Shown one piece after another: positions 1 to 64,000 of a stretch of 64,000 nucleotides of DNA. The number at the start of each line of letters is the position of its first letter. Positions within the stretch are counted from its first letter, which is position 1. Below the pieces are notes generated by a model. The model saw nothing but the letters and a program-made list of their open reading frames with translations, was not told the origin of the DNA and ran no database searches. The translations under genes were made by a program, and so were the position numbers. The DNA comes from an uncultured Rhodospirillales bacterium (GTDB taxonomy: Bacteria; Pseudomonadota; Alphaproteobacteria; Acetobacterales; Acetobacteraceae): contig CAIMWH010000063.1 in the NCBI GenBank assembly GCA_903845065.1, positions 40,003 to 104,002 of the forward strand, in the 5' to 3' direction.

Positions 1-316
1 TGGTCAACAAACTCGACGTCACCCCCGTCGCAATCTCCGACATGCTCCGCATCGAACACGGCGCCACAATCATCCCGCGCGTGCGAAACGACCCACTCGA
101 TATTGTCGCCCCAATATCCCCGATTGCATGAACCACCGTCGCTAGTTCCCGCACCGCGGCAACCTTCATGTCCAACTCATGCGCAATCGTCACCTCGGCC
201 GATCGCGACATCACCAAATGAGTCGCAACCCCAACCTCCCGCAAAACCTCCAGCAGCCGAACCCCAAACACCACCCCCGAAGCCCCGCTGATGCCCACCA
301 CCATCGGCGCCGTCAT
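1..316 (-). CDS. ubiX: flavin prenyltransferase UbiX, N-terminal part (3' end runs off the window)
   Basis: Manual minus-strand translation from ATG at 316-314 gives MTAPMVVGISGASGVVFGVRLLEVLREVGVATHLVMSRSAEVTIAHE...ISSGSFRTRGMIVAPCSMRSMSEIATG. This closely parallels E. coli UbiX (VGISGASG, THLVMS, SSGSF, PCS). It is absent from the ORF track because the window edge truncates it. Confidence 0.8.
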   Translation of the reverse strand, partial: MTAPMVVGISGASGVVFGVRLLEVLREVGVATHLVMSRSAEVTIAHELDMKVAAVRELATVVHAIGDIGATISSGSFRTRGMIVAPCSMRSMSEIATGVTSSLLT

Positions 317-341
317 GCCGGGAAGACCTGGGGTGAGGCAG

Positions 342-409
342 GGAAGGCAAGCAAGGCCAGGGCTCGGCCCCTGGTGGGGTCGAGGGGCAAAGCCCCCGCC
401 TTGCCTTCC
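342..409. other. GC-rich nested palindromic intergenic element (three-stem structure)
   Basis: The outer 10-bp stem ggaaggcaag (342-351) pairs with cttgccttcc (400-409). It encloses two inner hairpins: ccaggg/ccctgg (357-362 / 369-374) and ggggc-aaa-gcccc (384-396). The element lies between the aminotransferase stop (438) and the ubiX start (316), both on the minus strand. There is no U-tract. Confidence 0.5.
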
Positions 410-437
410 TTCCCGCCGCGCCCCGGATCTCCCGTCA

Positions 438-1808
438 TCACGCCGCCGGTGCGTGGAGGACGTCATCGAGCGCTTGGCGGAGGCGGGTGGTGAGTTCCGT
501 GATTTCCTCGGGTTTGATGATGAGTGGCGGGGCCATGACGATGCTTTCGCCGATGGGGCGGGTGAGCACGCCACGTTCGATGCCGGCTTCATAGGTGGCC
601 TGGCCGAGCCCGCCCATTTTCATGCCGGTATCGGCAGCGGTATGGCCTTCGCGACGGAGTTGGACGGCACCGGCGAGGCCACAGTGGCGAATGGAGCCGA
701 CCAAGGGGTGATCGGTGAGGCTTTCCAGCGCCGCCTGCCACAGCGGCATGATGCGGCGCACGTGGCCGACGATATCGCGCTTTTCGAAAATCTCGATAGT
801 CTTGAGCGCCACGGCCGCGGCCACCGGGTGCGCATGATAGGTGCCGGCATGGGCGAGCCACCCATCGGCCTTGCTGCCGGCGATCATGCGGTCGTGGAAA
901 TCCGGGGACATGATGATGGCGGAAATCGGCTGATAGGCACTGGAGAGTCCCTTGGCCGAGGTAATGCAGTCCGGCTGGATGGCGAAGGTCTCGGAGCCCC
1001 ACATGTTGCCGGTGCGCCCGAACCCGGTCACTACTTCGTCGGCAAAAAGCTGGATACCGAATTCATCGAGCACCGCCTTGATGGCGGGGAAGTATCCGGC
1101 CGGCGGCGGCAGCATCCCGGCCGAGACGGATACCGGCTCAGCGATCATCGCTGCCACCGTCTCGGGCCCGGCGGCGATGATCGCCGCACGCAATTCCTCG
1201 GCGAGCCTCGCGGTGTAGCCCGCCTCGCTCTCCCCCGGTAGCCCCGCCATCGGCCAGGCGGGCTGGCTGACATACACATGGTCAACCGTGGGAATGCCGA
1301 AGCTCTCCTGCAACGCGGCGCTCCCGCCGAGCCCGGTGGTGAGTGCCGTGCCACCATGATAGCTGCCGCGTCGCGAGATGATCTTGCGGCGCGCCTTCGC
1401 CCCGGTATGGCCGTTGCCGTACCACATGAACTTGATCAGGCTGTCATTCGCCTCCGATCCGGTGGTGGCGAAGGCGATCCGCGCGTTCTTGATCGGCGCA
1501 ATCGCCGCCAGCCGGTCCGCCAGTTCCAGCACCACCGGCACCGTGCGATGCGCGCCCGAGGGATACATCGGCAGCGCCCGCATCTGCCGCGTCGCCGCCT
1601 CGATCAGTTCCGCGTCATTGTAACCGAGCGCCACGCAGTAGAACGAGGACACCGCCTCGATATACTCCCGCCCGCGCTCGTCGCTGACGAACACCCCGCG
1701 CCCCCCGGTGAGCACCAGCGGCCGCTCGCGGCGCAACCGGTCGAGATCGGAGAAACCCAGCACCAGGGTATCGTTGCGATAGTTGCCCACAGCGGCATGA
1801 TCAGGCAT
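438..1808 (-). CDS. class III (omega-type) pyridoxal-phosphate aminotransferase
   Basis: Inner part of ORF 438..2141. I chose the ATG at 1808 (MPDHAAVGNYRND...), preceded by GGGAGG. Class III hallmarks are present: ATTGSEANDS, FADEVVTGFGRTG, SAKGLSSAYQP. The upstream 111 codons are R/C-rich and overlap the next gene. Confidence 0.9.
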   Translation of the reverse strand: MPDHAAVGNYRNDTLVLGFSDLDRLRRERPLVLTGGRGVFVSDERGREYIEAVSSFYCVALGYNDAELIEAATRQMRALPMYPSGAHRTVPVVLELADRLAAIAPIKNARIAFATTGSEANDSLIKFMWYGNGHTGAKARRKIISRRGSYHGGTALTTGLGGSAALQESFGIPTVDHVYVSQPAWPMAGLPGESEAGYTARLAEELRAAIIAAGPETVAAMIAEPVSVSAGMLPPPAGYFPAIKAVLDEFGIQLFADEVVTGFGRTGNMWGSETFAIQPDCITSAKGLSSAYQPISAIIMSPDFHDRMIAGSKADGWLAHAGTYHAHPVAAAVALKTIEIFEKRDIVGHVRRIMPLWQAALESLTDHPLVGSIRHCGLAGAVQLRREGHTAADTGMKMGGLGQATYEAGIERGVLTRPIGESIVMAPPLIIKPEEITELTTRLRQALDDVLHAPAA

Positions 1809-1869
1809 CGGAGCCTCCCTCACGGATCGGGGGATGCTAGAGCGCGCCCCGCCGCAAGGCCATGGCGAA

Positions 1870-2685
1870 CTACACCGAAACCCACACTCCGCCGTCCTCG
1901 CGCGCCACCCCGTCATCGCGCAGCTTGTGCAGATGCGCGAGTACCGAGCGCTCCGCCGCCGGCCGCAACGCCGGCTTGAGATCGACATACAGCGCCAGCA
2001 CCAGCTCCCCCGGCGTCTGCGGCCCGGCCGACAGCGCATTGCCGATCGCAGCCTCCCGTTGCAGGCGATGCTGCAACAGGAAATTCCCGTAGCGTGCCGG
2101 GTCGGGAATCCCCGGCCCATGCCCGGGGAGATACAGCGCATCCTCCCGCGCCAGCATCCGCCGCAGCGAGGCGAAATACTGCGTCATGTTCCCCTGCGGC
2201 GGCGAGACGATCGACGTCGACCAGGACATGATGTGGTCCGCCGTCAGCACCACCCCGTCCCGCGCGAAACACAAATGGTCCGCCGCGTGGCCAGGCGTGT
2301 AGAGCGCCGTCCACCCCGCCACCACATCGTTGTCATGCAACGGAATATCCGGCGTGAAAACCGGTGTGGCGGACGCGAAATACCCATATGTCGGCGCCCC
2401 GGTGGCGGCCTTCAGCGCCGGCAACCCGTCGATATGATCGGGATGGGTATGGCTCACCACGATGCGCTTCACCCGCCCGCCGGTCGCCTTCAGGATCGCC
2501 ACCAGGTGCGATTCGCTATCCGGCCCCGGGTCCAGCACCGCGAATCCATCCCCCTCGTCGATGAGGTAGGTATTGGTGCCCCAATAGGTGAACCCACCCG
2601 GATTGGGCGCCACGATCCGCGAAATCCCCGGCGCCGCCGGCAGCACATCGCCGCGAACCGGCTCAGCCTCGCTATAGAAACTCAT
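1870..2685 (-). CDS. MBL-fold metallo-hydrolase
   Basis: Inner part of ORF 1870..3312, starting at ATG 2685 (MSFYSEAEP...). It carries the HxHxDH motif (SHTHPDHIDG) and a later TPGHAADH. Its start overlaps the upstream stop as ATGA. Confidence 0.85.
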   Translation of the reverse strand: MSFYSEAEPVRGDVLPAAPGISRIVAPNPGGFTYWGTNTYLIDEGDGFAVLDPGPDSESHLVAILKATGGRVKRIVVSHTHPDHIDGLPALKAATGAPTYGYFASATPVFTPDIPLHDNDVVAGWTALYTPGHAADHLCFARDGVVLTADHIMSWSTSIVSPPQGNMTQYFASLRRMLAREDALYLPGHGPGIPDPARYGNFLLQHRLQREAAIGNALSAGPQTPGELVLALYVDLKPALRPAAERSVLAHLHKLRDDGVAREDGGVWVSV

Positions 2686-3620
2686 GCGGCCCTCTTTTCC
2701 AGACGGTGGCGACGTTGCTCTCCATGCAGAGAGTACAACCCCGCCAGCGCAATCACCACCGCCCCCTGCACCGCCGCCAGATGCGGCATTTCGTCGAAGA
2801 TCAGCCACCCCAGCGTCACCGCCCACAGCATCGACGAATAATCGAACGGCCCCAACGCGGACACCGGCGCCAGCGCATAGGCCCGCGCGTTCATCATCTG
2901 CGCCACCCCGGTGAGCACCCCGAGCGCCAGCAACGCCAGCAACGCCGGCATCGGCATCCCGGGGATCGGCACCCAGATCAGCATCAGAAACCCGACCGGG
3001 ATGTGCATGAGCAGCAGCGAGAACGCCAGGCATTCCGGCGTTTCGGTGGTGGACAACTGCCGCGTCATCAACCGCGCGAACGCCGAGCACACCACCCCCG
3101 CCAGCAGCAGCGCCAGCGCCGGGCTCCACAAATCCCCGCCCGGCCGCAGCATGATCAGCACGCCGGCGAACCCCAGCAGCGTCGCGACAATGCGCCGCCA
3201 GTCCAGCCGCTCCCCGATCAGCACCACCGCGAACAACGTCGCCAACAGCGGCGTGGTGAACCCCACCGCGTACGAATCGGCCAATGTCATCGAGGCCCAG
3301 GAGGCGAACCACGTCACCCCCACCACCGCCTGCAACAGGCTGCGCGCCACCACCATCTGCCAGCGCACCGGCCGCAACCGCGCCAGCCCCGCCCGCCCGT
3401 TGCGCGCCGTGATCAGCAACACCGTGCCCGAGCCGATAAACCCGCGAAACAGGATCGCGCTCGTCAGCCCCGCCATCGGCAACGCGAATTTCACCGCCAC
3501 ATCGCTGAACGTCATGATGAAATAGCAGGCGGTGATCAGCACGATGCCGCGCACCGTATCGGCCCCATTGTCACGCAATGCGCGGGGCACCGCCCGCGTC
3601 GCCGCCATGCTGACCGACAT
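2682..3620 (-). CDS. DMT superfamily (EamA-like) transporter
   Basis: Inner part of ORF 2682..3737 from ATG 3620 (MSVSMAATRA...). About ten hydrophobic segments form two EamA-like halves. An alternative start is the ATG at 3608. Confidence 0.8.
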   Translation of the reverse strand: MSVSMAATRAVPRALRDNGADTVRGIVLITACYFIMTFSDVAVKFALPMAGLTSAILFRGFIGSGTVLLITARNGRAGLARLRPVRWQMVVARSLLQAVVGVTWFASWASMTLADSYAVGFTTPLLATLFAVVLIGERLDWRRIVATLLGFAGVLIMLRPGGDLWSPALALLLAGVVCSAFARLMTRQLSTTETPECLAFSLLLMHIPVGFLMLIWVPIPGMPMPALLALLALGVLTGVAQMMNARAYALAPVSALGPFDYSSMLWAVTLGWLIFDEMPHLAAVQGAVVIALAGLYSLHGEQRRHRLEKRAA

Positions 3621-3746
3621 ATCCACCCTCGCCCGGAATCCCCTCGCGATCCTGCCCCCGTTCCGTGGCGAAATCGTGCCACCTTCGTTTGCGTTTTCCG
3701 AATGGCCGCCATGTTCTTCCCCCGCCCGCTGTGGCAAAGAGCCTCA

Positions 3747-4457
3747 ATGGAAGCCGCCGAATACGCCCTGATGGACCAGGCCGAGAGCCGCATGTGGTGG
3801 TACCGCGCGCTGCACACCCGCCTCGCCGCCGCCCTCGCGGATATCGACGGCCCCGTTCTCGATGCCGGCTGCGGCACCGGCGGCCTGCTCGCCACATTGC
3901 CGCGTGCCTGCTTCGGCCTCGAATACTTCGAACCCGCCGCCCATCTCGCCGCCGCCAAATCCGGCGCCAGCATCTGCGTCGGCAGCATCAACGCCCTGCC
4001 TTACGCCGACAGCAGCTTCGCCGCCGCCGTCAGCGCCGACGTGCTGTGCCACGCCGCGGTCGACCCAGCCATCGCCCTCGCCGAACTCCACCGCGTCCTC
4101 CGCCCCGGCGGCCGCCTCGTGCTCAACCTGCCCGCCTACCAGTGGCTCCTCGCGGCGCACGATCTGCGCGTCCACAACGCCCGCCGCTTCACCGCCACCG
4201 CCGCCCGCGCCCTGCTCGCCGCGGCCGGCTTCACCGCCATCCGAACCCGCTACTGGAACAGCCTGCTGCTGCCGCTGATGATCCTCCAGCGCAAAATTCT
4301 CGCCCGCCGCCACAATGCGGCCTCCGATGTCGCCGCCTTTTCGCCATGGCTTGACGCCACATTGCATGGCATCACCCGGCTCGAACGCCACCTCCCCGCG
4401 CTGCCCTTCGGCGGCTCGGTACTGGTGACCGCCACCCGACCAGGCACCACGCCATGA
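3747..4457 (+). CDS. class I SAM-dependent methyltransferase
   Basis: C-terminal part of ORF 2706..4457. Motif I is VLDAGCGTGG and a later motif is LRPGGRLVLN. The start MEAAEYALMDQAESRMWWYRALH at 3747 fits family N-termini; an alternative ATG lies at 3702. The first ~330 codons of the track ORF are antisense to the EamA gene. Confidence 0.8.
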   Translation: MEAAEYALMDQAESRMWWYRALHTRLAAALADIDGPVLDAGCGTGGLLATLPRACFGLEYFEPAAHLAAAKSGASICVGSINALPYADSSFAAAVSADVLCHAAVDPAIALAELHRVLRPGGRLVLNLPAYQWLLAAHDLRVHNARRFTATAARALLAAAGFTAIRTRYWNSLLLPLMILQRKILARRHNAASDVAAFSPWLDATLHGITRLERHLPALPFGGSVLVTATRPGTTP

Positions 4458-5464
4458 CCCAGGACCCCGAAATGCCCCCGGCCAGCCTCGCCACCGCCCA
4501 CCCCGTCCCGAGTTTCGGCCTCTCCATCGTCGTGCCGGTCTATCGCGGCGCCACCACCGTGGGCTCCCTGGTCAAGGCGCTGTCCGAACTGCGCCCGGAA
4601 GGCGGCCTCGAAGTCATCCTGGTGAATGACGGTAGCCCCGACAACTCGGCCGAGGTCTGCGCCGACATCGTGCGCACCGCGACCATCCCGGTCACCTACG
4701 TCGAGCACATGCGCAACTACGGCGAGCACAACGCGGTGATGACCGGCCTGCGCCAGATGCGCGGCCGCTACGTCATCACCATGGATGATGACCTGCAAAA
4801 CCCGCCCGAGGAAGTCACCCGCCTCTACGATCACGCCCGGAGCGGCAACTGGGATGTCGTCTACACCCGCTATGCCGAGAAAAAGCATGCCTTGTGGCGC
4901 AACATCGGCAGCCGCTTCGCCAACAAGGTGGCGGACTGGCTGCTCGACAAGCCGCCCGGCCTCTACCTCTCCTCGTTCCGCTGCATGTCCGCCGCCGTTG
5001 TCCGCAACGTCACCCGCTACCGCGGCCCCTACCCCTATATCGACGGGCTGATCATGCAGATCACCCAACGCATCGACAGCATAGAGGTCCGCCACCTGCC
5101 CCGCGCCGAGGGCCGTTCCAACTACACCCTGCGCCGCCTCATCCGCCTGTGGCTCAACCTCGCCACCTCGTTCTCCCTCGCCCCCCTGCGCATGGCGATG
5201 CTGGCCGGCGCCACCATGGCGGTGCTCGGCACCATCGGCGCGGTGTTCACCATCATCGAGGCGCTGTTCAGCACCACCACCCCCTCCGGCTGGGCCTCCA
5301 CCATGACGGCCATCCTGCTGGTCTCCGGCGTGCAATCCATGGTGCTCGGCGTGATGGGCGAATACATCGGCCGCACGTTCCTCTCAGCCAACGGCAAGCC
5401 GCAAGGCACCATCCGCCACGTCGCCCGCTCCGTCGATGCCGCCACCCGGTCCGACGTCGCATGA
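4454..5464 (+). CDS. GT2 polyprenyl-phosphate glycosyltransferase (ArnC/GtrB/DPM1-like)
   Basis: N-terminal GT-A fold motifs are present (LSIVVPVYRG, VILVNDGSPDNS, ITMDDDLQNPPEE). Two C-terminal TM helices follow. The start overlaps the upstream stop as ATGA. Confidence 0.85.
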   Translation: MTQDPEMPPASLATAHPVPSFGLSIVVPVYRGATTVGSLVKALSELRPEGGLEVILVNDGSPDNSAEVCADIVRTATIPVTYVEHMRNYGEHNAVMTGLRQMRGRYVITMDDDLQNPPEEVTRLYDHARSGNWDVVYTRYAEKKHALWRNIGSRFANKVADWLLDKPPGLYLSSFRCMSAAVVRNVTRYRGPYPYIDGLIMQITQRIDSIEVRHLPRAEGRSNYTLRRLIRLWLNLATSFSLAPLRMAMLAGATMAVLGTIGAVFTIIEALFSTTTPSGWASTMTAILLVSGVQSMVLGVMGEYIGRTFLSANGKPQGTIRHVARSVDAATRSDVA

Positions 5465-5793
5465 GCTTCCACTGGATCATCCTGACCATCGCCATCGCCA
5501 CCTCGATGGCCGGCCAGACCCTGCTGAAAGGCGGCGCCGGCGCCGGCACCTTCCTCCAACAACTGCTCGATTGGCGCACCATCTGCGGCCTCACCCTCTA
5601 CGGCGGCGCCGCCCTGCTGTACATCATCGCCCTGCGCAAAATCCCGATGTCGGTCGCTCTGCCCAGCACCGCCATCAGCTACGTCGCCGCCGCCCTCATC
5701 GGACACTTCACCTTCGGCGAACCCCTGACGATCCAACACCTCGCCGCCCTCGGGCTGATCAGCGCCGGCGTGGTGATGCTCGCGCTGACCTGA
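5461..5793 (+). CDS. small single-EamA-domain membrane protein (ArnE/ArnF-like flippase subunit candidate)
   Basis: ATG at 5461 within ORF 4894..5793 gives MSFHWIILTIAIATSMAGQTLLK..., 110 aa with 4 predicted TM segments. The start overlaps the GT2 stop as ATGA. Confidence 0.7.
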   Translation: MSFHWIILTIAIATSMAGQTLLKGGAGAGTFLQQLLDWRTICGLTLYGGAALLYIIALRKIPMSVALPSTAISYVAAALIGHFTFGEPLTIQHLAALGLISAGVVMLALT

Positions 5794-5799
5794 TCGAGG

Positions 5800-6777
5800 C
5801 TACCGCCGCAGGTGGCATGCCACCATGTGGCCATCCTCGCGCCGCTCCAGCGCCGGCGCCGCCGTCTTGCAATGCGGCACCGCGATCGGGCAGCGGGTAT
5901 GGAAATGGCACCCCGACGGCGGATTGATCGGTGTCGGCACATCGCCCTGCAACACGATCCGCTTGCGCTTCACCTTGGGGTCCGGGATCGGAACCGCCGA
6001 CAGCAGCGCCTCCGTATAGGGATGCAGCGGGTTGTCATAAAGCTGCCGCGCCGAGGCAACCTCCACCACCCGCCCGAGATACATAACCGCCACCCGATCG
6101 CTGATGTGCTCCACCACCGACAAGTCATGCGCGATGAACAGATAGGTAAGGTCAAACTTCTCCTGCAGATCCTCCAGCAGGTTGATCACTTGCGCCTGCA
6201 CGGACACATCGAGCGCCGAAACCGGCTCGTCGCACACGATCAGCTTCGGCTCCACCGCCAGCGCCCGCGCAATCCCGATCCGCTGCCGCTGCCCGCCCGA
6301 GAACTCATGCGGATAGCGCCGCATGTGATCCGCCCGCAGCCCCACCGTTTCCAGCAGGTCCACCACCCGCGCCTCGATATCCTGCCGATAGCGCGCGATC
6401 CCGTGGATAATCAGCGCCTCGCCGATAATGGTGCCCACGGTGTGGCGCGGATTGAGCGAGGCGTAGGGGTCCTGGAAAATAATCTGCAAATCCCGCCGCA
6501 CCGAGCGCATCGCCTGCTCATCAAGCGCCGTGATGTCCTTGCCCTGGAACCACACCTCCCCCGACGTCGGCTCGATCAAGCGCAGAATGCAGCGCCCGGT
6601 GGTGGACTTGCCGCAGCCCGACTCCCCCACCAGCCCCAGCGTCTCGCCGGCCGCGATATCGAGCGAAACCCCATCCACCGCATGAACCCGCGCAACCTCG
6701 CGCCCCATCATCCCGCCCGTAATGGGGAAATGCTTCTTCAGCCCACGAACCGACAGCAACGCCTTGGAATCGCTCAT
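5800..6777 (-). CDS. peptide ABC transporter ATP-binding protein (OppF/DppF-like)
   Basis: ATG at 6777 ([17 protein letters not shown]). Walker A is GESGCGKST, the signature is FSGGQRQR and Walker B is LIVCDEP. The C-terminal oligopeptide-type extension contains CHFHTRC. The start overlaps the upstream stop as ATGA. Confidence 0.9.
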
Positions 6778-7745
6778 AGCACGCACGCCGCCTTGTGGCC
6801 GGGCGCAACCTCGCGCAACGGCGGTTCCACCTTCCGGCAGGTCTCCACCGCAAACCCGCAACGCGCCGCGAACCGGCAGCCCTCCGGCGGATTGAGCAGG
6901 TTGGGCACCGTGCCCGGGATCTGCTCCAGCCGCCGCCGCACCGTCGCGCTCGCATCCACCCGCGGGATCGAGCGGATCAGCCCCTGCGTGTACGGATGGC
7001 GCGGATGGGCGAACAGGTCTTCCACCGTCGCCTCCTCCACCACCTTGCCGGCATACATCACCACCACCCGCTGCGCCGTTTCGGCCACCACCCCCATGGC
7101 GTGGGTGATCAGCATGATGGCCATGCCGAACCGCTCCTTCATCTCCACCAGCAGTTCCAGGATCTGCGCCTGGATGGTGACGTCGAGCGCCGTCGTCGGT
7201 TCATCGGCGATCAGCAGCTTCGGCTTGCACGCCAGCGCCAGCGCAATCATCACCCGCTGCCGCATGCCGCCCGAAAACTGGTGCGGATAGTCGTGCACCC
7301 GCCGCTCCGGGTTGGAAATCTGCACCAGGCGCAGCATCGCCACCGCCTCGTCCAACGCCGCCTTGCGTGACAACCCCTCATGCGTGCGCAGGGACTCCGC
7401 GATCTGCTGCCCGACCGGATACACCGGGTTCAGCGACGTCATCGGTTCCTGGAACACCATGGCGATTTCGCGCGCCCGTATCTTGTCCATCTCGGCGGGC
7501 GGCAACGGGATCAAGTCCCGTCCACGCCACAGGATCTGCCCGCCGGCGAACTGCCCGGGCGGCATGTCGATCAGCTTCAGCACGCTGCGCGCGGTCACCG
7601 TCTTGCCGCACCCGCTCTCGCCCACCACCGCCAGCGTCTCGCCGGCGCCGATGGACATGCTCACCCCATCCACCGCCCGCACCAGGCCGTCCTCGGTGCG
7701 AAACCAGGTCTTGAGATCACGAATATCAAGCAATGGATCGGCCAT
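6774..7745 (-). CDS. peptide ABC transporter ATP-binding protein (OppD/DppD-like)
   Basis: [15 protein letters not shown]..., with [17 protein letters not shown] and [12 protein letters not shown]. Confidence 0.9.
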
Positions 7746-7751
7746 GCGCCC

Positions 7752-8690
7752 TCACAGCACCCGGCGCGGATCGAGCGCATCGCGCAGTCCGTCGCCGATG
7801 AAATTGATCGAGAGCACGGCAATGAACATCGCCGAACCAGGAAACAGCGACCAGTAGGCGGCGACGTCGAGATAGTCCTTGGCGTCGAACAGCACCCGCC
7901 CCCAGGTGGGAATATCGGGCGGAAACCCGAGCCCGAGGAATGACAGCGTCGATTCCGCGATGATCGCATTGGCGACGTCGATGGTCCCCGCGACAATCAC
8001 CGGCCCCAGCGCATTGGGCAGGATATGGTGCACCACCAGCCGCGCTCGCGAGGCGCCCAGCGCCCGCGCCGCCTCGACGAACTCCTTCTCCCGCAGCGAC
8101 AAGAACTGCGCCCGCACCAGTCGCGCCACCGGCATCCAGCGCAGACCGCCGATCACCAGCACGATGAGCACGAACACCCCGCCCTCCGGCCCCAGCACCG
8201 CCTTCAGCCCATCGCGGAACAAGTAGATGATCAGCAGCAGCAATGGCAGTTGCGGCAAGGACAGGAACAAGTCGGCCAGCCACATCAGCGCCGCATCCAC
8301 CCGCCCGCGGGACATCCCGGCCGTAGCCCCCACCAGCACACCCACCACCATCGCGACGATCATCGCCACCAGCCCCACGGCGAGCGAAATCCGCCCGCCA
8401 TAGATCAGCCGCGCCAGGATATCCTGCCCCAGATCATCCGTTCCGAACGGATGCGCGAACGATGGCGGCTTGAGCTGCGCCGAGAAGTCGATGTCATTGA
8501 TCGCCACCGGCCACACCACCGGCCCGATGATGACAGCCAGCACCACCACCCCCAGCGCCACGAGGCTGGCCACGGCGAGGCGATGTTTGCGGAACCGCCG
8601 CCACGCATCCCGCGCCGGCGAAAACGCCGGGGCGGCACGAACAGCGGGGCCCGCGCTAGCGGAGGGCGATGCGGGGGTCGAGCCAGCCAT
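7752..8690 (-). CDS. peptide ABC transporter permease (OppC/DppC-like)
   Basis: Typical N-terminal AWRRFRKHRLA motif and an EAA-loop region (EFVEAARALGAS). I chose the ATG at 8690; the track start at 8705 is TTG. The start overlaps the upstream permease gene by about 35 nt, so it is uncertain. Confidence 0.85.
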   Translation of the reverse strand: MAGSTPASPSASAGPAVRAAPAFSPARDAWRRFRKHRLAVASLVALGVVVLAVIIGPVVWPVAINDIDFSAQLKPPSFAHPFGTDDLGQDILARLIYGGRISLAVGLVAMIVAMVVGVLVGATAGMSRGRVDAALMWLADLFLSLPQLPLLLLIIYLFRDGLKAVLGPEGGVFVLIVLVIGGLRWMPVARLVRAQFLSLREKEFVEAARALGASRARLVVHHILPNALGPVIVAGTIDVANAIIAESTLSFLGLGFPPDIPTWGRVLFDAKDYLDVAAYWSLFPGSAMFIAVLSINFIGDGLRDALDPRRVL

Positions 8691-9618
8691 ACAATACGTC
8701 TGCAATCAGGTTGAAGAGAACCACAAGACAGGAGAACACGAAGGTCACGCCCATGATCACCGGCGTGTCATTGGCAAGCATTGCTGAAATCAGCAGCGAA
8801 CCGATCCCCGGCACCCGGAAAATCTGCTCCGTCACGATGGCGCCGCCGAACACGATCGGCATCTGCAACGCCACCAGCGTCACCACCGGGATCAGCGCAT
8901 TGCGCACCACGTGCAGCACCAGCACCTTGCGCTCGCCGATCCCCTTCGATCGCGCGGTGGTGACGTAGTCGAGCTTGATCACCTCCAGCACCGAGGAGCG
9001 CACGTAGCGCACCAGCGAAGCGCCCTGGAACAACCCCAGCACCGTCACCGGCATGATGGATTGTCGGACATACTCCCACAGCCACGGCCAGCCGGAGCCG
9101 CGGATTTCCGTGGTGAACACGAACGGCAGCCAGTTCAACTGCACGCTGAACACCAGGATCAGCAACAACCCGGTGAAAAACGTCGGCAGTGAAAACCCGA
9201 TGAAGGCGAAGGTGTTGGCGATCTGGTCGAACAACGAATACGGCTTGGCCGCCGCCAGCACGCCCACCGGGATGGCAATCATGATCGCCAGCACCTGGGA
9301 CGCCCCGATCACCGCCATCGTCGTTGGCAGCCGCTGCAGGATCAGCGTGTCGACGTTCACCCGGCTGACGAAGGAGAACCCCCAGTCGCCCTGCAACATC
9401 GCGAACAGCCAGCGCACGTAGCGAATCCAGATCGGATCATCGAGACCGAACTTGGCCCGCAGCGCCAGGCGCACCTCGGGTGGCACATTCGGATTGGTCA
9501 CCAACTCGCCGAACGGGTCACCCGGTGCCAGCGCCAGCACAACGAACAGCACCAGGCTGATGCCGAACAGGCTGGGAATGGCGATCAACAAGCGGCGAAG
9601 CAGAAAGTCGCGGGACAA
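8656..9618 (-). CDS. peptide ABC transporter permease (OppB/DppB-like)
   Basis: MSRDFLLRRLLIAIPSLFGISLVLF... and DYVTTARSKGIGERKV (EAA loop). The start is TTG at 9618, preceded by GGAGA. Confidence 0.85.
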   Translation of the reverse strand: MSRDFLLRRLLIAIPSLFGISLVLFVVLALAPGDPFGELVTNPNVPPEVRLALRAKFGLDDPIWIRYVRWLFAMLQGDWGFSFVSRVNVDTLILQRLPTTMAVIGASQVLAIMIAIPVGVLAAAKPYSLFDQIANTFAFIGFSLPTFFTGLLLILVFSVQLNWLPFVFTTEIRGSGWPWLWEYVRQSIMPVTVLGLFQGASLVRYVRSSVLEVIKLDYVTTARSKGIGERKVLVLHVVRNALIPVVTLVALQMPIVFGGAIVTEQIFRVPGIGSLLISAMLANDTPVIMGVTFVFSCLVVLFNLIADVLYGWLDPRIALR

Positions 9619-9686
9619 CCGGGTCTCCAGGCAAAAGGATCAGCGGGCGCGGCAATCCACCGCGCCCGCTATCGGGAATGGCAGTG

Positions 9687-11477
9687 CTAGACGTCCATGA
9701 ACCAGTTATGCAGGTCCCAGAAATTGCTGTCCCACCCGCTCGGGTTGACCTGCAACTTGGCCGCCACCGCCGAAACGCCGGAGCGCGCGATCACCGGGAT
9801 CACCACCCGATCGTTCACCACCATGTCGTTGAGCTTCATGTGCATCGAGGCGCGCTTGATCGGGTCAAGTTCGTCCTCGGCCTTGAAGTAGAGTTCGTCC
9901 CATTCCTTGCTGCGCCAGCGCGTGATGTTGCGCCCCTGCCACTTGTTCTCCTTCTGGGACACTTCACGGGACAAGAAGGACTGCATCCACACCCCCGGAT
10001 CAGGGAAGGACGGCCCGGTCGTATACATCTGCAGGTCGCAGTAGAAATGCGGGTAGGTATCGGGGTTCGCCACATCCGACGAGAAGAACACCGACGCCGT
10101 GACAGACTTGATCTCGATCTCGATGCCCGCCTTCTGGCACGCCTGCTTCACGATCGCCTGCGTCTTCTGGCGCGGCTGGTTGATCGAGGTCTGGAAGACG
10201 TATTTGAGCTTCTTGCCGCCCTTCTCGCGAATGCCGTCGGCACCCTTCTTCCAGCCCGCCTTCTCCAGCAGGTCGATCGCCTTGTCGATATTGAACTCGT
10301 AGCTGGTCGCCTTGGAGCGGAACTTCTCCGGGTTGTGCAGGTAGTTGGCCGCGGCCACCCCGGTGCGCCCGTAGATGTATTTCTGCACCGAATCCCGGTC
10401 CACCAGCAACGCCAGCGCATCGCGCACCGCCTTGTCGGAGAGCGTCGGATGCACCGTCTTGATGCTCGCCCGCTCGCCGTCCACCTCGGTCCAGGGGTCC
10501 GTCGTGTTGATCTGGATATGCTCCATCGAGCCGGACAGGTTGATGTGCACCCGCCCCTTGCCGCCCTTTTCGAGCCGCAGCAGTACCTCGTCCTCAACCT
10601 GCATGTTCCAGGCGAAATCATACTCGCCGGTCTGCAACACCGCCCGCGCCGCCGAAACCGCGTCCCCGCCGCCCTTCATCTCGATGGAGTCAAAATAGGG
10701 CCGGTTGGGCATGTGGTAGTTCGGGTTGATCACCCCGGTCACCAGGTCGCCCGGCTTGAATTCCTTGAACAGGTACGGCCCGGTGCCCACCGGCTTCAGG
10801 TTGGTCGGCGCCTCGCGGGACTTGGCGCCCATGAACGGCTCGAACAAATGCTTCGGCACGATCATCCCGTTCACGCCGACGAACGCATCGGCCCAGAACG
10901 GCTTCGGGCTATCGAACAGCACCCGCACCGTGAAGTCGTCGACCTTCTCGACCTTCACATCCTTGTAGCTGCCCGACGTCACCGCCGCCGTCGCCGGATC
11001 GCGCGAGAACGCCCAGGTGAACACCGCGTCATCGGCGGTGAGCGGCTGGCCATCATGCCACTTCACGCCCTGCTTGATCCTCCAGGTGACCGATTTGCCA
11101 TCCGCCGCCAGCCCGCCGTTCTCCCGCGTCGGGATTTCGGTCGCCAGCACCGGCACCAGGTTCCCCTCGGGGTCCCACCCGGCCAGCGGCTCATAGAACA
11201 GCCGCGAGCCGTCCTGGTCCTTGGTCCCGGTCGCGAAGTGCGGGTTCAGCAGGGTCGGACCCTGCCACCACAGCACCTTCAACGGGCCGCCGCCGCCCCG
11301 CTTGGTGGGCTTGTAGACCGACTTGGTCTGCGCCTGCGCCACCCCGCCGAGCGACAGCAACTGGGTGGCGAACGGCGCCGCGAGCCCGGCCATCATCATC
11401 CGCCGCACGAAACCACGGCGCGAAAGGCGTCCCTTGCGCACGCGGCCGATCAAACCCCGGAGTTCACCTTCGTCCAT
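9687..11477 (-). CDS. ABC transporter substrate-binding protein, family 5 (peptide/nickel type), Tat-type signal
   Basis: Inner part of ORF 9687..11669 from ATG 11477. The signal is RLSRRGFVRRMMMAGLAAPFATQLLSLGGVAQA. Length and motifs are typical of SBP_bac_5. It leads the five-gene minus-strand operon. Confidence 0.9.
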   Translation of the reverse strand: MDEGELRGLIGRVRKGRLSRRGFVRRMMMAGLAAPFATQLLSLGGVAQAQTKSVYKPTKRGGGGPLKVLWWQGPTLLNPHFATGTKDQDGSRLFYEPLAGWDPEGNLVPVLATEIPTRENGGLAADGKSVTWRIKQGVKWHDGQPLTADDAVFTWAFSRDPATAAVTSGSYKDVKVEKVDDFTVRVLFDSPKPFWADAFVGVNGMIVPKHLFEPFMGAKSREAPTNLKPVGTGPYLFKEFKPGDLVTGVINPNYHMPNRPYFDSIEMKGGGDAVSAARAVLQTGEYDFAWNMQVEDEVLLRLEKGGKGRVHINLSGSMEHIQINTTDPWTEVDGERASIKTVHPTLSDKAVRDALALLVDRDSVQKYIYGRTGVAAANYLHNPEKFRSKATSYEFNIDKAIDLLEKAGWKKGADGIREKGGKKLKYVFQTSINQPRQKTQAIVKQACQKAGIEIEIKSVTASVFFSSDVANPDTYPHFYCDLQMYTTGPSFPDPGVWMQSFLSREVSQKENKWQGRNITRWRSKEWDELYFKAEDELDPIKRASMHMKLNDMVVNDRVVIPVIARSGVSAVAAKLQVNPSGWDSNFWDLHNWFMDV

Positions 11478-11753
11478 CAAAGCCCCCTGCAAGCGATGTG
11501 TGCAGCGCCCATCTGACGTGTGATGCGCTGGCAACAAGTCTTGTATGCCCCGACAGCAGACCGCGCCTTGCACCCTCCCGTCAATGTCTCTTTGACGCAT
11601 GCGGTGAAAATCGTCTGATTTCTGATTGTAACTCCCGGCCCCCGGAACCCGGCCCGCCTCCCTTGACACGCAACCCTGCCGCGGCGTCGACTACCGGCCT
11701 ATTCGCCGCCATGCCTCGTGGCCCGGCGAGCACCAACGACAAGGAGATCGCGC

Positions 11754-11912
11754 ATGGATTTCATCGAGTCATGGTTCGGCATCGCGCCCGACGGCGGTGA
11801 CGGTTCGCTCGAAGTGCTGTGGGTGGTGGCGATTGTCATCGCCGCGGTGGCCATCTTCGCCCGCCGCCGCATCATGGCGAAGCTGTCGTCCTGGTCGTCC
11901 GGCCGCCTCTAG
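11754..11912 (+). CDS. small (52 aa) single-TM protein of unknown function
   Basis: ATG 11754 is preceded by AAGGAG with about 9-nt spacing. The product is MDFIESWFGIAPDGGDGSLEVLWVVAIVIAAVAIFARRRIMAK.... The MDxIE..(G)xxPDGG(D/S)GS-TM-RRR pattern resembles small proteins I recall from other proteobacteria. Confidence 0.6.
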   Translation: MDFIESWFGIAPDGGDGSLEVLWVVAIVIAAVAIFARRRIMAKLSSWSSGRL

Positions 11913-11922
11913 TCGGCCCAAC

Positions 11923-13383
11923 CTAGTCGGCGGCCACGTCCGGCAACATCTCCGCCAGCATTACGGCGCCATTCCACTCCTGCAGGATGGCGACCGCGGC
12001 ATCACGCGCATCCGCGCTGCCCATTACCACCACATGCGGCCGCAGCATGCGGATCATCTCGTCTGCCGCGTCGTTGGTATCCACGATCACCAGGTCGACC
12101 GACGGCAGGCTGGCCAGCCGCGCCGCCCGCACCGCCTCGGTCTGATGCGGCCGCGAATCCCCCTTCGCCCGCCGCACCGCCGCATCACCCTGCACCGCCA
12201 CGATCAACCGGTCGCACGCGCCATGCGCCTGCTCGATCAAATGCACATGCCCCGGCTTCAACGGATCGAACGCGCCATCGGTATAGCCGATCCGCCATGC
12301 GCTCCGCCGCCAGCGTTCCGCCAGCCGCGCCGCCACTTCCCGTGACACGATTTTCCGCAGCGCCCCGGCATGAGGCGAAATTGCTGCCAGCAGATCACTC
12401 TCCCGCACCACCGAGGTGCCGATCTTGCCCACCACCACACCGGCCGCGATGTTGGCCAACCGCGTCGCCATCCGCAGGCTGAGCCCGGCCGCCAGCCCGG
12501 CCCCGAGCGTCGCCAGCGCCGTATCGCCGGTGCCCGCGATATCGAACACTTCCGCCGATTCGGCCGGGAAATGCTGCGTCCCGTCGCTGTCCACCAGCGT
12601 CATCCCGTCCTCGCCCCGGGTCACCAGCACGGCGCCGAAGCCATGCCGATCGCGCAGCACCGCCGCCGCGGCCGACACCACCGCATCACCATCCGTCGGC
12701 ATCCCGGTCGCCGCCGCGAGGTCCCGCGCGGCCGCCATCACCACATTGGCCCCGGCATAGCGGTGGTAATCCGCCGCATGCACATCCGCCACCACCCGCC
12801 GCCCCGCCGCCTGCGCCGCCGCGATGATCTGCGACGGCACATCGCCAGCCAGCACGCCCTTGCGATAGTCTGACAAAATCACCACCGAGGTCGCGCCGAT
12901 CGCATCGCGCGCGATCTTCATCATCCGGTCCACCAGCTTGGGATGGATCGGCCGCCCATCTTCCCGGTCAGCCCGCATGATCTGGTGCCCCTGCACCGCG
13001 CGTCCCTGGGCGATAAAGCGCGTCTTCAGCGTCGTCACCCGCCGCCCCTGCACCAGCAGCCACGGCTCCACGCCCGACTGACTGCCGATCAACCCGGTCA
13101 AATCCCCGCCGGCCTCGTCATCCCCCACGATCGAGACGAACGCCACCGCCGCCCGCAGCGCCGCCAGGTTGCGCACCACATTGGCAGCCCCCCCCGGCAC
13201 CGCCAACTCGTTCTCCACCTTCAGCACCGGCACCGGCGCCTCGGGGCTGATCCGATCGACCGCCCCATACACGTAGCGATCCAGCATCGCATCGCCGATG
13301 ACGAGAACCTGCGAGTTCGCCAGACGGCGAACGGCGGCGGAGAGTTCGGCGATGGCGGCTTCGGCCGCAGTCTCGGGGCTCAT
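11923..13383 (-). CDS. hldE: bifunctional D-beta-D-heptose 7-phosphate kinase / D-beta-D-heptose 1-phosphate adenylyltransferase
   Basis: 486 aa. The N-terminal half is a pfkB-type kinase (VIGDAMLDRYVYG, PEAPVPV, GAANV). The C-terminal half is a cytidylyltransferase-like domain (GYTDGAFDPLKPGHVHL). Confidence 0.9.
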   Translation of the reverse strand: MSPETAAEAAIAELSAAVRRLANSQVLVIGDAMLDRYVYGAVDRISPEAPVPVLKVENELAVPGGAANVVRNLAALRAAVAFVSIVGDDEAGGDLTGLIGSQSGVEPWLLVQGRRVTTLKTRFIAQGRAVQGHQIMRADREDGRPIHPKLVDRMMKIARDAIGATSVVILSDYRKGVLAGDVPSQIIAAAQAAGRRVVADVHAADYHRYAGANVVMAAARDLAAATGMPTDGDAVVSAAAAVLRDRHGFGAVLVTRGEDGMTLVDSDGTQHFPAESAEVFDIAGTGDTALATLGAGLAAGLSLRMATRLANIAAGVVVGKIGTSVVRESDLLAAISPHAGALRKIVSREVAARLAERWRRSAWRIGYTDGAFDPLKPGHVHLIEQAHGACDRLIVAVQGDAAVRRAKGDSRPHQTEAVRAARLASLPSVDLVIVDTNDAADEMIRMLRPHVVVMGSADARDAAVAILQEWNGAVMLAEMLPDVAAD

Positions 13384-13428
13384 GATCCACGCCCGTAGCG
13401 AAGCATTGCCCGGCTGGCAAGCAGGCGT

Positions 13429-14142
13429 TCAGCCCACCAGGAAATCCACGCTGTCTTCCTCCAGCACCGCGCAGGTCAAATCGCCGCCCAGCACCGCCCC
13501 GGTGTCGATCCCGATCCGGTGCGGCAACACCATCGGCTCCCGCGCCGGCGTATGCCCATGCACCGCCACCGCCGGCAGTTCACCGCGGTATGACAGGAAC
13601 GGCTCGCGGATCCACAGCATGTCCTCGCGGCTCTGCTCGTACAGCGCCACCCCCGGCCGCAGCCCGGCATGCACGAAAACATACCCGCCCACCCGGTGCG
13701 CAATGCCAAGCCCGCGCATCAGCCCAAGCTGCACCGGCGGTATCCCCGCCTCCCACACCGCCGGCGGATCGCGCCACGACAGCCCCCAACTCGCCAGCGT
13801 CTCCCCACCGCCATTGGCCAGCCAGTGCTGCGCATCCGCCCGATCATTGGAGGCCAGCGCCCGCAACAACATATCTTCGTGATTGCCCATCAGATTGGCC
13901 ACCGTCAGCCCCGGCGCCACCGGGGCGGCCAGCCGCGCCAGCACCCCCGCCGAATTCGGCCCGCGATCGATGTAGTCCCCCAGATGCACCAGCAGCGGAT
14001 GCGCCACCGGCCGCGCCGCCAGGTCCGCGATGATGGCGGCATGCATCGCCGCCAGCCGATCGTCACAGCCGTGCACGTCGCCGATCGCATAAACCCGAAT
14101 ACCGGCCGCCAAACTGGCCGGCGCTAACTGCGCGGTAACCAT
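13429..14142 (-). CDS. PPP-family metallophosphoesterase (ApaH/PrpA-like serine/threonine or dinucleoside-polyphosphate phosphatase)
   Basis: ATG 14142 (MVTAQLAP...). PPP motifs are present: GDVHG, GDYIDRG, GNHE, then VHAG and HGHTP. Confidence 0.8.
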   Translation of the reverse strand: MVTAQLAPASLAAGIRVYAIGDVHGCDDRLAAMHAAIIADLAARPVAHPLLVHLGDYIDRGPNSAGVLARLAAPVAPGLTVANLMGNHEDMLLRALASNDRADAQHWLANGGGETLASWGLSWRDPPAVWEAGIPPVQLGLMRGLGIAHRVGGYVFVHAGLRPGVALYEQSREDMLWIREPFLSYRGELPAVAVHGHTPAREPMVLPHRIGIDTGAVLGGDLTCAVLEEDSVDFLVG

Positions 14143-14251
14143 AACGCCGCAGCCTAGCGGCACGATCCTCCGGGCGCGAGTGCCAGCCCGCGGACAGGAT
14201 CGGCGGAGACCAAAAAATGGACCATCTGCCGGAAAATCCGGGGTGCCCGCC

Positions 14252-15598
14252 ATGAGTGGCCGGCTTGCCTCACTGCCGTCCGCGCGCGGTGAACCGTCGG
14301 CCGAGTTCATGCCTGGCGAACGCCAACTGCTGGAAGCCGCCCGCCGCGCCACCCAGCCGGCCGGCGCCGCCCTCATGATCGCCTTCAGCCAGTTCCCCGC
14401 CCCCGGCCCCCGCCAGCATCACCGCCGCGTTGCCCGTGCCCTCCTCGATGACGCCGCCCAGCGCCATGGCGGCCAGGTCTACGGCATGCGCAACAGTGAC
14501 ATCGTGCTGCTCTGCCCCGCCGCCGCCCTGCGCGCCCCGGCCACCAGCCGCGCCAACACCCAATCCCTCGAAACCCTCCCCGAACTCCTCACCCGCCTGC
14601 TGCGCCCCGAAGCCGCCGACGGCTTTGCCCCCCTCGCCATCTGGCCGCTGCCCGAAGCGCGGGACCGCTTACTCGCCTACACCACCGAGCGCCTCGCCGA
14701 TGGCGGCCTCACCCCGCTGGACCGCGCGGTGGCCCAGGCCGAAACTCCACTCGGCCTCACCGCCGCCGCCGAGGCACGCCTGCTGCCCGATCTCCTGCAA
14801 CGCCAGACCGCGGTGCAAATCGGCGGCACCCCGCGCCTGCGCCCGCTCTTCCGCGAAATCACCTACGCCACCGCCGCCCTGCAGGCCGAAGCCGGCGCCG
14901 ACCCGCTCGAAAGCGACCCCTTCCTGCTCCGCCACTTCGCCACCCGCCTGGAGGAGCGTGTCCTCACCGCGCTGCCCGCCGAAGTCGGCCGCCGCGGCGC
15001 GCTCGATCTCGCCCAGGGGCCCCGCCTGCACATCAACCTCGCCCCGGAATCCGTCACCACGGACGCCTTTGCCACCCTGGTCGCCATCTGCCGCACCCGC
15101 CGCGTCGGTCTCGGCGTCGAAATCGCCCTCGTCGATGCCGCCGCCGATCCCGAGAGTTTCGCCGCCGCCCGCACCATCCTCGCCGCCAGCGGCGTTACCT
15201 GCGTGATCGACCAGGTCTCCCTGCTCGCCCTGCGCCTCTCCCGCCCCGCCGCCCTCGGTCCCGATCTCGTCAAGCTCGAATGGGCACCGCGCTTCGCCCA
15301 CCTCACCACCGCCGAACTGCGGGACGTCGAAACCGCCTTCGCCGAAATCACTCCCGCCCGCGTCATCCTCGCCGGCGCCGACAGCGAGGCCGCCCTGCAA
15401 TGGGGCCTGATGCGCGGCATCCACCGCTTCCAGGGCCGCCATGTCGACGCCATGCTCGCCGCCAGCCGCATCGCCGGCTGCCCCGAGGCCGCCGCCTGCA
15501 CCCTGCGTCAATGCATCGAGCGCGCCAGCGCCGTCGCCCTCGGCGGCCGCGTCGGCTGCCGCAACACTCCCCTGCTCGACGCCGGGGCCCCCGCATGA
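14252..15598 (+). CDS. hypothetical protein with degenerate EAL-like C-terminal domain (paralogue 1)
   Basis: ORF 14180..15598. I chose the ATG at 14252 by alignment with the downstream paralogue. EAL-like blocks are LHINLAPES, GVEIALVD, CVIDQVS..LVKLEW and VILAGADSEAALQWGLMRGIHRFQG. The C-terminal tail carries 4 Cys (CPEAAACTLRQC...C). Confidence 0.6.
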   Translation: MSGRLASLPSARGEPSAEFMPGERQLLEAARRATQPAGAALMIAFSQFPAPGPRQHHRRVARALLDDAAQRHGGQVYGMRNSDIVLLCPAAALRAPATSRANTQSLETLPELLTRLLRPEAADGFAPLAIWPLPEARDRLLAYTTERLADGGLTPLDRAVAQAETPLGLTAAAEARLLPDLLQRQTAVQIGGTPRLRPLFREITYATAALQAEAGADPLESDPFLLRHFATRLEERVLTALPAEVGRRGALDLAQGPRLHINLAPESVTTDAFATLVAICRTRRVGLGVEIALVDAAADPESFAAARTILAASGVTCVIDQVSLLALRLSRPAALGPDLVKLEWAPRFAHLTTAELRDVETAFAEITPARVILAGADSEAALQWGLMRGIHRFQGRHVDAMLAASRIAGCPEAAACTLRQCIERASAVALGGRVGCRNTPLLDAGAPA

Positions 15599-16764
15599 CC
15601 GCCGCCCTCGCCCGCCGGGACATGCCCGACGAAGTCACCCGCCAGGGCAGCCCGGAGGATGCCCGCCGTCTCGCCACCCTGGTGCGCGAATGCGGCACCG
15701 CCGGCATCGGCCGCGCCGTCCTCCTCCTCCGCCTCTCCCAACTCCCCGAAGGCCGCACCCGCCCGCACCACCTCCAACTCGCGCGGGACGCCCTGCTGCC
15801 CCTCACCGGCGCCGCCCGCGCGCAACTCTTCCACCTCCCCAACCAGGATCACGTCGTGGTCTGGCGCGGCGAAACCCCCGCCTTGCGCGCCAGCCTCGAC
15901 ACCCTGCGCCACCTGTTCTCCGATGACCCCAGCTTCGGGCCGGACCCGATGGCCATCGCCAGCGTCCTCGCCCTCCCGGATGACGCCGCCCTGCTCCACC
16001 ACGTCATCGCCGAAAGCCTGCGCCCCCGCACCCCGCCGCCCCCGCCGCGCGGCGCCGGCCAACCGCTCGATCCGCCCACCTTGCTCGCCCTCGAACGCGC
16101 CATCGCCCAGGCCGACATGAGCCGCTTCGCCCGCCGCGAACCGATCTGCCGCGCCGGGCTCGAAGGCTTCCGCCTCGCCTGGGAACGCCGCTACCTGTCC
16201 GACAGCGAACTCTTCGACACCATCCTGCCCGACCGCGCGCCCCGCGCCGACCTCTGGCTCTTCCGCCGCCTCACCCGCACCCTCGATCGCCGCATGCTGA
16301 GCCTCCTCGCCGCCACCGAGGAACTGCGCGGCGTGCCCCCCTTCAGCATCAATCTCAACGTCGCCAGCCTGCTCGGCCCGGAATTCCTCCGCTTCGATGC
16401 CAACCTCCCCGCCGCCTTGCGCGGCCAGGTCGTCCTCAACCTCCACCCCGAGGACATCCTGACCGACCTCGCCAGCTTCTGCTTCGCCCGCGATTTCGCC
16501 GCCGCCCGCGGCTACCGCCTGCTGCTGCACGATGTCGGCCTCACCCAGCTCGCCCTCCTTCCCCCCACCCGCCTCGGGTTCGATTGCGTGCAACTCCGCT
16601 TCACCGCGCCGCTCACCGCCGAAGTCCTGCCGCCCGACATCGATCCGGAAACCGTCATCCTCGGCCAGGCCGACGATACCGCCGCCCTCTCCTGGGGCCG
16701 CTCCCAGGGCATCGGCCTCTATCAGGGCCGCATCGCACGGCTGCCCCACCGGTCCGGCCGATAG
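15595..16764 (+). CDS. hypothetical protein with degenerate EAL-like C-terminal domain (paralogue 2)
   Basis: ATG 15595 overlaps the previous stop as ATGA. It is collinear with paralogue 1: LSQLP..RPHH N-terminal block, FSINLNVAS, VVLNLHPED, LLLHDVG..CVQLRF, VILGQADDTAALSWGRSQGIGLYQG. Confidence 0.6.
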   Translation: MTAALARRDMPDEVTRQGSPEDARRLATLVRECGTAGIGRAVLLLRLSQLPEGRTRPHHLQLARDALLPLTGAARAQLFHLPNQDHVVVWRGETPALRASLDTLRHLFSDDPSFGPDPMAIASVLALPDDAALLHHVIAESLRPRTPPPPPRGAGQPLDPPTLLALERAIAQADMSRFARREPICRAGLEGFRLAWERRYLSDSELFDTILPDRAPRADLWLFRRLTRTLDRRMLSLLAATEELRGVPPFSINLNVASLLGPEFLRFDANLPAALRGQVVLNLHPEDILTDLASFCFARDFAAARGYRLLLHDVGLTQLALLPPTRLGFDCVQLRFTAPLTAEVLPPDIDPETVILGQADDTAALSWGRSQGIGLYQGRIARLPHRSGR

Positions 16765-16822
16765 ACCGCCGCATCCGCCCAACCTATACGGCCCCTCCAG
16801 CGGACCGGAGCACGAGGACAGG

Positions 16823-17557
16823 ATGGACGCGATCACCGTCGAGGCGTTGACCAAGCGCTACGGCGATACCCTCGCCGTCGACAACATCGCCTTCGCCGTC
16901 GCCCCCGGCGCCACCATCGGCCTGCTCGGCGGCAACGGGGCCGGCAAGACCACCACCATTTCCATGCTGCTCGGCCTCCTCGTCCCCACCGCCGGGCGCA
17001 TCACCGTGCTCGGGCATGACATGGCGACCGACCGTTTCGCCGCCCTCGCCCGGATGAACTTCTCCTCCCCCTACGTCGCCCTGCCGCACCGCCTTACCGT
17101 CGGCGAAAACCTCCGCGTCTACGCCCACCTCTACAACATCCGCCACACCGAACGCCGCATCGCCGAACTCGCCGACCAACTGAACCTCGGCGCCCTGCTC
17201 AACCGCCCCGCCGGCGAACTCTCCGCCGGCCAGAAAACCCGCGTCGCTTTGGCCAAGTCCCTCATCAACCGGCCGGATGTCCTGCTGCTCGATGAACCCA
17301 CCGCCAGCCTCGATCCTGACACCGGGGACCTCGTGCGCACCTGGCTCGAGCGCTACCGGGCGGAAAGCGGCTGCGCCATCCTGCTCGCCAGCCACAACAT
17401 GGCCGAGGTCGAACGCCTGTGTGACCATGTGCTGATGATGAAGCAGGGCCGCATCGTCGATCGCGGCAGCCCCGCGGACCTGCTGGAGCGCTACGGCCGC
17501 GATACCCTGGAAGCCGTCTTCCTCGATATCGCCCGCGGCACCGGAGAGGCGGCATGA
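16823..17557 (+). CDS. ABC transporter ATP-binding protein (ABC-2/DrrA-like exporter type)
   Basis: ATG 16823 follows GAGGA. Walker A is GGNGAGKTT, the signature is LSAGQKTR and Walker B is LLLDEPTASLD. Confidence 0.9.
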   Translation: MDAITVEALTKRYGDTLAVDNIAFAVAPGATIGLLGGNGAGKTTTISMLLGLLVPTAGRITVLGHDMATDRFAALARMNFSSPYVALPHRLTVGENLRVYAHLYNIRHTERRIAELADQLNLGALLNRPAGELSAGQKTRVALAKSLINRPDVLLLDEPTASLDPDTGDLVRTWLERYRAESGCAILLASHNMAEVERLCDHVLMMKQGRIVDRGSPADLLERYGRDTLEAVFLDIARGTGEAA

Positions 17558-18354
17558 TCCCCGCCGGCCGCCGCATCTGGGGCCTGATGTACCGCCACAT
17601 CGCCCTCTATCGCCGCTCATGGCCCCGCCTGCTCGAACTGGCCTACTGGCCGACTTTGCAGATGTGCATCTGGGGCTTCACCGCCAGCTTCTTCGCCGGG
17701 CGCACCGGCTCCGCCGCCGCCGTCACCATCGGCGGGCTGCTCGGCGCCGTGCTGCTGTGGGAAGTTGCCCTGCGCAGCCAGATGGGGGTGGCGATCTCCT
17801 TCCTCGAGGAAATCTGGTCCCGCAACCTCGGCCACGTGTTCGTCAGCCCGCTGCGCCCGTGGGAGCTGGTCGCCGCGCTCATCGCCATGTCAATCTTGCG
17901 CACCCTGGCCGGCGTGCTGCCCGCCGTGCTGCTGGCCTGGCTGCTCTACGCCTTCAACATGTTCAGCCTCGGCCCGGCACTGATCCTGTTCACCATCAAC
18001 CTGATGGTGATGGGCTGGTGGGTCTCCCTCGGCGTGGTCAGCCTCATCCTGCGCCACGGTGCCGGCGCGGAAGCGCTCGCCTGGTCCGTGCTGTTCGGCA
18101 TCACCCCGTTCGCCGCGGTGTTCTACCCGGTGAGCATCCTGCCGCCCTACCTCCAGCCCGTCGCCCTCGCCCTGCCCGCCGCCCATGTGTTCGAAGGCAT
18201 GCGCGCCGTGCTCGCCGGCAGCGCCTTTCCGTGGGGCGAACTCGCAGCCGCCAGCGGGCTAAATCTGCTGTGGCTCGCCGCCGCCACCCTGCTCTTCGCC
18301 CGCCAGTTCCACGCCGCCCGCGTCCGCGGCGCCCTCCTCTCCATCGGGGAATGA
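17554..18354 (+). CDS. ABC-2 type transporter permease
   Basis: 266 aa with six hydrophobic segments. The start overlaps the ATPase stop as ATGA. Confidence 0.8.
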   Translation: MIPAGRRIWGLMYRHIALYRRSWPRLLELAYWPTLQMCIWGFTASFFAGRTGSAAAVTIGGLLGAVLLWEVALRSQMGVAISFLEEIWSRNLGHVFVSPLRPWELVAALIAMSILRTLAGVLPAVLLAWLLYAFNMFSLGPALILFTINLMVMGWWVSLGVVSLILRHGAGAEALAWSVLFGITPFAAVFYPVSILPPYLQPVALALPAAHVFEGMRAVLAGSAFPWGELAAASGLNLLWLAAATLLFARQFHAARVRGALLSIGE

Positions 18355-18989
18355 CCATGACCCATACCGGCACCCACACCAGCTTCTGGCTGATCCGCCA
18401 CGCCCTCGTCGAGGAAAACGCCCGGGCGATGCTCTACGGCACCATGGATGTCGAACTCTGCCCACACAGCCTGGAATCCGAACGCCCCACCTACGCCGCC
18501 CTCGCCCGCCGCCTGCCCCGCCCGGCCGACTGGATCGTCACGCCGCTCTCCCGCACCCGCCGCACCGCCGAAGCCATCTTCGCCGCCGGCTACCCCGGGG
18601 CCGAATGGCGCGTCGAGCCCGACCTCATCGAGCAGGACCTCGGGGAATGGCAGGGCCTGGCCCACGCCGAACTCCCCGCCCGCCTCACTTTGCCCGCCCA
18701 CCCGTTCTGGCCCCATGCCGGCCAGGAATTGCCGCCCGGCGGCGAGAGCATGGGCGAAGTGGTGCTGCGCGTCGGCGCCACCCTCGAACGCCTCGCCCGC
18801 GCCCACCCCGGCGAAGACCTCGTGGTGGTCAGCCACGGCGGCGCCATCCGCGCCGCCATCGCCCACGCGCTGGGAATTGGCCCGGACAATGCGCTGCATC
18901 TGTCCATCCACAACCTCTCCCTCACCCGCCTCGAACGCCACCGCGACGGCTGGCGCGCGGTCTGCGTCAACGAAACCGTTGGTGCCTGA
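18351..18989 (+). CDS. histidine phosphatase family protein (phosphoglycerate mutase-like)
   Basis: ATG 18351 overlaps the permease stop as ATGA. It has the RHG-type motif LIRHAL and a distal VVSHGGAIRAA motif. Confidence 0.85.
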   Translation: MTMTHTGTHTSFWLIRHALVEENARAMLYGTMDVELCPHSLESERPTYAALARRLPRPADWIVTPLSRTRRTAEAIFAAGYPGAEWRVEPDLIEQDLGEWQGLAHAELPARLTLPAHPFWPHAGQELPPGGESMGEVVLRVGATLERLARAHPGEDLVVVSHGGAIRAAIAHALGIGPDNALHLSIHNLSLTRLERHRDGWRAVCVNETVGA

Positions 18990-19161
18990 GAATCTTCGCC
19001 AGACATGAACATTTGGTTGGGAAACGTCGTCAGGCTTGCTTGACAACTTATTACCGCCGCAGTGTGCCCACATAGCGTGAGCCGGCCCGATTCGCGTGCC
19101 CGCGCACTGGTTCCAGCCGCGCTGGCCGCTGCCCAACTGGCCCTTCCCCGGGAGACTCCTG

Positions 19162-19827
19162 ATGATCCGCATTCTTTTCGCTGCCCTGCTCGCCCTCGTC
19201 CCCTTCGCCGCCCAGGCGCAAACCGAGCAGCAAACCCTGGTCGACCGCTCCACCCTCGTCGTGCAGGAAATGCTCGGCGACCAGAACGCCACTGACGCGC
19301 GCAACCTGCTGAAGCGGTCCAAGGGTGCCATGGTGTGCCCGCGCATCTTCAAGGCCGGCTTCTTCGTCGGCGGCCAGGGCGGCGGCTGCGTGCTGGTTGG
19401 CCGCGGGCCGGACGGCAAATGGTCGTCCCCCGCCTTCTACAGCATGGGCAGCGCCAGCGTCGGCCTGCAGATCGGCGTCCAGGATGCCGAGATGATCTTC
19501 ATCGTGCTGACCGAAAAAGGCCTCCAGGCCCTGCTCGACAGCCAGTTCAAATTCGGTGCGGACGCCTCCGTGGCCGTCGCCTCCATCGGCGCCGGCGTCT
19601 CGGGCTCCACCACCGCGGCACTGCGCGCCGACATCGTCTCCTTCGCCCAGGCGCGCGGCCTGTTCGCCGGCATCTCGCTCGAAGGCAGCCTGCTGTCCAA
19701 CAAGTCCGACTGGAACACCGCCTATTACGGCAAGCCCATCGGTGCCCAGCAGCTCGTCATCGGCCAGGAAGGCCAGAACCAGGGCGCGGCCCCGTTGCAG
19801 GAAATGCTGGCCCGCTACGCGCAATAG
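19162..19827 (+). CDS. secreted SYLF (Ysc84/DUF500) lipid-binding domain protein
   Basis: ATG 19162. The signal peptide is MIRILFAALLALVPFAAQA. The glycine-rich SYLF-type core includes FFVGGQGGGCVLV, GLQIG and FGADASVA. Confidence 0.8.
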   Translation: MIRILFAALLALVPFAAQAQTEQQTLVDRSTLVVQEMLGDQNATDARNLLKRSKGAMVCPRIFKAGFFVGGQGGGCVLVGRGPDGKWSSPAFYSMGSASVGLQIGVQDAEMIFIVLTEKGLQALLDSQFKFGADASVAVASIGAGVSGSTTAALRADIVSFAQARGLFAGISLEGSLLSNKSDWNTAYYGKPIGAQQLVIGQEGQNQGAAPLQEMLARYAQ

Positions 19828-19872
19828 AGGTCGCTGTAGCCCTGCGGGCCCGGCTTCGCTAGTTTGGGCCCA

Positions 19873-20373
19873 ATGGATGCCGCCCCGCCGTTCTGGAAGA
19901 TCAAAGCCCTCGACGAGATGAGTCGCGAGGAATGGGAATCCCTGTGTGACGGCTGCGGCCGCTGCTGCCTCCACAAGCTGCGCTACGAACCGGTCAAGAG
20001 CGGCGGCACCGGCGACCTCGCCTTCACCAACGTCGCCTGCCGCCTGCTCAACCTCGAAACCGCCCAATGCTCCGACTACACCAACCGGCGCCGCAAGGTG
20101 CCGGATTGCGTGCATTTGACGCCCGCCGACCTCAAGGAGATCGACTGGCTGCCTCCAAGCTGCGGCTACCGCCTGGTTGCCCAGGGCAAGGACCTCGCCT
20201 GGTGGCATCCGCTGGTCTCCGGCGACCCCACCACCGTCCATACCGCCGGCGTCTCCGTCCAGGGCCGCGTCATCAGCGAGAAAAAGGCCGGCTTGCTCGA
20301 ACACCATCTTGCCGACTGGCCCGGGAAAATGCCCCGGCCGCGCCGGCCAAAACCGAAACAGGAAGAAGTCTGA
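19873..20373 (+). CDS. ycgN: UPF0260 YcgN-family protein (YkgJ-type Cys cluster)
   Basis: ATG 19873 (the track start at 19864 is TTG). Motifs: [26 protein letters not shown] and [10 protein letters not shown]. Confidence 0.85.
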
Positions 20374-21293
20374 TGCTGAAGGATGCCATCTACGGCGGCG
20401 TGAACGCGGCGGTGCTCACCGCCATGAACCCCGACCTCTCCGTCGACCTCGATCGCATGGCCGCGCACAGCAAGTGGCTGCTCGCCAACGGCTGCAACGG
20501 CCTCGGCGTGCTCGGCACCACCGGGGAGGCCAACTCGATGGGCATCTCGGAGCGCCTGTCCATCATGGAAGGGCTGACCCAGCGCGGCATCCCCGGCCGC
20601 GTGATGATGCCCGGCACCGGCACCACCAACATCCCCGACACCGTGCTGCTCACCCGCCGCGCCGAGGAACTCGGCTGCCGCGGCGCCCTGCTGCTGCCGC
20701 CGTTCTTCTACAAGAACCCTTCCGATGACGGCCTGTTCGCCTATTTCTCCGAGGTGATCCAGCGCGTCGGCGGCGACATCAAGTTCTACCTCTACCACTT
20801 CCCCGCCCAATCAGCGGTGCCCTTCGGCATCGACCTCATTGGCCGCCTGCTGAAGGCCTATCCGGGCAAGGTGAAGGGCATCAAGGACAGCTCGGGCGAT
20901 TTCGCCAACACCAAATCCTACGCCGACCACTTCGCCAAGGACGGCTTCGAGGTGTTCTGCGGCGATGACGGCGCGCTGCACTCCCTGCTGAACGCGGGCG
21001 GCGCCGGCTGCATCACGGCCGCCGCCAACGTCGGCTGCGCGGTGAGCCAGATCGTCTATTCCAACTGGAACAACGCCGTCGGCGCCGATGCCCAGGTGAC
21101 GCTCGCCGCCATCCGCAAGGCCGTCGTCTCCGCGCCGCTGATCCCCGGCCTCAAAGCCCTGGTCGCCCGCAACACCGGCAACCCCGCCTGGCACAACATC
21201 CGCCCGCCGCACCTGGCCCTCGGCGCCGAAGCCCAGGCGAAGCTGTTCGCCAATTTCGACGCCTGCGGCGTGGCCCTCGCCGCGGCGGCCTGA
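20373..21293 (+). CDS. dihydrodipicolinate synthase family (class I aldolase) protein
   Basis: ATG 20373 shares one base with the ycgN stop (TGATG). It has GTTGE, a YHFP-type region and IKDSSGD (Schiff-base Lys context). Confidence 0.85.
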   Translation: MLKDAIYGGVNAAVLTAMNPDLSVDLDRMAAHSKWLLANGCNGLGVLGTTGEANSMGISERLSIMEGLTQRGIPGRVMMPGTGTTNIPDTVLLTRRAEELGCRGALLLPPFFYKNPSDDGLFAYFSEVIQRVGGDIKFYLYHFPAQSAVPFGIDLIGRLLKAYPGKVKGIKDSSGDFANTKSYADHFAKDGFEVFCGDDGALHSLLNAGGAGCITAAANVGCAVSQIVYSNWNNAVGADAQVTLAAIRKAVVSAPLIPGLKALVARNTGNPAWHNIRPPHLALGAEAQAKLFANFDACGVALAAAA

Positions 21294-21303
21294 ACCGTTA
21301 GGG

Positions 21304-22089
21304 GTGGCCCACCAACCCTCCTTGTGGGACCGTTTTGCCGCCGCCATCCGTCCGGCGGCGCGCAAACCGGTCCGCAAGGCTGCCCCGCCACCCGCCCCCC
21401 TGTCTGAAATCCTCCCCCTCCCCGGCGGCCCCACCCGCGTCGAATGGCGCCGCAGCGCCCGCGCCCGGCGCATCAGCCTGCGCATTGATCCCAAGGGCGG
21501 CGCGGTGGTGATCACCCTGCCCACCCGTGCCGCCCGCCAATCCGGCATGGCCCTCCTGATGGACAACGCCGCCTGGGTGTCCGAACGCCTCGCCGCTCTG
21601 CCCGGCCAGATCGCCTTCGAACACGGCGCCGAAGTGCCGCTGCACGGCATCGCCCACCGCATCCACCACATCGGCGGCCGCGGCGGCGTCTGGCTCGAAG
21701 GCCGGCAAATCAACGTCACCGGAGACCCCGCCTTCCTCGCCCGCCGCGTCACCGATTTCCTGCGCGCCACCGCGCGGGACCGCCTGGCTGCCCTCGCCCT
21801 CGAGAAATCCGCCCTCGCCGGCGTCCGCCCCAAGCGCGTCTCGGTCAAAGACACCCGCTCGCGCTGGGGCAGTTGCGCCGCCGACCGCTCGCTCGCCTTC
21901 TCCTGGCGCCTCATTCTCGCCCCGGAGTTCGTGCAGGATTACGTCGCTGCCCACGAGGTCGCCCATTTGCGCCACATGAACCATGGTCCGCAATTCTGGG
22001 CCCTGGTGGGCGAACTCACCCCGCATACGGATGCGGCAATGCAATGGCTGCGGTCCGAGGGGCCGCGCCTGTTAAGGATTGGATCATGA
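21304..22089 (+). CDS. YgjP-like (DUF45/M48-related) metal-dependent hydrolase
   Basis: GTG start. It has RWGSC and the zinc motif HEVAHLRHMNHGPQFW. Confidence 0.8.
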   Translation: MAHQPSLWDRFAAAIRPAARKPVRKAAPPPAPLSEILPLPGGPTRVEWRRSARARRISLRIDPKGGAVVITLPTRAARQSGMALLMDNAAWVSERLAALPGQIAFEHGAEVPLHGIAHRIHHIGGRGGVWLEGRQINVTGDPAFLARRVTDFLRATARDRLAALALEKSALAGVRPKRVSVKDTRSRWGSCAADRSLAFSWRLILAPEFVQDYVAAHEVAHLRHMNHGPQFWALVGELTPHTDAAMQWLRSEGPRLLRIGS

Positions 22090-22631
22090 ACGGATTACGC
22101 GCGGTGCTCGCCGCCGCCGATACCGCGGCCCGCTGGCACGCCGAGCAGCGTCGCAAGGGCGAGGCCCAGGAGCCCTACATCAACCACCTGCTGGAAGTCG
22201 CCCACCTCGTCGCCGAAGCCACTGACGGTCGTGACCCCGACCTCATCATCGCCGCCCTGCTGCATGATGCCATCGAGGACTCCGGCATCTCGGAAGCCGA
22301 AATCGCCGACACCTTCGGTGCCGATGTCGCCGCCCTCGTCGTCGCCGTCACCGACGACAAGTCCCTCCCCAAGGCCGAGCGCAAGCGCCTGCAGATCGCC
22401 CATGCCCCCACCAAGCCCGAGCGCGCCAAGATCCTCAAACTGGCCGACAAAACCAGCAACCTGCGCGCCATGGCCAAAAGTCCGCCGGCCAATTGGAGCC
22501 ACGAACGCCGCGCCGAATACATCGCCTGGGCCCGCGCCGTGGTCGCCGGCGTGCGCGGCACCAACGCCTGGCTCGAAGCGGTATTCGATGACGCCGCGGC
22601 CGAAGCCGATCGGGCGCTCGCCGCCGCCTAG
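22086..22631 (+). CDS. small HD-domain protein of the SpoT/Mesh1 (p)ppGpp-hydrolase type
   Basis: ATG 22086 overlaps the previous stop as ATGA. Motifs: HLLEVAHLV, AALLHDAIED, FGADVAALVVAVTDD. It has no synthetase domain. Confidence 0.8.
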   Translation: MNGLRAVLAAADTAARWHAEQRRKGEAQEPYINHLLEVAHLVAEATDGRDPDLIIAALLHDAIEDSGISEAEIADTFGADVAALVVAVTDDKSLPKAERKRLQIAHAPTKPERAKILKLADKTSNLRAMAKSPPANWSHERRAEYIAWARAVVAGVRGTNAWLEAVFDDAAAEADRALAAA

Positions 22632-23470
22632 CCCTTCAACCCCGTCAGCGCCATGTTCTCGATAATCCGCCGGCGCAGCAGAATGAACACGATCAGCATC
22701 GGCACCACGCTCACCACCGAACCGGCCATCAGCTTGCCGGTATCGGCGCTGAAGCGGAACTGAAACGCCGTCAGCCCCAGTTCCATGTTGAACAGCATCT
22801 GGTCGTTGGCCACCAGCAGCGGCCAGATGAAAATGCCCCAGCCCTGGATAAAGGCGAAAATCCCCACCGCCGACAACGCGTTGCCGGACAACGGCGCGAT
22901 CACCCGCGCCATGATCCACCACTCGCCGGCTCCATCCACCCGCCCGGCCTCCATCAACTCGGTCGGGATGGCGGAACTGACGTGCTGGCGCATCAGGAAA
23001 ATGCCGAACGCCATGAACAGATAGGGCAGGATGATGCCCTGGTAGGTGTTCACCCATTCGATATCCACCAGTTGGATATACAACGGGATCATATACGCCT
23101 CGAACGGCACAATCGCGGTCGCCAGCACCATCCCGAACAGCAAGCCCCGCCCGGGAAACTGGTATTTCCCGAACACCGTCCCCGCCACCAGCGAGGTGAC
23201 GATCACCGAAACCGTGCTCACCACAGCGATCAGCACCGAGTTCAGGAAAAACCGCGCGAACGGCGCCGTTTCGAACGCCCCGCTGAAATTCTCGAACGAC
23301 CACTCCTTCGGCAGAAAAACCGGCGGCCAGATCGCGATCTCGGCGGCCGATTTGAACGCCGTCACCAGCATCCACAGCATCGGCAACACCATCAACAGCC
23401 CGCCCGTCATCAACACGACATGGCAGGCCACCAACCCGATCCGGCGGCCGAGCGAGCGCTTGCGTGCCAT
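22628..23470 (-). CDS. carbohydrate ABC transporter permease (MalG-like)
   Basis: 280 aa with six TM segments and EAA-loop context ELMEAGRVDGAGEW. Confidence 0.9.
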   Translation of the reverse strand: MARKRSLGRRIGLVACHVVLMTGGLLMVLPMLWMLVTAFKSAAEIAIWPPVFLPKEWSFENFSGAFETAPFARFFLNSVLIAVVSTVSVIVTSLVAGTVFGKYQFPGRGLLFGMVLATAIVPFEAYMIPLYIQLVDIEWVNTYQGIILPYLFMAFGIFLMRQHVSSAIPTELMEAGRVDGAGEWWIMARVIAPLSGNALSAVGIFAFIQGWGIFIWPLLVANDQMLFNMELGLTAFQFRFSADTGKLMAGSVVSVVPMLIVFILLRRRIIENMALTGLKG

Positions 23471-23471
23471 C

Positions 23472-24389
23472 TCAGCCCTCCTTCACCTTGTCTTCCCGCA
23501 CCAGCGAGAACTGCACCACCGTCAATCCCAGCACGATCAGCGTCAGGATCACCGCCTCCGCCGAGGCATATCCCATGCGGAAGAACTGGAACCCGTTGGT
23601 ATAGATATCGAACACCAGCATCCGCACCGCCTGCCCGGGCGCCGACTGGGAGCCCAGCGTCATCACATAAACCTGGGTGAACACGTTGTACGCAGCGATT
23701 GTGGACGTCACCAGAACATACAGCAGGATCGGCCGCAGCAACGGCAATGTAATCCGCCAGAACCTCTGCCAGTCCGACGCCCCGTCCAGGCTCGCCGCCT
23801 CCATGTATTCAAGCGGGATATTGCGGATGCCCACCAGGAACAACACCATGTTGTATCCCAGCACCTTCCACACCCCCATCACCACCAGCGCCCACAGCGC
23901 GATGTCCGGATCGGTGAGCCACGGCACCGAGGGCAGCCCCACCAACGAGAACCCGTAGTTCAGAATCCCGTAGTTGTAGTCATAGATCCACTTCCACGCG
24001 ATCGACACCGGCACCATCGGCGTAATCACCGGCAAGAAGTACACTGTTTGATAGAACGCCGACAACCGTGACTTCCGGCTCAAAAACACCGCCAGCGGCA
24101 ACGCGATGGCCGTGCTCAGCAGCACCGTCGAAAACGAGTAGATCGTGGTGTTCTTCAACGCCAGGATGAAGTTCTCGTCGTCGAGCAGCCCGAGGTAATT
24201 GTCGAACCCCACGAACGGCCGGCGCGGACTGATGAGGTTCCACTTGTAGAAACTCAGCAGAAAGCTGAAGCCGATCGGGATGATCCGCACATACAGGAAC
24301 AATGCCACGATCGGCAGCAACGCCACGTAGCAGAACAACATGATGCGCCTGCGACGGAAAAACCGCCGCAGGGCCGTTGCATCGAACAC
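23472..24389 (-). CDS. carbohydrate ABC transporter permease (MalF-like)
   Basis: 305 aa with EYMEAASLDGASDWQRFWRITLP. The start at 24389 is GTG; an alternative ATG lies at 24341. Confidence 0.9.
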   Translation of the reverse strand: MFDATALRRFFRRRRIMLFCYVALLPIVALFLYVRIIPIGFSFLLSFYKWNLISPRRPFVGFDNYLGLLDDENFILALKNTTIYSFSTVLLSTAIALPLAVFLSRKSRLSAFYQTVYFLPVITPMVPVSIAWKWIYDYNYGILNYGFSLVGLPSVPWLTDPDIALWALVVMGVWKVLGYNMVLFLVGIRNIPLEYMEAASLDGASDWQRFWRITLPLLRPILLYVLVTSTIAAYNVFTQVYVMTLGSQSAPGQAVRMLVFDIYTNGFQFFRMGYASAEAVILTLIVLGLTVVQFSLVREDKVKEG

Positions 24390-24394
24390 CGGGA

Positions 24395-25702
24395 TCAGGT
24401 GCCGTAGAGGTCGTTCTGCTTCAAAATCTGGTCCGTCTGCGCCGCCGCCGTCTTGATGAACGCCGCCAGCTTGGCCGGGTCCTGCATCGCCGGATCGGCA
24501 TACGCACCTGGCAGCCGGTCAGCCAGCCGGGTCTCGATCTCGTTCCACGCCGCCATCACCGGCTCGGGATAGAACTGCATCCCCTCCGCCGGCGCGACGA
24601 ACTCCTTGTACTGCGGAATTTCCTTCAACAGCGGCGACCAATCCACATCCGACCGCGCCGCCACCCAACCCGACATCTGGGTCAGCGCCACGCTGGCTTC
24701 CTTGCTCGACAGGAACACCATGAAATCATACGCGGCATCGATGTTCTTCGATTTCGCATTCACCCACAGCCCGTTGTGCTGCAACAGCGTCTTGTGCGGC
24801 CCGCTGCCCCAGGCCGGCATCGGCGCCACGCCGTAATCGAGCGTCGGGTTCTGCTTCTTGATCTCCCCGATCACCCACGCCTCGCGCATCAGCATCGCGG
24901 TATTAGCAGCCACGAAGGCGGCCGAGTCATGCTGCACCTTGGGGTCGTCCACCTTCTCCACCTGCACCGCATCGACGTAGTATTTCAATGCGTTGCGCCC
25001 GGCGTCGTTGTCATAGCCCTGGTGGAATTTGCCCTTCCCGTTCGGCACGATCAGCGTGCCGCCGGCCGGCTCCAGGATGAAGCGGAACTTCTCCGCGATC
25101 CCGCTGCCCTGGCCGGACAGTCGCAGGCTCATGCCCGAGCGGATCATCTTGCCGGAAGCATCGAACTTGGTGAGTTTCTTGGCGAACGCCATCTTCTCCT
25201 GGAACGTGTTCGGCGGCCCGGCGAGCCCAGCCTCCTTGAACATCGTCTTGTTCCAGAACATCGCCGGCGTGCTGAACAGCATCGGCAGCCCGTAGGTCTT
25301 GCCCTCGGTGGTGAACTGCTCAACGCTTGATTTCCGATAGGCGCCACTCTTCAGCAGCCCATCGACGGACGCCGGATTGGGCTTCACCAGGCCGGCCTCG
25401 ATAAAGGTGATCCCCAGGATCTGCCCCACGTCGAACACATCGGGCCCGGTTCCGGTCGGCACCGCGGCGGCCAGTTTTTGCTCATGTTCGCGCAGCGAGG
25501 TGCTGAACACCGTCACCTTGGTGCCCTTGGCCTTCGTATAGGCCTCGCCGATCGCCTTGTACCACGGCTCCAGTTCAGGATACCCGGTCCATACCGCCAG
25601 CGTCACATCCGCGGCAGCCGCCGGCCCGCCGGCCATTGCCGCGGCCCCCGCCCCTGCCGCCAACTGAAGTGCGCCGCGCCGTCCGATCGTGGTGTTGCTC
25701 AT
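24395..25702 (-). CDS. ABC transporter extracellular solute-binding protein, family 1 (sugar type)
   Basis: 435 aa. The signal is MSNTTIGRRGALQLAAGAGAAAMAGGPAAA. It leads the permease genes. No ATPase gene belongs to this operon within the window. Confidence 0.9.
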   Translation of the reverse strand: MSNTTIGRRGALQLAAGAGAAAMAGGPAAAADVTLAVWTGYPELEPWYKAIGEAYTKAKGTKVTVFSTSLREHEQKLAAAVPTGTGPDVFDVGQILGITFIEAGLVKPNPASVDGLLKSGAYRKSSVEQFTTEGKTYGLPMLFSTPAMFWNKTMFKEAGLAGPPNTFQEKMAFAKKLTKFDASGKMIRSGMSLRLSGQGSGIAEKFRFILEPAGGTLIVPNGKGKFHQGYDNDAGRNALKYYVDAVQVEKVDDPKVQHDSAAFVAANTAMLMREAWVIGEIKKQNPTLDYGVAPMPAWGSGPHKTLLQHNGLWVNAKSKNIDAAYDFMVFLSSKEASVALTQMSGWVAARSDVDWSPLLKEIPQYKEFVAPAEGMQFYPEPVMAAWNEIETRLADRLPGAYADPAMQDPAKLAAFIKTAAAQTDQILKQNDLYGT

Positions 25703-26033
25703 GTCGGTCCCCCCGAAAGTTCAAGCTTACGCCGTGAATTTTCCTTTGCGCAACCACGCCGCCGCGCCGGCCGCCGCAGGCCCCGCGTCGGCTACTGGAT
25801 ACAACAGATGTTGCGAGTTCGAACATTGCGCGCGCAAAGCAAACTCACCACCGGATGCCATCCCCGCAAGCATCCACCGCACAACAAATCCTAATATAAT
25901 CTTACATACCAAACATTTATTAAATATTATCCGTATCACGCGATATTGATCATTCTATTTGATTCCGATAACAGGAAGTAACGGCGGTTCATTCCCCGCA
26001 GCACCTCGAAACCGCCCACCAGGAGCACATACC

Positions 26034-26636
26034 GTGACAACAGCCAGCAAACTCGGCCGCGCCGCCGCCATCGCCATGCTCGCGCTGTCCGCCGCGTTGC
26101 TGCCAGGCGCCGCCGCAACCGCATCGCCGGTCCCGCCCACCGGTAATCGCCTGGTCAACCCGAGCTTCGAAACCGGCACCCTCTCCGGCTGGACCCGCAC
26201 CACCGGCGGCGCCGGCCTCAGCAACGGCTCGCTGCCCGGCAACATCGCCGCCCACGACGGCATCTGGGAATTCGCCAACGGCGGCGATACCACCGTGCTC
26301 AGCCAGACCATCACCGATATCGCCGGCACCACCTACACTTTCGGCGTCTGGGAGATGGACATCATCGGCGGTGACACCCTCTCGTTGATCTTCGATGGCA
26401 ACACCATCCTCAGCACCGGCGCCCTCACCGACCAGACCGGCACCTGGACCTACTATTCCGCCCAGGTCACCGGCACCGGCTCCGATACCGTCGCCTTCAG
26501 CACCGCCGTGCCGATCGGCGTGATGCTGGTGGACGACACCAATTTCACCGCGGTCGCCACGCCCGAGCCCGCCTCGCTCGCCATCCTGGCCACCGGTCTG
26601 CTCGCCACCCTCACGCTGCGCCGCCGCCGCACCTGA
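26034..26636 (+). CDS. PEP-CTERM sorting-domain protein with beta-sandwich (CBM4_9/DUF642-like) domain
   Basis: GTG 26034 follows AGGAG (26019-26023). The signal peptide ends around AAATASP. The body starts NRLVNPSFETGTLSGW. The C-terminus is PEPASLAILATGLLATLTLRRRRT (PEP motif, TM, Arg cluster). Confidence 0.8.
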   Translation: MTTASKLGRAAAIAMLALSAALLPGAAATASPVPPTGNRLVNPSFETGTLSGWTRTTGGAGLSNGSLPGNIAAHDGIWEFANGGDTTVLSQTITDIAGTTYTFGVWEMDIIGGDTLSLIFDGNTILSTGALTDQTGTWTYYSAQVTGTGSDTVAFSTAVPIGVMLVDDTNFTAVATPEPASLAILATGLLATLTLRRRRT

Positions 26637-26727
26637 ACCCGCTTTCGGGGCCGCATCACGGGACAAGGCATCACGATCCCGCTTTGTGCGCCCCGCCCAT
26701 GATGATTTAGCCTTTCGCACCCGCAGC

Positions 26728-27915
26728 ATGACGCGTCATGCTGCGGCGATGGCGTTTCCCTCCTGGCTCCCCGTGCTGCTCGGCCTGCTCTCCGCCGTCG
26801 GGCCGCTCTCCACCGACATGTACCTGCCCGCCTTCCCCGCCATCGAGGCACAACTCGGCGGACGGGCGCAGATCACGCTGGCCACCTGGTTCGTCGGCCT
26901 CGCTTTCGGGCAGATGACGCAGGGCACCCTGTCGGACCGCTACGGCCGCCGGTTTCCGTTGCTGCTCGGCACCGGCCTCTTCACCATCGGCAGCATCGGC
27001 TGCGCCCTCGCGCCTGACCTCACCACGCTCGCCATCATGCGCCTGATCTGCGGCTTCGGCGGTTCGGCCGGCATGGTGATCACCCGCGCCATCGTGCGAG
27101 ACCTCGCCGACGGCCACGCCGCCGCCCGCCTGATGAGCCGCCTCACCCTTATCATGGGCGCCGCCCCCATCCTCGCCCCCAGCCTCGGCGGCGTGGTGAT
27201 GGCCTTCGCCGGCTGGCAGGCGATCTTCTGGATCCTCACCTTCTACGGCGCGGTATGCTGGATCGCCGTGGCGCGCTTCCTGCCCGAAACCCTGCCCGAA
27301 CGCGCCCGGGTGAAACTCGGCGCCGGCGCCATCGTGGCGCGCTACGCCCATGTGCTGGGCGAACGCAGCTTCATCACCAACACCCTGATGGGCGGCTTCG
27401 CCACGGCCGGGATGTTCTCCTACCTCGGCGGCTCGCCAGGCGTGTTCATTGACCTTTTCCAGCTATCGCCTGTGCAATACGGCGCCCTGTTCGGCGTATG
27501 CGCGGCCGGCTTCATCACCGCCTCGCAGATCAACCCGCGCATCCTGCCCCGCTTCGGCGCCGGCCGGGTGATGCGCATCGCGGTCCGCATTTTCGTGCTT
27601 GCCACCGCCACCATGCTGTTTTCCGCCGTCGTCGGCCCCTGGGGGTTCCTGTCGATCGGCATCCCGGTGTTCTTCTGCATGTCCTGCCAGGGCTTCACCA
27701 TGCCGAACACCGTGGTGGGCGCTCTCAGCCGCCACGCCAGCCACGCCGGCGCCGCCTCCGCCCTGATGGGCACCATCCATTTCTCCCTCGGCGCTGTCAG
27801 CGGCATGGTGGTCGGCCTGCTCACCGACGGCTCCGCCCGCCCCATGGCCGCCCTCATGTTCACCTGCGCCGTCTGCGCCGCGATCTGCGATTTGTGCCGC
27901 CCCCGCAGGCAATGA
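26728..27915 (+). CDS. MFS transporter, Bcr/CflA drug-resistance subfamily
   Basis: ATG 26728. It has GPLSTDMYLPAFPAI and LSDRYGRR motifs and 12 TM segments. Confidence 0.85.
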   Translation: MTRHAAAMAFPSWLPVLLGLLSAVGPLSTDMYLPAFPAIEAQLGGRAQITLATWFVGLAFGQMTQGTLSDRYGRRFPLLLGTGLFTIGSIGCALAPDLTTLAIMRLICGFGGSAGMVITRAIVRDLADGHAAARLMSRLTLIMGAAPILAPSLGGVVMAFAGWQAIFWILTFYGAVCWIAVARFLPETLPERARVKLGAGAIVARYAHVLGERSFITNTLMGGFATAGMFSYLGGSPGVFIDLFQLSPVQYGALFGVCAAGFITASQINPRILPRFGAGRVMRIAVRIFVLATATMLFSAVVGPWGFLSIGIPVFFCMSCQGFTMPNTVVGALSRHASHAGAASALMGTIHFSLGAVSGMVVGLLTDGSARPMAALMFTCAVCAAICDLCRPRRQ

Positions 27916-27952
27916 TAGCGTTGGGGAAATTCCACCGAAGGAACTGGTCCCC

Positions 27953-28720
27953 ATGAACCTGATCGTCGGCATCCCCGCCTGCTCGCGTGAGATCAGCGGC
28001 ATGATCCAGCATGCCACCCCGGCCCGCTACGGCGCGGCCCTCATCGGCGGCGCCGGCGCCCTGCCCATCCTGCTCCCCCCCGTCGGCGAAGGCCTCACCG
28101 CGTTGGTTGACCGGCTCGACGGCCTCCTGCTCTCCGGCAGCCCCTCCAACGTCGAACCCCGCAACTACGGCATCGACGAAGACCTCACCCCCGGCCTGCA
28201 TGATCCCCACCGGGACGCCACCACCCTGCCGCTGATCCGCGCTGCCCTCGCCCGCGGCCTGCCCATTCTCGCCATCTGCCGCGGCATCCAGGAACTCAAC
28301 GTCGCCCGCGGCGGCACCCTGATCCAGAAAGTCCAGGAAGTCCCCGGCCGGCATGACCATCGCGCCATGACCGATGACGAACCCCGAACCGAACCGCTCG
28401 ACTGGGACCATCTCTACCGCCACAAGCACAGCGTCACCCTCACCGGCCACATCGCCCGCACGGTCGGCGCCACCGAGATCATGGTGAACTCCCTGCACCA
28501 GCAATCCATCGACCGCCCAGGCGAAGGCGTCATCGTCGAGGGCCATGCCGATGACGGCACCATCGAGGCCGTCCGCATCGAGGGCGTCCCCGGTTTCGCC
28601 ATGGGCGTGCAGTGGCACCCCGAATACCACTACGCGTCGGACGCCGCCTCCGTCGCCATTTTCCGCGCCTTCGGGGATGCCTGCCGTGCCTGGCGCCGCG
28701 GCATCAAGAAAGCAGCCTGA
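27953..28720 (+). CDS. gamma-glutamyl-gamma-aminobutyrate hydrolase family protein (peptidase C26, class I glutamine amidotransferase-like)
   Basis: It has the nucleophile elbow LAICRGIQELN, plus NSLHQQ and GVQWHPE. Confidence 0.85.
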   Translation: MNLIVGIPACSREISGMIQHATPARYGAALIGGAGALPILLPPVGEGLTALVDRLDGLLLSGSPSNVEPRNYGIDEDLTPGLHDPHRDATTLPLIRAALARGLPILAICRGIQELNVARGGTLIQKVQEVPGRHDHRAMTDDEPRTEPLDWDHLYRHKHSVTLTGHIARTVGATEIMVNSLHQQSIDRPGEGVIVEGHADDGTIEAVRIEGVPGFAMGVQWHPEYHYASDAASVAIFRAFGDACRAWRRGIKKAA

Positions 28721-28723
28721 TCC

Positions 28724-29481
28724 ATGGACCTTTTCCTCGCCGGCAAGCACGCCCTTATCACCGGCGGTTCGAAAGGCATCGGCCGCGCCACCGCCGAACT
28801 CCTGGCCGAGGAAGGTGTTGACGTCACCCTCGTCGCGCGCGATCCCGCCGCCCTCGCCGAGGCCGCCCAGGCCGTCCGCGCCCGCCGCCAGGTCAAGGTG
28901 GTCACCATCGCCGCCGACCTCTCCCGCGAGGACGAAGTGCTGCGCGTGGCCGCCGAGGCCGGCCCGGTCGATATCCTGGTCAACAATGCCGGAGCCATCC
29001 CGCCGGGCAGCCTCGCCAGCGTGGACAACGAAACCTGGCGCAAAGCGTGGGACCTCAAGGTCTTCGGCTTCATCTCGCTCTGCCGCGCCATCTACCCCGC
29101 CATGGCCGCCCGGCATGACGGCGTGATCATCAACGTCATCGGCGCCGCTGGCGAAAGCTTCCCCGCCAACTACATCGCCGGCGCCACCGGCAACGCCGGC
29201 CTGATGGCCTTCACCCGCGCGCTCGGCAAGGCCAGCCCCGCCGACGGCATCCGCGTCGTCGGCATCAACCCGGGCGCCACCGCCACCCAACGCATGGAAA
29301 TGCTGCTCCGCCGCCGCGCCCAGGACGAACTCGGCATGCCGAACGCTGGCTCGATCTCTGCCGCGGCATGTCCTTCGGCCGGCCCGGCAAGCCCGAGGAA
29401 ATCGCCGCCGCGGTGGCCTTCCTCGCCAGCCCGCGTTCCGGCTACACCACCGGCACCATCCTCACCATCGCCGGCGGCTGA
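28724..29481 (+). pseudogene. SDR-family oxidoreductase interrupted by a 1-nt deletion (or sequencing error)
   Basis: The frame from ATG 28724 gives TGGSKGIG, NNAG and a YxxxK-type region, then turns into P/S/A-rich nonsense after ...RRRAQDELG (about 29335). The -1 frame from 29338 reads (A)ERWLDLCRGMSFGRPGKPEEIAAAVAFLASPRSGYTTGTILTIAGG*, the canonical SDR C-terminus, and ends at TGA 29479-29481. Total length is 758 nt, which is not a multiple of 3. Restoring one G (GGC GAT GCC) gives ELGDAERW. Confidence 0.75.
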
Positions 29482-29510
29482 AGCCGGCACAAAGCGACAA
29501 GGACCCTTCC

Positions 29511-29834
29511 ATGGCCTTCTTCGAACTCCGCCAATACACCACCTTCCCCGGCAAGATGGCCGAGTTCATCCGCCTGATGGAGGAGGAGATCATCCCCTTC
29601 CAGGTCGCCAAGGGCATGGTCATCACCGGCATGTTCCACGGCGAAACCGACGAAACCGCCTTTGTCTGGCTCCGCCGCTTCGAGAGCGAGGAACAGCGCG
29701 TCGCCCTCTACAAGGCCGTCTACGAGACCGACTTCTGGAAGAACGACATCTCCCCCAAGGTCTCCGCCCTGCTCGATCGCAAGGCCATCGTCGTCACCCG
29801 CATCGTGCCCACCGCGAAATCCACCATGCAGTAG
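29511..29834 (+). CDS. NIPSNAP family protein
   Basis: 107 aa. MAFFELRQYTTFPGKMAEFIRLMEEEIIPF... is the typical NIPSNAP opening. Confidence 0.8.
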   Translation: MAFFELRQYTTFPGKMAEFIRLMEEEIIPFQVAKGMVITGMFHGETDETAFVWLRRFESEEQRVALYKAVYETDFWKNDISPKVSALLDRKAIVVTRIVPTAKSTMQ

Positions 29835-29843
29835 GAGGCCCCC

Positions 29844-30731
29844 ATGCGTTTCGGCATGAGCGGCTGCTTCCTGCCGGAAGACATGAATGACATCACGGCG
29901 CTCACCTGCAAGCGGGTGCGCCGCGCCGGCTTCAGTGGCATCGCCACCCGCTTTCGCGCCAATCACCCGCAGACCACCACGCGCACCGGCGCGCGCCACC
30001 TGAAAGCCCTGCTGGACGGGGAGGGCATCCGCCACTTCCAGGCCACCGGCTACGAGCAGAACCTGATCGCCCCCGACTCATCCGAACGCCGGAACGCGGT
30101 GCGGATCGTCCAGCACGCCATCCGCCTCGCCGGCTGGATGGGCGCCCGCGCCGTCGCCACCGGCCCCGGTTCGATGAACGAGGAGGGCCCCTGGTTCCCC
30201 CACCGCGACAACCACTCCGAGGAAGCCCGCGAACGCCTGGTACTCACGCTGCGCGAATGCGCCAAGGCCGCCGAGGACGCCGGCATCATCCTTGCCCTCG
30301 AATGCCACCAGCTCGTCACCCTGCGCACCCCCGAAATCGCCCGCGCGGTGGTCGAGGCCGTCGCCTCCCCCGTCGTGCGGATCGCCTACGACACCGCGAA
30401 CTGGATCGACCTGTCCTCCATCTACGACACCGCCGCCGCCATCAACGCCCACGCCGATACCCTGGGTGACCTCATCGCCAGCGCCATCGCCAAAGACGTC
30501 TGGCTCGAAAATGCCCTCACGCTGCACGTGCAGGACGGCTACCCCGGCTTCGGCGAGGTTGACTTCGCTGCCCTGTTCCGCCGCATCGAGGCCCTCTCGC
30601 CGGACTACCCCATCATCGCCGGCGGCACGCAGACCCGCGAACTCCCCATCGTCAGCCGCCTGTTCCACAAGCTCGCCAAGGACCTCGGCATCCGCATCCT
30701 CGATAGCCACGAGGAACCCGTCGCCGCATGA
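29844..30731 (+). CDS. sugar phosphate isomerase/epimerase (xylose-isomerase-like TIM barrel)
   Basis: AGGAGG lies 6 nt upstream of the ATG. The product is 295 aa with ILALECH and an AYDTANW-type metal-site context. Confidence 0.8.
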   Translation: MRFGMSGCFLPEDMNDITALTCKRVRRAGFSGIATRFRANHPQTTTRTGARHLKALLDGEGIRHFQATGYEQNLIAPDSSERRNAVRIVQHAIRLAGWMGARAVATGPGSMNEEGPWFPHRDNHSEEARERLVLTLRECAKAAEDAGIILALECHQLVTLRTPEIARAVVEAVASPVVRIAYDTANWIDLSSIYDTAAAINAHADTLGDLIASAIAKDVWLENALTLHVQDGYPGFGEVDFAALFRRIEALSPDYPIIAGGTQTRELPIVSRLFHKLAKDLGIRILDSHEEPVAA

Positions 30732-30759
30732 ACCCTCCTCCAGCGACGCCGCCTGCCGG

Positions 30760-31740
30760 GTGACCATCGCACCCGCGAACAACTTCAACACCCTGCGCCT
30801 GCTCGCCGCCCTCGCCGTGGTGGCGTCGCACAGCGTGCCGATCACCACCGGCTCGGACCGCGCCGAACTCATCTTCCGCCTCAGCGACGGCCAGGCCACC
30901 GGAGGGAAAATTGCCGTCGGCATCTTCTTCGTCATCAGCGGCTACCTCATCACCGGCAGCTACGCCCGCACCAACAGCCCGCTCGCCTTCACCGCCGCCC
31001 GCGCCCTGCGCCTGCTGCCTGGCCTCGCCGTGGTCCTCGCCGCCATGGCCTTCGCCATCGGCCCCGCCATCTCCAGCCTGCCCGTCCGCGCCTACTTCGC
31101 CGCCCCCGAACCCTGGTGGATGCTCCCGGCCAACCTCTCGCTCCTCGCCAACCCCGACGCGTTACCCGGCGTGTTCCAGACCACCCCGATCGCCGGCCCG
31201 GTCAATGGCTCGCTCTGGACTCTGCAATACGAGGCGCGCTGCTACCTCGCGGTCCTGCTGCTCGGCCTCTGCCGCCTGCTCAACCGATACATCGCGCTGG
31301 CCGCCCTCATCGCCTGCTGCATCGCCCAGAAGCGGTGGATCGGCGGCGAGACCATGGATTTCTATGCCGCATTCGCCGCCGGCGCCGCACTGTATCTCTG
31401 GCGCCCGCCACTCAACCTGTGGCTCGCCGCCGCCTGCGCCGCGCTCTGCCTCGCCGCCCTGTTCCTCGGCGGCTTCCGCATCGCCGCCGCCACCCTCGGC
31501 GCCTACACCATCATCGCCGGCGCCCACGCCCCCCGCCTGCCCGACCTCGCCCGTTACGGGGACCTGTCATACGGCACCTACCTCTGGGCCTTCCCGCTCC
31601 AGCAACTCGCGGTCAGCGCCCTCGGCGGCCCCTGGTGGCTGAACCTCGCCGCCAGCCTGCCACCCATACTCGCGCTGGCCTGGCTCTCCTGGCACCTTGT
31701 CGAGGCCCCAGCCCTTCGCCTCAAGCCACGCCGAACCTAG
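30760..31740 (+). CDS. acyltransferase family 3 (OafA-like) membrane protein
   Basis: C-terminal part of ORF 30292..31740. I chose the GTG at 30760 because the earlier part overlaps the isomerase gene. It opens NNFNTLRLLAALAVVASHS and has about 10 TM segments. Confidence 0.75.
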   Translation: MTIAPANNFNTLRLLAALAVVASHSVPITTGSDRAELIFRLSDGQATGGKIAVGIFFVISGYLITGSYARTNSPLAFTAARALRLLPGLAVVLAAMAFAIGPAISSLPVRAYFAAPEPWWMLPANLSLLANPDALPGVFQTTPIAGPVNGSLWTLQYEARCYLAVLLLGLCRLLNRYIALAALIACCIAQKRWIGGETMDFYAAFAAGAALYLWRPPLNLWLAAACAALCLAALFLGGFRIAAATLGAYTIIAGAHAPRLPDLARYGDLSYGTYLWAFPLQQLAVSALGGPWWLNLAASLPPILALAWLSWHLVEAPALRLKPRRT

Positions 31741-33284
31741 ATATCCGAATCCGGGCTCGCCGCCTTGCCCCGCGCCATGTAGTCGATCAGCGCCTCATCC
31801 ACCCCGGGATCGATCGCCGGCGCCTGATACTCCGCCAGCGTCCGCTTCCAGATCGCATTGGCGCGCACCACCGCATCCTGCGCCCCCTCCGCCTCCCACT
31901 GCTCCACGCTGTTGTTGTCAGCCACCGTGGAGCGGAAAAACGCCGTCTCGAAATTGGCCTGCGTATGCGCGCAGCCCAGGAAATGGCTCCCCGGACCCAC
32001 CTCGCGAATGGCATCCATCGCCTGCCCGTTCTCCGACACATCCACCCCATTGGCGAACGCGTGCCACATCCCGGCCTGGTCGCAATCCATCACGAACTTC
32101 TCGTAGCTCAGCGCCAGCCCGCCTTCGAGCCACCCCGCCGCATGCAGCACGAAGTTCACGCCCCCCATCATGGTCGCGTTCATGGTGTTGGCCGACTCAT
32201 ACGCCGCCTGCGCATCCGGCACCTTGGACGCGCACAACCCGCCGCCCGACCGGAACGGCACCCCCAGCCGCCGGGCCAGCGCCGCCATCACGTACAGCAC
32301 CAGCGAAGGCTCCGGCGTGCCAAACGTCGGCGCGCCCGACTGCATCGAGATCGACGAGGCAAAACTTCCCAAAATCACCGGCGCCCCCGGATTGACCAGC
32401 TGCGCAAACGCCATCCCCGACAACGCCTCGGCCAGCGTCACCGTACACGTCCCCACCACCGTCACCGGAGACATCGCGCCGGCGAGGATGAACGGCGTAG
32501 TCAAATTGGCCTGGTTGTTGCGCGCATAAACCTTCAGCGCCCCCAACATGGTGGCATCCCAGGTTAACGGCGAATTGGCGTTGATGAGGCTGGTCATCAC
32601 CGTCTTCGGCCGCCCGGTATCCGCGTCCATCCAGTCATCGCCAAACAGGATGCGGGACATGTTGACGCTGTCCTCCGCCCGCTCCGGCGCCGTCACCGAG
32701 CCCATGTACGGCTTGTCGCTCCACCGCATATGGGCATACAGCATGTCGTAGTGCCGCTTGTTGACCGGCAGATCCACCGGCTCACAAATCGTCCCGCCGG
32801 AATGGTGCAGGAACGGCGAGGCATAGGTCAGCTTCACGAAATTGCGGAAATCCTCGATCGTCCCGTAGCGCCGCCCACCATCGAGATCGCGCACGAACGG
32901 CGAGCCATAGTTCGGCGCGAACACCGTGTTCGCCCCGCCCATCACCACCGAACGCGCCGGATTGCGGCCATGCTGCACATAGGTTCGCGGCGCGTGCTTA
33001 TGCACCAACCCGCGGCACAGCCCGCGCGGGAAATGCACCCGCTCACCCCGCACATCCGCCCCGGCCCCGCGCCACAATTCCAGCGCCTCCGGATCGCCCT
33101 TGAAGTCGATCCCGACCTCCTCCAGCACCGTCTCGGCGTTGTTTTCGATCAGCGCCAGCCCCTCCTCGCTCAGCGCCTCGTACGGCAGCAGCTTGCGGGT
33201 GATGAAGGGCACGCTGTCGATCGCATGCGCCATGCGGGCAGCCCGCTTGGCACCGCGGCCGGAACGACGGGGAGCATCGGACAT
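31737..33284 (-). CDS. trimethylamine methyltransferase (MttB) superfamily protein, non-pyrrolysine type (quaternary-amine methyltransferase candidate)
   Basis: Uninterrupted 515-aa ORF with no in-frame TAG. The family-typical N-terminus is LSEEGLALIENNAETVLEEVGI, and the body is long and conserved. The start shares one base with the upstream stop (TGATG). Confidence 0.85.
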   Translation of the reverse strand: MSDAPRRSGRGAKRAARMAHAIDSVPFITRKLLPYEALSEEGLALIENNAETVLEEVGIDFKGDPEALELWRGAGADVRGERVHFPRGLCRGLVHKHAPRTYVQHGRNPARSVVMGGANTVFAPNYGSPFVRDLDGGRRYGTIEDFRNFVKLTYASPFLHHSGGTICEPVDLPVNKRHYDMLYAHMRWSDKPYMGSVTAPERAEDSVNMSRILFGDDWMDADTGRPKTVMTSLINANSPLTWDATMLGALKVYARNNQANLTTPFILAGAMSPVTVVGTCTVTLAEALSGMAFAQLVNPGAPVILGSFASSISMQSGAPTFGTPEPSLVLYVMAALARRLGVPFRSGGGLCASKVPDAQAAYESANTMNATMMGGVNFVLHAAGWLEGGLALSYEKFVMDCDQAGMWHAFANGVDVSENGQAMDAIREVGPGSHFLGCAHTQANFETAFFRSTVADNNSVEQWEAEGAQDAVVRANAIWKRTLAEYQAPAIDPGVDEALIDYMARGKAASPDSDI

Positions 33285-35746
33285 CAGGCGGTCTCCACTG
33301 GGGGGGACTCATGAAGCAAAGCGAAATCGCCGCTCGCCATCTGGCGCAGCACGGCGGCAATGGCGGCAAACGAACGCGCGGCTACCCGGCTTTCGTGCCG
33401 CGCCCGCAGATAGCCATGCACCAGGCCAGGCTCATTGCGAAACAACGTCGGCACGCCCGAGGCCGCCAGCAGCGCCGCGTAATCCTCGCCATCCTGCCGC
33501 AGCGGATCGATCCCCGCCGACACGATGGCGGCCGGCGCCACGCCCGACACATCGCGCGCGCATAATGGCGCAAACTCCGGATCATCCTTCGGAATCCGGT
33601 GCTCGCCCCCGGCATACAGCGCCCGATAGCCGCCCGAATGCCGCACCGGCAGCAGCGGCGCATCGAGATTGCGCTCGCCGTTGCGGAACGGATCGCCGCC
33701 GAGGCCCGGATAAATCATCACCTGCCCCACCGGCTGCGCATCGCCCAACCGCTTGAGCCGCAAGCACAACGCGGCGGTCAAATTCCCCCCCGCGCTATCC
33801 CCGCCCACAATCACCCGCCGCCCGCGCGCCAGCAGATACCGATACGCCGCCTCGGTATCATCGAGCGCCGCCGGGTAGGCATGCTCGGGCGACAGCCGGT
33901 AATCGAGCGAAACCACCTCGATCCCCGCATCGCGCGCCAGTTCCGCACACACGTCGTCATGCGATTCCAACCCGCCCACCACATACCCGCCGCCATGTAG
34001 ATACAGCAGCGTCACATCGCTCTTCACGCCCTGCATCGCATAATGCCGCACCGGCATGCCGCGCTCCGGCCCACGCGCCGCGATACTGAAATCGGTGGCG
34101 ACAATCCCCTCCGGCCGCGGCGCGCGAAACGCATCGCACATCCGGTTGTAGATCGCCCGGTTCTCCGCCGGCCCCGCCGCATTGGTGGTGTCCGGATAGA
34201 ACGACTCCGTCCGCGCGATGAACGCCGTCACCTCCGCATCCAGCATCCGCGCTAGCACCGGGCTCGCCACCCCGCGCGGCTTGGCCACGCCGATCGCCCG
34301 CCCCGCCGCCTCCGGCCGCGCCAGTTTCGCCTGCGCATCGCGGATTGCCCGGAACCTGGCGGCAATCTCGGCCGGCGCCGCGCAAGCCCGCCCGGCCGCC
34401 ATGTCCACATGCAGCAGCATATGCTCGCCCGAGGCCAGCAGCGCATCCGTCTTGCCGTGGCGAATTTCGTGGAACAACCGCACCCGCTTGTCGTCCGCAT
34501 CCAGCACCAGCGTGGTGGTGTAGTACGGATCGAGCCCAGGGATTTCCTTGCGATGCACGATATGGGTCTCGGCGGTAAAGTAGCTGTGCCCCGCCGCCAC
34601 GTAATCGAGGTCCACCCCCACCAGCTTCAGCAGCGCATCCGTCGCATTGGTGCACACCTGGAGGTAGCGGCTCTCCGTCATGTGCTTGTTGTAGTCCACC
34701 CAATCCGGCCCCACGATGCCATGGTGCAGCCGCAACGGCTGCGACAAGTCATCCGGCAGCGCCGCCTTGGCATGCCCGCTTGCATACAGCCGCGCCTCAT
34801 ACGCCGCCAGCACCGCCCCGGCGCCATAATCCTGCGTCTTCAGCGCCTGCATCACCGCCACCAGGCAGTCATCCCGCTTGCGCTCCAGCGCGCGATGATC
34901 GAGCCCGCCGGCCTGCGCGTCCGACTGCGCGGTCACCTCTTCGATCAGCGCCTCGGTCAACTCCGGCACATCCATCAACTTGGTCCACGGCAACTGCAAC
35001 GCCGGGCCGAACTGCGCCATGAAATGCCGCATCCCCGCCTCGCCGCCTGCCAGCCGGTAGATCAGGAACGTCCCCATGAAGGACCAGCGCAGCCCCGCGC
35101 CATAACGAATAGCGTCATCGATCTCCTCGGTCGTCGCCACCCCATCATTGACCAGCCACAACGCCTCGCGCCACAGCGCCTCCAGCAGCCGATCGGCGAT
35201 GAACCCGTCGATCTCCTTGCGCACATGCAGCGGCTTCATGCCGATGGACGCATAGAATTCCCGTGCCCGCGCAATCGTCTCGGGCGCCGTCTGCCCCCCC
35301 CCGCACACCTCCACCAGCGGCAGCAGATACACCGGATTGAATGGATGCCCCACGGTGAACCGGCCCGGATACCGCATCCCCGCCTGCAACTCGGTCGGCA
35401 ACAGGCCGGAGGTGGAGGAGCATATCAACGCATCCGGCCGCGCATGCGCGTCGATCTCGTTGAGAATCCGCTGCTTCAAATCCACCCGCTCGGGGGCGGA
35501 CTCCTGGATGAACTCCGCCTCCCGCACCGCCTCGGCGATACTCCCGGCAAACCGCAGCGAACCGCGATTCCCCGTCGGCGCCAGCGTCAGCCGCGCATAG
35601 GCCCGCTCGGCATTGGCGATCACCTCGCCCAGCGCCCGCTCGGCCTCCGGCGCCGGATCGAACACCACCACGTCATGCCCGTTGATCACCAGCCGCGCCG
35701 CCCAGCCGCCGCCGATCACCCCGCCGCCGATAACCGCGCAGATCAT
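33284..35746 (-). CDS. lcdH: tri-domain fusion: L-carnitine 3-dehydrogenase + hotdog-type thioesterase + alpha/beta-hydrolase fold-3 esterase
   Basis: 820 aa. aa 1-~320: GGGVIGGGWA Rossmann motif, GHPFNPVYLLPLVEV, DRLLEALWREALWLV and AGGEAGMRHFMAQFGP, as in carnitine dehydrogenases. aa ~335-478: hotdog-like (VDYNKHMTESRYLQ...). aa ~501-805: starts MLDAEVTAFIA and has HGGG (584-587), GDSAGG (649-654), DPLRQD and HGY. Confidence 0.85.
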   Translation of the reverse strand: MICAVIGGGVIGGGWAARLVINGHDVVVFDPAPEAERALGEVIANAERAYARLTLAPTGNRGSLRFAGSIAEAVREAEFIQESAPERVDLKQRILNEIDAHARPDALICSSTSGLLPTELQAGMRYPGRFTVGHPFNPVYLLPLVEVCGGGQTAPETIARAREFYASIGMKPLHVRKEIDGFIADRLLEALWREALWLVNDGVATTEEIDDAIRYGAGLRWSFMGTFLIYRLAGGEAGMRHFMAQFGPALQLPWTKLMDVPELTEALIEEVTAQSDAQAGGLDHRALERKRDDCLVAVMQALKTQDYGAGAVLAAYEARLYASGHAKAALPDDLSQPLRLHHGIVGPDWVDYNKHMTESRYLQVCTNATDALLKLVGVDLDYVAAGHSYFTAETHIVHRKEIPGLDPYYTTTLVLDADDKRVRLFHEIRHGKTDALLASGEHMLLHVDMAAGRACAAPAEIAARFRAIRDAQAKLARPEAAGRAIGVAKPRGVASPVLARMLDAEVTAFIARTESFYPDTTNAAGPAENRAIYNRMCDAFRAPRPEGIVATDFSIAARGPERGMPVRHYAMQGVKSDVTLLYLHGGGYVVGGLESHDDVCAELARDAGIEVVSLDYRLSPEHAYPAALDDTEAAYRYLLARGRRVIVGGDSAGGNLTAALCLRLKRLGDAQPVGQVMIYPGLGGDPFRNGERNLDAPLLPVRHSGGYRALYAGGEHRIPKDDPEFAPLCARDVSGVAPAAIVSAGIDPLRQDGEDYAALLAASGVPTLFRNEPGLVHGYLRARHESRVAARSFAAIAAVLRQMASGDFALLHESPPVETA

Positions 35747-36636
35747 GCCGCACCGCGCAGCTTGAGCTTGCGCCGCACATCCGCCGGGCTCATCACCCGC
35801 ACATTCATCCCCTCCAGGATGGTCACCGCCCGCTCCACCAGCGTCCCGTTGGTCGCCTTCTGCCCGCGCGACAGCCAGATATTGTCCTCCAGCCCCACCC
35901 GCACATTGCCCCCCGCCAGCGCCGCCATCGCCACATACGGCAACTGGTTGCGCCCGATCGAGAACGCCGAGAACACCGCCCCCGGCGGCAGGTTATGCAC
36001 CAGCGACAGCAGCGTCAGCGGATCATCCGGCGCCCCGTATGGAATCCCCATGCACAACTGGATCATCACGGGATCATCGATCAACCCCTCTGACACCAGT
36101 TGCTTCGCCAGCACCAGGTGCCCGGCATCGAACACCTCGATTTCCGGACGAACCCCCAGCGCCTGCACCCGCCTCGCCATCGCCCGCAGCATCCCGGGCG
36201 TGTTGGTCATCACATAGTCGCCCTCGGCGAAATTCATCGACCCGCAATCGAGCGTGCAGATCTCCGGCAGCAGGTCGGTGACATGCACCACCCGCTCCTC
36301 GGCACCCGCCATGTCAGTGAACCGCATATCGAGCGGCAACGGCGTGTCCGCCCCGCCCAGCACCAGGTCCCCGCCCATCCCGGCGGTCAGGTTGATCACC
36401 ACATCGGTATCGGATGCCCGTATCCGCTCCACCACCTCGCGATACAGCGCCGGATCGCGGGATGCCGCACCCGTCTCGGGATTGCGCACATGAATATGCG
36501 CCACCGCCGCCCCCGCCTTGGCCGCCTCGATCGCCGAAGCCGCGATCTGCGCCGGCGTGATCGGCACATGCTCCGATTTGTCGGTGGTAGCGCCGGCGCC
36601 GGTGATGGCGGCAGTGATGAAAACGTCCCAGTTCAT
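35743..36636 (-). CDS. BKACE-family (3-keto-5-aminohexanoate cleavage enzyme-like, DUF849) protein; dehydrocarnitine cleavage candidate
   Basis: ATG 36636 (MNWDVFITAAITGAG...). Motifs: HIHVRNPETG and VGLEDN. Its stop overlaps the lcdH start as ATGA. Confidence 0.85.
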   Translation of the reverse strand: MNWDVFITAAITGAGATTDKSEHVPITPAQIAASAIEAAKAGAAVAHIHVRNPETGAASRDPALYREVVERIRASDTDVVINLTAGMGGDLVLGGADTPLPLDMRFTDMAGAEERVVHVTDLLPEICTLDCGSMNFAEGDYVMTNTPGMLRAMARRVQALGVRPEIEVFDAGHLVLAKQLVSEGLIDDPVMIQLCMGIPYGAPDDPLTLLSLVHNLPPGAVFSAFSIGRNQLPYVAMAALAGGNVRVGLEDNIWLSRGQKATNGTLVERAVTILEGMNVRVMSPADVRRKLKLRGAA

Positions 36637-36649
36637 GATCTTGTCCGTT

Positions 36650-39157
36650 TCAAGCGCGCAAACGCGCGTTGTCAGCATCGAAAGGCGAATCCGCGATCAC
36701 CGTCGCCCGGTGCGGCACACCCAGTATCTCCACCGTCAGTTCCGAACCCACCTCCCCCAGGTCCGGCCGCACGAACGCCAGCGCGAGGGATTTCCCCAAC
36801 CGCCAGCCATACCCGCCCGACGTCGTCCGCCCCACCAGCGCCCCCCCGGCATAGATCGGCTCGGACCCGCGCGCATCGGCATCCGTCACCCCATGCACCT
36901 CCAGCGTCACATACCGGTTGGCAAACCCGCGCTCGCGCCAGGCCACCAGCCCATCGCGCCCGACAAAATCCCCCTTGTCGAGCGCCACGAACCGATCAAG
37001 CCCCGATTCCAGCGCCGCATACTCGATCGACAACTCCCGCCCCACCAACCGGTAGGACTTCTCCAGCCGCAGCGAATCCATCGCCCGGATGCCAAACGGC
37101 TTCAGCTCCAGGTCCGCCCCCGCCGCCATCAGCCGGTCAAAAATGTAGTTCTGAACCTCGATCGGATGATGCAACTCCCAGCCAAGCTCGCCCACATAGT
37201 TCACCCGCAACGCCCGCGTCGTCGCCGCGCCCACATTGATGGTCCGGCCGGACAGCCACGGGAACGCCTTGTTGGACAAATCCGCATCCGTCACCCGCGC
37301 CAGCAAATCCCGCGCCCGCGGCCCGGCGATCACCAGCACCCCATGCTGCGTCGTCACCTTGCGCAGCGTCACGCTGCCATCGGCCGGCACCGCCTTGCTG
37401 AAATAGTCCCAGTCATGGCTCTCCAGCGCCCCGGCCGACACGATGTAGAACCGGTCCGCCGCCTCGCGATAGACCGTGAACTCCGTCCGCACCCCGCCCT
37501 GCGGCGTCAGGTGATAGCACAGCCCGATCCGCCCCACCTTCTGCGGCAGCCGCCCCGAAACGAACCCATCGAGCCATGCCGCCGCCCCCGGCCCCGACAA
37601 CTCGAACTTGGCGAACGCGCTCATATCGAGCAGCCCGACCTTCTCATGCACATGCCGGCACTCGCGCCCGACATGCTCGAAGTAGTTCGAGCGCCGGAAA
37701 CTCCACTTCTCCACAATCCGCCCATCGATCGGGGGCGCATGGTTCTCATTGAGCAGCACATCGGTCTTGCCCAAGGCCGCCGCATCGAGCGCATAGCCCG
37801 CCGGGGCGAACCAGTTCGGCCGCTCCCAGCCAAACACCGAGCCGAACACCGCCCCCAGCGCCTTCATCCGCGAATAGCACGGCGTCTGCCGCATCGGCCG
37901 CGCCGCAGTGCGCTCCTCATCGGGATAATGCACGGTGAAGACCTTGGCATAGGCCTCCTCGTTCTTCTCCTTGAGATACCCCCGCGTGGCATACGGCCCG
38001 AACCGCCGCGGATCGACCCCCATCATATCGACGGTCGGCTCCCCATCGACGATCCACTCCGCCAACTGCCACCCGGCCCCGCCGGCCGCGGTAATCCCGA
38101 AGCTGTGCCCCTCGTTGAGCCAGAAATTCCGCAACCCCGGCGCCGGCCCCACGATGGGCGAGCCATCCGGCGTATAGGCGATGGCGCCGTTATAGACCTG
38201 CTTCACCCCCACCTCGCCGAACGCCGGCACCCGGGCAATCGCCGTCTCGATATAAGGCGCCAGCCGCTCCAGATCCTCCTGGAACAACTCATACTCGGAG
38301 CCGTCATCCGGCCCGTCCACATAACAAGCCGGCGCCCCGATTTCATACGGCCCCAGCAGCAGCCCGCCGTTCTCCTCGCGCATGTACCACGACGAGTCCG
38401 ACTCCCGCAGCACCCCCATCTCCGGCAGCCCCTGCCGCCGCCGCTCCACAATCGCCGGATGCGGCTCCGTCACGATATACTGGTGCTCCACCGGCACCAC
38501 CGGGATTTCGATCCCCACCATCGCCCCGGTCCGCCGCGCGAAACTCCCGGTCGCCGAGACGATGTGCTCGCACACGATATCGCCCTTGTCGGTCCGCACC
38601 TGCCACTCGCTGGAGGGCAACCGGGAAATCCCCGTCACCGTGGTATACCGATTGATCTCCGCCCCCATCGCCCGCGCCCCGCGCGCCAGCGCCTGCGTCA
38701 GATCGGCCGGCTGGATATACCCGTCCTCGGGATGCTGAATGGCACCGAGCAACCCCTCGAAATTGCACAGCGGCCAAATGTCCTTGACCTCGCTTGGCGT
38801 CAGGAACCGCACATCCACCCCGATGGTCTTCGCCACCCCGGCGTAATAGCGATACTCGTCCATCCGGTCCTGCGTGCGCGCCAGGCGAATATTGCTCACC
38901 TGCCGCAGCCCGACGTTCTGCCCGGTCTCCGCCTCCAGCCGCTTGTAGAGCGCCACCGAATACTTGTGGATCTGCCCCACGGAGTAGCTGAGGTTGAACA
39001 ACGGCAGCAGCCCCGCCGCATGCCAGGTGGAGCCCGAGGTCAATTCCTTGCGCTCGATCAGCACGCTGTCGGTCCAGCCCTTCTTGGCCAGATGATACAA
39101 GGTGCTGACGCCGACAGCGCCGCCACCGATGACCACCGCGCGGGCATGGGTTCTCAT
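36650..39157 (-). CDS. dimethylglycine/sarcosine dehydrogenase family protein (FAD DAO domain fused to GcvT-type folate-binding domain)
   Basis: 835 aa. GAGGAG lies upstream of ATG 39157. The N-terminus has VVIGGGAVGVSTLYHL and STWHAAGL. The C-terminal aminomethyltransferase-like region has YVGELGWELH. Confidence 0.9.
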   Translation of the reverse strand: MRTHARAVVIGGGAVGVSTLYHLAKKGWTDSVLIERKELTSGSTWHAAGLLPLFNLSYSVGQIHKYSVALYKRLEAETGQNVGLRQVSNIRLARTQDRMDEYRYYAGVAKTIGVDVRFLTPSEVKDIWPLCNFEGLLGAIQHPEDGYIQPADLTQALARGARAMGAEINRYTTVTGISRLPSSEWQVRTDKGDIVCEHIVSATGSFARRTGAMVGIEIPVVPVEHQYIVTEPHPAIVERRRQGLPEMGVLRESDSSWYMREENGGLLLGPYEIGAPACYVDGPDDGSEYELFQEDLERLAPYIETAIARVPAFGEVGVKQVYNGAIAYTPDGSPIVGPAPGLRNFWLNEGHSFGITAAGGAGWQLAEWIVDGEPTVDMMGVDPRRFGPYATRGYLKEKNEEAYAKVFTVHYPDEERTAARPMRQTPCYSRMKALGAVFGSVFGWERPNWFAPAGYALDAAALGKTDVLLNENHAPPIDGRIVEKWSFRRSNYFEHVGRECRHVHEKVGLLDMSAFAKFELSGPGAAAWLDGFVSGRLPQKVGRIGLCYHLTPQGGVRTEFTVYREAADRFYIVSAGALESHDWDYFSKAVPADGSVTLRKVTTQHGVLVIAGPRARDLLARVTDADLSNKAFPWLSGRTINVGAATTRALRVNYVGELGWELHHPIEVQNYIFDRLMAAGADLELKPFGIRAMDSLRLEKSYRLVGRELSIEYAALESGLDRFVALDKGDFVGRDGLVAWRERGFANRYVTLEVHGVTDADARGSEPIYAGGALVGRTTSGGYGWRLGKSLALAFVRPDLGEVGSELTVEILGVPHRATVIADSPFDADNARLRA

Positions 39158-39191
39158 GGTTCGTCTCCTCAGGCGGTCATCGTTAAGCGGG

Positions 39192-40850
39192 TCATCGTTG
39201 GGAAGTCTGCCAGTCCGCCGCAGCGTAGAATGGCTGGTTGGACGGCGCCATCGGGGCGCGCCCGAGAATATGGTCCGAAGCCTTCTCTCCGATCATGATG
39301 CTGGGCGCATTGAGGTTCCCGGTCGTCACCTGCGGCATGATGGAGGAATCGACCACCCGCAGCCCATCCACCCCGATCACCCGCGTCTCGGCATCAACCA
39401 CCGCCATCGGATCATCCGCCCGCCCCATCCGGCAGGTGCCGCACGGATGATAGGCGCTCTCCACCTTGGCGCGGATGAACGCATCGATCGCCTCGTCCGT
39501 CGTCACATCGGCGCCAGGCTGGATTTCCCGCCCGCGATACGGATCGAACGCCGCCTGGCCGAAAATCTCCCGCGTCAGCCGCACCGCCGCCCGCATCTCC
39601 ACCCAATCGTCGGGATGGCTCATGTAGTTGTAGCGGATCACCGGCTTGGCCAGCGGATCGGGCCCCGCCAGCCGCACATGGCCCCGGCTTTTCGAGCGCA
39701 TCGGCCCGGCATGGGCCTGGAACCCGTGCCGATCCGCCAGCGCCGAGCCGTCATAGGCAATCGCCAGCGGCAGGAAATGATACTGGATATCGGGCCACGG
39801 AACCCCGGCCCGGCTGCGAATGAACCCGCAGGATTCGAAGTGGTTGGTCGCCCCCAACCCGTCCCGCCGCAACAGCCAGCGCGCCCCGATCATCGCCTTC
39901 GCCAGCGGACTCATGGAGGAAAACAGGGTGATCGGCTGGGTGCACTCCACCTGGAAATAGAACTCCAGGTGATCCTGCAAATTCTCCCCCACCCCGGGCC
40001 GGTTCACCAGAATAGGGATCTCATTGGCCCGCAACTCCGCCGCCGGCCCGATGCCCGAAAGCTTCAGCAATTGCGGCGAATTGATCGGCCCCCCGGCCAA
40101 AATCACCTCCCGCGCCGCCGTCGCCACCTGCTCCGTCCCACCGCGCAGGTACCGCACCCCGGTCGCCCGCCGGCCGACGAACTCGATCCCGGTCGCCATC
40201 GCCCCGGTGCGGATTTCCAGGTTCTTGCGCCGGCGGATGGGATGCAGATACGCCACCGCCGCCGAACACCGCTCCCCCTTTCGCACCGTCATATCCATCC
40301 GCCCGAACCCCTCCTGGCGGAACCCGTTGACGTCCTCCGTCACCCCGTACCCGGCCTGCCGCCCGGCCTCGATCCAGGCGCGATACAGCGGATTGGCGAG
40401 CGGCCCATACGCCGTGGACAGCGGCCCCTCGTCGCCCCGATACGCATCCCCCCCCTCGGCGCGGCTTTCGGCCCGGCGGAAATACGGCAGCACATCGGCC
40501 CAGCCCCAGCCCTGCGCCCCTTGCTCCCGCCACCCCTCGTAATCCATCGGATTGCCGCGGATATAAACCAGCCCATTGATCGAGGAGGACCCGCCCAGCA
40601 CCTTGCCGCGCGGCGTATGCATCCGCCGCCCGTTCAGGTTGGGCTCGGGCTCCGTCTCGTAGAACCAGTTGTAGCGCTTCATATTCATCGGGATGGACAA
40701 CGCCGAGGGCATCCGAATGAAGATCGACCCATCCCCGCCGCCCGCCTCCAGCAGCAGCACGCGGTTGCGGCTATCCGCGCTGAGCCGGTTGGCCAGCACC
40801 GAGCCGGCCGAGCCGGCGCCCACGATCACATAGTCGAAGCTTTCTGCCAT
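39192..40850 (-). CDS. betA: choline dehydrogenase (GMC oxidoreductase)
   Basis: ATG 40850 ([23 protein letters not shown]...). It is collinear with E. coli BetA by eye: [59 protein letters not shown]. Confidence 0.9.
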
Positions 40851-40932
40851 CGATCCCGCGCATTTCCACCCCGCGGGCGTTAACATCATCCGCCCCCGGC
40901 ATCAAATCGCCGGACCAAAGCCGAGGAAACCC

Positions 40933-41712
40933 ATGCCGGAACCCGTCGCCCCAGACCTCGTCGCATTCGCCCACCACCTCGCCGATATCGCGGCCGACAT
41001 GCTGCGCGAGCGCGCCGCCCGCCCGCCGTCGGTGGAAATCAAATCCGACGGCTCCCCCGTCACCGACACCGACAAAGCCATCGAAGCCGCCATCCGCGCC
41101 GAAATCGCCCGCGCCTACCCCGCCCACGGCATCCACGGCGAGGAATTCCCGCCCGACCGTCTCGATGCCGAATATGTCTGGGTGATCGACCCGGTGGACG
41201 GCACCAAGGAATGGGTCCAGGGCCTGCCGCTGTTCGGCTTCCTCCTTGCCCTGCTACACCACGGCGACATCGTTCTCGGCCTCGCCGAACAGCCCCTGCT
41301 GCGCCATCGCTGGCTCGGCGCCGAAGGCCACGGCACCACCCGCGGCACCCACCAAGTCCACACCACCACCCGCCAGAGCCTCGACACCGCCATCGTCAGC
41401 ACCATGGGCTACGACACCTTCTGCCGCGATCGCCACGACCAGCTCATCCGCCTGCGCGTCAACCACCGCAACACCGTCACCGCCGACAGCTTCTACGTGT
41501 TCGGTCTCCTCGCCGAGGGCCGCGTCGATCTTATCGCGTCCGACAAGTTCGCCCTGCACGACTACGCGGCACTCGACGCCATCGTCCGCCACGCCGGCGG
41601 CACCGTCACCGACTGGGACGGCAACCGCCTCACCCGCAGCAGCGACGGCACCATTCTCGCCGCCGCCACCCCCCAGCTTCACGCCGAGGCGCTGGCAATC
41701 CTGAAGGGGTGA
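40933..41712 (+). CDS. inositol monophosphatase family protein
   Basis: Motifs: DGSPVTDTD and WVIDPVDGT, with a C-terminal ...DYAAL... region. Confidence 0.85.
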   Translation: MPEPVAPDLVAFAHHLADIAADMLRERAARPPSVEIKSDGSPVTDTDKAIEAAIRAEIARAYPAHGIHGEEFPPDRLDAEYVWVIDPVDGTKEWVQGLPLFGFLLALLHHGDIVLGLAEQPLLRHRWLGAEGHGTTRGTHQVHTTTRQSLDTAIVSTMGYDTFCRDRHDQLIRLRVNHRNTVTADSFYVFGLLAEGRVDLIASDKFALHDYAALDAIVRHAGGTVTDWDGNRLTRSSDGTILAAATPQLHAEALAILKG

Positions 41713-41716
41713 ACCC

Positions 41717-42193
41717 TCACTCCTCCGTCAGTTCCTTCACCATCGCCTTGATCAGGTCGAACCGGCTCACCAGCCCGATGATCTTGCCGTTCTCCACCAC
41801 CGGCGCCCGCTTGATGTTGTTGTCGTAGAACAGCTTGGCGATATCCCGCGCCGGCGTCCCCGGCGCGATCGTCCTGACCTCGCGCGCCATCAGCGCCGCC
41901 ACCTTGCGCCGCTCGGCCTTCAGCACCTTGAGGAAGCTCGGCGCCAGGTCATGCCCATCGGCCAGGTGATCCAACCACCACTGCTGCCGCTCGCTGAACT
42001 CGCCATGCCAGCGCAGCAGGTCACCTTCCGTCAGCATGCCAACCGGCGTGCCATCCGCATCCACCACCGGCAGCCCGCTGACATGACGTTGGGCCATCAG
42101 CTTGACCGCCGTCAGCAGCGAGGTATCCGGATGCACCACCGCGACATCGCGGGTCATCAAATCCTCGGCGAAGATCAGTGTGTTGTCGAACAT
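41717..42193 (-). CDS. CBS-domain pair protein
   Basis: ATG 42193. It has two CBS repeats (MTRDVAVVHPDTSLLTAVKLMAQRHVSGLPVVD and MAREVRTIAPGTPARDIAKLFYDNNIKRAPVVE). Confidence 0.8.
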   Translation of the reverse strand: MFDNTLIFAEDLMTRDVAVVHPDTSLLTAVKLMAQRHVSGLPVVDADGTPVGMLTEGDLLRWHGEFSERQQWWLDHLADGHDLAPSFLKVLKAERRKVAALMAREVRTIAPGTPARDIAKLFYDNNIKRAPVVENGKIIGLVSRFDLIKAMVKELTEE

Positions 42194-42309
42194 CTCGGCG
42201 GCTCCTTCGATCGCATGGTTCAACCATGCAGGCTAGGCGGCTGGCGCAGGACGGCATTGAGGTGGATCAACGGTGGCAGATCGACGCACTCGCGCTTATC
42301 TTGGCACTC

Positions 42310-43272
42310 ATGTCCGATACCCCTGCCTTTCTCGACCCGGGACGCCCCGACGTGCCCGATATCGTGGTGCCGCGCGGCGTCACGCCGTTTTTCCTGCCGC
42401 AGCGCCCGGTGCGCGGCCGGCTAGTCAAGCTCGGCGTTCTCGCCGAGGCGCTGCTGGAACGCCACGAGACCCACCCCGCCGTCACCCGCCTGCGCGGCGA
42501 GGCGTTGGCGATGGTCGCCGCCCTCGCTACCGCGCTAAAATTCCGCGGCTCCTTCTCGCTCCACTCCAAGGGCGACGGCGCCGTGCCCATGCTGCTGGCC
42601 GACTGCACCGATACCGGCGCCCTGCGCGGCTACGCCCGCGTGGATGCCGAACGGCTGTCCGAACTCCTCGCCCGTAACGAAATGCCCTCCCCCGCCGCCC
42701 TCCTCGGCCAGGGCTACCTCGCCTTCACCGTCGACCAGGGCCCCGACATGGAGCGCCACCAGGGCATCGTTGCCATCGAGGGCGACTCGCTCGCGGACAT
42801 GGCGTTGCACTATTTCAACACGTCCGAGCAAATGGCCTGCTTCATCCGCCTCGCCTGCGCCCGCACGCCGGAAGGCTGGCGCGCCAGCGCCCTCATCCTC
42901 GAAAAAATCGCCGGCCTCGGCGGCATCGATCCCGAGATGGACGCCGCCGTCGCCACCGAGCACTGGAACACCGCCACCATCCTGGCCGAAACCGTCACCG
43001 ACGCCGAACTCCTCGATGATGCCGTGCCGCCCGAAACGCTGCTCTACCGCCTGTTCCACACCGAAGGCGTCGCCGCCGACCTCTCCCGCGCCCTCGCCTA
43101 CGGCTGCCGCTGCTCGCGCCAGCGCCTCGCCGGCATCCTCGAAACCTTCACCGACGATGACCTCGACCACATGACCATCGGCAGCGACATCGTGATGACC
43201 TGCGAATTCTGCAATCACGATTTCCGCTTCCCCCGCCAGGACGTCCGCAGCGCCGCCCCTGATCCGTCCTAG
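42310..43272 (+). CDS. hslO: redox-regulated chaperone Hsp33
   Basis: ATG 42310. The C-terminal zinc centre is CRCSRQR...CEFCNHDF. The body is collinear with Hsp33. Confidence 0.85.
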   Translation: MSDTPAFLDPGRPDVPDIVVPRGVTPFFLPQRPVRGRLVKLGVLAEALLERHETHPAVTRLRGEALAMVAALATALKFRGSFSLHSKGDGAVPMLLADCTDTGALRGYARVDAERLSELLARNEMPSPAALLGQGYLAFTVDQGPDMERHQGIVAIEGDSLADMALHYFNTSEQMACFIRLACARTPEGWRASALILEKIAGLGGIDPEMDAAVATEHWNTATILAETVTDAELLDDAVPPETLLYRLFHTEGVAADLSRALAYGCRCSRQRLAGILETFTDDDLDHMTIGSDIVMTCEFCNHDFRFPRQDVRSAAPDPS

Positions 43273-43297
43273 CTCCCAGACCTGCCCGGAACCCGCC

Positions 43298-43900
43298 ATG
43301 CGCATCGCCCGTCGTGCCGCCCTGCTGCTCCCCTTCCTGCTCGCCGCCTGCTCCAAGCCGGAGCCGCCGAGCTTCGAGCCGTTCGATTTCGACTATCTAA
43401 CCAAGATCAAGCTCGATGTCGGCACCATCGAGATCGATGACGCCTGGGCGCCGCGCGGCGCCGCCCGCCACGTGGAATACATCGCCCCCACCCGCCCCAC
43501 CAAAGCCCTGCGCCTGATGGCCGAGCAGCGCCTGGTCACCGGCGGCTCCGCCGGCCAGGCCCTGTTCGGCATCGATGACGCCTCCATCATCCTCTACCGC
43601 GGCCGCTTCGAGGCCAGCTTCGCCGTCCATCTCGAACTCCAGGACGCCGACGGCAAGCAGATCGGCATCGCCCAGGCCCGTGCCCGCGCCGCCCGCCCGG
43701 CCACCGACGAGGAAGACATCACCGCCACCCAGATCGACCTCGACAGCCTGATGCGCAAACTGATGGGCGATCTCAACGTCGAGTTCGAATTCCAGGTCAA
43801 GCAGGCCCTCAAGCAATCCCTGCAGAACACCGCGCCCGATGCCCCCGCCCCCGGCCCGGTCGACAGCCAGGACCTCTCTACCGCGCCGCCGCCGACGTGA
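43298..43900 (+). CDS. lipoprotein of unknown function
   Basis: Signal with lipobox MRIARRAALLLPFLLAAC. 200 aa. No family recognised. Confidence 0.65.
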   Translation: MRIARRAALLLPFLLAACSKPEPPSFEPFDFDYLTKIKLDVGTIEIDDAWAPRGAARHVEYIAPTRPTKALRLMAEQRLVTGGSAGQALFGIDDASIILYRGRFEASFAVHLELQDADGKQIGIAQARARAARPATDEEDITATQIDLDSLMRKLMGDLNVEFEFQVKQALKQSLQNTAPDAPAPGPVDSQDLSTAPPPT

Positions 43901-43913
43901 ACGGGATCGCCCG

Positions 43914-44795
43914 ATGAGCGCGATCCCGGGCGTCGGCACCGACCGTGTCGTCACCGGCATCGGCCTCGGCATGCTCGCCTACTCGCTGTTCGCCACCCAT
44001 GACGCGGCCAACAAGTACCTCGCCGCCAGCCTGCCGGTCTGGCAGGTGCTGTTCTTCCGCAGCGTCACCATCGTCACCGGCGCGCTGGTGTTCGGCCGCG
44101 GCAAGCTGCTCGCCCGCGTGGTGGAAACCCCGCTCAAGCTGCAACTCCTCGGCCGCGGCGCGCTTACCCTGCTGGCCTGGCTGCTCTACTACACTGCCTC
44201 GCGCGAACTGCCGCTCGCCCAGTTGATGACGCTCTATTTCAGCTCCCCCATCATCGTAGCGGTGCTGGCTATCCCCATCCTCGGCGAACGCGTCAATGCC
44301 GCCCGCTGGGTCGCGCTCGGGCTCGGCTTCACCGGCGTCCTGCTCGCGTCCGACCCGCTGGGCGTCCATGCCTCCCTCGCCACCGCCCTGGTGCTCGCAG
44401 CGGCCGTGCTGTGGGCCATCGCCATCCTGCTGATGCGGCTGATCGCCCGGCGCGAATCGTCCCTCGTGCAGATTTTCTACCAGAACGCCCTGTTCCTGGT
44501 GCTCACCGGCAGCGTCACCTTCTTCCTCTGGACCCCGCCCACCCCGCTCGAATTCGCCCTCCTGGCGCTCATCGGCGTGTTCGGCGGCGCCGGCCAGTTC
44601 ATCCTGTTCGAAGGCGTCCGCCTCGCACCCGCCTCGGTGATGTCCACCGTGGAATATACCGGCCTGATCTGGGCCTTCCTGCTCGGCTACCTCGTCTGGG
44701 GGGATATTCCATCCCCCGCCACCTGGCTGGGCGCCGGCCTGATCTTCACCTCCGGCCTGTTCCTCCTCGCGATGGAACGCCGCCGCCGGGCCTGA
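43914..44795 (+). CDS. DMT superfamily (EamA-like) transporter
   Basis: ATG 43914 within ORF 43839..44795. About ten TM segments form two EamA-like halves. Confidence 0.8.
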   Translation: MSAIPGVGTDRVVTGIGLGMLAYSLFATHDAANKYLAASLPVWQVLFFRSVTIVTGALVFGRGKLLARVVETPLKLQLLGRGALTLLAWLLYYTASRELPLAQLMTLYFSSPIIVAVLAIPILGERVNAARWVALGLGFTGVLLASDPLGVHASLATALVLAAAVLWAIAILLMRLIARRESSLVQIFYQNALFLVLTGSVTFFLWTPPTPLEFALLALIGVFGGAGQFILFEGVRLAPASVMSTVEYTGLIWAFLLGYLVWGDIPSPATWLGAGLIFTSGLFLLAMERRRRA

Positions 44796-44871
44796 AAGCG
44801 GTTTGCCGCCCACCCCATTCCGGGGCATGTTTCGCAATCGAAGATGGTTTCGCGGGGGAGCGAATTCACCA

Positions 44872-45600
44872 ATGGCGCAATCCACAGTCACCGCGGGGCT
44901 CGACGAGGCGGCACACCGCCTCATCGGCGGCAACCGCGTGCTGCGCTACATCCCCCCCGATGACCTCAAGGCCCTGGTCCGCCGCTCCAGCCTCATCACC
45001 GTTGACGCCCGCGAGGCGCTGTTCACCCAGGGTGACGCCGGAACCGACGTTCTGGTGGTCCTGCAAGGCTACATCAAGCTCTCTTCCACCACCGTGGGCG
45101 GCCGTGAGGCCATTCTCGATATCGCGGGCCCCGGCGCGGTATTCGGCGAAATCGCGGTCCTGAATGACTGGCCACGCTCCGCCAGCGCCACCGCCCTCTC
45201 CCCCTCGCGCCTGCTCTCTATCAGCGGCGCCTCCTTCATCCAGGCCCTGCTGCGCGCCCCCGAGGCCCTGCTCGCCACCGTCCGCCTGCTCAGCGAGCGC
45301 CTGCGCACCGCCACCGAACAGATGACCGACGCGGTGGACCTCCCCGCCCCCACCCGCGTCGCCAAGGCCCTGATCTACCTCGCCGCCCTGCACTCCAGCG
45401 CGGCCGACGGCGGCCTGCGGATCGAGTTCCAGCTCTCCCAGCGCGAGCTCGGCGGCCTCACCGGCCTCACCCGCGAAAGCATCAACAAACACCTCGCCGC
45501 CTTCCGCGATGCCGGCTGGATCCGCATGTCGGGCCAGGATATCGCCATCCTCAACCTGGCCGCCCTGCGCCAGGACATCGACGCCCGCGAACTTCAATAG
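44872..45600 (+). CDS. Crp/Fnr family transcriptional regulator
   Basis: ATG 44872. The cNMP-binding beta-roll contains GAVFGEIAVLNDWPRSASA. The C-terminal HTH is LSQRELGGLTGLTRESINKHLAAFRDAGWI. There is no N-terminal Fnr-type Cys cluster. Confidence 0.85.
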   Translation: MAQSTVTAGLDEAAHRLIGGNRVLRYIPPDDLKALVRRSSLITVDAREALFTQGDAGTDVLVVLQGYIKLSSTTVGGREAILDIAGPGAVFGEIAVLNDWPRSASATALSPSRLLSISGASFIQALLRAPEALLATVRLLSERLRTATEQMTDAVDLPAPTRVAKALIYLAALHSSAADGGLRIEFQLSQRELGGLTGLTRESINKHLAAFRDAGWIRMSGQDIAILNLAALRQDIDARELQ

Positions 45601-45619
45601 CGCCCAAAGGACCCGTACG

Positions 45620-47017
<1,398 letters not shown>

Positions 47018-47043
47018 TCCCTCGCATTACAATTTTGACACCC

Positions 47044-47059
47044 TGTGAATGCATTCATA
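47044..47059. promoter_or_regulatory. CRP-like operator candidate TGTGAATGCATTCATA
   Basis: It matches TGTGA-N6-TCACA at 9 of 10 half-site positions. Its core TGAATGCATTCA (47046-47057) is a perfect 12-bp palindrome. It lies immediately 3' of a TTGACA hexamer (47035-47040) and about 100 nt upstream of the repeat-protein ATG. Confidence 0.4.
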
Positions 47060-47156
47060 CTGGTATGGACGGCTCGGCGTCATTCTGCGTTCACCAGATG
47101 AGCAGGAACGAGTTGCTCGGACCTGGCAGAGAATGAACGCAAACAGGAGAAGAACG

Positions 47157-47852
47157 ATGAACAAGACCATTTTGCTCGCCACTGCCGCGATCGCCCTGGC
47201 TCTCGCCACCCCCGCTTTCGCCCAGACCGCCGCCAACGCCGGTTGCAACCGTGCGCCGACCATGGCCGGCGCGTCGGGCAGCGAAGCCCCGAAGCTGGCC
47301 GGCGCGTCGGGTAGCGAAGCTCCGAAGCTGGCCGGCGCCTCGGGCAGCGAAGCCCCGAAGCTGGCTGGCGCCTCGGGCAGCGAAGCTCCGAAGCTGGCTG
47401 GTGCCTCGGGCAGCGAAGCTCCGAAGCTGGCCGGTGCCTCGGGCAGCGAAGCTCCGAAGCTGGCTGGCGCCTCGGGCAGCGAAGCTCCGAAGCTGGCCGG
47501 TGCCTCGGGCAGCGAAGCCCCGAAGCTGGCTGGCGCCTCGGGCAGCGAAGCTCCGAAGCTGGCCGGTGCCTCGGGCAGCGAAGCCCCGAAGCTGGCTGGC
47601 GCCTCGGGCAGCGAAGCCCCGAAGCTGGCCGGTGCCTCGGGCAGCGAAGCCCCGAAGCTGGCTGGCGCGTCGGGCAGCGAAGCCCCGAAGCTGGCTGGCG
47701 CCTCGGGCAGCGAAGCCCCGAAGCTGGCCGGTGCCTCGGGCAGCGAAGCTCCGAAGCTGGCCGGTGCCTCGGGCAGCGAAGCCCCGAAGCTGGCCGGCGC
47801 CTCGGGCAGCGAAGCCCCGAAGCTCGCCTCGGCCGCCTCGCCCTGCCCCTGA
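47157..47852 (+). CDS. secreted repeat protein: signal peptide + 17 x AGASGSEAPKL
   Basis: ATG 47157 follows AGGAGA. The signal peptide is MNKTILLATAAIALALATPAFA. Then come 17 identical 11-aa repeats and the tail ASAASPCP. A rho-independent terminator follows the gene. Confidence 0.75.
   Translation: MNKTILLATAAIALALATPAFAQTAANAGCNRAPTMAGASGSEAPKLAGASGSEAPKLAGASGSEAPKLAGASGSEAPKLAGASGSEAPKLAGASGSEAPKLAGASGSEAPKLAGASGSEAPKLAGASGSEAPKLAGASGSEAPKLAGASGSEAPKLAGASGSEAPKLAGASGSEAPKLAGASGSEAPKLAGASGSEAPKLAGASGSEAPKLAGASGSEAPKLASAASPCP
47265..47825 (+). repeat. 17 head-to-tail copies of a 33-bp unit (in frame)
   Basis: I delimited the units by hand at 47265, 47298, ... 47793. The consensus is gcYggYgcSTCgggYagcgaagcYccgaagctS. 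There are no spacers, so this is not a CRISPR array. Confidence 0.97.
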
Positions 47853-47885
47853 GCCTCGCTTCGGCACCCTAGCCTAAGCGTAATC

Positions 47886-47918
47886 ACCGCGGCGTCTCGC
47901 AAGAGGCGCCGCGGTTTT
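47886..47918. terminator. bidirectional rho-independent terminator between convergent genes
   Basis: The stem accgcggcgtctc (47886-47898) pairs with gaggcgccgcggt (47903-47915), with loop gcaa and one G-U pair. It is followed by TTTT on the plus strand. It overlaps the stop codon of the minus-strand gene. Confidence 0.7.
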
Positions 47919-48624
47919 ACGTGTTGGCCGCCTTGCGCAACGCCTCCAACTCCGCCTGCATCACATCGAGGTTCTGGAACAGCCGGCTCGTCGTCAGTTG
48001 CAGGAAATGGAAGCCGAAATCCGGGTTCTGGAAAATCAACTCCATCACATTCTCATACGTGATCGACAGCAGTTCCCCATCCGCCACGCATTCCAGCGAC
48101 TGCGTCCGCCGCCCGCTCGGCGCCAATAACCCCAACTCGCCGACAAACTGCCCCGGCGGCAACGTCAACCCGATCTCCGTCACCCGGAAACTGCCCGCCA
48201 CGATATAGTGCAGGTCATGCGCCGGCTCCCCCTTGCGGAACAGCACCTCCCCCGCCCGGCATTTGCGCCGCTTCATATAGGGTTTCAGCGACGCCATCGT
48301 GTGATCGCCCTGCGCCGCCGCCCGCACCCGGCGGATCAGCCGCATCATCTGCCAGATCCGTACCGCGTTCAGCGGCACCAGCACCACATGCAGCAGCAGC
48401 GTGGGAAACTGCCCGTGCAGCAGGGCATAGGCGATGAAGCACAAATTGCTCAGCAGCGTCAGCGCCCGCAGCGGGATCATCAACCGCATCATGAGCGACG
48501 CGATCACGAACCCCGCGCCGATATAGCCAGGCACTTCGTCCCACGTGGCATGCGCGGCCAGCGTCGCCCCTATTTCGTGCCACGACACATGCGCGGTCAT
48601 CCACGCCCACGGGTCCATGCCCAT
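47917..48624 (-). CDS. membrane-anchored cyclic-nucleotide-binding domain protein
   Basis: 235 aa. The N-terminal half has about three TM helices. The C-terminal cNMP-binding beta-roll contains FRKGEPAHDLHYIVAGSF...FVGELGLLAPSGRRTQS. No further output domain is present. Confidence 0.8.
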   Translation of the reverse strand: MGMDPWAWMTAHVSWHEIGATLAAHATWDEVPGYIGAGFVIASLMMRLMIPLRALTLLSNLCFIAYALLHGQFPTLLLHVVLVPLNAVRIWQMMRLIRRVRAAAQGDHTMASLKPYMKRRKCRAGEVLFRKGEPAHDLHYIVAGSFRVTEIGLTLPPGQFVGELGLLAPSGRRTQSLECVADGELLSITYENVMELIFQNPDFGFHFLQLTTSRLFQNLDVMQAELEALRKAANT

Positions 48625-48648
48625 CGTTCCCCTTGCCGCCGCGTTCGC

Positions 48649-50544
48649 CTAGCCCTCTGGCATCCCGGCCCGTTGCAGACCTTCCAGGAGATTGGGCGTG
48701 CCCGCCAGATAGCGATCCTTGCGCACATCCGCGAGCGTGCGAATGGCCGGGGTGCCGGCCAGATACCTGTCGAGGTCCGCCCGCGCTTCCGCCGGCATCC
48801 CGCTTGCGCTCTCCGCCGCGATCACCACCAGCAGCGGCCAGTCGAGCGCCCGGGCCGGGCTTTCGGCGATCGCCGCGCGCGCCACCACCACCGCCTCGGC
48901 CCACCGCCCGGTCGCCAGCAGCGCCGTCGCGGTTTGCGCGTCGAGGACGAAATCCGAGTCACCGGAGCGCTTGGCATCCTGGAAACTCGCCAGCGATTCG
49001 GCGAATTTGCCCTGCCCGTGCAGGATCACGCCGATTTCCCGCTGGGTGTCCGCCAGATTGGGGCTGATTTCCAGCACCCGCCGGTTCACCGCCAGCGCCT
49101 GCTCCAGGTTGCCCTGCGCCCGCAGCACATAGGCCTTGGTGCGCAACAGATATACATCGCGCCCGCGCCCCTCCAGCAGCCGGTCCACCGTCCGCCCGGC
49201 GAACGCCAGGTCTCCCTCGCGATCCACCGACCACTCGTTCAGCACCTGCACCACCCGCAGCCGCGCCGCCAGCGACAGTGCCACCGCGTTGGCGGGATCG
49301 AGCGCGATCGCCTGGTCGAGCAGCCCGATGCGCGCCGCGAGGTTCACCCTGGTCAGCGGCAGCACCGCGCTTTCGATCGCCGCCAGATAGTAATCCGTCG
49401 TGTCCAGCGCCGCCGGCCGCTCGCGCCGCGCCCGCGCCACCTCGGCATCGATCATCGCCTGATGCACATCGAGCGCCACCGTGGCCACCACGTCCCCCGC
49501 CGTGTCGCGCGCAGCGGCACGATCGAACGTCAGCGACCAGACCTCGCGGCCCTCCTGGGTCTCGAACAACGAGGCCGCCACCCTGAGCCGCCCGTCCTGC
49601 TCGGCCGCGCTGCCGGTCAGCACGAAATGCACATTCTGCTCGCGCCCGATGGTGCGCGGCTCGGGCGGCCGCCCCTGGTAGCGCGCCGCCGCCGGCACCA
49701 CCGGCCAACCATAATCCGCGGCCACCCGCTCGCCGATATCGCGCGAAATCCGCCCCGCCCCGCCCTCGAACGGCAGCACGATCAAGGAGCCGCGCCGATC
49801 CAGCGCCGCCGGCCGCGCCGGCAACACCGGCACCGCGGCCACCACCGCCGGCCGCGCCCCCGCTCCCACCAGCCACCACCCTGCCGCCCCTGCCAGTGCG
49901 AACACCGCCACCACCCCGGCCACCACCACCCAGCGGCGCGATGACCGCCCCGACAGGCGCCCGCCACCAACAAGGGCTGACTGCGGCAGCACATGGGCGG
50001 GCAATGCCGCGATATCGTCGGCCGAAAGCCCGAACACGCCCACCGCCCGCGCGATATTCTTCACCGTCTGCTCGCCCAGATCGGCAAACGAGATCGACAG
50101 CCGATCCCGCACCTGGTCATTGGCCGAGCGCGAAATGCACACCCCGCCCGGCTCGCACAGCGTTTCCAGCCGCGCCGCCACATTCACCCCGTCGCCAAAG
50201 ATGTCCCCACCATCGATGATGATGTCGCCCACATTGATCCCGATCCGCAGCACGATCCGCCGCGCCTCGGCCACATTGGCGTTGAACCCCACCATCGCCC
50301 GCTGGATCGCCACCGCGCACGCCACCGCGTCCACCACCGAGGCGAACTCCACCATCAGCCCGTCCCCGGCGATCGTCACGATCCGGCCGTTGTGCCGCGC
50401 GATCTCCGGGTCGATCCGCTCCCGCCGGTGCGCCTTCAGCCCGTTGAGCGTGCCGAGTTCATCGGCGCCCATGAGCTGGCTGTATCCGGCGACATCCATC
50501 GCCAGGATTGCCGCCAGCCGGCGCTCGATTCGGGGTGCAGTCAC
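48649..50544 (-). CDS. class III adenylate/guanylate cyclase with TM segment and TPR-like C-terminal region
   Basis: GTG start. The cyclase domain opens ERRLAAILAMDVAGYSQLM and includes IAGDGLMVEF and GDGVNVAARLE. A TM helix follows (WVVVAGVVAVFALAGAAGWWLV), then a long helical-repeat region. Confidence 0.85.
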   Translation of the reverse strand: MTAPRIERRLAAILAMDVAGYSQLMGADELGTLNGLKAHRRERIDPEIARHNGRIVTIAGDGLMVEFASVVDAVACAVAIQRAMVGFNANVAEARRIVLRIGINVGDIIIDGGDIFGDGVNVAARLETLCEPGGVCISRSANDQVRDRLSISFADLGEQTVKNIARAVGVFGLSADDIAALPAHVLPQSALVGGGRLSGRSSRRWVVVAGVVAVFALAGAAGWWLVGAGARPAVVAAVPVLPARPAALDRRGSLIVLPFEGGAGRISRDIGERVAADYGWPVVPAAARYQGRPPEPRTIGREQNVHFVLTGSAAEQDGRLRVAASLFETQEGREVWSLTFDRAAARDTAGDVVATVALDVHQAMIDAEVARARRERPAALDTTDYYLAAIESAVLPLTRVNLAARIGLLDQAIALDPANAVALSLAARLRVVQVLNEWSVDREGDLAFAGRTVDRLLEGRGRDVYLLRTKAYVLRAQGNLEQALAVNRRVLEISPNLADTQREIGVILHGQGKFAESLASFQDAKRSGDSDFVLDAQTATALLATGRWAEAVVVARAAIAESPARALDWPLLVVIAAESASGMPAEARADLDRYLAGTPAIRTLADVRKDRYLAGTPNLLEGLQRAGMPEG

Positions 50545-50647
50545 ACAGGTCCTCCGGGCAGGGATGCCGGTTTCAACATGTCCTGAATCAGAAAAAATGG
50601 ACAGGGGGCTGCGTCGTCCGGCGCATTTGGGCCCTCCCCGGGGCCCG

Positions 50648-51259
50648 TCAGGCCACCGGCCGCGTCATCTGGAACAGGGACGTCACCTCGGCATAGTCCC
50701 CGGCATAGCCGCAACGCGCCACCGGCCGGGCCGCCGCGGTGTCGAAAATGCCGTCCTTGAGGAAGCTGCCGTTGATATGCACGCCCACCACCTCGCCCAG
50801 GATCAGCCAGTTCTCCATCTCCACCCCATGCGCGTCCGACAGGCGGATGATCGCCGTCTTGCGGCACTCCAGCGCCGCCACCGCGCGCGCCACCAGTGGC
50901 GGACGCACCAGGCGCGCCGGCGCCGCTTCCAGCCCGGCGCGGATCATCTCGTTCTCGCCGAACGGCAGCGGCGCCGCCGTGATATTCATCGCCTCGGCCA
51001 AGTCGCGGGACACCAGGTTGCACACGAACTCCCCGGTCTCCTCCACGTTACGCACGCTGTCCTTCCACCCCTCGGTGGCGAACCCCACCAGCGGCGGGCG
51101 CGAGGCGAACGCGTTGAAGAAGCTGTAGGGGGCCAGGTTCACCCGCCCCTGCCCGTCGATCGTCGTCACCCAGCCCACCGGGCGCGGCGCCACGATGGCC
51201 TTGAACGGGTCATGCGGCAGTCCGTGGCCCTTGCGGGGCTCGTAGAAATAATCAGTCAT
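50648..51259 (-). CDS. flavin reductase family protein (FMN-binding split barrel)
   Basis: ATG 51259 (MTDYFYEPRKGHGLPHDPFKAIVAPRPVGWVTT...NLAPYSFFNA). Confidence 0.85.
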   Translation of the reverse strand: MTDYFYEPRKGHGLPHDPFKAIVAPRPVGWVTTIDGQGRVNLAPYSFFNAFASRPPLVGFATEGWKDSVRNVEETGEFVCNLVSRDLAEAMNITAAPLPFGENEMIRAGLEAAPARLVRPPLVARAVAALECRKTAIIRLSDAHGVEMENWLILGEVVGVHINGSFLKDGIFDTAAARPVARCGYAGDYAEVTSLFQMTRPVA

Positions 51260-51335
51260 GGGATGCTCCGTTGCCTGCCGCCGAACGCCGCACCGCAATC
51301 CCTGATCAGCACCCCCGCGTCAAGCGGCCAGACCG

Positions 51336-52262
51336 TCAATCCAGCGCCAGTTCCCAGGTCTCCTCGGTCAAGTCCACCCCGAATGCCTGGATCGGCCCGC
51401 TCGCGGTCAGCACATAGCCCTCCGCCGCATACAGCCGCCGCGCCGCCGTCAGGATCGAATGGGTCCACAGCGTGATCCGCTGATACCCCGCCGCCCGTGC
51501 GAACGCGGTGCATTCCGAGACCAGGCGCGCCCCGATCCCCAGCCCGCGCGCCGCCGGATCGACGATCAGCAGCCGCAGCTTGGCCACCGTGTCGGACTGC
51601 CGCACCAGGAACACCGACCCGAGCGGCACCCCATCGCGCACCGCGATCCACGCCGCCTCGCGCGCCGGATCAAACGCCCGCATCACATCGGTGACAATTT
51701 CCGCCACCGCATGCTCGAACGTGCCATCCCAGCCATATTCCGCCGCATAGAGCGAACCATGGCGTGAAATGATCCAGCCCAGGTCCCCCGGCACCACGCC
51801 GCGCAACTCCCAGGCAGGCGGGGTGCCGAGCGTCCGCTCGATCTCCGCCATCGCCGCCAGGACCCGATCGGCCGCCGGCGCCGCCATGCGGTCCAGCAAC
51901 GCGGCCGCCTTGGCCCGCCATTCCACGTCCTGCCCGCCCTGCACCCCGTCCCCATCCACCGACAGCCGCAGGATCGACCGCCGCCCGTCCAGTGGATCGG
52001 CCACCCGGACCAGCAGCCCGTCACGATCGAACCGGCTCAGGATGCGGCTCAGATACCCGGTGTCCAACCCCAACTCGCGCGCCAGCACCGCGGCCGAGCA
52101 GCCATCCCGGTGCCGGATTTCAAACAGCACCCGGATCTCGGTCAGCGAATACGCCCCGCCCTGCAATCCATCGTCCAGCAAGCCGATAACGCGGGTGTAG
52201 AACCGGTTGAACCGCCGCAACGCCGCAATCCGATCCGACATACCGTGCTGCCCACCGCTCAT
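51336..52262 (-). CDS. bifunctional MarR-type HTH regulator / GNAT N-acetyltransferase
   Basis: The N-terminal winged helix contains LRRFNRFYTRVIG...LTEIRVLFEI. The C-terminal GNAT region contains RGLGIGARLV. The start is ATG 52262, or alternatively 52241. Confidence 0.8.
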   Translation of the reverse strand: MSGGQHGMSDRIAALRRFNRFYTRVIGLLDDGLQGGAYSLTEIRVLFEIRHRDGCSAAVLARELGLDTGYLSRILSRFDRDGLLVRVADPLDGRRSILRLSVDGDGVQGGQDVEWRAKAAALLDRMAAPAADRVLAAMAEIERTLGTPPAWELRGVVPGDLGWIISRHGSLYAAEYGWDGTFEHAVAEIVTDVMRAFDPAREAAWIAVRDGVPLGSVFLVRQSDTVAKLRLLIVDPAARGLGIGARLVSECTAFARAAGYQRITLWTHSILTAARRLYAAEGYVLTASGPIQAFGVDLTEETWELALD

Positions 52263-52481
52263 GCGCCGTACCCGGCCCGCGCAACCACCCACCGGCCAAC
52301 AAGCCCCGCGCCTTGCCGCTCCATCCTCTACTCCGCTGTCATGATTTGCATTCTTCGCAGCAGCCCGAATCGCCGAGCGAACGTTTGGATGCAACGATCA
52401 TCGCAGCCGATTCGCAGCCGCGCAAGGTAATGATTGTTGTAGCGACATCGATCGCACGGCATTTCCAGATCGTTCCAATAC

Positions 52482-52514
52482 AAAAAAAGGGCCGCCCGGT
52501 TGCCCGGGCGGCCC
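52482..52514 (-). terminator. rho-independent terminator downstream of amtB
   Basis: A perfect 11-bp stem gggccgcccgg (52489-52499) pairs with ccgggcggccc (52504-52514), with loop ttgc. A7 on the plus strand (52482-52488) reads as a U7 tail on the minus-strand transcript. Confidence 0.85.
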
Positions 52515-52537
52515 TTTCCATCAAGTCGCTGACAGGA

Positions 52538-53905
52538 TCAGCCGATACGCTCGCCGTGGAGCACCACGTCCAGCCCCTCGCGCTCCTCTTCCTCGGTGAC
52601 CCGCAGGCCAACCACCGCGTCGACGATCTTGAGGATGATGAACGTCACCACACCCGACCAGATCAGCGTCGCGGCGACCGCGATCACCTGTGCCTCGAAC
52701 TGCGCCAGGCCGCCGATGTTCACGCCCTCCTTGGCAGCTTCGGTGGCGGTGAACGGGCCATAGGCGAACACGCCGGTGAGCAGCGCGCCGATGATGCCGC
52801 CCACGCCATGCACGCCGAAGGCGTCCAGGCTGTCGTCATAGCCCATCATGTGCTTCAGCGACGTCGCCGACCAGAAGCACACCACGCCGGCCACGATGCC
52901 GATGATCAGTGCCGGACCCGGCAGCACGAAGCCCGAAGCCGGGGTGATGGCAACCAGGCCGGCCACCGCACCCGAGATCGCGCCGAGCACCGAGGGCTTA
53001 CCCTTGGCGGCCCATTCCGCGAACATCCACGACAGCGCGGCGGCAGCGGTGGCGATCTGCGTGACCGTCATCGCCATACCGGCGCGGCCGTTGGCGGCAA
53101 CCGCCGAGCCCGCGTTGAAGCCGAACCAGCCCACCCACAGCAGCGCCGCGCCGATCACGGCCAGCGAGACATTGAACGGCGCCATGTTGTCGGTGCCGTA
53201 GCCAACGCGCTTGCCCAGCACGAGGGCGCAAACCAGGCCGGCGATACCGGCGTTGATGTGCACCACGGTGCCGCCCGCGAAGTCGGCCGCGCCCGGTAGG
53301 CCGAACACGCCGGCCGCGAGCCAGCCCGTCGGCGCCCACACCCAATGCGCCACCGGCGAGTAGACCAGCAGCGACCACAGCGTGATGAAGATCAGCAGCG
53401 CCGAGAACTTCATGCGGTCCGCGAAGGCGCCGGCGATCAGCGCCGGGGTGATGATGGCGAACGTCATCTGGAACATCATGAACACCGTCTCGGGCACCGT
53501 CTGCGGCACTTCGAGGTCCTTCAGACCAGCGCCCAGGATGAACGGCTTGTCCCAGTTGGCGCCGAAGCCATTGAGGAAGAAGCGGCTCAGGTCACCGATG
53601 TAGGCATTGCCGTTGGTGAAGGCGAGCGAGTAGCCCGCGATCATCCACACCACCGTCACCAGCGCGGTGATGGCGAAGGACTGCATCATGGTGGCGAGGA
53701 TGTTCTTCTTGCGCACCATGCCGGCATAGAACAGCGCCAGGCCGGGAATGGTCATCAGCAGCACCAGCGCGGTGCTGGTCAGCATCCATGCGGTATCGCC
53801 CGAATCGAGCTTGGGCGCGGCGGGTGCCGCGTCTTCGGCAAAAGCCGACACGCTGAGCACCAGCATGGGCAACGCGAAGGCCGCGCGCCGGAAGAGGGTT
53901 TTCAT
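52538..53905 (-). CDS. amtB: ammonium transporter
   Basis: 455 aa. It has a signal peptide and Amt signatures DSGDTAWML, FYAGMVRKKN and DFAGGTVVHINAG. It follows glnK. Confidence 0.95.
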   Translation of the reverse strand: MKTLFRRAAFALPMLVLSVSAFAEDAAPAAPKLDSGDTAWMLTSTALVLLMTIPGLALFYAGMVRKKNILATMMQSFAITALVTVVWMIAGYSLAFTNGNAYIGDLSRFFLNGFGANWDKPFILGAGLKDLEVPQTVPETVFMMFQMTFAIITPALIAGAFADRMKFSALLIFITLWSLLVYSPVAHWVWAPTGWLAAGVFGLPGAADFAGGTVVHINAGIAGLVCALVLGKRVGYGTDNMAPFNVSLAVIGAALLWVGWFGFNAGSAVAANGRAGMAMTVTQIATAAAALSWMFAEWAAKGKPSVLGAISGAVAGLVAITPASGFVLPGPALIIGIVAGVVCFWSATSLKHMMGYDDSLDAFGVHGVGGIIGALLTGVFAYGPFTATEAAKEGVNIGGLAQFEAQVIAVAATLIWSGVVTFIILKIVDAVVGLRVTEEEEREGLDVVLHGERIG

Positions 53906-53931
53906 ATTCCTTGGGTCCTTCTGCGTGGCGC

Positions 53932-54354
<423 letters not shown>

Positions 54355-54355
54355 T

Positions 54356-54371
54356 TACAAGAACCGTGCCA
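54356..54371 (-). promoter_or_regulatory. sigma-54 (-24/-12) promoter candidate for glnK-amtB
   Basis: The minus strand reads TGGCACGGTTCTTGTA, compared with the consensus TGGCAC-N5-TTGC(A/T). It lies about 85 nt upstream of the glnK ATG. Confidence 0.5.
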
Positions 54372-54462
54372 GACGATTCAGCGGCCTCGCGGACCAGTTC
54401 GTTGAGAAAGTCAGCGCATAGATTGCCTAAATTTCATGCAATCGCGCGCGATCCGCCCAACC

Positions 54463-56001
54463 CTACGCCCGCCGCCGCCGCAAACTCCGCAGATCGAACG
54501 CCCCGATCGCCTGACCCACCACGCCGTAGGCCAGCACCCCGCCGGCCACCAGCACCCCGAGCCCCACCCAGCGCAGCAGATGCCCCCCGGCCAGCGGCAC
54601 AAACACCAGGCTGCGCAGCGCCACCAGCACCGCCACCATCGCAAGCCCCGCCACCAGCATGCGCGGCACCACCCGCGCCAGCGTGGCATCCACCGCCAGA
54701 TGCCCGCGGCGCATCAGCACGAAGCCCAGCCCCGCCACATTCGCCCACGCCGCCAGCGCCGATGCCAACGGCGGCCCGAGATGCTGCAACGGCACCAGGA
54801 ACGCCACGTTGAGCGCCAGGTTGAGCACCACGCAGCCCGTGCCGATCTTCACCGGCATGGCGGTATCGCCGCGGGCGAAAAACCCCGGGATCAGCACCTT
54901 CACCAGCACGAACGCCGGCAGGCCCGACGCATACGCCGCCAGCGCCTGGGCCGACAGCCGCACATCCTCGGCGGTGAACGCGCCCCGCTCGAACAGCACC
55001 GACAAAATCGGCGCCGGGATCGCCAGCAGCGCCAGGGTTGCCGGCAAAATCAGCACCAGTGCGTATTCCACCGCCCGGTTGAGGGTGGAAATCGCCGCCG
55101 CCGCCTCGCCCCCCAGCGCCTGGCGCGACAGCGTCGGCAGCAGCGCCGTGCCCACCGCCACCCCGATAGTGCCCAGCGGCAACTGGTTGATCCGGTCGGC
55201 GTAATACAGGATCGACACCACTCCGCTCGGCAGCAGCGTACTGACGATGGTGTCGACGGCGAGGTTGAGTTGCGTCACCCCCGCCCCCAGCAGCCCCGGC
55301 GCCATGCGGCGAAACAGCAGCCGCATCTGCGGCGTCAACCGCGGCCGCGGGATGGAAAACCGCATCCCGGCCTGCCGCACCGCCCACACCAGCAGCCCCA
55401 GTTGGAACACGCCGGACGCCGAGACACCCCACGCCAACGCATGCCCGGTGGTCGGCACCAGCCCGGCCAGCCCGATCATGAAGGCGATCGAGGTCACATT
55501 ATAGATAACCGGTGCCGCCGCCGCCGCCGCGAACTTGTCCAGCCCGTTCAGTACCCCGGAGAACAGCGCCGTCAAGCATATCAACGGCATATAGGGAAAA
55601 GTGATCCGGCTGAGTTCCACCGCGATGGCGAATTTCGCCGGATCGGCATGGAACCCCGGCGCCAGCACCAGCAGCACCGCCGGCATGAACAACTCGAACA
55701 GCGCGGTGAGCCCCACCAGCCAGAACAGCATCACCGAGGTCGCCTCGGCGGCAAAGCTGCGCGCCGCCTCCGGCCCCTCGGCGGCCAGCAACCCGGAGAA
55801 CGCCGGCACGAACGCCGCGTTGAACGCCCCCTCGCCGAACAGCCGGCGGAACAGATTGGGCAGCTTGTTCGCCACAAAGAAGGCATCCGCCACCGAGCCC
55901 GCCCCCAGCAGCGCCGCGATCAGGATATCGCGCAGGAAGCCGAGAACCCGGCTGGCCATCGTCCAGCCGCCAACGGTGAGGATACTTTTCAGCATGAGCA
56001 T
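54463..56001 (-). CDS. murJ: lipid II flippase MurJ
   Basis: Inner part of ORF 54463..56271. The start is ATG 56001 or 55995 (MLMLKSILTVGGWTMASRVLGFLRDILIAALLGAG..ADAFFVA..LPNLFRRLFGEGAF). Confidence 0.9.
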   Translation of the reverse strand: MLMLKSILTVGGWTMASRVLGFLRDILIAALLGAGSVADAFFVANKLPNLFRRLFGEGAFNAAFVPAFSGLLAAEGPEAARSFAAEATSVMLFWLVGLTALFELFMPAVLLVLAPGFHADPAKFAIAVELSRITFPYMPLICLTALFSGVLNGLDKFAAAAAAPVIYNVTSIAFMIGLAGLVPTTGHALAWGVSASGVFQLGLLVWAVRQAGMRFSIPRPRLTPQMRLLFRRMAPGLLGAGVTQLNLAVDTIVSTLLPSGVVSILYYADRINQLPLGTIGVAVGTALLPTLSRQALGGEAAAAISTLNRAVEYALVLILPATLALLAIPAPILSVLFERGAFTAEDVRLSAQALAAYASGLPAFVLVKVLIPGFFARGDTAMPVKIGTGCVVLNLALNVAFLVPLQHLGPPLASALAAWANVAGLGFVLMRRGHLAVDATLARVVPRMLVAGLAMVAVLVALRSLVFVPLAGGHLLRWVGLGVLVAGGVLAYGVVGQAIGAFDLRSLRRRRA

Positions 56002-56169
56002 CCCTAAACGCAGAAAGCCGGCCCGGGCAAGAACCCGAACCGGCTTTCCCACGCAGGCAGCCTCTGGGGGGAGGGGCCGCCGCGACGCGCAGTCGAGGGG
56101 GGAGGTTCGACCAGCGCGGAACTGAAACTCTGATGGGCGCGATATGGCGTCACAACGCACACAATGTAA

Positions 56170-56191
56170 GCCACCTTCGCCCGAAGGTGGC
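56170..56191 (-). terminator. hairpin downstream of gpsA (weak terminator candidate)
   Basis: A perfect 9-bp stem gccaccttc pairs with gaaggtggc, with loop gccc. The following U-tract on the minus strand is poor. Confidence 0.3.
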
Positions 56192-56218
56192 ATGCACCGT
56201 GCGCATGCGTAGCGCCTT

Positions 56219-57181
56219 CTACTCGTTGCGGAGCGGCCGCGCCAGCAAATCCGCGATGGCGCCACGCACATCCCGCGCGCCGCGCATAACAGAGGCCACC
56301 GCTTCGACGATCGGCATCGCCACCCCGGCCGCCCGCGCCCGCGCCGCCAGGGCCGGCGCCGTCGCCACCCCCTCCGTCACCGCGCTCCGCCCGGCCAGCA
56401 CATCGGCCAGCGCGTGCCCATGGCCAAGTTCGAAGCCAAGCGAAAAATTCCGGCTGCTCGTCCCGGTGCAGGTCAGGAGCAAATCGCCCAGCCCCGACAG
56501 CCCCGCCACCGTCTCCGCCCGTCCGCCCAGCGCCAGCGCCAGCCGGCCGATCTCGACGAGCCCCCGCGTCACCAGCGCCGCCCGCGCGTTCTCGCCGAGC
56601 CCGGCCCCCACCACCACCCCGGCCGCGATCGCCACCACGTTCTTCGCCGCCCCGCCCACCTGGGCGCCGATCGGATCGTCATTGCCGTAGAGCCGAAACG
56701 CCGGCGTCGCCAATGCCGCGATCACCCCGGCCCGCACCTCCTCGCGCGCACTCGCCACCACCGCCGCCGCAGGCATCCCGCGCGCCACTTCATGGGCGAA
56801 GTTCGGCCCGCTCAGCACCGCCGCCGCGCGCCCCGGCAGCACCTCCGCCAGCACCTCCAGCGGCAACAACAGCGTCCCCGTCTCCACCCCCTTGGCGCAC
56901 GCCACCAGCGGCCCATCGCCCGGCAACCCGCTGACCACCGCGCGCATATGCTGCAACGGCACCGCCAGCAGCGTTATCGCCGCCGCCGGCAACACCCCTG
57001 TCACCGTCACCCCGTCCGGCAGCGTCACCCCCGGCAGCCGTGGCGCAACCCGCCCAGCCTGCATCTCCGCCGCCCGCGCCGGATCGCGCGCCCACAGCAC
57101 CACCGACCGCCCGGCCCGCGCCGCCTGCACCGCCAGCGCGCAGCCCCACGCCCCGGCGCCGATCACCGCGACCTCACTCAT
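56219..57181 (-). CDS. gpsA: NAD(P)H-dependent glycerol-3-phosphate dehydrogenase
   Basis: ATG 57181 (MSEVAVIGAGAWGCALA...). Motifs: GPNFAHEV, GGAKNVVAIAAG and the LLLTCTGTSSRNFSLG context. Confidence 0.9.
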   Translation of the reverse strand: MSEVAVIGAGAWGCALAVQAARAGRSVVLWARDPARAAEMQAGRVAPRLPGVTLPDGVTVTGVLPAAAITLLAVPLQHMRAVVSGLPGDGPLVACAKGVETGTLLLPLEVLAEVLPGRAAAVLSGPNFAHEVARGMPAAAVVASAREEVRAGVIAALATPAFRLYGNDDPIGAQVGGAAKNVVAIAAGVVVGAGLGENARAALVTRGLVEIGRLALALGGRAETVAGLSGLGDLLLTCTGTSSRNFSLGFELGHGHALADVLAGRSAVTEGVATAPALAARARAAGVAMPIVEAVASVMRGARDVRGAIADLLARPLRNE

Positions 57182-58007
57182 CGGCCAACCGCAGCACCGC
57201 CGTGCCCTCGCCCCGCTCGCCGTCCCCCAAGCCATCCAGCAGCACCGGCAGCATCTCCGCCATCGCCGCCTCGAAGCCGAACGGCGGGTTCACCAGCAGC
57301 ATCCCGCACCCATTCAACCGGCTGGCATCGAGCGGTTCGCGCAGGAATATCTCGGCGGCCACTACGTCGCGCACCCCAGCCGCCCGCAGCGCGTCGTGCA
57401 ACCCACGCACCGCCGCCCGCGCCTTGATCGGATACCAGGCCGCCAGCACACCGCCGGGAAACCGCCGATGTGCCGCCACCAGCGCGGCGGCCACCCGATC
57501 AAACTCGTCCACCGCCTCATACGGCGGATCGATCAGCACCAACCCCCGCCGCTCCGGGAACGGCAGCAACGCCCCCATCGCCTCCCACGCATCGCGCTGA
57601 TGCACCGCCACCTGCGGATCGCCGCGAAACGCCCGCTTCAGCGCCATTGCGTCCTCGGGATGCAACTCGCAGCACACCAGCCGATCCCCCGGCCGCAGCA
57701 ATGCCCGCACGATCGCCGGGGAGCCCGGATACAGCCCCAGCCGCTCCACCACCCCGAGATAATCCGCCAGTTCCGGCGCCGCCCCCCCGCGCAGCCGCCC
57801 GATCCCCGCCCGCCACTCACCCGTCCGCTCCGCTGGCCCCGCCGACAAATCGTAGCGCCCGATCCCGGCATGGCTATCCAGCACCGCGAACGCCTTGTCC
57901 TTGCGCGCCAATGCCCGCAGCAGCCACACCAGGACCGCATGCTTCATGCAGTCGGCGAAATTCCCGGCGTGGAAGGCGTGGCGATAATTCACAGCATCAA
58001 TACTCAC
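57174..58007 (-). CDS. rlmJ: 23S rRNA (adenine2030-N6)-methyltransferase
   Basis: NYRHAFHAGNFADCMKH, LDSHAGIGRY, YPGSP, LIDPPYE, NPPF; collinear with E. coli RlmJ. The start is GTG at 58007, or alternatively GTG at 57992. Confidence 0.85.
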   Translation of the reverse strand: MSIDAVNYRHAFHAGNFADCMKHAVLVWLLRALARKDKAFAVLDSHAGIGRYDLSAGPAERTGEWRAGIGRLRGGAAPELADYLGVVERLGLYPGSPAIVRALLRPGDRLVCCELHPEDAMALKRAFRGDPQVAVHQRDAWEAMGALLPFPERRGLVLIDPPYEAVDEFDRVAAALVAAHRRFPGGVLAAWYPIKARAAVRGLHDALRAAGVRDVVAAEIFLREPLDASRLNGCGMLLVNPPFGFEAAMAEMLPVLLDGLGDGERGEGTAVLRLADE

Positions 58008-58061
58008 ATAAGAGAGCGGCCCAGCCCCCAGAAATAGCCCTTTTCCCCGCCGTGGCCAGCA

Positions 58062-59090
58062 CTACCCCACCCGCATCTCCACCCCATCCAGCGGCCAGCG
58101 CGGCCGCGGCGCCTGGTCCAGCCGATCCGATACCCCGGCCCGCAGCCGTTCCAGCGCCGCCCATGCCACCATCACCGCGTTATCCCCGCACAACCGCAGC
58201 GGCGGCGCGACGAACGCCACTCCCGCCTTGTCCGCCACCGCCTGCAACGCCGCCCGGATGGCCCCATTCGCCGCCACGCCGCCCGCGACCACCAGCGCGC
58301 CCGCCTCGGGTAGCATCGCCATCGCATGCCGCGCCCGATCCGCCAGCACGGCCGCCACCGCCGCCTGGAACCCCGCCGCGATATCCGTCGCGTCCTGCCC
58401 CGGCAGTGGCCCGGCCGGATACCCCGCCACCACCTGCGCCACCGCCGTCTTCAACCCCGAGAACGAAAAATCGCACCCCGACCGCCCCAGCAACGGCCGC
58501 GGCAGCGTGAACCGCGCCGCATCGCCGCCCATCGCCAACGCCTCCAGCGCCGGCCCGCCCGGCCAGCCCAGCCCGAGCAGCTTGGCCGTCTTGTCGAACG
58601 CCTCCCCCACCGCGTCATCGATGGTGCCACCCAGGCGCCGATATCGCCCCAACCCCTCCACCGCCACGCACTGGCAGTGCCCGCCCGACAGCAGCAGCAG
58701 CAGATACGGAAACCCGACCTTGTGGGTCAGCCGTGCCGTCAACGCATGGGCTTCGAGGTGATTGATGCCGAGGAACGGAATCCCCCGCGCCATCGCCACC
58801 CCCTTGGCGAACCCGGAGCCCACGATCAGCCCGCCGATCAACCCCGGCCCACTGCTCGCCGCCACCGCCGCCAGCCCATCGAACCCAATCCCCGCCTCGG
58901 CCATCACCGCGGCCACCATCCCCGGCAGATGCGCCAGGTGCGCTCGCGCCGCGATCTCCGGCACCACGCCGCCGAACCGCGCATGATCGCCCTGGCTCAG
59001 CACCGCCTCGGCCAGAACGGTGCCATCCGGCGCCATCACCGCCGCCGCCGTCTCGTCGCATGAGCTTTCGATAGCGAGTATGGGCTGCAT
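58062..59090 (-). CDS. tsaD: tRNA N6-adenosine threonylcarbamoyltransferase
   Basis: ATG 59090 (MQPILAIESSCDETAAAV...). Motifs: INHLEAH, LLLSGGH, GEAFDK. Confidence 0.95.
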   Translation of the reverse strand: MQPILAIESSCDETAAAVMAPDGTVLAEAVLSQGDHARFGGVVPEIAARAHLAHLPGMVAAVMAEAGIGFDGLAAVAASSGPGLIGGLIVGSGFAKGVAMARGIPFLGINHLEAHALTARLTHKVGFPYLLLLLSGGHCQCVAVEGLGRYRRLGGTIDDAVGEAFDKTAKLLGLGWPGGPALEALAMGGDAARFTLPRPLLGRSGCDFSFSGLKTAVAQVVAGYPAGPLPGQDATDIAAGFQAAVAAVLADRARHAMAMLPEAGALVVAGGVAANGAIRAALQAVADKAGVAFVAPPLRLCGDNAVMVAWAALERLRAGVSDRLDQAPRPRWPLDGVEMRVG

Positions 59091-59206
59091 GACATCTTTT
59101 CTTTGCATGCCCGGAGTTCTAGGACAGACCCATGCACAAAGCCCATCCCACGCCCGCGCATGCCGCTCCCGCAACCGGGCCGTCCGCCGGCAATGTTCGC
59201 CCCCAT

Positions 59207-60163
59207 ATGCGATCGATGCCGTTGCGCGTCGGCACCCGTGGCTCGCCCCTGGCGCTGTGGCAAACCCGGCATTTCCTGTCGCTGCTCACCACTTTCTGCC
59301 CGGTGCTGCGCAGCATGGAGGTGTTCGAGGAACACGTGATCCGCACCACCGGGGATGCCACCCAGGCCGCCGGCACCCGGCTGGCCGATATCGGCGGCAA
59401 AGGCCTGTTCGCCAAGGAAATCCACGAGGCCCTGCTCGACCGCCGAATTGATTTCGCGGTCCACTCCCTGAAGGACCTCGAAACCCAGATGCCCCCCGGC
59501 ATCGTGCTCGCCTGCACCCTCAAACGCGAGGACGCGCGGGACGCCCTGATCCTCGGGCCGGACTGCGCCAAGCCGGACCCGGCGCACCCCTACGCCGCCC
59601 TGCCCCCCGGCGCCGTGATCGGCACCAGCTCCGTGCGCCGCCAGGCCCAACTGCTGCACGCCCGGCCGGACCTGCAGATCACCGTGTTCCGCGGCAACGT
59701 GCAATCCCGCCTCGGCCGCGTCCGCGCCGGCGATGTCGGCGCCTCGCTGCTCGCCTATGCCGGCCTCAAGCGCCTCGGCATCGGCCATGAGGCGGATGTG
59801 CTGATCGATCCCGAAATCATGTTGCCCGCCGCCTGCCAGGGCATCGTCGGCATCACCGTGCGCGCCGATGACACCGAGCTGCTCGAACTCCTCGCCGCCA
59901 TCGAAGACCCCGCCGCCAAGGCCGTCGCCGCCGCCGAACGCTCCCTGCTCGACATGCTGGACGGCTCCTGCCGCACCCCCATCGGCGGTTACGCCCGCCT
60001 CGATGATGACGGCACGCTCCACCTCACCGGCCTCGTCGCACGCGCAGACGGCAGCTACATCCTGCGCCGCAGCCTCAGCGGCCCGGCCACCGACGCCGTG
60101 CGCATCGGCATCACCCTCGGCGAGCAGCTCCGCGCCGATGCCCCGCGCGACATCTTCGCGTAA
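59207..60163 (+). CDS. hemC: hydroxymethylbilane synthase (porphobilinogen deaminase)
   Basis: ATG 59207 (an alternative lies at 59216). Motifs: LRVGTRGSPLALWQ, GGKGLFAKEI, DFAVHSLKD, GNVQSRL and the CRTPIGG cofactor Cys. Confidence 0.9.
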   Translation: MRSMPLRVGTRGSPLALWQTRHFLSLLTTFCPVLRSMEVFEEHVIRTTGDATQAAGTRLADIGGKGLFAKEIHEALLDRRIDFAVHSLKDLETQMPPGIVLACTLKREDARDALILGPDCAKPDPAHPYAALPPGAVIGTSSVRRQAQLLHARPDLQITVFRGNVQSRLGRVRAGDVGASLLAYAGLKRLGIGHEADVLIDPEIMLPAACQGIVGITVRADDTELLELLAAIEDPAAKAVAAAERSLLDMLDGSCRTPIGGYARLDDDGTLHLTGLVARADGSYILRRSLSGPATDAVRIGITLGEQLRADAPRDIFA

Positions 60164-60211
60164 ATTCCGCCGGGGAGGGGCCGAGGGACAGCCACGTCCG
60201 GTTCCCTCCCG

Positions 60212-60889
60212 ATGACCACCATTCTCGTCACCCGCCCCGAACCCGGCGCCACCGCCACCGCGCGCCGCCTGATGGAGCGCGGCCACACCGCCATCGTGGC
60301 CCCCCTCCTCACCATCGCCCCGCGCACCACCACCCTCCCCGCTGCCCAGGCCATCCTGGTCACCAGCGCCAACGGCCTCCCCGCCGTCCTGCCGAACCTG
60401 CCGGTGTTCGCGGTGGGGGACGCCACCGCCGCCGCCGCCCGCGCCCGTGGCGCCTCAAATGTCACCAGTGCCGGGCGTGACGCCGCCGCGCTCGCCGAAC
60501 TCGTGCGCGCCACCTGCTCGCCCCAGGCCGGCCCGCTTCTCCTCCTCAGCGGCGCCCGCCAGGGACTCCCCCTCGCCGCCACCCTGCGCGCCGCCGGCTT
60601 CCGCGTCCTGCGCCGGGTCACCTACGCCGTCGTTCCCGCCACCACGCTTCCGCCCGCCGCAATAAACCTGCTACAAAACGGTTCCGGTGCGGCCCTGTTT
60701 TTCTCCCCCGAGACCGCCCATATCTTCGTGCGCCTGATGAAAACCCTCCGCCCCCCCGCCAGCGTCACCCGGCTCGACGCCCTGGCGATCTCCGCCGCCA
60801 CCGCGGCCGCACTTGCCCCCTTGCCCTGGGCGCACATCCGTGTTGCATCCCACCCGAACCAGGACGCGCTGCTCGCGCTGCTGACATGA
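60212..60889 (+). CDS. hemD: uroporphyrinogen-III synthase
   Basis: 225 aa. It opens ILVTRPEP, has weak family similarity, and sits directly after hemC. Confidence 0.75.
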   Translation: MTTILVTRPEPGATATARRLMERGHTAIVAPLLTIAPRTTTLPAAQAILVTSANGLPAVLPNLPVFAVGDATAAAARARGASNVTSAGRDAAALAELVRATCSPQAGPLLLLSGARQGLPLAATLRAAGFRVLRRVTYAVVPATTLPPAAINLLQNGSGAALFFSPETAHIFVRLMKTLRPPASVTRLDALAISAATAAALAPLPWAHIRVASHPNQDALLALLT

Positions 60890-61761
60890 CCGATCCCGAA
60901 GCCCATCCCGCCGCCCCCATCCCCGAGACCACGCCCGCCGAAGCCGCGCCACCCGCGCCGCCGCCCAAGCCCGCACCCACCCATTCGCCCCGCAGCGCAC
61001 TGGCCGTCTTCACCGGCCTCGGCTTCCTCTGCCTGGCGGCCGGGGTGTTCTACCTGTGGAGCCAGGTGAGCCAACTCGAAGCCATCGACCCCGCCCGCAT
61101 CGCCAGCCTCGACAGCCAGACCCGAGACCTGCGCCAGCGCCTCGCCAACTTCGACCAGCGCCTGGCCGCCCTCGAGCAGCGCCCAGCCGGCACCGCCGAC
61201 CTGCGGCCGCTCGAATCCCGCCTCGCCGCCATCGAGCAGCGCCCCGCGCCCGCCGCACCCGCGCCCGTGATCGCCGACCTCGGCCCCCTCGAAGCCCGCC
61301 TCGCCGCCGCCGAGCGTATCGCCCGCATCCAGGCCGCCACCATCGCGCTCGATGCCGGCCTCCCCCTCGGCGCCATCGCCAACGCCCCGCCGCCGGTCGC
61401 CCGCTTCGCCACCGCCGCCCCGCCCACGCTGGCCACGCTGCGCGCCCGCTACCCGGAGGTCGCCCGCCTCGCCCGCGCCGCCAGCCAGCCCGCCACCGCC
61501 ACCACCTGGAACGCGCGCCTGCTGCAAGGCCTCGCCGGCCTGTTCACCATCCGCCACGGCAATGAGGTGCTGATCGGCGCCCCCGCCTCCTTCGTGCTGG
61601 CCGCCGCCCAGGAACGGCTTGACGCCGGGGACCTCGCCGGCGCCGTCACCGCGCTTGACGCACTCGATCCCGCCGCCGCCACCGCCGCCGCAAGCTGGAA
61701 GGCCGACGCCGCCGCACTCCTCGCCGCCCGCGCCGCCCTGGCCGCCATGGCGCACCCCTGA
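60886..61761 (+). CDS. membrane-anchored coiled-coil protein with mitofilin-like C-terminus (alphaproteobacterial Mic60 homologue candidate)
   Basis: The start overlaps the hemD stop as ATGA. The N-terminus is Pro/Ala-rich, followed by one TM (ALAVFTGLGFLCLAAGVFYLW). An RLAA(L/I/A)E repeat region comes next. The C-terminal block is LLQGLAGLFTIRHG...AAAQERLDAGDLAGAVTALDAL...ASWKADAAALLAARAAL. Confidence 0.6.
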   Translation: MTDPEAHPAAPIPETTPAEAAPPAPPPKPAPTHSPRSALAVFTGLGFLCLAAGVFYLWSQVSQLEAIDPARIASLDSQTRDLRQRLANFDQRLAALEQRPAGTADLRPLESRLAAIEQRPAPAAPAPVIADLGPLEARLAAAERIARIQAATIALDAGLPLGAIANAPPPVARFATAAPPTLATLRARYPEVARLARAASQPATATTWNARLLQGLAGLFTIRHGNEVLIGAPASFVLAAAQERLDAGDLAGAVTALDALDPAAATAAASWKADAAALLAARAALAAMAHP

Positions 61762-63017
61762 TGCGCCGCGTCCTCTTCCTCCTCGCCAGCGGCGCCCTCG
61801 CGGTCGGCCTCGCCTGGTGGCTCGCCGCCATGCCGGGCGAAGTGACGCTCGATGTCGCCGGCCTCGTGATCGAAACCCGCAGCGGCCTCGCTCTCCTCGG
61901 CGGCATTGTGCTGCTGTTGCTGCTCCTGCTCGCCCTGCGCCTGCTGCTCGCGGTGGTGAACATCCCCGCCACCTTCCGCGCATGGCGCGCCCGCCGCCGC
62001 CGCACCCACGGGGACGCCGCCGTCGCGGACGCCCTCACCGCACTCGCCGCCAATGACGCGGCCGCCGCCCGCAAAGCCGCCACCCGCGCCCGCACCCTGC
62101 TCGGCGACTCCGCCCAAACCCTGCTCCTCACCGCCGAAGCCAACCGCCTCGCCGGGCGTGACGCCGATGCCGCCGCCGTCTACCGCCAAATGGAAGCCCG
62201 TCCCGAGAGCGCCTTCCTCGGCTTGCGCGGCCTGTTCCGCCAGGCCCTCGCCCGCGAGGACTGGGACGATGCCGCCCGTATCGCCAAGCGCGCCGACGCC
62301 GTTCGCCCGGGCGCCTTCTGGTTGCGCGAGGAACGCATCGCACTCGCCGTGCGCATCGGGGACTGGTCGGAAGCCAGCCGCCTCGCCCCCGCCACGGCGC
62401 CCCGCCTCGCCTTCGCCACCGCCGCGGCCGCAGCCACCGTCGACCCCGATCGCGCCCTCAGCCTCGCCAAGCGCGCCTGGAAGGAGGACCGCGGCTTCAC
62501 CCCCGCCGCCCTCGCCTATGCCACCCGCCTGCGCAAGGCCGGCCGCGAGGCAAAGGCGCAGTCGGTGCTGGCCGAAGCCTGGAAGGAATCCCCTCACCCC
62601 GCTTTGGCCGACCTCGCGCTCGCCCCCGTCACCGAGCCTTTGGCCCGCATCGCCGCCGCCACCCGCTTCAGTGCCGGCGCGGCACAGCACGCCGAAACCC
62701 ACTTCCTCCTCGCCCGCCTCACCCTCGCCGCCAACCTGCCCGGCGAGGCCCGCCGCCACCTCTTGGCCGCCCGCACCGCCGGCATGAAGCAGAAGCGCCT
62801 GTTCCTCCTGCTCGCCGAACTCGAAGCCGCCGAGCCGGACCCCACCGCCCAGCGTGACGCGCTCCGCGCCGCCGCCAGCGCCGAGCCCGATCCCGCCTGG
62901 CACTGCGCCACCTGCGGCGCGGTCCACCCGACGTGGCACCCCGCCTGCCCCACCTGCGCCACCCCCGCCACCCTGCGCTGGGGCGGGCAACCCCGACTGG
63001 CCCTCACCGCCCAATGA
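61761..63017 (+). CDS. HemY-like (HemY_N/TPR) membrane protein with C-terminal zinc ribbon
   Basis: The start shares one base with the previous stop (TGATG). It has two N-terminal TM helices, a helical-repeat body, and a C-terminal CATCG-x10-CPTC. Confidence 0.8.
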   Translation: MRRVLFLLASGALAVGLAWWLAAMPGEVTLDVAGLVIETRSGLALLGGIVLLLLLLLALRLLLAVVNIPATFRAWRARRRRTHGDAAVADALTALAANDAAAARKAATRARTLLGDSAQTLLLTAEANRLAGRDADAAAVYRQMEARPESAFLGLRGLFRQALAREDWDDAARIAKRADAVRPGAFWLREERIALAVRIGDWSEASRLAPATAPRLAFATAAAAATVDPDRALSLAKRAWKEDRGFTPAALAYATRLRKAGREAKAQSVLAEAWKESPHPALADLALAPVTEPLARIAAATRFSAGAAQHAETHFLLARLTLAANLPGEARRHLLAARTAGMKQKRLFLLLAELEAAEPDPTAQRDALRAAASAEPDPAWHCATCGAVHPTWHPACPTCATPATLRWGGQPRLALTAQ

Positions 63018-63721
63018 GCCGCGCCGACCGCTCCGCCGAGGCGTGGGACGACCGGGACGCCGAGGACGCCGAATTCACCGATTGCGACTTCAACAGCGTC
63101 GTCTTCGCCGGCACCCGCTTGACCGGCGCCACCTTCACCAACTGCCGCTTCACCGCCTGCCGCTTCACTCACGCCGTGCTGGAGGGCACCCGCTTCGAGC
63201 GCTGCCATTTCGGCACCGCGCAGGACAGCGCCGTGCGCTTCGCCTTTTGCGAAGCCGGCCGCGCCGTATTCGCCGCCTGCGAATTGTCCTTCGCCGCCTT
63301 CGAGCGTTCCGGCCTCTATGATGTGTCCTTCGCCGCCTGCAACCTGCGCGGCGCCCGCTTCTCCGGCGTGGATTTCAGCCGCGCCCTCGGCCGCCGCAAC
63401 GTGGTGACGCGCGCCAGCTTCGCCGGCAGCAATATCGGCCTTGCTGACCTCTCCCGCATCGAACTCCCCGGCGCCATCCTCTCCAACGTGCGCGCCCGCG
63501 AGGCCGACCTCAGCGGCGCCGACCTCACCGGCGCGGACCTGCGGGACGCCGACCTCGGCTTCGCCACCCTGGACGGCGCCCGCATGGCCCGCGCGGATGT
63601 GCGCGGCGCAGAACTCGCGGGGCTCGATATCCGGCGGCTGGCCAGCATGGAGGGGATGATCCTCCAGCCGGCCCAACTGCCCGATCTCGCCGCCGCGATG
63701 GGGCTCGACCTGCGCGCCTAG
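63014..63721 (+). CDS. pentapeptide repeat protein
   Basis: ATG 63014 overlaps the previous stop as ATGA. It contains long runs of the A(D/N)LxG-type pentapeptide pattern (ADLSGADLTGADLRDADLGFATLDGARMARADVRGAELAG). Confidence 0.85.
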   Translation: MSRADRSAEAWDDRDAEDAEFTDCDFNSVVFAGTRLTGATFTNCRFTACRFTHAVLEGTRFERCHFGTAQDSAVRFAFCEAGRAVFAACELSFAAFERSGLYDVSFAACNLRGARFSGVDFSRALGRRNVVTRASFAGSNIGLADLSRIELPGAILSNVRAREADLSGADLTGADLRDADLGFATLDGARMARADVRGAELAGLDIRRLASMEGMILQPAQLPDLAAAMGLDLRA

Positions 63722-63779
63722 AGCATGATCGCCGCAAGTGGAATCACATGAAGGCGTGAATCATGCGACAAAACAAAGA

Positions 63780-63825
63780 TCTAGAGCGCGCTGACCTCCT
63801 TCGGTCAGCCTGAAAGCGCTCTAGA
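63780..63825. repeat. nested palindromic intergenic element built around CTAGAGCGC motifs
   Basis: The outer 10-bp stem tctagagcgc (63780-63789) pairs with gcgctctaga (63816-63825). The inner hairpin is gctgacc/ggtcagc (63790-63796 / 63803-63809). A third ctagagc occurs at 63718-63724. The flanking tcatgcgacaaaacaaagatctagagcgcg resembles a repeat I recall from other alphaproteobacterial intergenic regions. Confidence 0.55.
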
Positions 63826-64000
63826 CTGGCACCTGCTTGAAGCCGGGCAGATCCGGCGGCGGATAGTACGGCCGGTCCCCGAGCGACTTCACCCGCTGCC
63901 AAAACGCCGCCCCGCCCGCATTGCCGATCGCATCCAGATCGGCCGCCTGCCGCCAGATGTTCCAGCTCTCCGGATGCAGCCGCGCGGCCTCGGCCAGGTG
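63821..64000 (-). CDS. C-terminal end of an unidentified protein (5' part outside the window)
   Basis: The minus-strand frame is open from the window edge to TAG at 63823-63821: ...HLAEAARLHPESWNIWRQAADLDAIGNAGGAAFWQRVKSLGDRPYYPPPDLPGFKQVPV*. Coding-like GC3 bias was judged by eye. No family was assigned. Confidence 0.45.
   Translation of the reverse strand, partial: HLAEAARLHPESWNIWRQAADLDAIGNAGGAAFWQRVKSLGDRPYYPPPDLPGFKQVPV

Follow-up and report, generated by a model that had tools for sequence, protein, structure and literature searches.

The window, a stretch of 64,000 nucleotides of DNA from an uncultured Rhodospirillales bacterium, contains two adjacent genes for soluble proteins, ORF1 and ORF2. 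The pair, its domains and its neighbors are arranged as follows.

13429 to 14142, minus strand: calcineurin-like metallophosphatase (PrpA/ApaH-like) of 237 aa, transcribed divergently from the pair
14252 to 15598, plus strand: ORF1, 448 aa, soluble, with a putative GGDEF-like domain, a degenerate EAL domain and a Cys4 tail
14309 to 14701, plus strand: N-terminal alpha/beta domain of ORF1 (about residues 20 to 150), most likely degenerate GGDEF-like
14762 to 15478, plus strand: EAL-like domain of ORF1 (about residues 171 to 409)
15479 to 15559, plus strand: Cys4 motif of ORF1, C410-x5-C416-x4-C421-x14-C436, invariant and modeled as an ordered mini-domain (pLDDT 89 to 97)
15595 to 15598, plus strand: ATGA stop/start overlap of ORF1 and ORF2 (translational coupling)
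15595 to 16764, plus strand: ORF2, 389 aa, soluble, with a putative GGDEF-like domain and a more degenerate EAL-like domain, and without a Cys tail
15646 to 16020, plus strand: N-terminal domain of ORF2 (about residues 18 to 142), homologous to its ORF1 counterpart
16072 to 16734, plus strand: EAL-like domain of ORF2 (about residues 160 to 380)
16823 to 17557, plus strand: ABC transporter ATPase (DrrA/NodI-like), 58 nt downstream of ORF2
17554 to 18354, plus strand: ABC-2 type permease, with an ATGA overlap with the ATPase gene
18351 to 18989, plus strand: histidine phosphatase (His_Phos_1), with an ATGA overlap with the permease gene
19096 to 19827, plus strand: Ysc84/SYLF-domain lipoprotein-like protein, whose synteny extends to many loci (the distant L070 and L071 among them)

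Coordinates and lengths of both ORFs agree with the initial annotation, and the ATGA overlap lies where it was placed: the junction reads GCATGACC, with the ATG of ORF2 at 15595-15597 and the TGA of ORF1 at 15596-15598. The GC3 values of 0.87 (ORF1) and 0.91 (ORF2) are as expected for real genes in a window of 68% GC. Neither protein has a transmembrane segment, an NCBIfam match or a Pfam domain beyond those discussed below, and both start about 20 residues ahead of the GGDEF-like domain. An Rfam search of the whole window gave no matches, and neither a sigma-70-like promoter nor an intrinsic terminator was found within 13300-19200.

Judged by sequence comparison, ORF1 and ORF2 are full-length paralogues whose similarity is far above chance. 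BLASTP aligns them with 39% identity over 135 aa (E 7e-12), and comparison of the two family profiles gives an E of 2.8e-18 for the N-terminal and 7.2e-30 for the C-terminal domains. The collinear paralogy claimed initially is thereby borne out, and the N-terminal blocks and EAL-motif substitutions quoted in its support all occur in the sequences as quoted.

Phylogenetic mapping, suggested as a check on the first reading, showed that the tandem pair is widely conserved and not a strain-specific duplication. Each protein has hundreds of homologues, and a joint profile of both paralogues collects about 1,500 clusters (50% identity) at an E of ≤1e-10 from Acetobacteraceae and Rhodospirillales; in source records most are named "hypothetical protein" and a few "EAL domain-containing protein." ORF1 is followed by ORF2 in every related locus with enough sequence. 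The 4-nt stop/start overlap occurs in 40 of 63 loci and a 1-nt overlap in 6 more, most of the others lie within a few nucleotides, and this closeness persists in relatives that are just 30% identical. One protein of 712 aa (P0251) is a real fusion of ORF1-like and ORF2-like EAL parts; because every one of its relatives is a separate protein of roughly 425 aa, this one-off lends little support to a heteromer. Two other apparent fusions, P0241 and P0324, resemble gene-calling artifacts caused by read-through or a frameshift. Rhodovastum atsumiense and Limobrevibacterium gyesilva are culturable hosts of the pair. In the full-text literature that we searched, we came across no account of this family, nor any of EAL proteins that carry an iron-sulfur cluster or of degenerate EAL systems that come as pairs.

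AlphaFold (AF2) models of both proteins are confident (pLDDT of 87.5 for ORF1 and 90.3 for ORF2), and they bear out the claim that both contain an EAL fold. Foldseek matched the EAL barrel of each to dozens of solved EAL domains with a probability of 1.00, at E values from 1e-6 to 1e-12 against solved EAL structures. Sequence searches register the domain weakly. Pfam EAL (PF00563) scores 23.0 bits in ORF1 and 18.4 bits in ORF2, under the gathering threshold of 31.3, and reaches an E of ≤1 in 40 of 57 members of the ORF1 family (best, 1.2e-9) and in 13 of 53 members of the ORF2 family (best, 2.8e-4). Single-sequence searches of the PDB gave nothing meaningful for the pair, and EAL matches of the family profile in the PDB are marginal (E 0.046).

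The initial annotation left the N-terminal domain unplaced and proposed that it be classified. The best PDB matches of both models are tandem GGDEF-EAL modules, namely, those of LapD, PA0575, RbdA and MorA (E 2e-10 to 4e-12), in alignments that span about 430 to 450 columns; this makes an extremely degenerate GGDEF-like domain the most likely identity of the N-terminal domain. These full-length alignments are 100- to 10,000-fold better than those to EAL-only targets (E 1e-5 to 1e-7; target-normalized TM of about 0.5 to 0.6). The BLUF-EAL protein BlrP1 also aligns over its full length, with an E about 100-fold weaker than that of the tandem GGDEF-EAL structures. The predicted order of elements in ORF1 (helix, strand, helix, strand-strand hairpin, helix, strand, helix) is, like that of ORF2, compatible with the GGDEF fold. 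Within the domain, ORF1 has a conserved RPHH motif (H56, H57) and an invariant D83 in the hairpin, and ORF2 has the RPHH motif (P57, H58, H59) plus D85, W90 and R91.

Sequence profiles do not reach significance for this assignment. Pfam GGDEF (PF00990) matches neither protein even at an E of ≤10, hhalign comparison with four GGDEF domains from E. coli gave the two N-terminal domains E values of 0.17 and 0.19, and Pfam GGDEF_2 matches 2 of 57 family members (E 0.0012). The GG[DE]EF hairpin motif is absent, its place being taken by RNSDI in ORF1 and PNQDH in ORF2, and on reading the two sequences we saw no RxxD inhibitory-site motif. A short hhalign match of RHGGQVF to RYGGDEF is probably spurious, because the hairpin of the AF2 model sits at RNSD. 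If the N-terminal domain is GGDEF-like, both proteins are doubly degenerate GGDEF-EAL proteins, and both domains of the tandem module are catalytically degenerate, as in receptors of the LapD/FimX type.

Both proteins were first said to look catalytically dead, the second more so. The catalytic set is indeed incomplete in both, more so in ORF2, but ORF1 is less dead than that description implied, because at least 93% of family members keep each of its metal site 1 ligands, as well as the Lys and the Gln. Among 57 members, Q185, E202, N262, E290, E/D295, D320, K341, D/E343, D/E377, E379 and Q394 are each kept at that level; where the family varies between Asp and Glu, ORF1 itself has D295, E343 and D377. 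They include the four ligands of metal site 1, the Glu of EAL (E202), the Asn (N262), the first Glu of ExxE (E290) and the first Asp of DDFG (D320). Also among them are the YQP-motif Gln and the Lys. An alignment of the profile to Caulobacter PdeA in the PDB backs the N, E, D and K assignments. Other parts of the site have changed. The second Asp of DDFG is Q321 in ORF1 and Gly in 39 of 57 family members (otherwise, e.g., Q), and loop 6 reads VSLLALRLS, so that DFG(T/A)GYSS is unrecognizable. Position 206, the Arg of EALxR and a canonical phosphate contact for c-di-GMP, is S/A. The catalytic-base Glu of EGVE is A374 and varies in the family among H, A, Q, T and N; loss of this base is a criterion for predicting an inactive EAL domain (PMC12900916). 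From this residue pattern, ORF1 probably still binds a metal and a nucleotide.

In the ORF2 family, residues at the catalytic positions are charge-reversed or neutral (K/R198, D/N253, N/D/E282, R/H312, Q333 and R335), and the first four of these show that the ligand set of metal site 1 is not kept. ORF2 has D313 at the second Asp of DDFG (G/D in the family) and G357 at the EGVE base, and it retains D287, D360, Q377 and G378. The ORF2 family is the better conserved of the two, with a mean column identity of 52% versus 38% and a higher identity than ORF1 in nearly every locus; its alignment has 33 invariant columns.

The four-Cys tail noted at the end of ORF1 exists, with the spacing x5/x4/x14 and not x6/x4/x13. 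C410, C416, C421 and C436 are invariant in all 57 aligned members, and the motif was found in 64 of 64 closer loci; in the model, these closely spaced cysteines lie in an ordered element. Searches of Pfam, NCBIfam and PDB sequences gave no match that extends over the tail. A marine clade is without it; hence, the tail is dispensable for the core function.

The surroundings of the pair are conserved as well. The metallophosphatase gene lies upstream in about 46 of 66 related loci, and genes for the ABC ATPase and the ABC-2 permease lie 3' of the pair in 45 of 66, in three diverged clades; in L071 the stop codon of ORF2 directly adjoins the start of the ABC gene. Unrelated genes (YggT, FolD, RlmN, ABC1 kinase, Dyp peroxidase or MFS transporter) occupy the ABC position in at least 12 loci, so we reject an obligatory link to the exporter, which is therefore not an obligatory target. 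A role in defense is also rejected, because the locus is syntenic among housekeeping genes; PADLOC gave no matches.

We consider it most likely that the pair forms a non-catalytic, heteromeric nucleotide receptor or scaffold with metal or redox input, and that it represents a two-protein sensor conserved in one alphaproteobacterial group. The translationally coupled bicistron would yield two soluble paralogues in a fixed ratio, which most likely assemble as a heteromer via their EAL domains; LapD and active phosphodiesterases are established cases in which EAL-EAL dimerization and the binding of c-di-GMP are coupled (PMC3032553). Neither protein is expected to hydrolyze c-di-GMP at a normal rate. 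With its intact metal site 1 and its nucleotide-contacting Gln and Lys, ORF1 is the probable ligand-binding subunit, the predicted ligand being c-di-GMP or a related nucleotide together with a divalent cation. ORF2, whose pocket is full of basic residues and whose conservation is higher, is the probable partner or output subunit. The metal that we infer for the Cys4 tail, zinc or an iron-sulfur cluster, may provide a redox or metal input, and what the pair controls is probably the ABC-2 exporter usually encoded directly downstream. The loss of the EALxR Arg from ORF1 speaks against a receptor. Taken whole, as a coupled GGDEF-EAL heteromer with a ligand-binding ORF1, a partner ORF2, a Cys4 metal and control of the exporter, this account is our best explanation, and we hold it tentatively, at slightly less than an even chance.

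Its strongest competitor, which we regard as unlikely, is a nucleotide-independent protein scaffold in which the EAL fold is kept only as a binding surface, as in YdiV, CsrD and BluF, for regulating the ABC-2 exporter or some other partner. The charge-reversed pocket of ORF2 and the missing Arg of ORF1 would fit a scaffold, as would the Pfam EAL scores below threshold and the location of the best-conserved motifs outside the active site, such as WLFRRLTRTLDRRML in ORF2 and DPFLFRHLA.RLD.R in ORF1. However, it is hard to explain without a selected metal or ligand site why ORF1 has kept the metal site 1 ligands, the Lys, the Gln and three more acidic residues at 93% or above.

The same acidic residues raise the possibility of an enzyme and pseudoenzyme pair, in which ORF1 would be a slow or conditional phosphodiesterase working through substitute residues (D/E377, or His at 374), ORF2 would activate or restrain it and the Cys4 metal centre would be the switch. 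The acidic set of ORF1 is nearly complete, including D/E377 and E379 beside the lost base and E/D295 near ExxE, and both paralogues of the marine clade retain E, D and K. EAL activity, moreover, depends on dimerization (PMC3032553). Against this, the frequent Gly at the second Asp of DDFG, the variable EGVE base and the unrecognizable loop 6 (DFGTGYSS) are criteria of inactivity (PMC12900916), and we judge such a pair to be quite improbable.

A little less probable again is an obligate heterodimeric second-messenger receptor made entirely of dead GGDEF-EAL modules, in which one subunit would bind the nucleotide along with a metal and use its iron-sulfur Cys4 centre to sense redox, O2 or iron, and the other would pass the combined signal on to an ABC-2 exporter that handles an envelope glycolipid or polysaccharide. 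If true, it would mean a previously unknown coupling of c-di-GMP and redox state to export.

The gene neighborhood suggests other ligands, namely, Ap4A-type dinucleotides (from the ApaH/PrpA-like enzyme) or heptose phosphates and ADP-heptose (from HldE and the histidine phosphatase). The order HldE, metallophosphatase, pair, ABC, ABC-2 and histidine phosphatase persists down to 30% identity, the metallophosphatase adjoins the pair in the distant L070 and an epimerase does so in both L070 and L071, and the composition of the pocket is altered. Context is the sole basis for a receptor of this kind, though, and the neighbors are not universally linked to the pair; we know of no EAL-fold protein that binds Ap4A-type or heptose-phosphate ligands, and we give the proposal little credence. 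That the genes are a strain-specific duplication, decaying pseudogenes or mis-called ORFs has nothing but the sub-threshold Pfam scores in its favor and is refuted by the breadth of homologues and the conserved overlap, along with the invariant ORF2 columns, the high GC3 and the confident models, which leave it a negligible probability.

Degenerate GGDEF-EAL proteins are a recognized class of c-di-GMP effectors, and to our knowledge each of those described (LapD, FimX and CsrD) consists of one polypeptide that includes a canonical sensor or membrane module. The present case differs from them. Here, two paralogues that divide the labor form a conserved pair coupled in translation: one subunit keeps a predicted metal and nucleotide site, and the other has a charge-reversed pocket yet is more conserved. 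Further differences are the undescribed invariant Cys4 element on one subunit and an N-terminal domain invisible to Pfam and NCBIfam. Should the preferred reading, a heteromeric receptor, and its ligand be confirmed, a heteromeric, possibly redox-sensitive type of receptor would be added to c-di-GMP signaling, and the family of about 1,500 sequence clusters in Acetobacteraceae and Rhodospirillales would gain a function.

Among known systems, LapD of Pseudomonas fluorescens and Vibrio cholerae is the top or near-top structural match of both proteins (6pwj, 6pwk and 3pjw). It resembles them in that both of its domains are catalytically degenerate, and its EAL domain binds c-di-GMP and dimerizes (PMC3032553). 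LapD, however, forms homodimers of one membrane protein that has periplasmic, HAMP and S-helix modules, whereas the pair consists of two soluble paralogues without a sensor or membrane module, one with a Cys4 tail; sequence identity to LapD is 11 to 17%. Nor is LapD known to have the metal-site ligands that ORF1 keeps. FimX of Pseudomonas and Xanthomonas is likewise a degenerate tandem GGDEF-EAL protein (EAL structural match, E 1e-5 to 1e-6) and signals via a partner protein (PilZ/PilB), that is, by protein-protein interaction; it differs in having REC and PAS domains and a single gene, with neither a Cys tail nor a paralogous partner. Pfam and NCBIfam detect none of the input or output modules of LapD (HAMP and periplasmic) or FimX (REC and PAS) in ORF1 or ORF2.

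In YdiV/STM1344, BluF (YcgF) and CsrD, the EAL fold has no phosphodiesterase activity and serves to bind other macromolecules. Unlike ORF1, which keeps its metal ligands, they retain hardly any and are not known to bind c-di-GMP, nor is any of them known as part of a coupled paralogue pair. The pairing itself recalls DosC and DosP, two c-di-GMP-family proteins encoded side by side in the dosCP operon of E. coli, where we found dosC to adjoin dosP; the two proteins reportedly act as a complex. Within the Acetobacteraceae, the pdeA-dgc cdg operons of Komagataeibacter xylinus pair paralogous GGDEF-EAL proteins. The proteins of these operons are catalytically active and carry heme, PAS or globin sensors, whereas the pair described here is degenerate and without a canonical sensor. 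In YkuI of Bacillus subtilis, a structural match (2bas) and a weak profile match, the EAL site is largely conserved; the protein binds c-di-GMP and has shown no activity. It has a C-terminal PAS-like domain, no N-terminal GGDEF-like domain and no paired paralogue, and it is a homodimer; nonetheless, YkuI sets a precedent for an inactive EAL domain that keeps its metal ligands, as we propose for ORF1.

On the best-supported reading, ORF1 and ORF2 are degenerate GGDEF-EAL paralogues that would form a non-catalytic heteromer. Both genes described in the initial annotation are present in the window, listed here with three of their neighbors:

11923-13383, minus strand: HldE (ADP-heptose synthesis), upstream of the pair
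13429-14142, minus strand: PrpA/ApaH-like metallophosphatase, divergent from the pair, with a 109-nt spacer between them (14143-14251)
14252-15598, plus strand: ORF1, 448 aa
15595-16764, plus strand: ORF2, 389 aa
18351-18989, plus strand: His_Phos_1 phosphatase, downstream of the pair

The junction reads GCATGACC, and therefore the ORF2 ATG and the ORF1 TGA share the four-base ATGA overlap noted earlier. GC3 is 0.87 in ORF1 and 0.91 in ORF2. Neither protein has a transmembrane segment, the sole hydrophobic peak of ORF1 being the strand of the EAL-like domain that holds D320. The C-terminal regions are 39% identical over 135 residues (BLASTP, E 7e-12), and with family profiles the paralogy spans the full length (hhalign: N-terminal domains, E 2.8e-18; C-terminal domains, E 7.2e-30).

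Both proteins score below the Pfam EAL gathering score of 31.3 bits (ORF1, 23.0; ORF2, 18.4) and have zero NCBIfam matches. AlphaFold2, run on alignments of 57 ORF1 and 53 ORF2 homologues, gave confident models (ORF1, pLDDT 87.5 and pTM 0.67; ORF2, pLDDT 90.3 and pTM 0.75). The EAL-like character claimed for the C-terminal domains holds. For both models the top PDB matches in Foldseek are tandem GGDEF-EAL modules, over about 430 to 450 aligned columns. For ORF1 these are Vibrio cholerae LapD (E 2.4e-10), PA0575 (1.3e-9), RbdA (1.5e-9), and MorA (3e-9); for ORF2 they are MorA (3.8e-12), PA0575 (4.9e-11), RbdA (6.5e-11), and LapD (about 1e-9). EAL-only chains reach E values of 1e-5 to 1e-7, with TM scores of 0.5 to 0.6 normalized to the target. 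BlrP1 (BLUF-EAL) also aligns with ORF1 over its full length, at an E value about 100-fold weaker.

The N-terminal domain, which the initial annotation could not place, is predicted in both models to run helix, strand, long helix, strand-strand hairpin, helix, strand, helix. The GGDEF/nucleotidyl-cyclase fold has the same order, and from fold, rather than from sequence homology, we infer a putative, extremely degenerate GGDEF-like domain. The hairpin where GG[DE]EF would sit carries RNSDI in ORF1 (D83 invariant) and PNQDH in ORF2, and an RPHH motif conserved in both families takes the place of the first GGDEF helix. Profile comparison of the N-terminal domains with four Escherichia coli GGDEF domains gave no significant match (hhalign), Pfam GGDEF never matches them, and GGDEF_2 matches only 2 of the 57 ORF1-family members (E 0.0012).

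Family profiles were aligned to E. coli DosP, PdeR, PdeH, and PdeL, and residues were then counted per family.

Canonical EAL positions in the ORF1 and ORF2 families, with RocR numbering
Gln of YQP (RocR Q161): ORF1 Q185, 55/57; ORF2 R/E/Q182
Glu of EAL (RocR E175): ORF1 E202, 55/57; ORF2 K/R198
Arg of EALxR (RocR R179): ORF1 S/A206; ORF2 S202
Asn (RocR N233): ORF1 N262, 54/57; ORF2 D/N253
First Glu of ExxE (RocR E265): ORF1 E290, 53/57; ORF2 N/D/E282
Acidic residue near second Glu: ORF1 E/D295, 56/57; ORF2 D287, 53/53
First Asp of DDFG (RocR D295): ORF1 D320, 54/57; ORF2 R/H312
Second Asp of DDFG (RocR D296): ORF1 Gly, 39/57 (window Q321); ORF2 G/D313
Lys of KxD (RocR K316): ORF1 K341, 56/57; ORF2 Q333
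Asp of KxD (RocR D318): ORF1 D/E343, 55/57; ORF2 R335
Catalytic-base Glu of EGVE (RocR E352): ORF1 H/A/Q (window A374); ORF2 G/S/A357
Second Glu, EGVE region: ORF1 D/E377, 53/57, and E379, 56/57; ORF2 D360, 49/53
Gln of QG (RocR Q372): ORF1 Q394, 56/57; ORF2 Q377, 43/53

The catalytic-base assignment is backed by the gapless alignment of VILAGADSEAAL with VVAEGVETKEQF, and those of the ORF1 N, E, D, and K by an independent profile-to-PDB alignment with Caulobacter PdeA; loop 6 is unrecognizable in both families. Since the EGVE base is lost in both, and this loss is the field's criterion for predicting an inactive EAL domain (PMC12900916), both proteins should be inactive. The earlier view that both look catalytically dead, ORF2 more so, agrees with this prediction. 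In ORF1, however, the first metal site is complete, so that ORF1 looks competent to bind a ligand. ORF2 has lost its site: charge is reversed at three positions and the Lys is missing. Despite its lost site, ORF2 is the more conserved protein of the pair (mean column identity 52% versus 38%; 33 invariant columns).

The tail of ORF1 carries four cysteines (C410, C416, C421, and C436), invariant in 57/57 aligned homologues. Their spacing is C-x5-C-x4-C-x14-C, not x6/x4/x13 as first given, the sole error in that description. The pattern C-x5-C-[TS]-L-R-Q-C-x14-C recurs in all 64 loci L001 to L064 (two with x10), 30%-identical relatives included. The tail is modeled as an ordered helix-loop-helix element (pLDDT 89 to 97) and matches no described family in Pfam, NCBIfam, or PDB sequence searches. 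Because the protein is cytoplasmic, the invariance of all four cysteines points to a putative metal center, either zinc or iron-sulfur.

Homologues number at least 136 (ORF1) and at least 379 (ORF2) proteins, almost all from Acetobacteraceae and Rhodospirillales metagenome-assembled genomes. Of those with a name, most are called "hypothetical protein" and a few "EAL domain-containing protein." In an exhaustive search by profile, 1,968, 1,519, and 932 clusters at 50% identity passed E ≤1e-3, ≤1e-10, and ≤1e-30, respectively. When 185,579 species genomes were scanned by pattern, 62 loci were recovered, Limobrevibacterium gyesilva among them, all alphaproteobacterial bar one contig labeled Janthinobacterium; the Rhodovastum atsumiense locus was found separately. 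The Janthinobacterium contig (L043, JBPBQE010000039.1), assigned to a metagenome-assembled genome of "Janthinobacterium lividum," has this alphaproteobacterial locus with match positions and identities, in the protein searches, nearly equal to those of Acetobacteraceae contigs L040 and L044, and is probably mis-binned. Wherever a locus has enough sequence, ORF2 follows ORF1. The stop and start codons overlap by 4 nt (ATGA or GTGA) in 40 of 63 loci and by 1 nt in another 6. Among the remainder, most genes lie within a few nucleotides of each other, and the few larger values come mostly from truncated or frameshifted copies. An overlap kept across loci is strong evidence of selection for coupled, stoichiometric expression.

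In the marine Rhodospirillaceae clade the pair is present without the Cys tail (L071, a distant locus, 7001-9584; Magnetospira likewise), and the ORF2-like member still keeps Glu, Asp, and Lys (VVELQ, IDGL, and IKVIW). Heavy ORF2 degeneration and the tail are therefore features of particular lineages. At a second distant locus, L070, the 712-aa protein P0251 (4406-6544) is a fusion of two parts, an ORF1-like GGDEF-like/EAL-like unit that lacks the Cys tail and an ORF2-like EAL domain, flanked by metallophosphatase and Ysc84 genes; its close relatives are all separate proteins of about 425 aa.

The usual gene order is HldE and a calcineurin-like metallophosphatase (both minus), then ORF1, ORF2, ABC ATPase, ABC-2 permease, histidine phosphatase, and a Ysc84/SYLF protein (all plus), as in Rhodovastum, 30%-identical Rhodospirillaceae genomes, and most other loci. 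The metallophosphatase precedes the pair in about 46 of 66 loci, distant L070 included. In the window its long ORF call (13429-14376) overlaps ORF1, and the ATG at 14142 is the more likely start. A DDE transposase gene lies just past hldE in R. atsumiense (L001, 814-1926), at the edge of the syntenic block. In the window, two further ATGA overlaps join ATPase to permease (17554-17557) and permease to phosphatase (18351-18354); with the 58-nt gap from ORF2 to the ABC start, the five genes from ORF1 to the phosphatase look like one operon. A search of 13300-19200, that gap included, gave no terminator-like site, and at marine L071 the ABC gene starts directly at the ORF2 stop. In 45 of 66 loci the pair is followed by ABC genes, and in at least 12 by unrelated genes instead; the exporter is therefore a frequent, not an obligatory, partner. 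PADLOC returned no matches. Across the 64-kb window no Rfam family reached gathering score, and every 2-kb bin (1-64000) shows a negative GC skew, the cumulative skew falling steadily, so a replication origin or terminus is absent.

These neighboring genes suggest a rival in which the pair is a receptor for another phosphorylated ligand. Speculating from context, the role of GmhB, the heptose-bisphosphate phosphatase, might be filled by the histidine phosphatase; a sugar-nucleotide epimerase also adjoins the pair at L070 (2407-3348) and L071 (4591-5535). Another rival, a scaffold without ligand, would suit the vanished ORF2 site and sits less easily with the metal site kept in ORF1. The remaining rival is a phosphodiesterase of residual activity that a pseudoenzyme would regulate.

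In the preferred reading, a non-catalytic heteromer, ORF1 would be the metal- and nucleotide-binding subunit with its Cys4 metal center, ORF2 would be the conserved partner or output subunit, and the complex would probably modulate the adjacent ABC-2 exporter; the assembly into a heteromer, its ligand, the metal at the tail, and the target are all what we infer. In LapD and in active phosphodiesterases, EAL-EAL dimerization is known to be coupled to the binding of c-di-GMP (PMC3032553).

Full-text literature searches found no description of the pair. On the best-supported reading, its closest counterparts in function are the doubly degenerate GGDEF-EAL receptors of the LapD/FimX class. Unlike these, it consists of two soluble paralogues encoded by two genes, without any canonical sensor or membrane module, its GGDEF-like domain is beyond sequence recognition, and one subunit, ORF1, retains metal site 1 and carries an undescribed Cys4 tail.

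Follow-up and report, generated by a model that had tools for sequence, protein, structure and literature searches.

A rare fusion of carnitine dehydrogenase and hotdog thioesterase with a family IV esterase, a candidate acylcarnitine hydrolase

The closest described counterpart of the gene considered here is the operon caiX-cdhCAB-hocS of Pseudomonas aeruginosa (PMC5806209), within which cdhA encodes L-carnitine dehydrogenase, cdhB betainyl-CoA thioesterase and hocS an acylcarnitine hydrolase (bioRxiv 10.1101/2021.12.09.472016). HocS (PA5384) is a cytoplasmic enzyme proven to hydrolyse short-chain O-acyl-L-carnitines (PMC13631058; PMC5806209; bioRxiv 10.1101/2021.12.09.472016). It is 42% identical to the acyl-L-carnitine hydrolase ACH of Acinetobacter baumannii (HMPREF0010_01348; hyd), which, like HocS, falls under EC 3.1.1.28 and has likewise been characterised as an enzyme (PMC13631058), and this identity together with its operon position suggests that HocS belongs to the Abhydrolase_3 family. 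The hyd product itself matches Abhydrolase_3 with 221 bits. It is a stand-alone monomer of 324 aa whose gene lies inside a carnitine catabolic operon (LysR-mdh-BCCT-hyd-cntA-msadh-cntB); this operon, however, yields trimethylamine and malate by way of the CntAB monooxygenase instead of using carnitine dehydrogenase (CDH) and the CdhC-type dehydrocarnitine cleavage enzyme BKACE. Two-domain proteins consisting of CDH and a thioesterase (CDH-TE; NF005716, PRK07531), encoded adjacent to BKACE, are represented by thousands of homologues at 60-70% identity. A cluster of the Burkholderia cepacia complex (L014) harbours BKACE, CDH, TE and an Abhydrolase_3 esterase as four separate genes, the last with orthologues 74-98% identical across many named Burkholderia species. 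Finally, HylD1 of Paracoccus kondratievae (PDB 8YQJ), a stand-alone family IV esterase with no known link to carnitine, has been reported to hydrolyse short-chain phthalate esters, namely dimethyl and diethyl phthalate (PMC10537300).

In the window, i.e. the whole 64-kb stretch of DNA which was analysed, which derives from a soil bacterium, the equivalents of cdhA, cdhB and hocS appear to be joined in one polypeptide, while P. aeruginosa distributes the four functions BKACE, CDH, thioesterase and esterase, in this same order, over four separate proteins. The gene and its neighbourhood comprise the following features:

39192..40889, minus strand: choline dehydrogenase BetA, with which the same-strand block begins (TIGR01810, 826.8 bits; cutoff 732)
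36650..39157, minus strand: dimethylglycine-dehydrogenase-type protein (DAO + FAO_M + GCV_T; Pfam)
35743..36678, minus strand: BKACE (PF05853, 1.7e-98); its stop overlaps the start of the fusion gene (ATGA)
33284..35746, minus strand: complete ORF of 820 aa (CDH, hotdog thioesterase, linker, family IV esterase), the predicted equivalent of a cdhA-cdhB-hocS fusion
34832..35737, minus strand: L-carnitine dehydrogenase domain, residues 4-305 (3HCDH_N + 3HCDH; Pfam, NCBIfam NF005471)
34352..34714, minus strand: thioesterase domain of the hotdog type (4HBT_2), residues 345-465, corresponding to the betainyl-CoA thioesterase portion of the CDH-TE model (Pfam, NF005716)
34256..34333, minus strand: inter-domain linker, residues 472-497 (AlphaFold pLDDT, junction mapping)
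33287..34255, minus strand: alpha/beta-hydrolase domain of family IV (hormone-sensitive-lipase type), residues 498-820 (PF07859, Foldseek)
34244..34246, minus strand: codon of Met501, the putative relic of an ancestral esterase start codon
33986..33997, minus strand: HGGG oxyanion-hole motif, residues 584-587
33788..33802, minus strand: GDSAG nucleophile elbow, residues 649-653, with Ser651 at 33794-33796
33506..33508, minus strand: catalytic Asp747 (in DPLRQD, 747-752)
33416..33418, minus strand: catalytic His777 (in HGY, 777-779)
31737..33284, minus strand: MttB-family methyltransferase without pyrrolysine (PF06253, 8.8e-228); its start overlaps the stop of the fusion gene (TGATG)

The ORF starts with ATG, contains zero internal stops according to the ORF listing and displays a GC content by codon position of 0.71/0.48/0.84, as is typical of the genuine genes in the window (67% GC). 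Pfam places 3HCDH_N at residues 4-178 (1.5e-40), 3HCDH at 181-249, 4HBT_2 at 345-465 (9.5e-26) and Abhydrolase_3 at 580-780 (1.6e-56). Together with NCBIfam it thus bears out the three-unit fusion with a complete esterase which an earlier note had read from this DNA, and whose domain coordinates prove correct within a few codons. Residues 3-487 match positions 7-493 of the 495 positions of NF005716 (“carnitine 3-dehydrogenase”), the equivalog model of CDH plus thioesterase, with 714.6 bits (curated cutoff 592), and hence correspond to the two-domain proteins from end to end; NF005471 (L-carnitine dehydrogenase) scores 434 bits (cutoff 414). The match to NF005716 predicts that this part of the protein oxidises L-carnitine with NAD and hydrolyses betainyl-CoA. 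The esterase domain covers positions 1-209 of the 210 positions of PF07859 with 191.8 bits (cutoff 25); among the NCBIfam models its region 505-798 is matched by generic hormone-sensitive-lipase models only, every score being below cutoff. The AlphaFold model consists of three confident folds (mean pLDDT 89.9) with disorder confined to the linker, the sole low-confidence stretch (pLDDT about 59, below 50 at residues 487-494). The esterase domain, for which pLDDT mostly exceeds 90, adopts an alpha/beta-hydrolase fold with an N-terminal helical cap. HylD1 is its closest solved structure (48-50% identity, TM 0.93 by Foldseek) and shares the same cap, beginning “SDPQVLGFIARTE”; many further hormone-sensitive-lipase-type esterases reach TM 0.84-0.90.

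A search for the three-domain architecture revealed it to be rare: among 1.84 billion representatives only one 50%-identity cluster spans all three domains, so that the third domain is indeed the unusual part of the protein, as had been suspected. The fusion is represented by 21 full-length homologues of 64-85% identity from independent assemblies, including intact ORFs in the loci L001, L002 and L095. The motifs HGGG, GDSAGG (649-654), DPLRQD and HGY listed in the earlier note are all present and, with Ser651, Asp747 and His777, invariant throughout the 21 sequences. Conservation of the esterase and CDH domains is similar (82% versus 88% in L001, 72% versus 72% in L002). In every fused locus BKACE is located directly upstream of the fusion gene; L002 lacks betA and contains a divergent CdhR-type regulator (DJ-1_PfpI + AraC), such a regulator being a further likeness of loci related to the window to the P. 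aeruginosa system. The architecture arranges a known pathway in a new and rare way but does not amount to a new kind of system.

As the full-length homologues stem from independent assemblies and share a linker of conserved length and invariant catalytic residues, the 820-aa three-domain ORF is confirmed to be real. That a missed stop or frameshift created it, or that the esterase is made separately from the ATG at 34246-34244, is highly improbable. This ATG, which encodes Met501, does mark the position at which stand-alone esterases begin (P0135 and P0140 start with “MLDPEV” there, crystal structure 8YQJ two residues earlier), and the methionine is kept in 19 of the 21 fused proteins. Yet the reading frame, which had been proposed for inspection between the domains, is unbroken here and in over 20 sequence clusters that derive from independent assemblies, different sequencing centres and long-read contigs, and the conserved linker length likewise speaks against an artefact. 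In none of four fused loci is the internal ATG preceded at 5-12 nt by a purine-rich Shine-Dalgarno-like motif, which argues against the internal start considered in the earlier note.

The two-domain CDH-TE proteins terminate at positions equivalent to window residues 488-493, whereas the fusion protein runs on for a further 330 residues. The flexible linker of about 25 residues consists of the usual C-terminal tail of the CDH-TE proteins, to which about 10 residues (PRGVASPVLAR) are added. Unfused relatives are ordered BKACE, CDH-TE, esterase, the CDH-TE and esterase genes being 3 nt apart or overlapping by 4 nt; in Burkholderia sp. Ac-20344 the order is BKACE, CDH, TE, esterase. Since the unfused clusters show the same order, the fusion arose by end-to-end joining of adjacent genes. 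The loss of a gene boundary implied by the former suggestion of a “recent fusion by loss of a stop codon” is thereby retained. Its recency is not, because identities within the fused clade go down to 64% while the linker has stayed conserved, which points to an old event.

What the esterase domain acts upon is suggested by its context. Because the gene order matches cdhC-cdhA-cdhB-hocS and because ACH is an Abhydrolase_3 protein 36% identical to the domain, we consider it moderately probable that the latter is a HocS-like acylcarnitine hydrolase which provides the dehydrogenase of the same polypeptide with L-carnitine. This assignment, already put forward as a hypothesis in the earlier note, would have strong precedent in HocS, an esterase tied to carnitine dehydrogenation, and in ACH, whose HGGG, GDSAG, Asp and His align with the window domain. 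The identity of 36% to ACH (BLASTP, 263 residues, E 6e-45) is, however, ordinary for family IV and too low for a transfer of chain-length specificity; it is exceeded by that to HylD1 (50%) and to esterases from non-carnitine contexts (57-62%). The esterase of the Burkholderia cluster, whose four genes agree in function and order, is also only 36% identical to the domain. In a neighbour-joining tree the fused domains and the carnitine-cluster esterases form one clade. Six of its seven stand-alone members whose context was examined reside in carnitine clusters (P0124, P0129, P0134, P0140, P0154 and L009), the seventh, P0121, being an apparent fission product; P0133, P0137 and P0139, which stem from a different genomic context, fall outside. 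Arg708 is the only plausible clade-specific pocket residue found.

If the domain is an acylcarnitine hydrolase, the gene would correspond to three successive genes of the operon for aerobic carnitine breakdown, fused head to tail and translationally coupled to the upstream cdhC (BKACE). The C-terminal esterase (Ser651/Asp747/His777, HGGG) would convert cytoplasmic O-acyl-L-carnitines to fatty acid and L-carnitine, which the N-terminal domain would oxidise to 3-dehydrocarnitine. The separate BKACE would then transform 3-dehydrocarnitine and acetyl-CoA to acetoacetate and betainyl-CoA, from which the middle hotdog domain would release glycine betaine for demethylation by the flanking MttB-type and DMGDH-type enzymes. 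A kinetic benefit of the fusion, e.g. by co-stoichiometry or proximity, is speculative. Of 80 CDH loci sampled, 72 have BKACE close to the CDH gene, mostly immediately upstream of it, and only two have an adjacent esterase, indicating that the esterase is an accessory and not a core step of the pathway.

Alternatively, the domain might be a broad or otherwise specialised carboxylesterase acting on choline, other betaine or xenobiotic esters, which was fused merely as a neighbouring gene and has no dedicated role in carnitine supply. We regard this as rather unlikely. It would be in line with the phthalate-ester hydrolysis by HylD1 (PMC10537300), with the many subfamily members at 57-62% identity in unrelated contexts (SBP_bac_5/PAPS_reduct), with choline dehydrogenase betA as the first gene of the window operon and with the fact that no curated NCBIfam model claims the domain. 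The association of such esterases with BKACE/CDH recurs, however, in at least four different gene arrangements and in lineages far apart (the fused clade and its sister clade, Burkholderia and, with a CntAB-type pathway, Acinetobacter). Moreover, BKACE is the only invariant neighbour, betA being missing from L002, and purifying selection acts equally on the esterase and CDH domains.

Hydrolysis of L-carnitinyl-CoA constitutes the last step of the aerobic CoA-dependent route from gamma-butyrobetaine to carnitine. The alpha/beta-hydrolase domain might accordingly be a CoA-thioesterase acting on L-carnitinyl-CoA, or a second betainyl-CoA hydrolase, and L-carnitine or glycine betaine would still arise on the one polypeptide; we judge this main rival reading unlikely. 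About 15 metagenome loci show the order BKACE, CDH (no hotdog), acyl-CoA dehydrogenase (ACAD), ADP-forming CoA ligase, enoyl-CoA hydratase and Abhydrolase_3, the last being 41-47% identical to the window domain and, as the sole hydrolase, standing in place of the missing hotdog domain. In addition, P0124 and P0129, stand-alone proteins inside the fused clade, adjoin CDH-TE-ACAD-CoA ligase genes, and roughly 35 of 80 genome loci have the ACAD-ligase-hydratase trio after CDH-TE. The HK4-type gamma-butyrobetaine route has been described (PMC2131755). Against such a role, the window protein already possesses a hotdog thioesterase, and tblastn gave zero matches for acyl-CoA dehydrogenase, CoA ligase and enoyl-CoA hydratase in the 64-kb window, L001 and L002, which therefore contain no local genes for carnitinyl-CoA supply; the Burkholderia locus lacks the three genes as well. 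Co-location with genes of the gamma-butyrobetaine route is seen only in more distant relatives (L102, L107, L115, L119, L121, L155). Furthermore, both characterised operon-linked relatives, HocS and ACH, are O-ester hydrolases (PMC13631058), and family IV enzymes are classically carboxylesterases. A broader proposal, which we deem quite unlikely, is that the carnitine-cluster alpha/beta-hydrolases serve not only as O-acylcarnitine esterases but also as L-carnitinyl-CoA (or betainyl-CoA) thioesterases in the aerobic breakdown of gamma-butyrobetaine and carnitine, where they and the hotdog domain could substitute for each other. If this were true, the tri-domain protein would be a “carnitine hub” passing the product of one active site on to the next.

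Conceptually the fusion contributes little, since neither the pathway nor any of the three activities is new. Under the preferred reading as an acylcarnitine hydrolase it would act as a Rosetta stone which links to carnitine catabolism a large set of proteins that carry no annotation beyond “alpha/beta hydrolase” or “acetyl esterase” and occur in Alphaproteobacteria-like MAGs from soil, in Burkholderia and elsewhere. The acylcarnitine-hydrolase link, so far demonstrated in two pathogens, would thus be extended to environmental bacteria, and the single polypeptide provides a direct object for assaying acylcarnitine-dependent NADH production. Carnitine-producing enzymes seem to have been repeatedly recruited beside, or fused to, carnitine dehydrogenase, as the clusters in which an alpha/beta hydrolase replaces the hotdog thioesterase illustrate. 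Two further fusions belong to the same picture: P0506 independently combines an esterase of the same subfamily with a carnitine/choline O-acyltransferase, which also favours the reading as an acylcarnitine hydrolase, and another protein joins CDH to a butyrobetaine hydroxylase.

The earlier note had described 33284-35746 as a reading frame composed of three units, an L-carnitine dehydrogenase, a hotdog thioesterase and an alpha/beta-hydrolase, and this description is confirmed by the ORF listing of the window, by Pfam and by NCBIfam. The interval 33284..35746 on the reverse strand constitutes one unbroken ORF which starts with ATG and encodes 820 amino acids. Its GC content at codon positions 1/2/3 (0.71/0.48/0.84) fits genuine genes in this window of about 67% GC. 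The four Pfam domains (E-values of 7e-15 to 1.6e-56) and the esterase motifs, all of which are present as the note had listed them, are located within the fusion as follows:

Residues 4-178: 3HCDH_N (Pfam)
Residues 181-249: 3HCDH (Pfam)
Residues 345-465: 4HBT_2 (Pfam)
Residues 580-780: Abhydrolase_3 (Pfam)
Residues 584-587: HGGG motif of the esterase domain
Residues 649-654: GDSAGG motif of the esterase domain, including Ser651
Residues 747-752: DPLRQD motif of the esterase domain, including Asp747
Residues 777-779: HGY motif of the esterase domain, including His777

Residues 3-487 match the two-domain NCBIfam equivalog NF005716 ("carnitine 3-dehydrogenase") from end to end (714.6 bits versus a cutoff of 592). 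Residues 505-798 are recognised by generic hormone-sensitive lipase models only, each below cutoff. NCBIfam holds no curated acylcarnitine hydrolase model, and all three carnitine-linked esterases yield these same generic models below cutoff. Within NF005716 the dehydrogenase-thioesterase part is nothing out of the ordinary, and the fold of the esterase part (residues 498-820) is likewise ordinary for family IV. The closest solved relative of the latter is HylD1, a family IV esterase of Paracoccus kondratievae (crystal structure 8YQJ; 48-50% identity, TM 0.93) which has been characterised on dimethyl and diethyl phthalate (PMC10537300). In the AlphaFold model, calculated from a 104-sequence alignment (mean pLDDT 89.9, pTM 0.58), residues 481-497 form the sole poorly predicted part, with pLDDT below 50 at positions 487-494. 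The model suggests three well-folded units with a flexible tether between them.

Among 5.8 billion protein clusters searched, 21 full-length proteins (802-840 aa) contain the same three domains according to Pfam and are 64-85% identical to the query. All of them originate from metagenomes or MAGs, and the most precise name any of them bears is "carnitine 3-dehydrogenase". The homologues align end to end, the length of the linker is kept, and HGGG, Ser651, Asp747 and His777 are invariant. Fused homologues occur on many independent contigs (NCBI, ENA, JGI, Logan); in the comparison loci L001, L002 and L095 the fused ORF was checked directly and is intact. Since the unbroken ORF recurs across many independent assemblies, an artefact or frameshift as its source is excluded. 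Esterase and dehydrogenase parts are conserved to a similar degree: identity to the window protein amounts to 82% for the esterase versus 88% for the dehydrogenase part in L001 and to 72% versus 72% in L002.

The note had regarded the additional esterase domain as the unusual part, which is borne out by HMMER, run exhaustively against 1.84 billion representatives at 50% identity. Here, P0014 (814 aa) is the sole representative spanning all three domains, while the remaining strong matches are, without exception, dehydrogenase(-thioesterase) proteins or stand-alone esterases. Among the matches listed for dehydrogenase loci sampled from GTDB species genomes (n = 80), none is fused and two possess an adjacent esterase. 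Taken together, these counts argue that the tri-domain architecture is limited to one narrow clade. A literature search for this architecture found no description of it. The nearest named relatives of the individual domains belong to Acetobacteraceae, Acidiphilium and Hyphomicrobiales.

Two-domain dehydrogenase-thioesterase proteins stop at positions equivalent to residues 488-493 of the window protein ("...LPRPEQAGRSVGRR") and stand-alone esterases of the subfamily start at residues 491-501; the junction is thus end to end, with about ten extra residues. The internal ATG at 34246-34244, correctly located in the note, encodes Met501. Stand-alone esterases do start at this point, as had been claimed: the first residues of P0135 and P0140 are "MLDPEV", exactly at the Met501 position, and the 8YQJ structure begins there with "SDPQVLGFIARTE". 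Unfused arrangements are found as well. The contig of P0154 carries separate genes for BKACE (the CdhC-type dehydrocarnitine cleavage enzyme), dehydrogenase-thioesterase and esterase, the latter after a 3-nt gap, and locus L009 has this order, too; in an Acetobacteraceae MAG the dehydrogenase-thioesterase and esterase genes overlap by 4 nt. Burkholderia sp. Ac-20344 possesses four separate genes (BKACE, dehydrogenase, thioesterase, esterase), and its operon esterase has orthologues of 74-98% identity in named Burkholderia species. Loci L087 and L092 have the esterase behind a divergent CdhR-like regulator, beside BKACE and dehydrogenase-thioesterase. A neighbour-joining tree built from 143 esterase sequences unites all fused domains in one clade; its sister group includes dehydrogenase-adjacent stand-alone esterases, while P0133, P0137 and P0139 from another context (SBP_bac_5/PAPS_reduct) are placed outside. 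The tree-based prediction that P0140 and P0124 reside in carnitine clusters was confirmed on inspection of their contexts. The fusion goes back to a single, fairly old event in which the boundary between neighbouring genes was lost. Of the "recent fusion by loss of a stop codon" suggested in the note, the lost boundary between adjacent genes is upheld by the unfused pairs of the same order, whereas the recent date is ruled out by the 64-85% identity span of the fused clade and its conserved linker. The note's other suggestion, that the esterase is made separately from an internal translation start at Met501, is unsupported, as no Shine-Dalgarno-like motif precedes this codon in the four fused loci examined.

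The stand-alone esterase P0121 (348 aa; L003:1066-2112, the same in L004 and L005) shares 78% identity with the window domain. It retains the fusion linker ("AGRRIAGKTPRGVASPPIARMVDAEM") and is flanked by carbonic anhydrase and metallophosphatase genes, with all carnitine genes far away; it seems to derive from the fused domain by a later fission or relocation. The carnitine cluster L091:1565-6921 looks decayed or rearranged: dehydrogenase (281 aa) and thioesterase (201 aa) are split into two ORFs, the esterase is preceded by a 658-aa ORF of opposite orientation without domain match, and transposase genes (DDE_5, rve) occur in the vicinity.

In the window, the fusion belongs to a same-strand block of betA (TIGR01810, 827 bits), a DMGDH-type gene, BKACE, the fusion itself and an MttB-family gene, with stop/start overlaps on both sides of the fusion (ATGA and TGATG). 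An identical five-gene block is present in L001, and BKACE is the only neighbour common to all fused loci. In Pseudomonas aeruginosa, the operon caiX-cdhCAB-hocS combines carnitine catabolism with HocS (PA5384), which hydrolyses short-chain acylcarnitines in the cytoplasm (PMC5806209; PMC13631058). From the homologous genes of P. putida, cdhC is known to encode BKACE, cdhA the dehydrogenase and cdhB the thioesterase (bioRxiv 10.1101/2021.12.09.472016). The window therefore shows the same gene order, with the equivalents of cdhA, cdhB and hocS in a single frame directly after cdhC, and the esterase domain is a putative orthologue of HocS. The carnitine operon of Acinetobacter baumannii (L093) comprises genes for LysR, D-malate dehydrogenase, a BCCT transporter, an alpha/beta hydrolase, cntA, msadh and cntB. 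This hydrolase, the acyl-L-carnitine hydrolase ACH, belongs to Abhydrolase_3 (221 bits), as does the window domain, to which it is 36% identical (E 6e-45), a value unremarkable within family IV; identity to the Burkholderia operon esterase is 35%. The idea that HocS might be a GDSL/SGNH lipase was set aside, since the A. baumannii enzyme, with which HocS shares 42% identity, belongs to Abhydrolase_3. L093 (CP035931.1 696792-711418) and H17, H21 and H22 belong to A. baumannii records of 1-4 Mb in a plasmid collection, which are evidently chromosomes or fragments thereof; the operon is recoverable because a chromosome was filed among plasmids.

The N-terminal part of a bacterial protein, P0506 (955 aa, L094:257-3124), is an Abhydrolase_3 esterase which belongs to the same subfamily, is 45% identical to the window domain and has intact GDSVG, DPLRDD and HGC motifs. 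It is fused to a choline/carnitine O-acyltransferase (PF00755, 530 bits) of full length, which bears the EHSPADG motif. The gene lies among ordinary housekeeping genes, and no description of this architecture was found. P0506 gives a further, independent hint of an acylcarnitine hydrolase role of the window domain. Operon precedent, the A. baumannii Abhydrolase_3 hydrolase and P0506, taken together, make a HocS-like function the best-supported prediction: the esterase domain would hydrolyse O-acyl-L-carnitine, and the L-carnitine set free would pass to the dehydrogenase domain of the same protein.

A serious possibility is that the esterases of this subfamily act as carnitinyl- or betainyl-CoA thioesterases. 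When metagenomes were scanned with the esterase alignment, the matches listed included a third cluster type (L102:1-6930, also L107, L111, L115, L119, L121 and L155) of BKACE, a dehydrogenase without hotdog domain, acyl-CoA dehydrogenase (ACAD), ADP-forming CoA ligase, enoyl-CoA hydratase and Abhydrolase_3, in which the hydrolase appears to replace the absent hotdog thioesterase; such an activity therefore has to be considered. The ACAD-ligase-hydratase trio, which among the matches listed follows dehydrogenase-thioesterase in about 35 of 80 genome loci, matches the CoA-dependent conversion of gamma-butyrobetaine to carnitine. This route is that of Lonza HK4-type strains (PMC2131755). The window protein, however, already has a hotdog domain, and ACAD, ligase and hydratase genes are absent from the 64-kb window, L001, L002 and the Burkholderia locus. 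Broad or choline-ester specificity is likewise possible, with betA heading the window operon, yet the constant partner is BKACE, not betA. Common to the two leading readings, acylcarnitine hydrolase and CoA thioesterase, and robust, is a hydrolase which releases carnitine or betaine and is tethered to a carnitine-consuming enzyme.

Specificity-determining residues were discarded as evidence: only five alignment columns are clade-specific, with Arg708 the sole plausible specificity residue, which is too weak. Arg708 (33623-33625, in GGYRALYAGG) is shared by the whole carnitine-linked esterase clade (100%) and by the esterases of the Burkholderia operon; its equivalent occurs in about 10% of other subfamily members and is Leu in A. 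baumannii ACH. Speculatively, this arginine could bind the carboxylate of the substrate.

The full-length MttB-superfamily gene at 31737-33284 (reverse strand) has no in-frame stop and is translationally coupled to the fusion via TGATG. Together with betA and the DMGDH-type gene it suggests that betaine is demethylated in a corrinoid-type step, in an operon for quaternary amines which appears to be aerobic. The longest BKACE ORF (311 aa) shares 29 nt (36650-36678) with the end of the DMGDH-type gene; since the orthologues in L001 and L002 comprise 298 aa, the true start probably lies about 13 codons downstream. A small protein encoded at 25959-26636 (forward strand) bears a C-terminal PEP-CTERM sorting motif, which points to a Gram-negative host with exosortase. 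Rfam, promoter and terminator scans gave nothing informative.

While the carnitine pathway and the genetic link of the esterase to carnitine catabolism are already known, the tri-domain architecture is new, as is the evidence that an anonymous alpha/beta-hydrolase clade is part of BKACE-type carnitine clusters in environmental bacteria. The fusion leads to a functional prediction that can be tested, and it poses the question of a thioesterase role. In P0391 (701 aa) and P0437 (612 aa, partial), L-carnitine dehydrogenase is followed by C-terminal GBBH-like_N and TauD domains, i.e. gamma-butyrobetaine hydroxylase. Here, the consecutive steps from butyrobetaine via carnitine to dehydrocarnitine reside on one chain, the second case in which carnitine dehydrogenase is joined to an enzyme that produces carnitine.

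Follow-up and report, generated by a model that had tools for sequence, protein, structure and literature searches.

Small exported envelope proteins consisting mostly of an Ala/Glu/Pro-rich tandem repeat are known from Neisseria, where Lip and the N-terminal domain of Laz carry the H.8 repeat (AAEAP) and where the Ser-containing Lip/Laz repeats are targets of O-glycosylation (PMC9239064). The repeat protein described here, encoded in a 64,000-nucleotide stretch of DNA that we refer to as the window, shares this plan and an 'EAP' core with Lip and Laz; the Neisseria proteins, however, are lipoproteins built from a 5-residue unit, whereas the repeat protein has a signal peptidase I (SPase I) site without a lipobox, an 11-residue unit that includes Gly, Ser, Lys and Leu, and two bracketing cysteines. 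No Neisseria-like protein was present among the matches inspected from an exhaustive search, and there was no family-level Pfam or NCBIfam match. Identical tandem units with synonymous DNA differences and variable copy number are also found in polyubiquitin, yeast alpha-factor, and neuropeptide and fungal RiPP precursors, and the array shares with these multi-copy precursors the signature of purifying selection combined with homogenisation. In these eukaryotic precursors the processing enzymes are known and the products are released, whereas the conserved cysteines of the repeat protein argue for an intact chain.

Mucin-type VNTR proteins likewise combine a signal peptide, a central Ser/Pro/Ala-rich repeat of variable number and cysteines confined to the termini, which in mucins and in the repeat protein could polymerise or close the chain, but mucins are very large glycoproteins of eukaryotes whose ends are folded, Cys-rich domains, whereas the repeat protein would belong to a bacterial envelope and has one Cys per end. 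The same composition and EAPK-type strings occur in 2-oxo-acid dehydrogenase E2 linkers, in TonB/TolA periplasmic spacers and in the linker AEAPKAEEAAP of protein P0250, and interdomain linkers, like the repeat protein, are expected to be extended and flexible; linkers, however, join folded domains and drift freely, while here the repeat makes up the entire protein and each of its residues is kept. The sequence also resembles engineered PAS/XTEN-type unstructured polymers, being rich in Gly, Ser, Ala, Glu and Pro and uncharged overall. Finally, tight beta-helical proteins such as the Tenebrio antifreeze protein (12-residue coil) and the pentapeptide-repeat proteins have a similarly short, indel-free unit with invariant small residues, but the repeat protein has no confident fold, Foldseek match or internal disulfide ladder, and its family includes members with one to four units.

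Layout of the repeat gene and its coding strand

The gene and its product are organised as follows.

47157 to 47852, plus strand: open reading frame of the repeat protein (signal peptide, 14-residue linker, 17 copies of AGASGSEAPKL, tail ASAASPCP)
47157 to 47222, plus strand: signal peptide MNKTILLATAAIALALATPAFA, read from the sequence, with n-, h- and c-regions and a signal peptidase I site between AFA and Q
47223 to 47264, plus strand: mature N-terminal linker QTAANAGCNRAPTM, carrying the first conserved Cys (47244-47246)
47265 to 47825, plus strand: repeat array, 17 units of 33 bp, each encoding AGASGSEAPKL
47826 to 47852, plus strand: tail ASAASPCP and stop codon, with the second conserved Cys at 47844-47846

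The 231-aa product is predicted to be a small Sec-type exported protein. Sec/SPase I substrates have a positive n-region, then 10-15 hydrophobic residues (the h-region) and a c-region of AxA type, small at -3 and -1; here the sequence reads as an MNK n-region, the h-region TILLATAAIALALA and a TPAFA c-region followed by Q, in line with the Sec-type signal peptide proposed in the earlier note. The mature protein (~209 aa, 18.6 kDa) consists almost entirely of the 11-residue tandem array set between its only two cysteines, both conserved; the linker, the 17 head-to-tail units, the tail and the flanking cysteines that the note had described are thus all in place. A lipoprotein reading of the '...AGC' sequence was rejected: a lipobox ([LVI][ASTVI][GAS]C directly after the h-region) is lacking, the first Cys lies 8 residues past the AxA site, and the Cys contexts among family members are A-N-A-G-C, S-V-G-C or D-A-G-C, with L, V or I never at position -3. 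An alternative in-frame ATG at 47049, which would give a 267-aa open reading frame, was likewise discarded, as it has no Shine-Dalgarno sequence and the corresponding region of a related locus (L005) contains frame-breaking indels; the apparent amino-acid conservation upstream of 47157 arises because the leader is conserved at the DNA level.

Tandem Repeats Finder (TRF) reported a single array at 47263-47828, in which a period of 33 recurs 17.2 times without indels and with 93% matches, the sole substantial tandem repeat of the 64-kb window; an apparent C-run near 56.5 kb in a TRF consensus was absent from the actual sequence. When sliced from 47265, all 17 units translated to AGASGSEAPKL from 10 distinct DNA versions. 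The variable DNA columns were six in number (3, 6, 9, 15, 24 and 33), every one of them at codon position 3 and synonymous, with the same alleles as had been listed before. Only 28 of the 99 single-base changes possible in a unit are synonymous, and the chance that all six variable columns fall in one codon-position class is P = 4.2e-4, or 1.3e-3 allowing any frame.

The repeat gene is a real plus-strand gene. The earlier note had taken the synonymous pattern to identify the strand, and plus-strand coding stands, but the pattern alone is not sufficient, since the antisense frame that shares its wobble positions is itself nearly invariant within the array (SFGASLPEAPA, with one E/D variant). 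The strand is instead fixed by a cross-species frame test, the Shine-Dalgarno sequence, the signal peptide and a conserved downstream hairpin. In the frame comparison of the window with its orthologue in a Rhodospirillales MAG (locus L001, 15 unit copies), only frame +0 kept the unit at 11/11 and every other frame changed; the gene is further supported by an AGGAG 7 nt ahead of the ATG, the n-h-c plan of the signal peptide and retention of the terminator hairpin. That the array is neutral or artefactual (a recently expanded VNTR without function in a spurious ORF, a construct of the assembly, or a gene that really runs on the minus strand) is therefore exceedingly improbable. Such a reading could draw on the near-invariant antisense frame, on the six frames that are all open across the array and yield long shadow ORFs, on a longest exact internal repeat of 98 nt, which equals k-1 for k = 99, and on the existence of the L001 protein also as an 86-aa version with 4 units. 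Against it, the unit is kept at 11/11 across genomes at dS 0.7-1.5, ~10 independent assemblies retain the signal peptide, Shine-Dalgarno sequence, terminator and Cys bracket, and a separate 6.5-kb ENA contig with identical gene order carries an independent gene call for exactly this 231-aa product. The reading as a whole is largely refuted, with the exception of the exact copy number: since no exact internal repeat exceeds 98 nt, the array can be resolved with k-mers or reads of at least 99 nt, but the same maximum is what a de Bruijn assembler collapsing longer identical runs would leave, and the 17 copies as assembled may be a minimum.

Selection on the unit and concerted evolution

The unit of L001 is identical to that of the window at 11/11 residues despite 7/33 consensus nucleotide differences, which include serine codon-family switches (TCG<->AGC and AGC<->TCC; edge unit 1 of L001 retains TCG). 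Over the same distance the flanking proteins are 72% identical (dS 0.7-1.5), the signal peptide 82% identical and the linker of the repeat protein only 31% identical (dN 0.83). Because the unit is unchanged while the flanks and the protein's own linker have diverged to this degree, purifying selection on the peptide is strong and specific to the unit, acting alongside concerted evolution, and the earlier claim of selection on the peptide is strengthened. The identity of the 17 copies owes much to the concerted component, as units differ by 2.1-2.2 nt within the two arrays but by 8.1 nt between them. The array had been described as diverged rather than freshly expanded; selection is upheld, but the array is homogenised (~2 versus ~8 nt) and not old and frozen. 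Unequal recombination or gene conversion homogenises the units and alters their number; 90% clusters contain length variants, with 1, 3 and 4 units in one case and with 2 and 3 in another. The units of L005 and of another member (L018) likewise vary mostly at synonymous sites. The polymorphic columns shared by the window and L001 arrays (5/5) were not significant when only four-fold sites were considered (6/56 = 0.11).

An undescribed family

Beyond the window and L001 proteins there are about eight further members. Together they make up a small family, not described before, of Rhodospirillales/Acetobacteraceae-like bacteria, with a common plan: an AxA signal peptide, ...GC, [A-x-A-x-G-S/T-E/D-A/S-P-K-L] x 1-17 and then ASAxxPC(P/G). 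The signal-peptide architecture is common to all members and the Cys bracket is present in every one, one-unit forms included, with the G-C of the first Cys kept in almost all (D-C in P0132). Positions A1, A3, G5, P9, K10 and L11 of the unit are invariant, while about half of the positions (2, 4, 6, 7 and 8) accept conservative change family-wide; selection on the 'exact peptide', as first proposed, thus holds for the window/L001 lineage but not for the family. Position 4 is Gly in half of the lineages, and position 6 is S/T throughout apart from P in one unit. The distant L005 relative has a 10-residue unit, AAGEGGxAKx, with two hypervariable positions, no Ser or Thr, and variable unit-end residues (L/E/Q). 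The most conserved feature over all unit types, the L005 10-mer included, is the (P/A)-K-L-A junction.

That the protein belongs to no known family, as had been suspected, was borne out: Pfam, NCBIfam and PDB sequence searches returned nothing above noise, and the repeat motif, searched literally, was not found in the literature. Matches to Scy (E 7e-4, 17 bits versus a cut-off of 1040), to PExPT-CTERM (signal-peptide region only) and to a 'CAP repeat' (E 0.21) were dismissed as compositional. A word-indexed HMMER search with the whole repeat protein as query gave 0 matches, as did the L005 protein. Low-complexity bias was excluded as the cause, since a local phmmer test put the expected score of the L001 orthologue, for the HMMER database size, at E = 2.5e-88; arrays of the AGASGSEAPKL-type unit are therefore absent from that database, although the search is blind to relatives with divergent units (E about 400). 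A two-unit degenerate peptide pattern had 0 matches in JGI metagenomes. Long, high-identity matches from the exhaustive search (P0129, P0136, P0140, P0184, P0200, P0220, P0240 and P0250) were unrelated low-complexity repeats, as were AAAEGSEAPKE proteins of the P0203 type, which have no signal peptide; EAPK-type strings are also present in linkers of unrelated proteins. The repeat protein does not match the LEA_4-type 11-mer amphipathic-helix repeats of LEA group 3 proteins and hydrophilins: Pfam returned nothing at E <= 0.1, and a unit with two Gly and one Pro would be incompatible with a continuous helix.

Leader, terminator and gene neighbourhood

The following elements surround the gene.

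44803 to 45600, plus strand: Crp/Fnr-family regulator (cNMP_binding and HTH_Crp_2)
45509 to 47017, plus strand: DegP/HtrA-type serine protease (Trypsin_2 and 2 PDZ domains by Pfam), stop codon 27 nt before the palindrome
47044 to 47059, no strand: CRP/FNR-type operator-like palindrome TGTGAATGCATTCATA, a 9/10 match to TGTGA-N6-TCACA
47081 to 47086, plus strand: CATTCT, candidate -10 hexamer, invariant in three loci
47093 to 47156, plus strand: very highly conserved predicted 5' UTR; its Shine-Dalgarno sequence, AGGAG (47145-47149), stands 7 nt from the ATG
47886 to 47918, plus strand: 13-bp GC-rich hairpin followed by UUUU, probable intrinsic terminator
47917 to 48624, minus strand: convergent cNMP-binding membrane protein (Pfam), used as synteny anchor
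48649 to 50544, minus strand: class III adenylate/guanylate cyclase with TPR repeats (Pfam)

The palindrome is the only site with at most one mismatch in the 64-kb window, which also holds a sole copy of the 12-bp palindrome, and it recurs at the corresponding position in L001 and, as an 8/10 match, in L005; a CRP-like site by itself is not statistically unusual. It may be bound by a Crp-family protein, for which the Crp/Fnr-family regulator encoded nearby is a candidate. In the three loci the distance from the centre of the palindrome to the start of CATTCT is 30, 30 and 31 nt, as would suit a class II (-41.5) activator site, and transcription is predicted to start at about 47093; a strict sigma-70 scan found no promoter. 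Between the window and L001, 70/76 nt from the -10 element to the ATG and 101/113 nt of the leader are identical, as compared with 13/22 third codon positions in the signal peptide and pS 0.45-0.65 in flanking genes, and the leader blocks CCAGRTGAGC...CCTGG and CAGGAGAA are retained in L005 as well. Rfam searches of leader and terminator gave no credible match (two sub-threshold chance matches, neither inside the leader) and the predicted leader helices and consensus folds showed no covariation, and for these reasons we make no claim of a riboswitch or sRNA. A leader pattern matched five metagenome sequences, all by chance (37-58% GC, unrelated sequence, gene absent). Downstream, the 73-nt segment containing the hairpin (47853-47925) folds at -40.4 kcal/mol (z = -5.5), and none of 200 shuffles was as stable; stem and T-run are kept in L001 amid diverging flanks. 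A strict terminator scan missed this hairpin because it is followed by only 4 T.

The order of DegP followed by the repeat gene is identical in the window, L001 and L005. The cNMP-binding membrane protein has 247 homologues, and the cyclase module adjoins its gene in L002, L005 and L010 as well. Sampling of 8 distinct syntenic loci showed 5 without the repeat gene, and the L018 member has neither a protease neighbour nor the DegP/Crp context; the association with DegP and cyclic-nucleotide signalling is thus a property of the window lineage and not universal.

Structure and proposed function

Disorder-promoting residues make up 88% of the composition, and a disordered polymer, as the earlier note suggested, is plausible for the repeat protein; the Uversky charge-hydropathy value, however, falls on the 'folded' side (0.478 versus a boundary of 0.415) and is indecisive, and one AlphaFold model of five is, at low confidence, periodic beta. 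As a tentative explanation, to which we give somewhat less than an even chance, we propose an exported, Cys-bracketed, flexible multivalent-motif polymer under Crp-type control. Signal peptidase I would cleave between AFA and Q, and the mature chain would remain in the cell envelope as a zwitterionic Ala/Gly/Ser/Pro polymer, flexible and for the most part unstructured. Through the Dsb system its terminal cysteines may be joined to each other, in a loop that shields both ends from periplasmic exoproteases, or to neighbouring chains; a disulfide is suggested by the conservation of the two Cys. The unit, with its fixed core G-S/T-E/D-A/S-P-K-L-A, would act as a short linear motif presented in multiple copies to an envelope partner or modifying enzyme, copy number setting valency or length. 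Expression would probably come from the gene's own cyclic-nucleotide/Crp-dependent class-II-type promoter beside the DegP protease, a setting that hints at a function in envelope quality control or stress. Conservation at 11/11, Gly, Ala and Ser included, is nevertheless at least equally suited to a structural repeat or a processed bioactive peptide, and it counts against a spacer because disordered spacers normally conserve composition and not every residue.

A structural repeat would take the form of a folded beta-solenoid rod in which each 11-residue unit makes one tight coil, with a Leu ladder inside, Gly/Pro corners and Cys caps. The six invariant positions and the indel-free unit length are typical of structural repeats, and in the best AlphaFold model (pLDDT 58, ~63 in the array, pTM 0.45) an EEE--E pattern recurs with strict periodicity, its strands falling on K-L-A. 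This is, however, a low-confidence, single-sequence prediction; the other four models reach a pLDDT of about 40, and AlphaFold over-predicts solenoids for perfect repeats. Foldseek found 0 matches in the PDB, members with 1-4 units cannot make a stable solenoid and one relative has a 10-residue unit, so that we consider a rod very unlikely. A processed peptide would imply a polyprotein precursor, cut between K-L and A, plausibly by the adjacent HtrA/DegP-type protease, to free up to 17 AGASGSEAPKL peptides that would serve as periplasmic or extracellular signals or as protease-activating ligands with a C-terminal -PKL. Multi-copy precursors, polyubiquitin and alpha-factor among them, are recognised by identical head-to-tail peptide units with synonymous DNA differences, and the array has this hallmark, together with a junction that is the best-conserved part of every unit type and, in three loci, a DegP-type protease gene immediately upstream in the same orientation. 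HtrA proteases favour non-polar residues at the cleavage site, and peptide fragments activate DegP in a 'molecular ruler' model (PMC3169616), both of which would suit such processing. Retention of both bracketing Cys in every member, one-unit forms too, points instead to a functional intact chain; unit-end residues vary in L005, the protease neighbour is lacking in L018, the repeat gene is missing from most of the syntenic loci sampled, and no receptor or exporter gene is linked. We regard a precursor as unlikely, and its formulation as a bacterial 'polyprotein pheromone', a prokaryotic parallel to precursors of the polyubiquitin or alpha-factor type, under cyclic-nucleotide/Crp control and cut processively at each K-L/A junction by an HtrA-family protease into up to 17 11-mers, as distinctly unlikely; that these 11-mers would be periplasmic or extracellular signals or self-amplifying -PKL ligands of the protease's own PDZ domains is doubtful to the same degree.

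A further reading is an O-glycosylated, mucin-like or H.8-like envelope protein, in which the unit serines would be acceptor sites of a PglL/PglO-type O-oligosaccharyltransferase and the array a multivalent glycan carrier. This reading is compatible with our main explanation. Substrates of PglL/PglO-type O-glycosylation are exported proteins with Ser in an Ala/Pro-rich low-complexity region (PMC9239064), a description into which the AGASGSEAPKL unit falls. Ser6 is retained family-wide as S/T (P in one unit), Ser4 and Ser6 are both Ser again after their codon-family switches, and the sugar-pathway genes DegT, Bac_transf and Polysacc_synt_2 are found within a few kb of the L005 member. On the other hand, the L005 unit lacks Ser and Thr, position 4 is Gly in half of the lineages, and the 64-kb window contains no Wzy_C/PglL-type gene and no glycan-pathway cluster, which at 64 kb is weak evidence; glycan carriage is accordingly rather improbable.

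Significance

The locus is an unusually clean natural case of a perfect peptide array held by selection while its DNA drifts and homogenises, and as such a useful one for the interplay of concerted evolution and purifying selection in bacteria. It defines an undescribed exported, Cys-bracketed repeat family in poorly studied, uncultured alphaproteobacteria, and, given the likeness to PAS/XTEN-type polymers, a natural periplasmic version could hold some biotechnological interest. If the protein is only flexible filler, the interest would be mainly evolutionary; if the unit is a processed peptide, a glycan carrier or a protease ligand, it would represent a new envelope mechanism.

Repeat Array and Coding Strand

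Local gene order around the repeat gene was EamA, Crp/Fnr regulator, DegP/HtrA protease and repeat gene, followed by a convergent cNMP-binding membrane protein and a class III cyclase with TPR:

44803-45600 (+), Crp/Fnr regulator
45509-47017 (+), DegP/HtrA serine protease
47157-47852 (+), repeat gene
47917-48624 (-), cNMP-binding membrane protein
48649-50544 (-), class III cyclase with TPR

Tandem Repeats Finder located one array at 47263-47828 (period 33, 17.2 copies, 93% matches, no indels), and the 64-kb window contained neither a second substantial tandem repeat nor a paralogue. When units were cut from 47265, 17 of 17 encoded AGASGSEAPKL, in 10 distinct DNA versions, and the six variable columns (3, 6, 9, 15, 24 and 33) were without exception third codon positions and synonymous; the identical repeats and purely synonymous variation described in an earlier note on this DNA were thus confirmed. 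The chance of all six columns falling in a single codon-position class is 4e-4 (1.3e-3 over three frames), and 28% of the possible single-base changes in the unit are synonymous. The product of the ORF is MNKTILLATAAIALALATPAFA-QTAANAGCNRAPTM-(AGASGSEAPKL)x17-ASAASPCP, in which the only two Cys of the mature protein lie one on either side of the array, as the same note had read them. In units 5-12 (array 47265-47825), columns 3 and 6 swap unit by unit (GCT GGC / GCC GGT), producing a higher-order period of 66 bp; this suggests that some expansions proceeded in two-unit blocks.

The synonymous pattern had also been taken to identify the coding strand. The plus strand is borne out by other evidence, but the pattern alone is insufficient, since one antisense frame has its wobble position in common with the coding frame and is nearly invariant too (SFGASLPEAPA plus one E/D variant). 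The array is open in all six frames and therefore carries long shadow ORFs, which arise as a consequence of the repeat and are at risk of being annotated as genes by mistake:

47027-47902 (-), stop-free shadow ORF, 291 aa
47091-47867 (-), stop-free shadow ORF, 258 aa
47251-47877 (+), stop-free shadow ORF, 208 aa

At the level of sequence, the plus strand is settled by a Shine-Dalgarno AGGAG 7 nt 5' of the ATG at 47157, a textbook n-h-c signal peptide at the N-terminus, and a GC-rich hairpin of 13 bp with a UUUU run 3' of the stop (73-nt segment, -40.4 kcal/mol, z = -5.5), a probable terminator that is conserved in L001. Most decisive was the cross-species frame test against the related genome L001: the unit was kept at 11/11 residues in the +0 frame only, while the antisense wobble frame became SFGASEPLAPA and the remaining frames retained 5/11. 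A longer ORF from 47049 was rejected as the gene; it has no Shine-Dalgarno, and frame-breaking indels occur there in the leader of L005, a distant related locus. The repeat gene is a real gene with a product of predicted exported type.

Orthologue, Selection and Copy Number

With the convergent cNMP-binding membrane protein as synteny anchor, the orthologue search located one related genome, L001 (uncultured Rhodospirillales MAG, contig CAIYSR010000155.1), which carried a 33-bp array of 15.2 copies at the equivalent position and encoded MTKTMLFATAALALALATPAFA-QTASVGCVKGATL-(AGASGSEAPKL)x14-AGASGSESPKL-ASAQPCP. The flanking proteins of the two loci were 72% identical (dS 1.5 for cNMP and 0.68 for DegP). 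Within the repeat protein, identity was 82% in the signal peptide, only 31% in the mature N-linker (dN 0.83) and 11/11 in the unit, whose consensus differed at 7 of 33 nucleotides. The differences include two switches between serine codon families (Ser4 TCG to AGC, Ser6 AGC to TCC), which necessarily pass through non-Ser intermediates; in other family members Gly occupies position 4 and Thr position 6, plausible intermediates of the types GGC to AGC and ACC to TCC. Edge unit 1 of L001 retains the TCG form, as expected if it escaped homogenisation. Units differed by 2.1-2.2 nt within an array versus 8.1 nt between arrays, which indicates concerted evolution, with concurrent strong purifying selection specific to the unit.

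All sequences used were metagenome assemblies. In both arrays (window 47157-47852; L001 6909-7532), which were assembled independently, exact internal repeats reach 98 nt at most, so that 17 and 15 copies are resolvable only by k or reads of at least 99 nt and may be minima. The 98-nt limit could arise because mismatches are spaced in multiples of 33 bp (3 x 33 - 1), or it could be the footprint of a k=99 assembly.

Family Members and Protein Properties

The repeat protein had no match in a set of 5.8 billion proteins searched by word index. In a local control the L001 orthologue would score E = 2.5e-88 at this database size, and arrays of the AGASGSEAPKL unit are thus truly rare in that set; relatives with divergent units are out of HMMER's range. 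When 1.84 billion cluster representatives were scanned exhaustively with phmmer, 332 matches were obtained, the majority compositional, with true members of the same plan among the rest. Strings of the 'EAPK' type are present in flexible linkers of unrelated proteins.

Table. Same-plan proteins retrieved in database searches (protein; unit; copies; tail)
P0125 (L001 type); AGASGSEAPKL x3 + AGASGSESPKL; 4; ASAQPCP
P0141; ASASGSEAPKL; 2; ASAAAPCG
P0143 / P0272; AGASGSDAPKL, AGAGGSEAPKL, AGAAGSEAPKL and similar; 2 / 3; ASAQPCP
P0171 / P0273 / P0274 / P0275; AAAGGSEAPKL; 3 / 4 / 1 / 1; (A/V)SAQPCG
P0132; AGAGGTESPKL; 6; different tail, two extra Cys

The four units of P0125 could represent a genuine allele or the result of array collapse. 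Synteny revealed a more distant member in L005, immediately downstream of DegP; it has six 10-residue units (AAGEGGxAKx), shares the signal peptide plan of the others, and carries ...AGC and an ASAAKPCG tail. As judged from these sequences, the family conserves the Cys bracket and tail and varies in copy number (1 to 17, differing even within 90%-identity clusters). Unit variation was mainly synonymous in L005, where 8 of 10 codons vary synonymously only and two are hypervariable, and in the member at locus L018 (five synonymous columns, one E/D). Four unit positions (A1, G5, P9 and L11) do not vary across lineages, and two more (A3 and K10) hardly do. The earlier proposal of selection on the exact peptide therefore holds between the window and L001, where the unit is unchanged despite divergence, but not family-wide, where positions 2, 4, 6, 7 and 8 tolerate conservative changes.

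P0203/P0276/P0277 carry 6-7 copies of AAAEGSEAPKE, intermediate between the window and L005 units; their called ORF has no signal peptide and no Cys bracket, and they were treated as unrelated. Metagenome scans with the unit pattern and with the leader pattern yielded no further members. Consistent with the family having gone unrecognised at first reading, the window gene had no match in Pfam, NCBIfam, PDB or Rfam, and a literature motif search found no paper containing the unit.

The mature window protein has 209 residues (~18.6 kDa, pI ~7.9; A 28%, S 17%, G 17%, P 10%, and E, K and L 8% each). Of its residues, 88% are disorder-promoting, and the chain is roughly neutral overall; charge-hydropathy did not decide the matter. 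Single-sequence AlphaFold gave four models at pLDDT ~40 and one at 58 (pTM 0.45) in which strands recur periodically (EEE--E) around K-L-A; Foldseek found no PDB neighbour.

Leader and Gene Neighbourhood

The 113 nt 5' of the ATG (47044-47156) were identical at 101 positions between the window and L001, versus 13 of 22 third codon positions in the adjacent signal peptide. The non-coding leader is thus more conserved than coding DNA, and blocks of it are kept even in L005. It contains a perfect 12-bp palindrome, TGAATGCATTCA, within TGTGAATGCATTCATA (47044-47059), which agrees with the CRP consensus at 9 of 10 positions and is the only site in the window with at most one mismatch. CATTCT is invariant in three loci, 30-31 nt from the palindrome centre. 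In class II Crp-family promoters the site is at -41.5; the geometry here matches, and the gene may be under Crp control. Conserved blocks are also present in the predicted 5'-UTR, and a 5' hairpin (CCAG...CTGG) is possible. The leader had no Rfam match and no covariation, and the constraint may act at either the protein-binding or the RNA level.

DegP followed by the repeat gene is common to L001 and L005. Because the repeat gene is absent at five other distinct syntenic loci, and because in L018 a short-chain dehydrogenase precedes the member and the leader is different, the protease/cNMP association is lineage-specific. The window region 44803-50544 forms a compact cyclic-nucleotide module (Crp/Fnr regulator, cNMP-binding membrane protein without HTH, cyclase), and pairing of the cNMP-binding protein with the cyclase and/or DegP recurs in L002, L005, L007-L010 and L012 (Acetobacteraceae-like contigs). 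Other features observed were:

L010 5056-5262 (-), PEP-CTERM-type exported protein (MIKASAKWSARL...VPEPASIALLGVG...) directly downstream of DegP, no repeat gene at locus
L012 7843-8538 (+), PEP-CTERM-type exported protein (...VPEPGTLALLVAG...) immediately downstream of the cNMP gene, away from DegP on the opposite side, no repeat gene at locus
L005 233-2335, fragmented genes for a DegT aminotransferase, Bac_transf and Polysacc_synt_2/epimerase, lying a few kb from the family member
L018 1584-2648 (-), borderline Sulfotransfer_3 match (26.0 bits, cut-off 27), convergent with the family member
Window 31740-40889, MttB-family methyltransferase (757 bits), DAO + GCV_T dimethylglycine/sarcosine-oxidase-like protein and GMC oxidoreductase
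Window 33287-35992 (-), large 3HCDH + thioesterase + Abhydrolase_3 fusion, 902 aa
Window 62858-63718 (+), pentapeptide-repeat protein (Pfam Pentapeptide, 93 bits) just after hemC-hemD-hemY

The PEP-CTERM-type proteins may be different small envelope proteins in an analogous position. The L005 gene types are used in bacillosamine-type sugar synthesis (protein glycosylation or O-antigen pathways), and their fragmentation probably reflects frameshifts in a long-read assembly. Window 31740-40889 looks like a glycine-betaine/choline catabolism cluster. The pentapeptide-repeat protein is unrelated to the repeat gene; it belongs to a different, well-known repeat class. The window is otherwise ordinary chromosome (hemC/D/Y, tsaD, gpsA, murJ, amtB, transporters, betaine/choline catabolism genes), and no mobile-element signature or glycosylation machinery was found within its 64 kb.

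Possible Function

The explanation we tentatively favour, while holding it to be somewhat short of probable as a whole, is a disulfide-joined envelope polymer. The protein would reside in the envelope as a largely unstructured chain, its ends joined by an intramolecular or intermolecular disulfide, and the array would present a repeated short linear motif, G-S/T-E/D-A/S-P-K-L-A, to a partner or enzyme; in the window lineage it would be expressed from a Crp-type promoter beside DegP. It is doubtful that the array is instead a polyprotein precursor which the neighbouring HtrA cleaves at K-L|A: HtrA prefers non-polar residues and a 'ruler' model has been described (PMC3169616), both of which would suit such cleavage, but the Cys bracket is conserved. 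An O-glycosylated H.8/mucin-like carrier, which the acceptor rule applied here from PMC9239064 would allow, is unlikely given that the 64-kb window has no O-OTase and the L005 unit lacks Ser. A solenoid cannot be the common denominator of a family that includes members of 1-4 units, and we regard a tight beta-solenoid as quite improbable; that the array is an artefact or neutral VNTR is scarcely credible.

The closest known systems are functional analogues and not homologues. They comprise the Neisseria Lip/Laz AAEAP-repeat lipoproteins (the repeat protein has neither their lipobox nor their AAEAP unit), multi-copy peptide precursors, mucin-type VNTR proteins and Ala/Pro/charged linkers. The repeat gene thus represents a new, undescribed family of predicted secreted low-complexity repeat proteins, marked by a Cys-bracketed array of an 11-mer.
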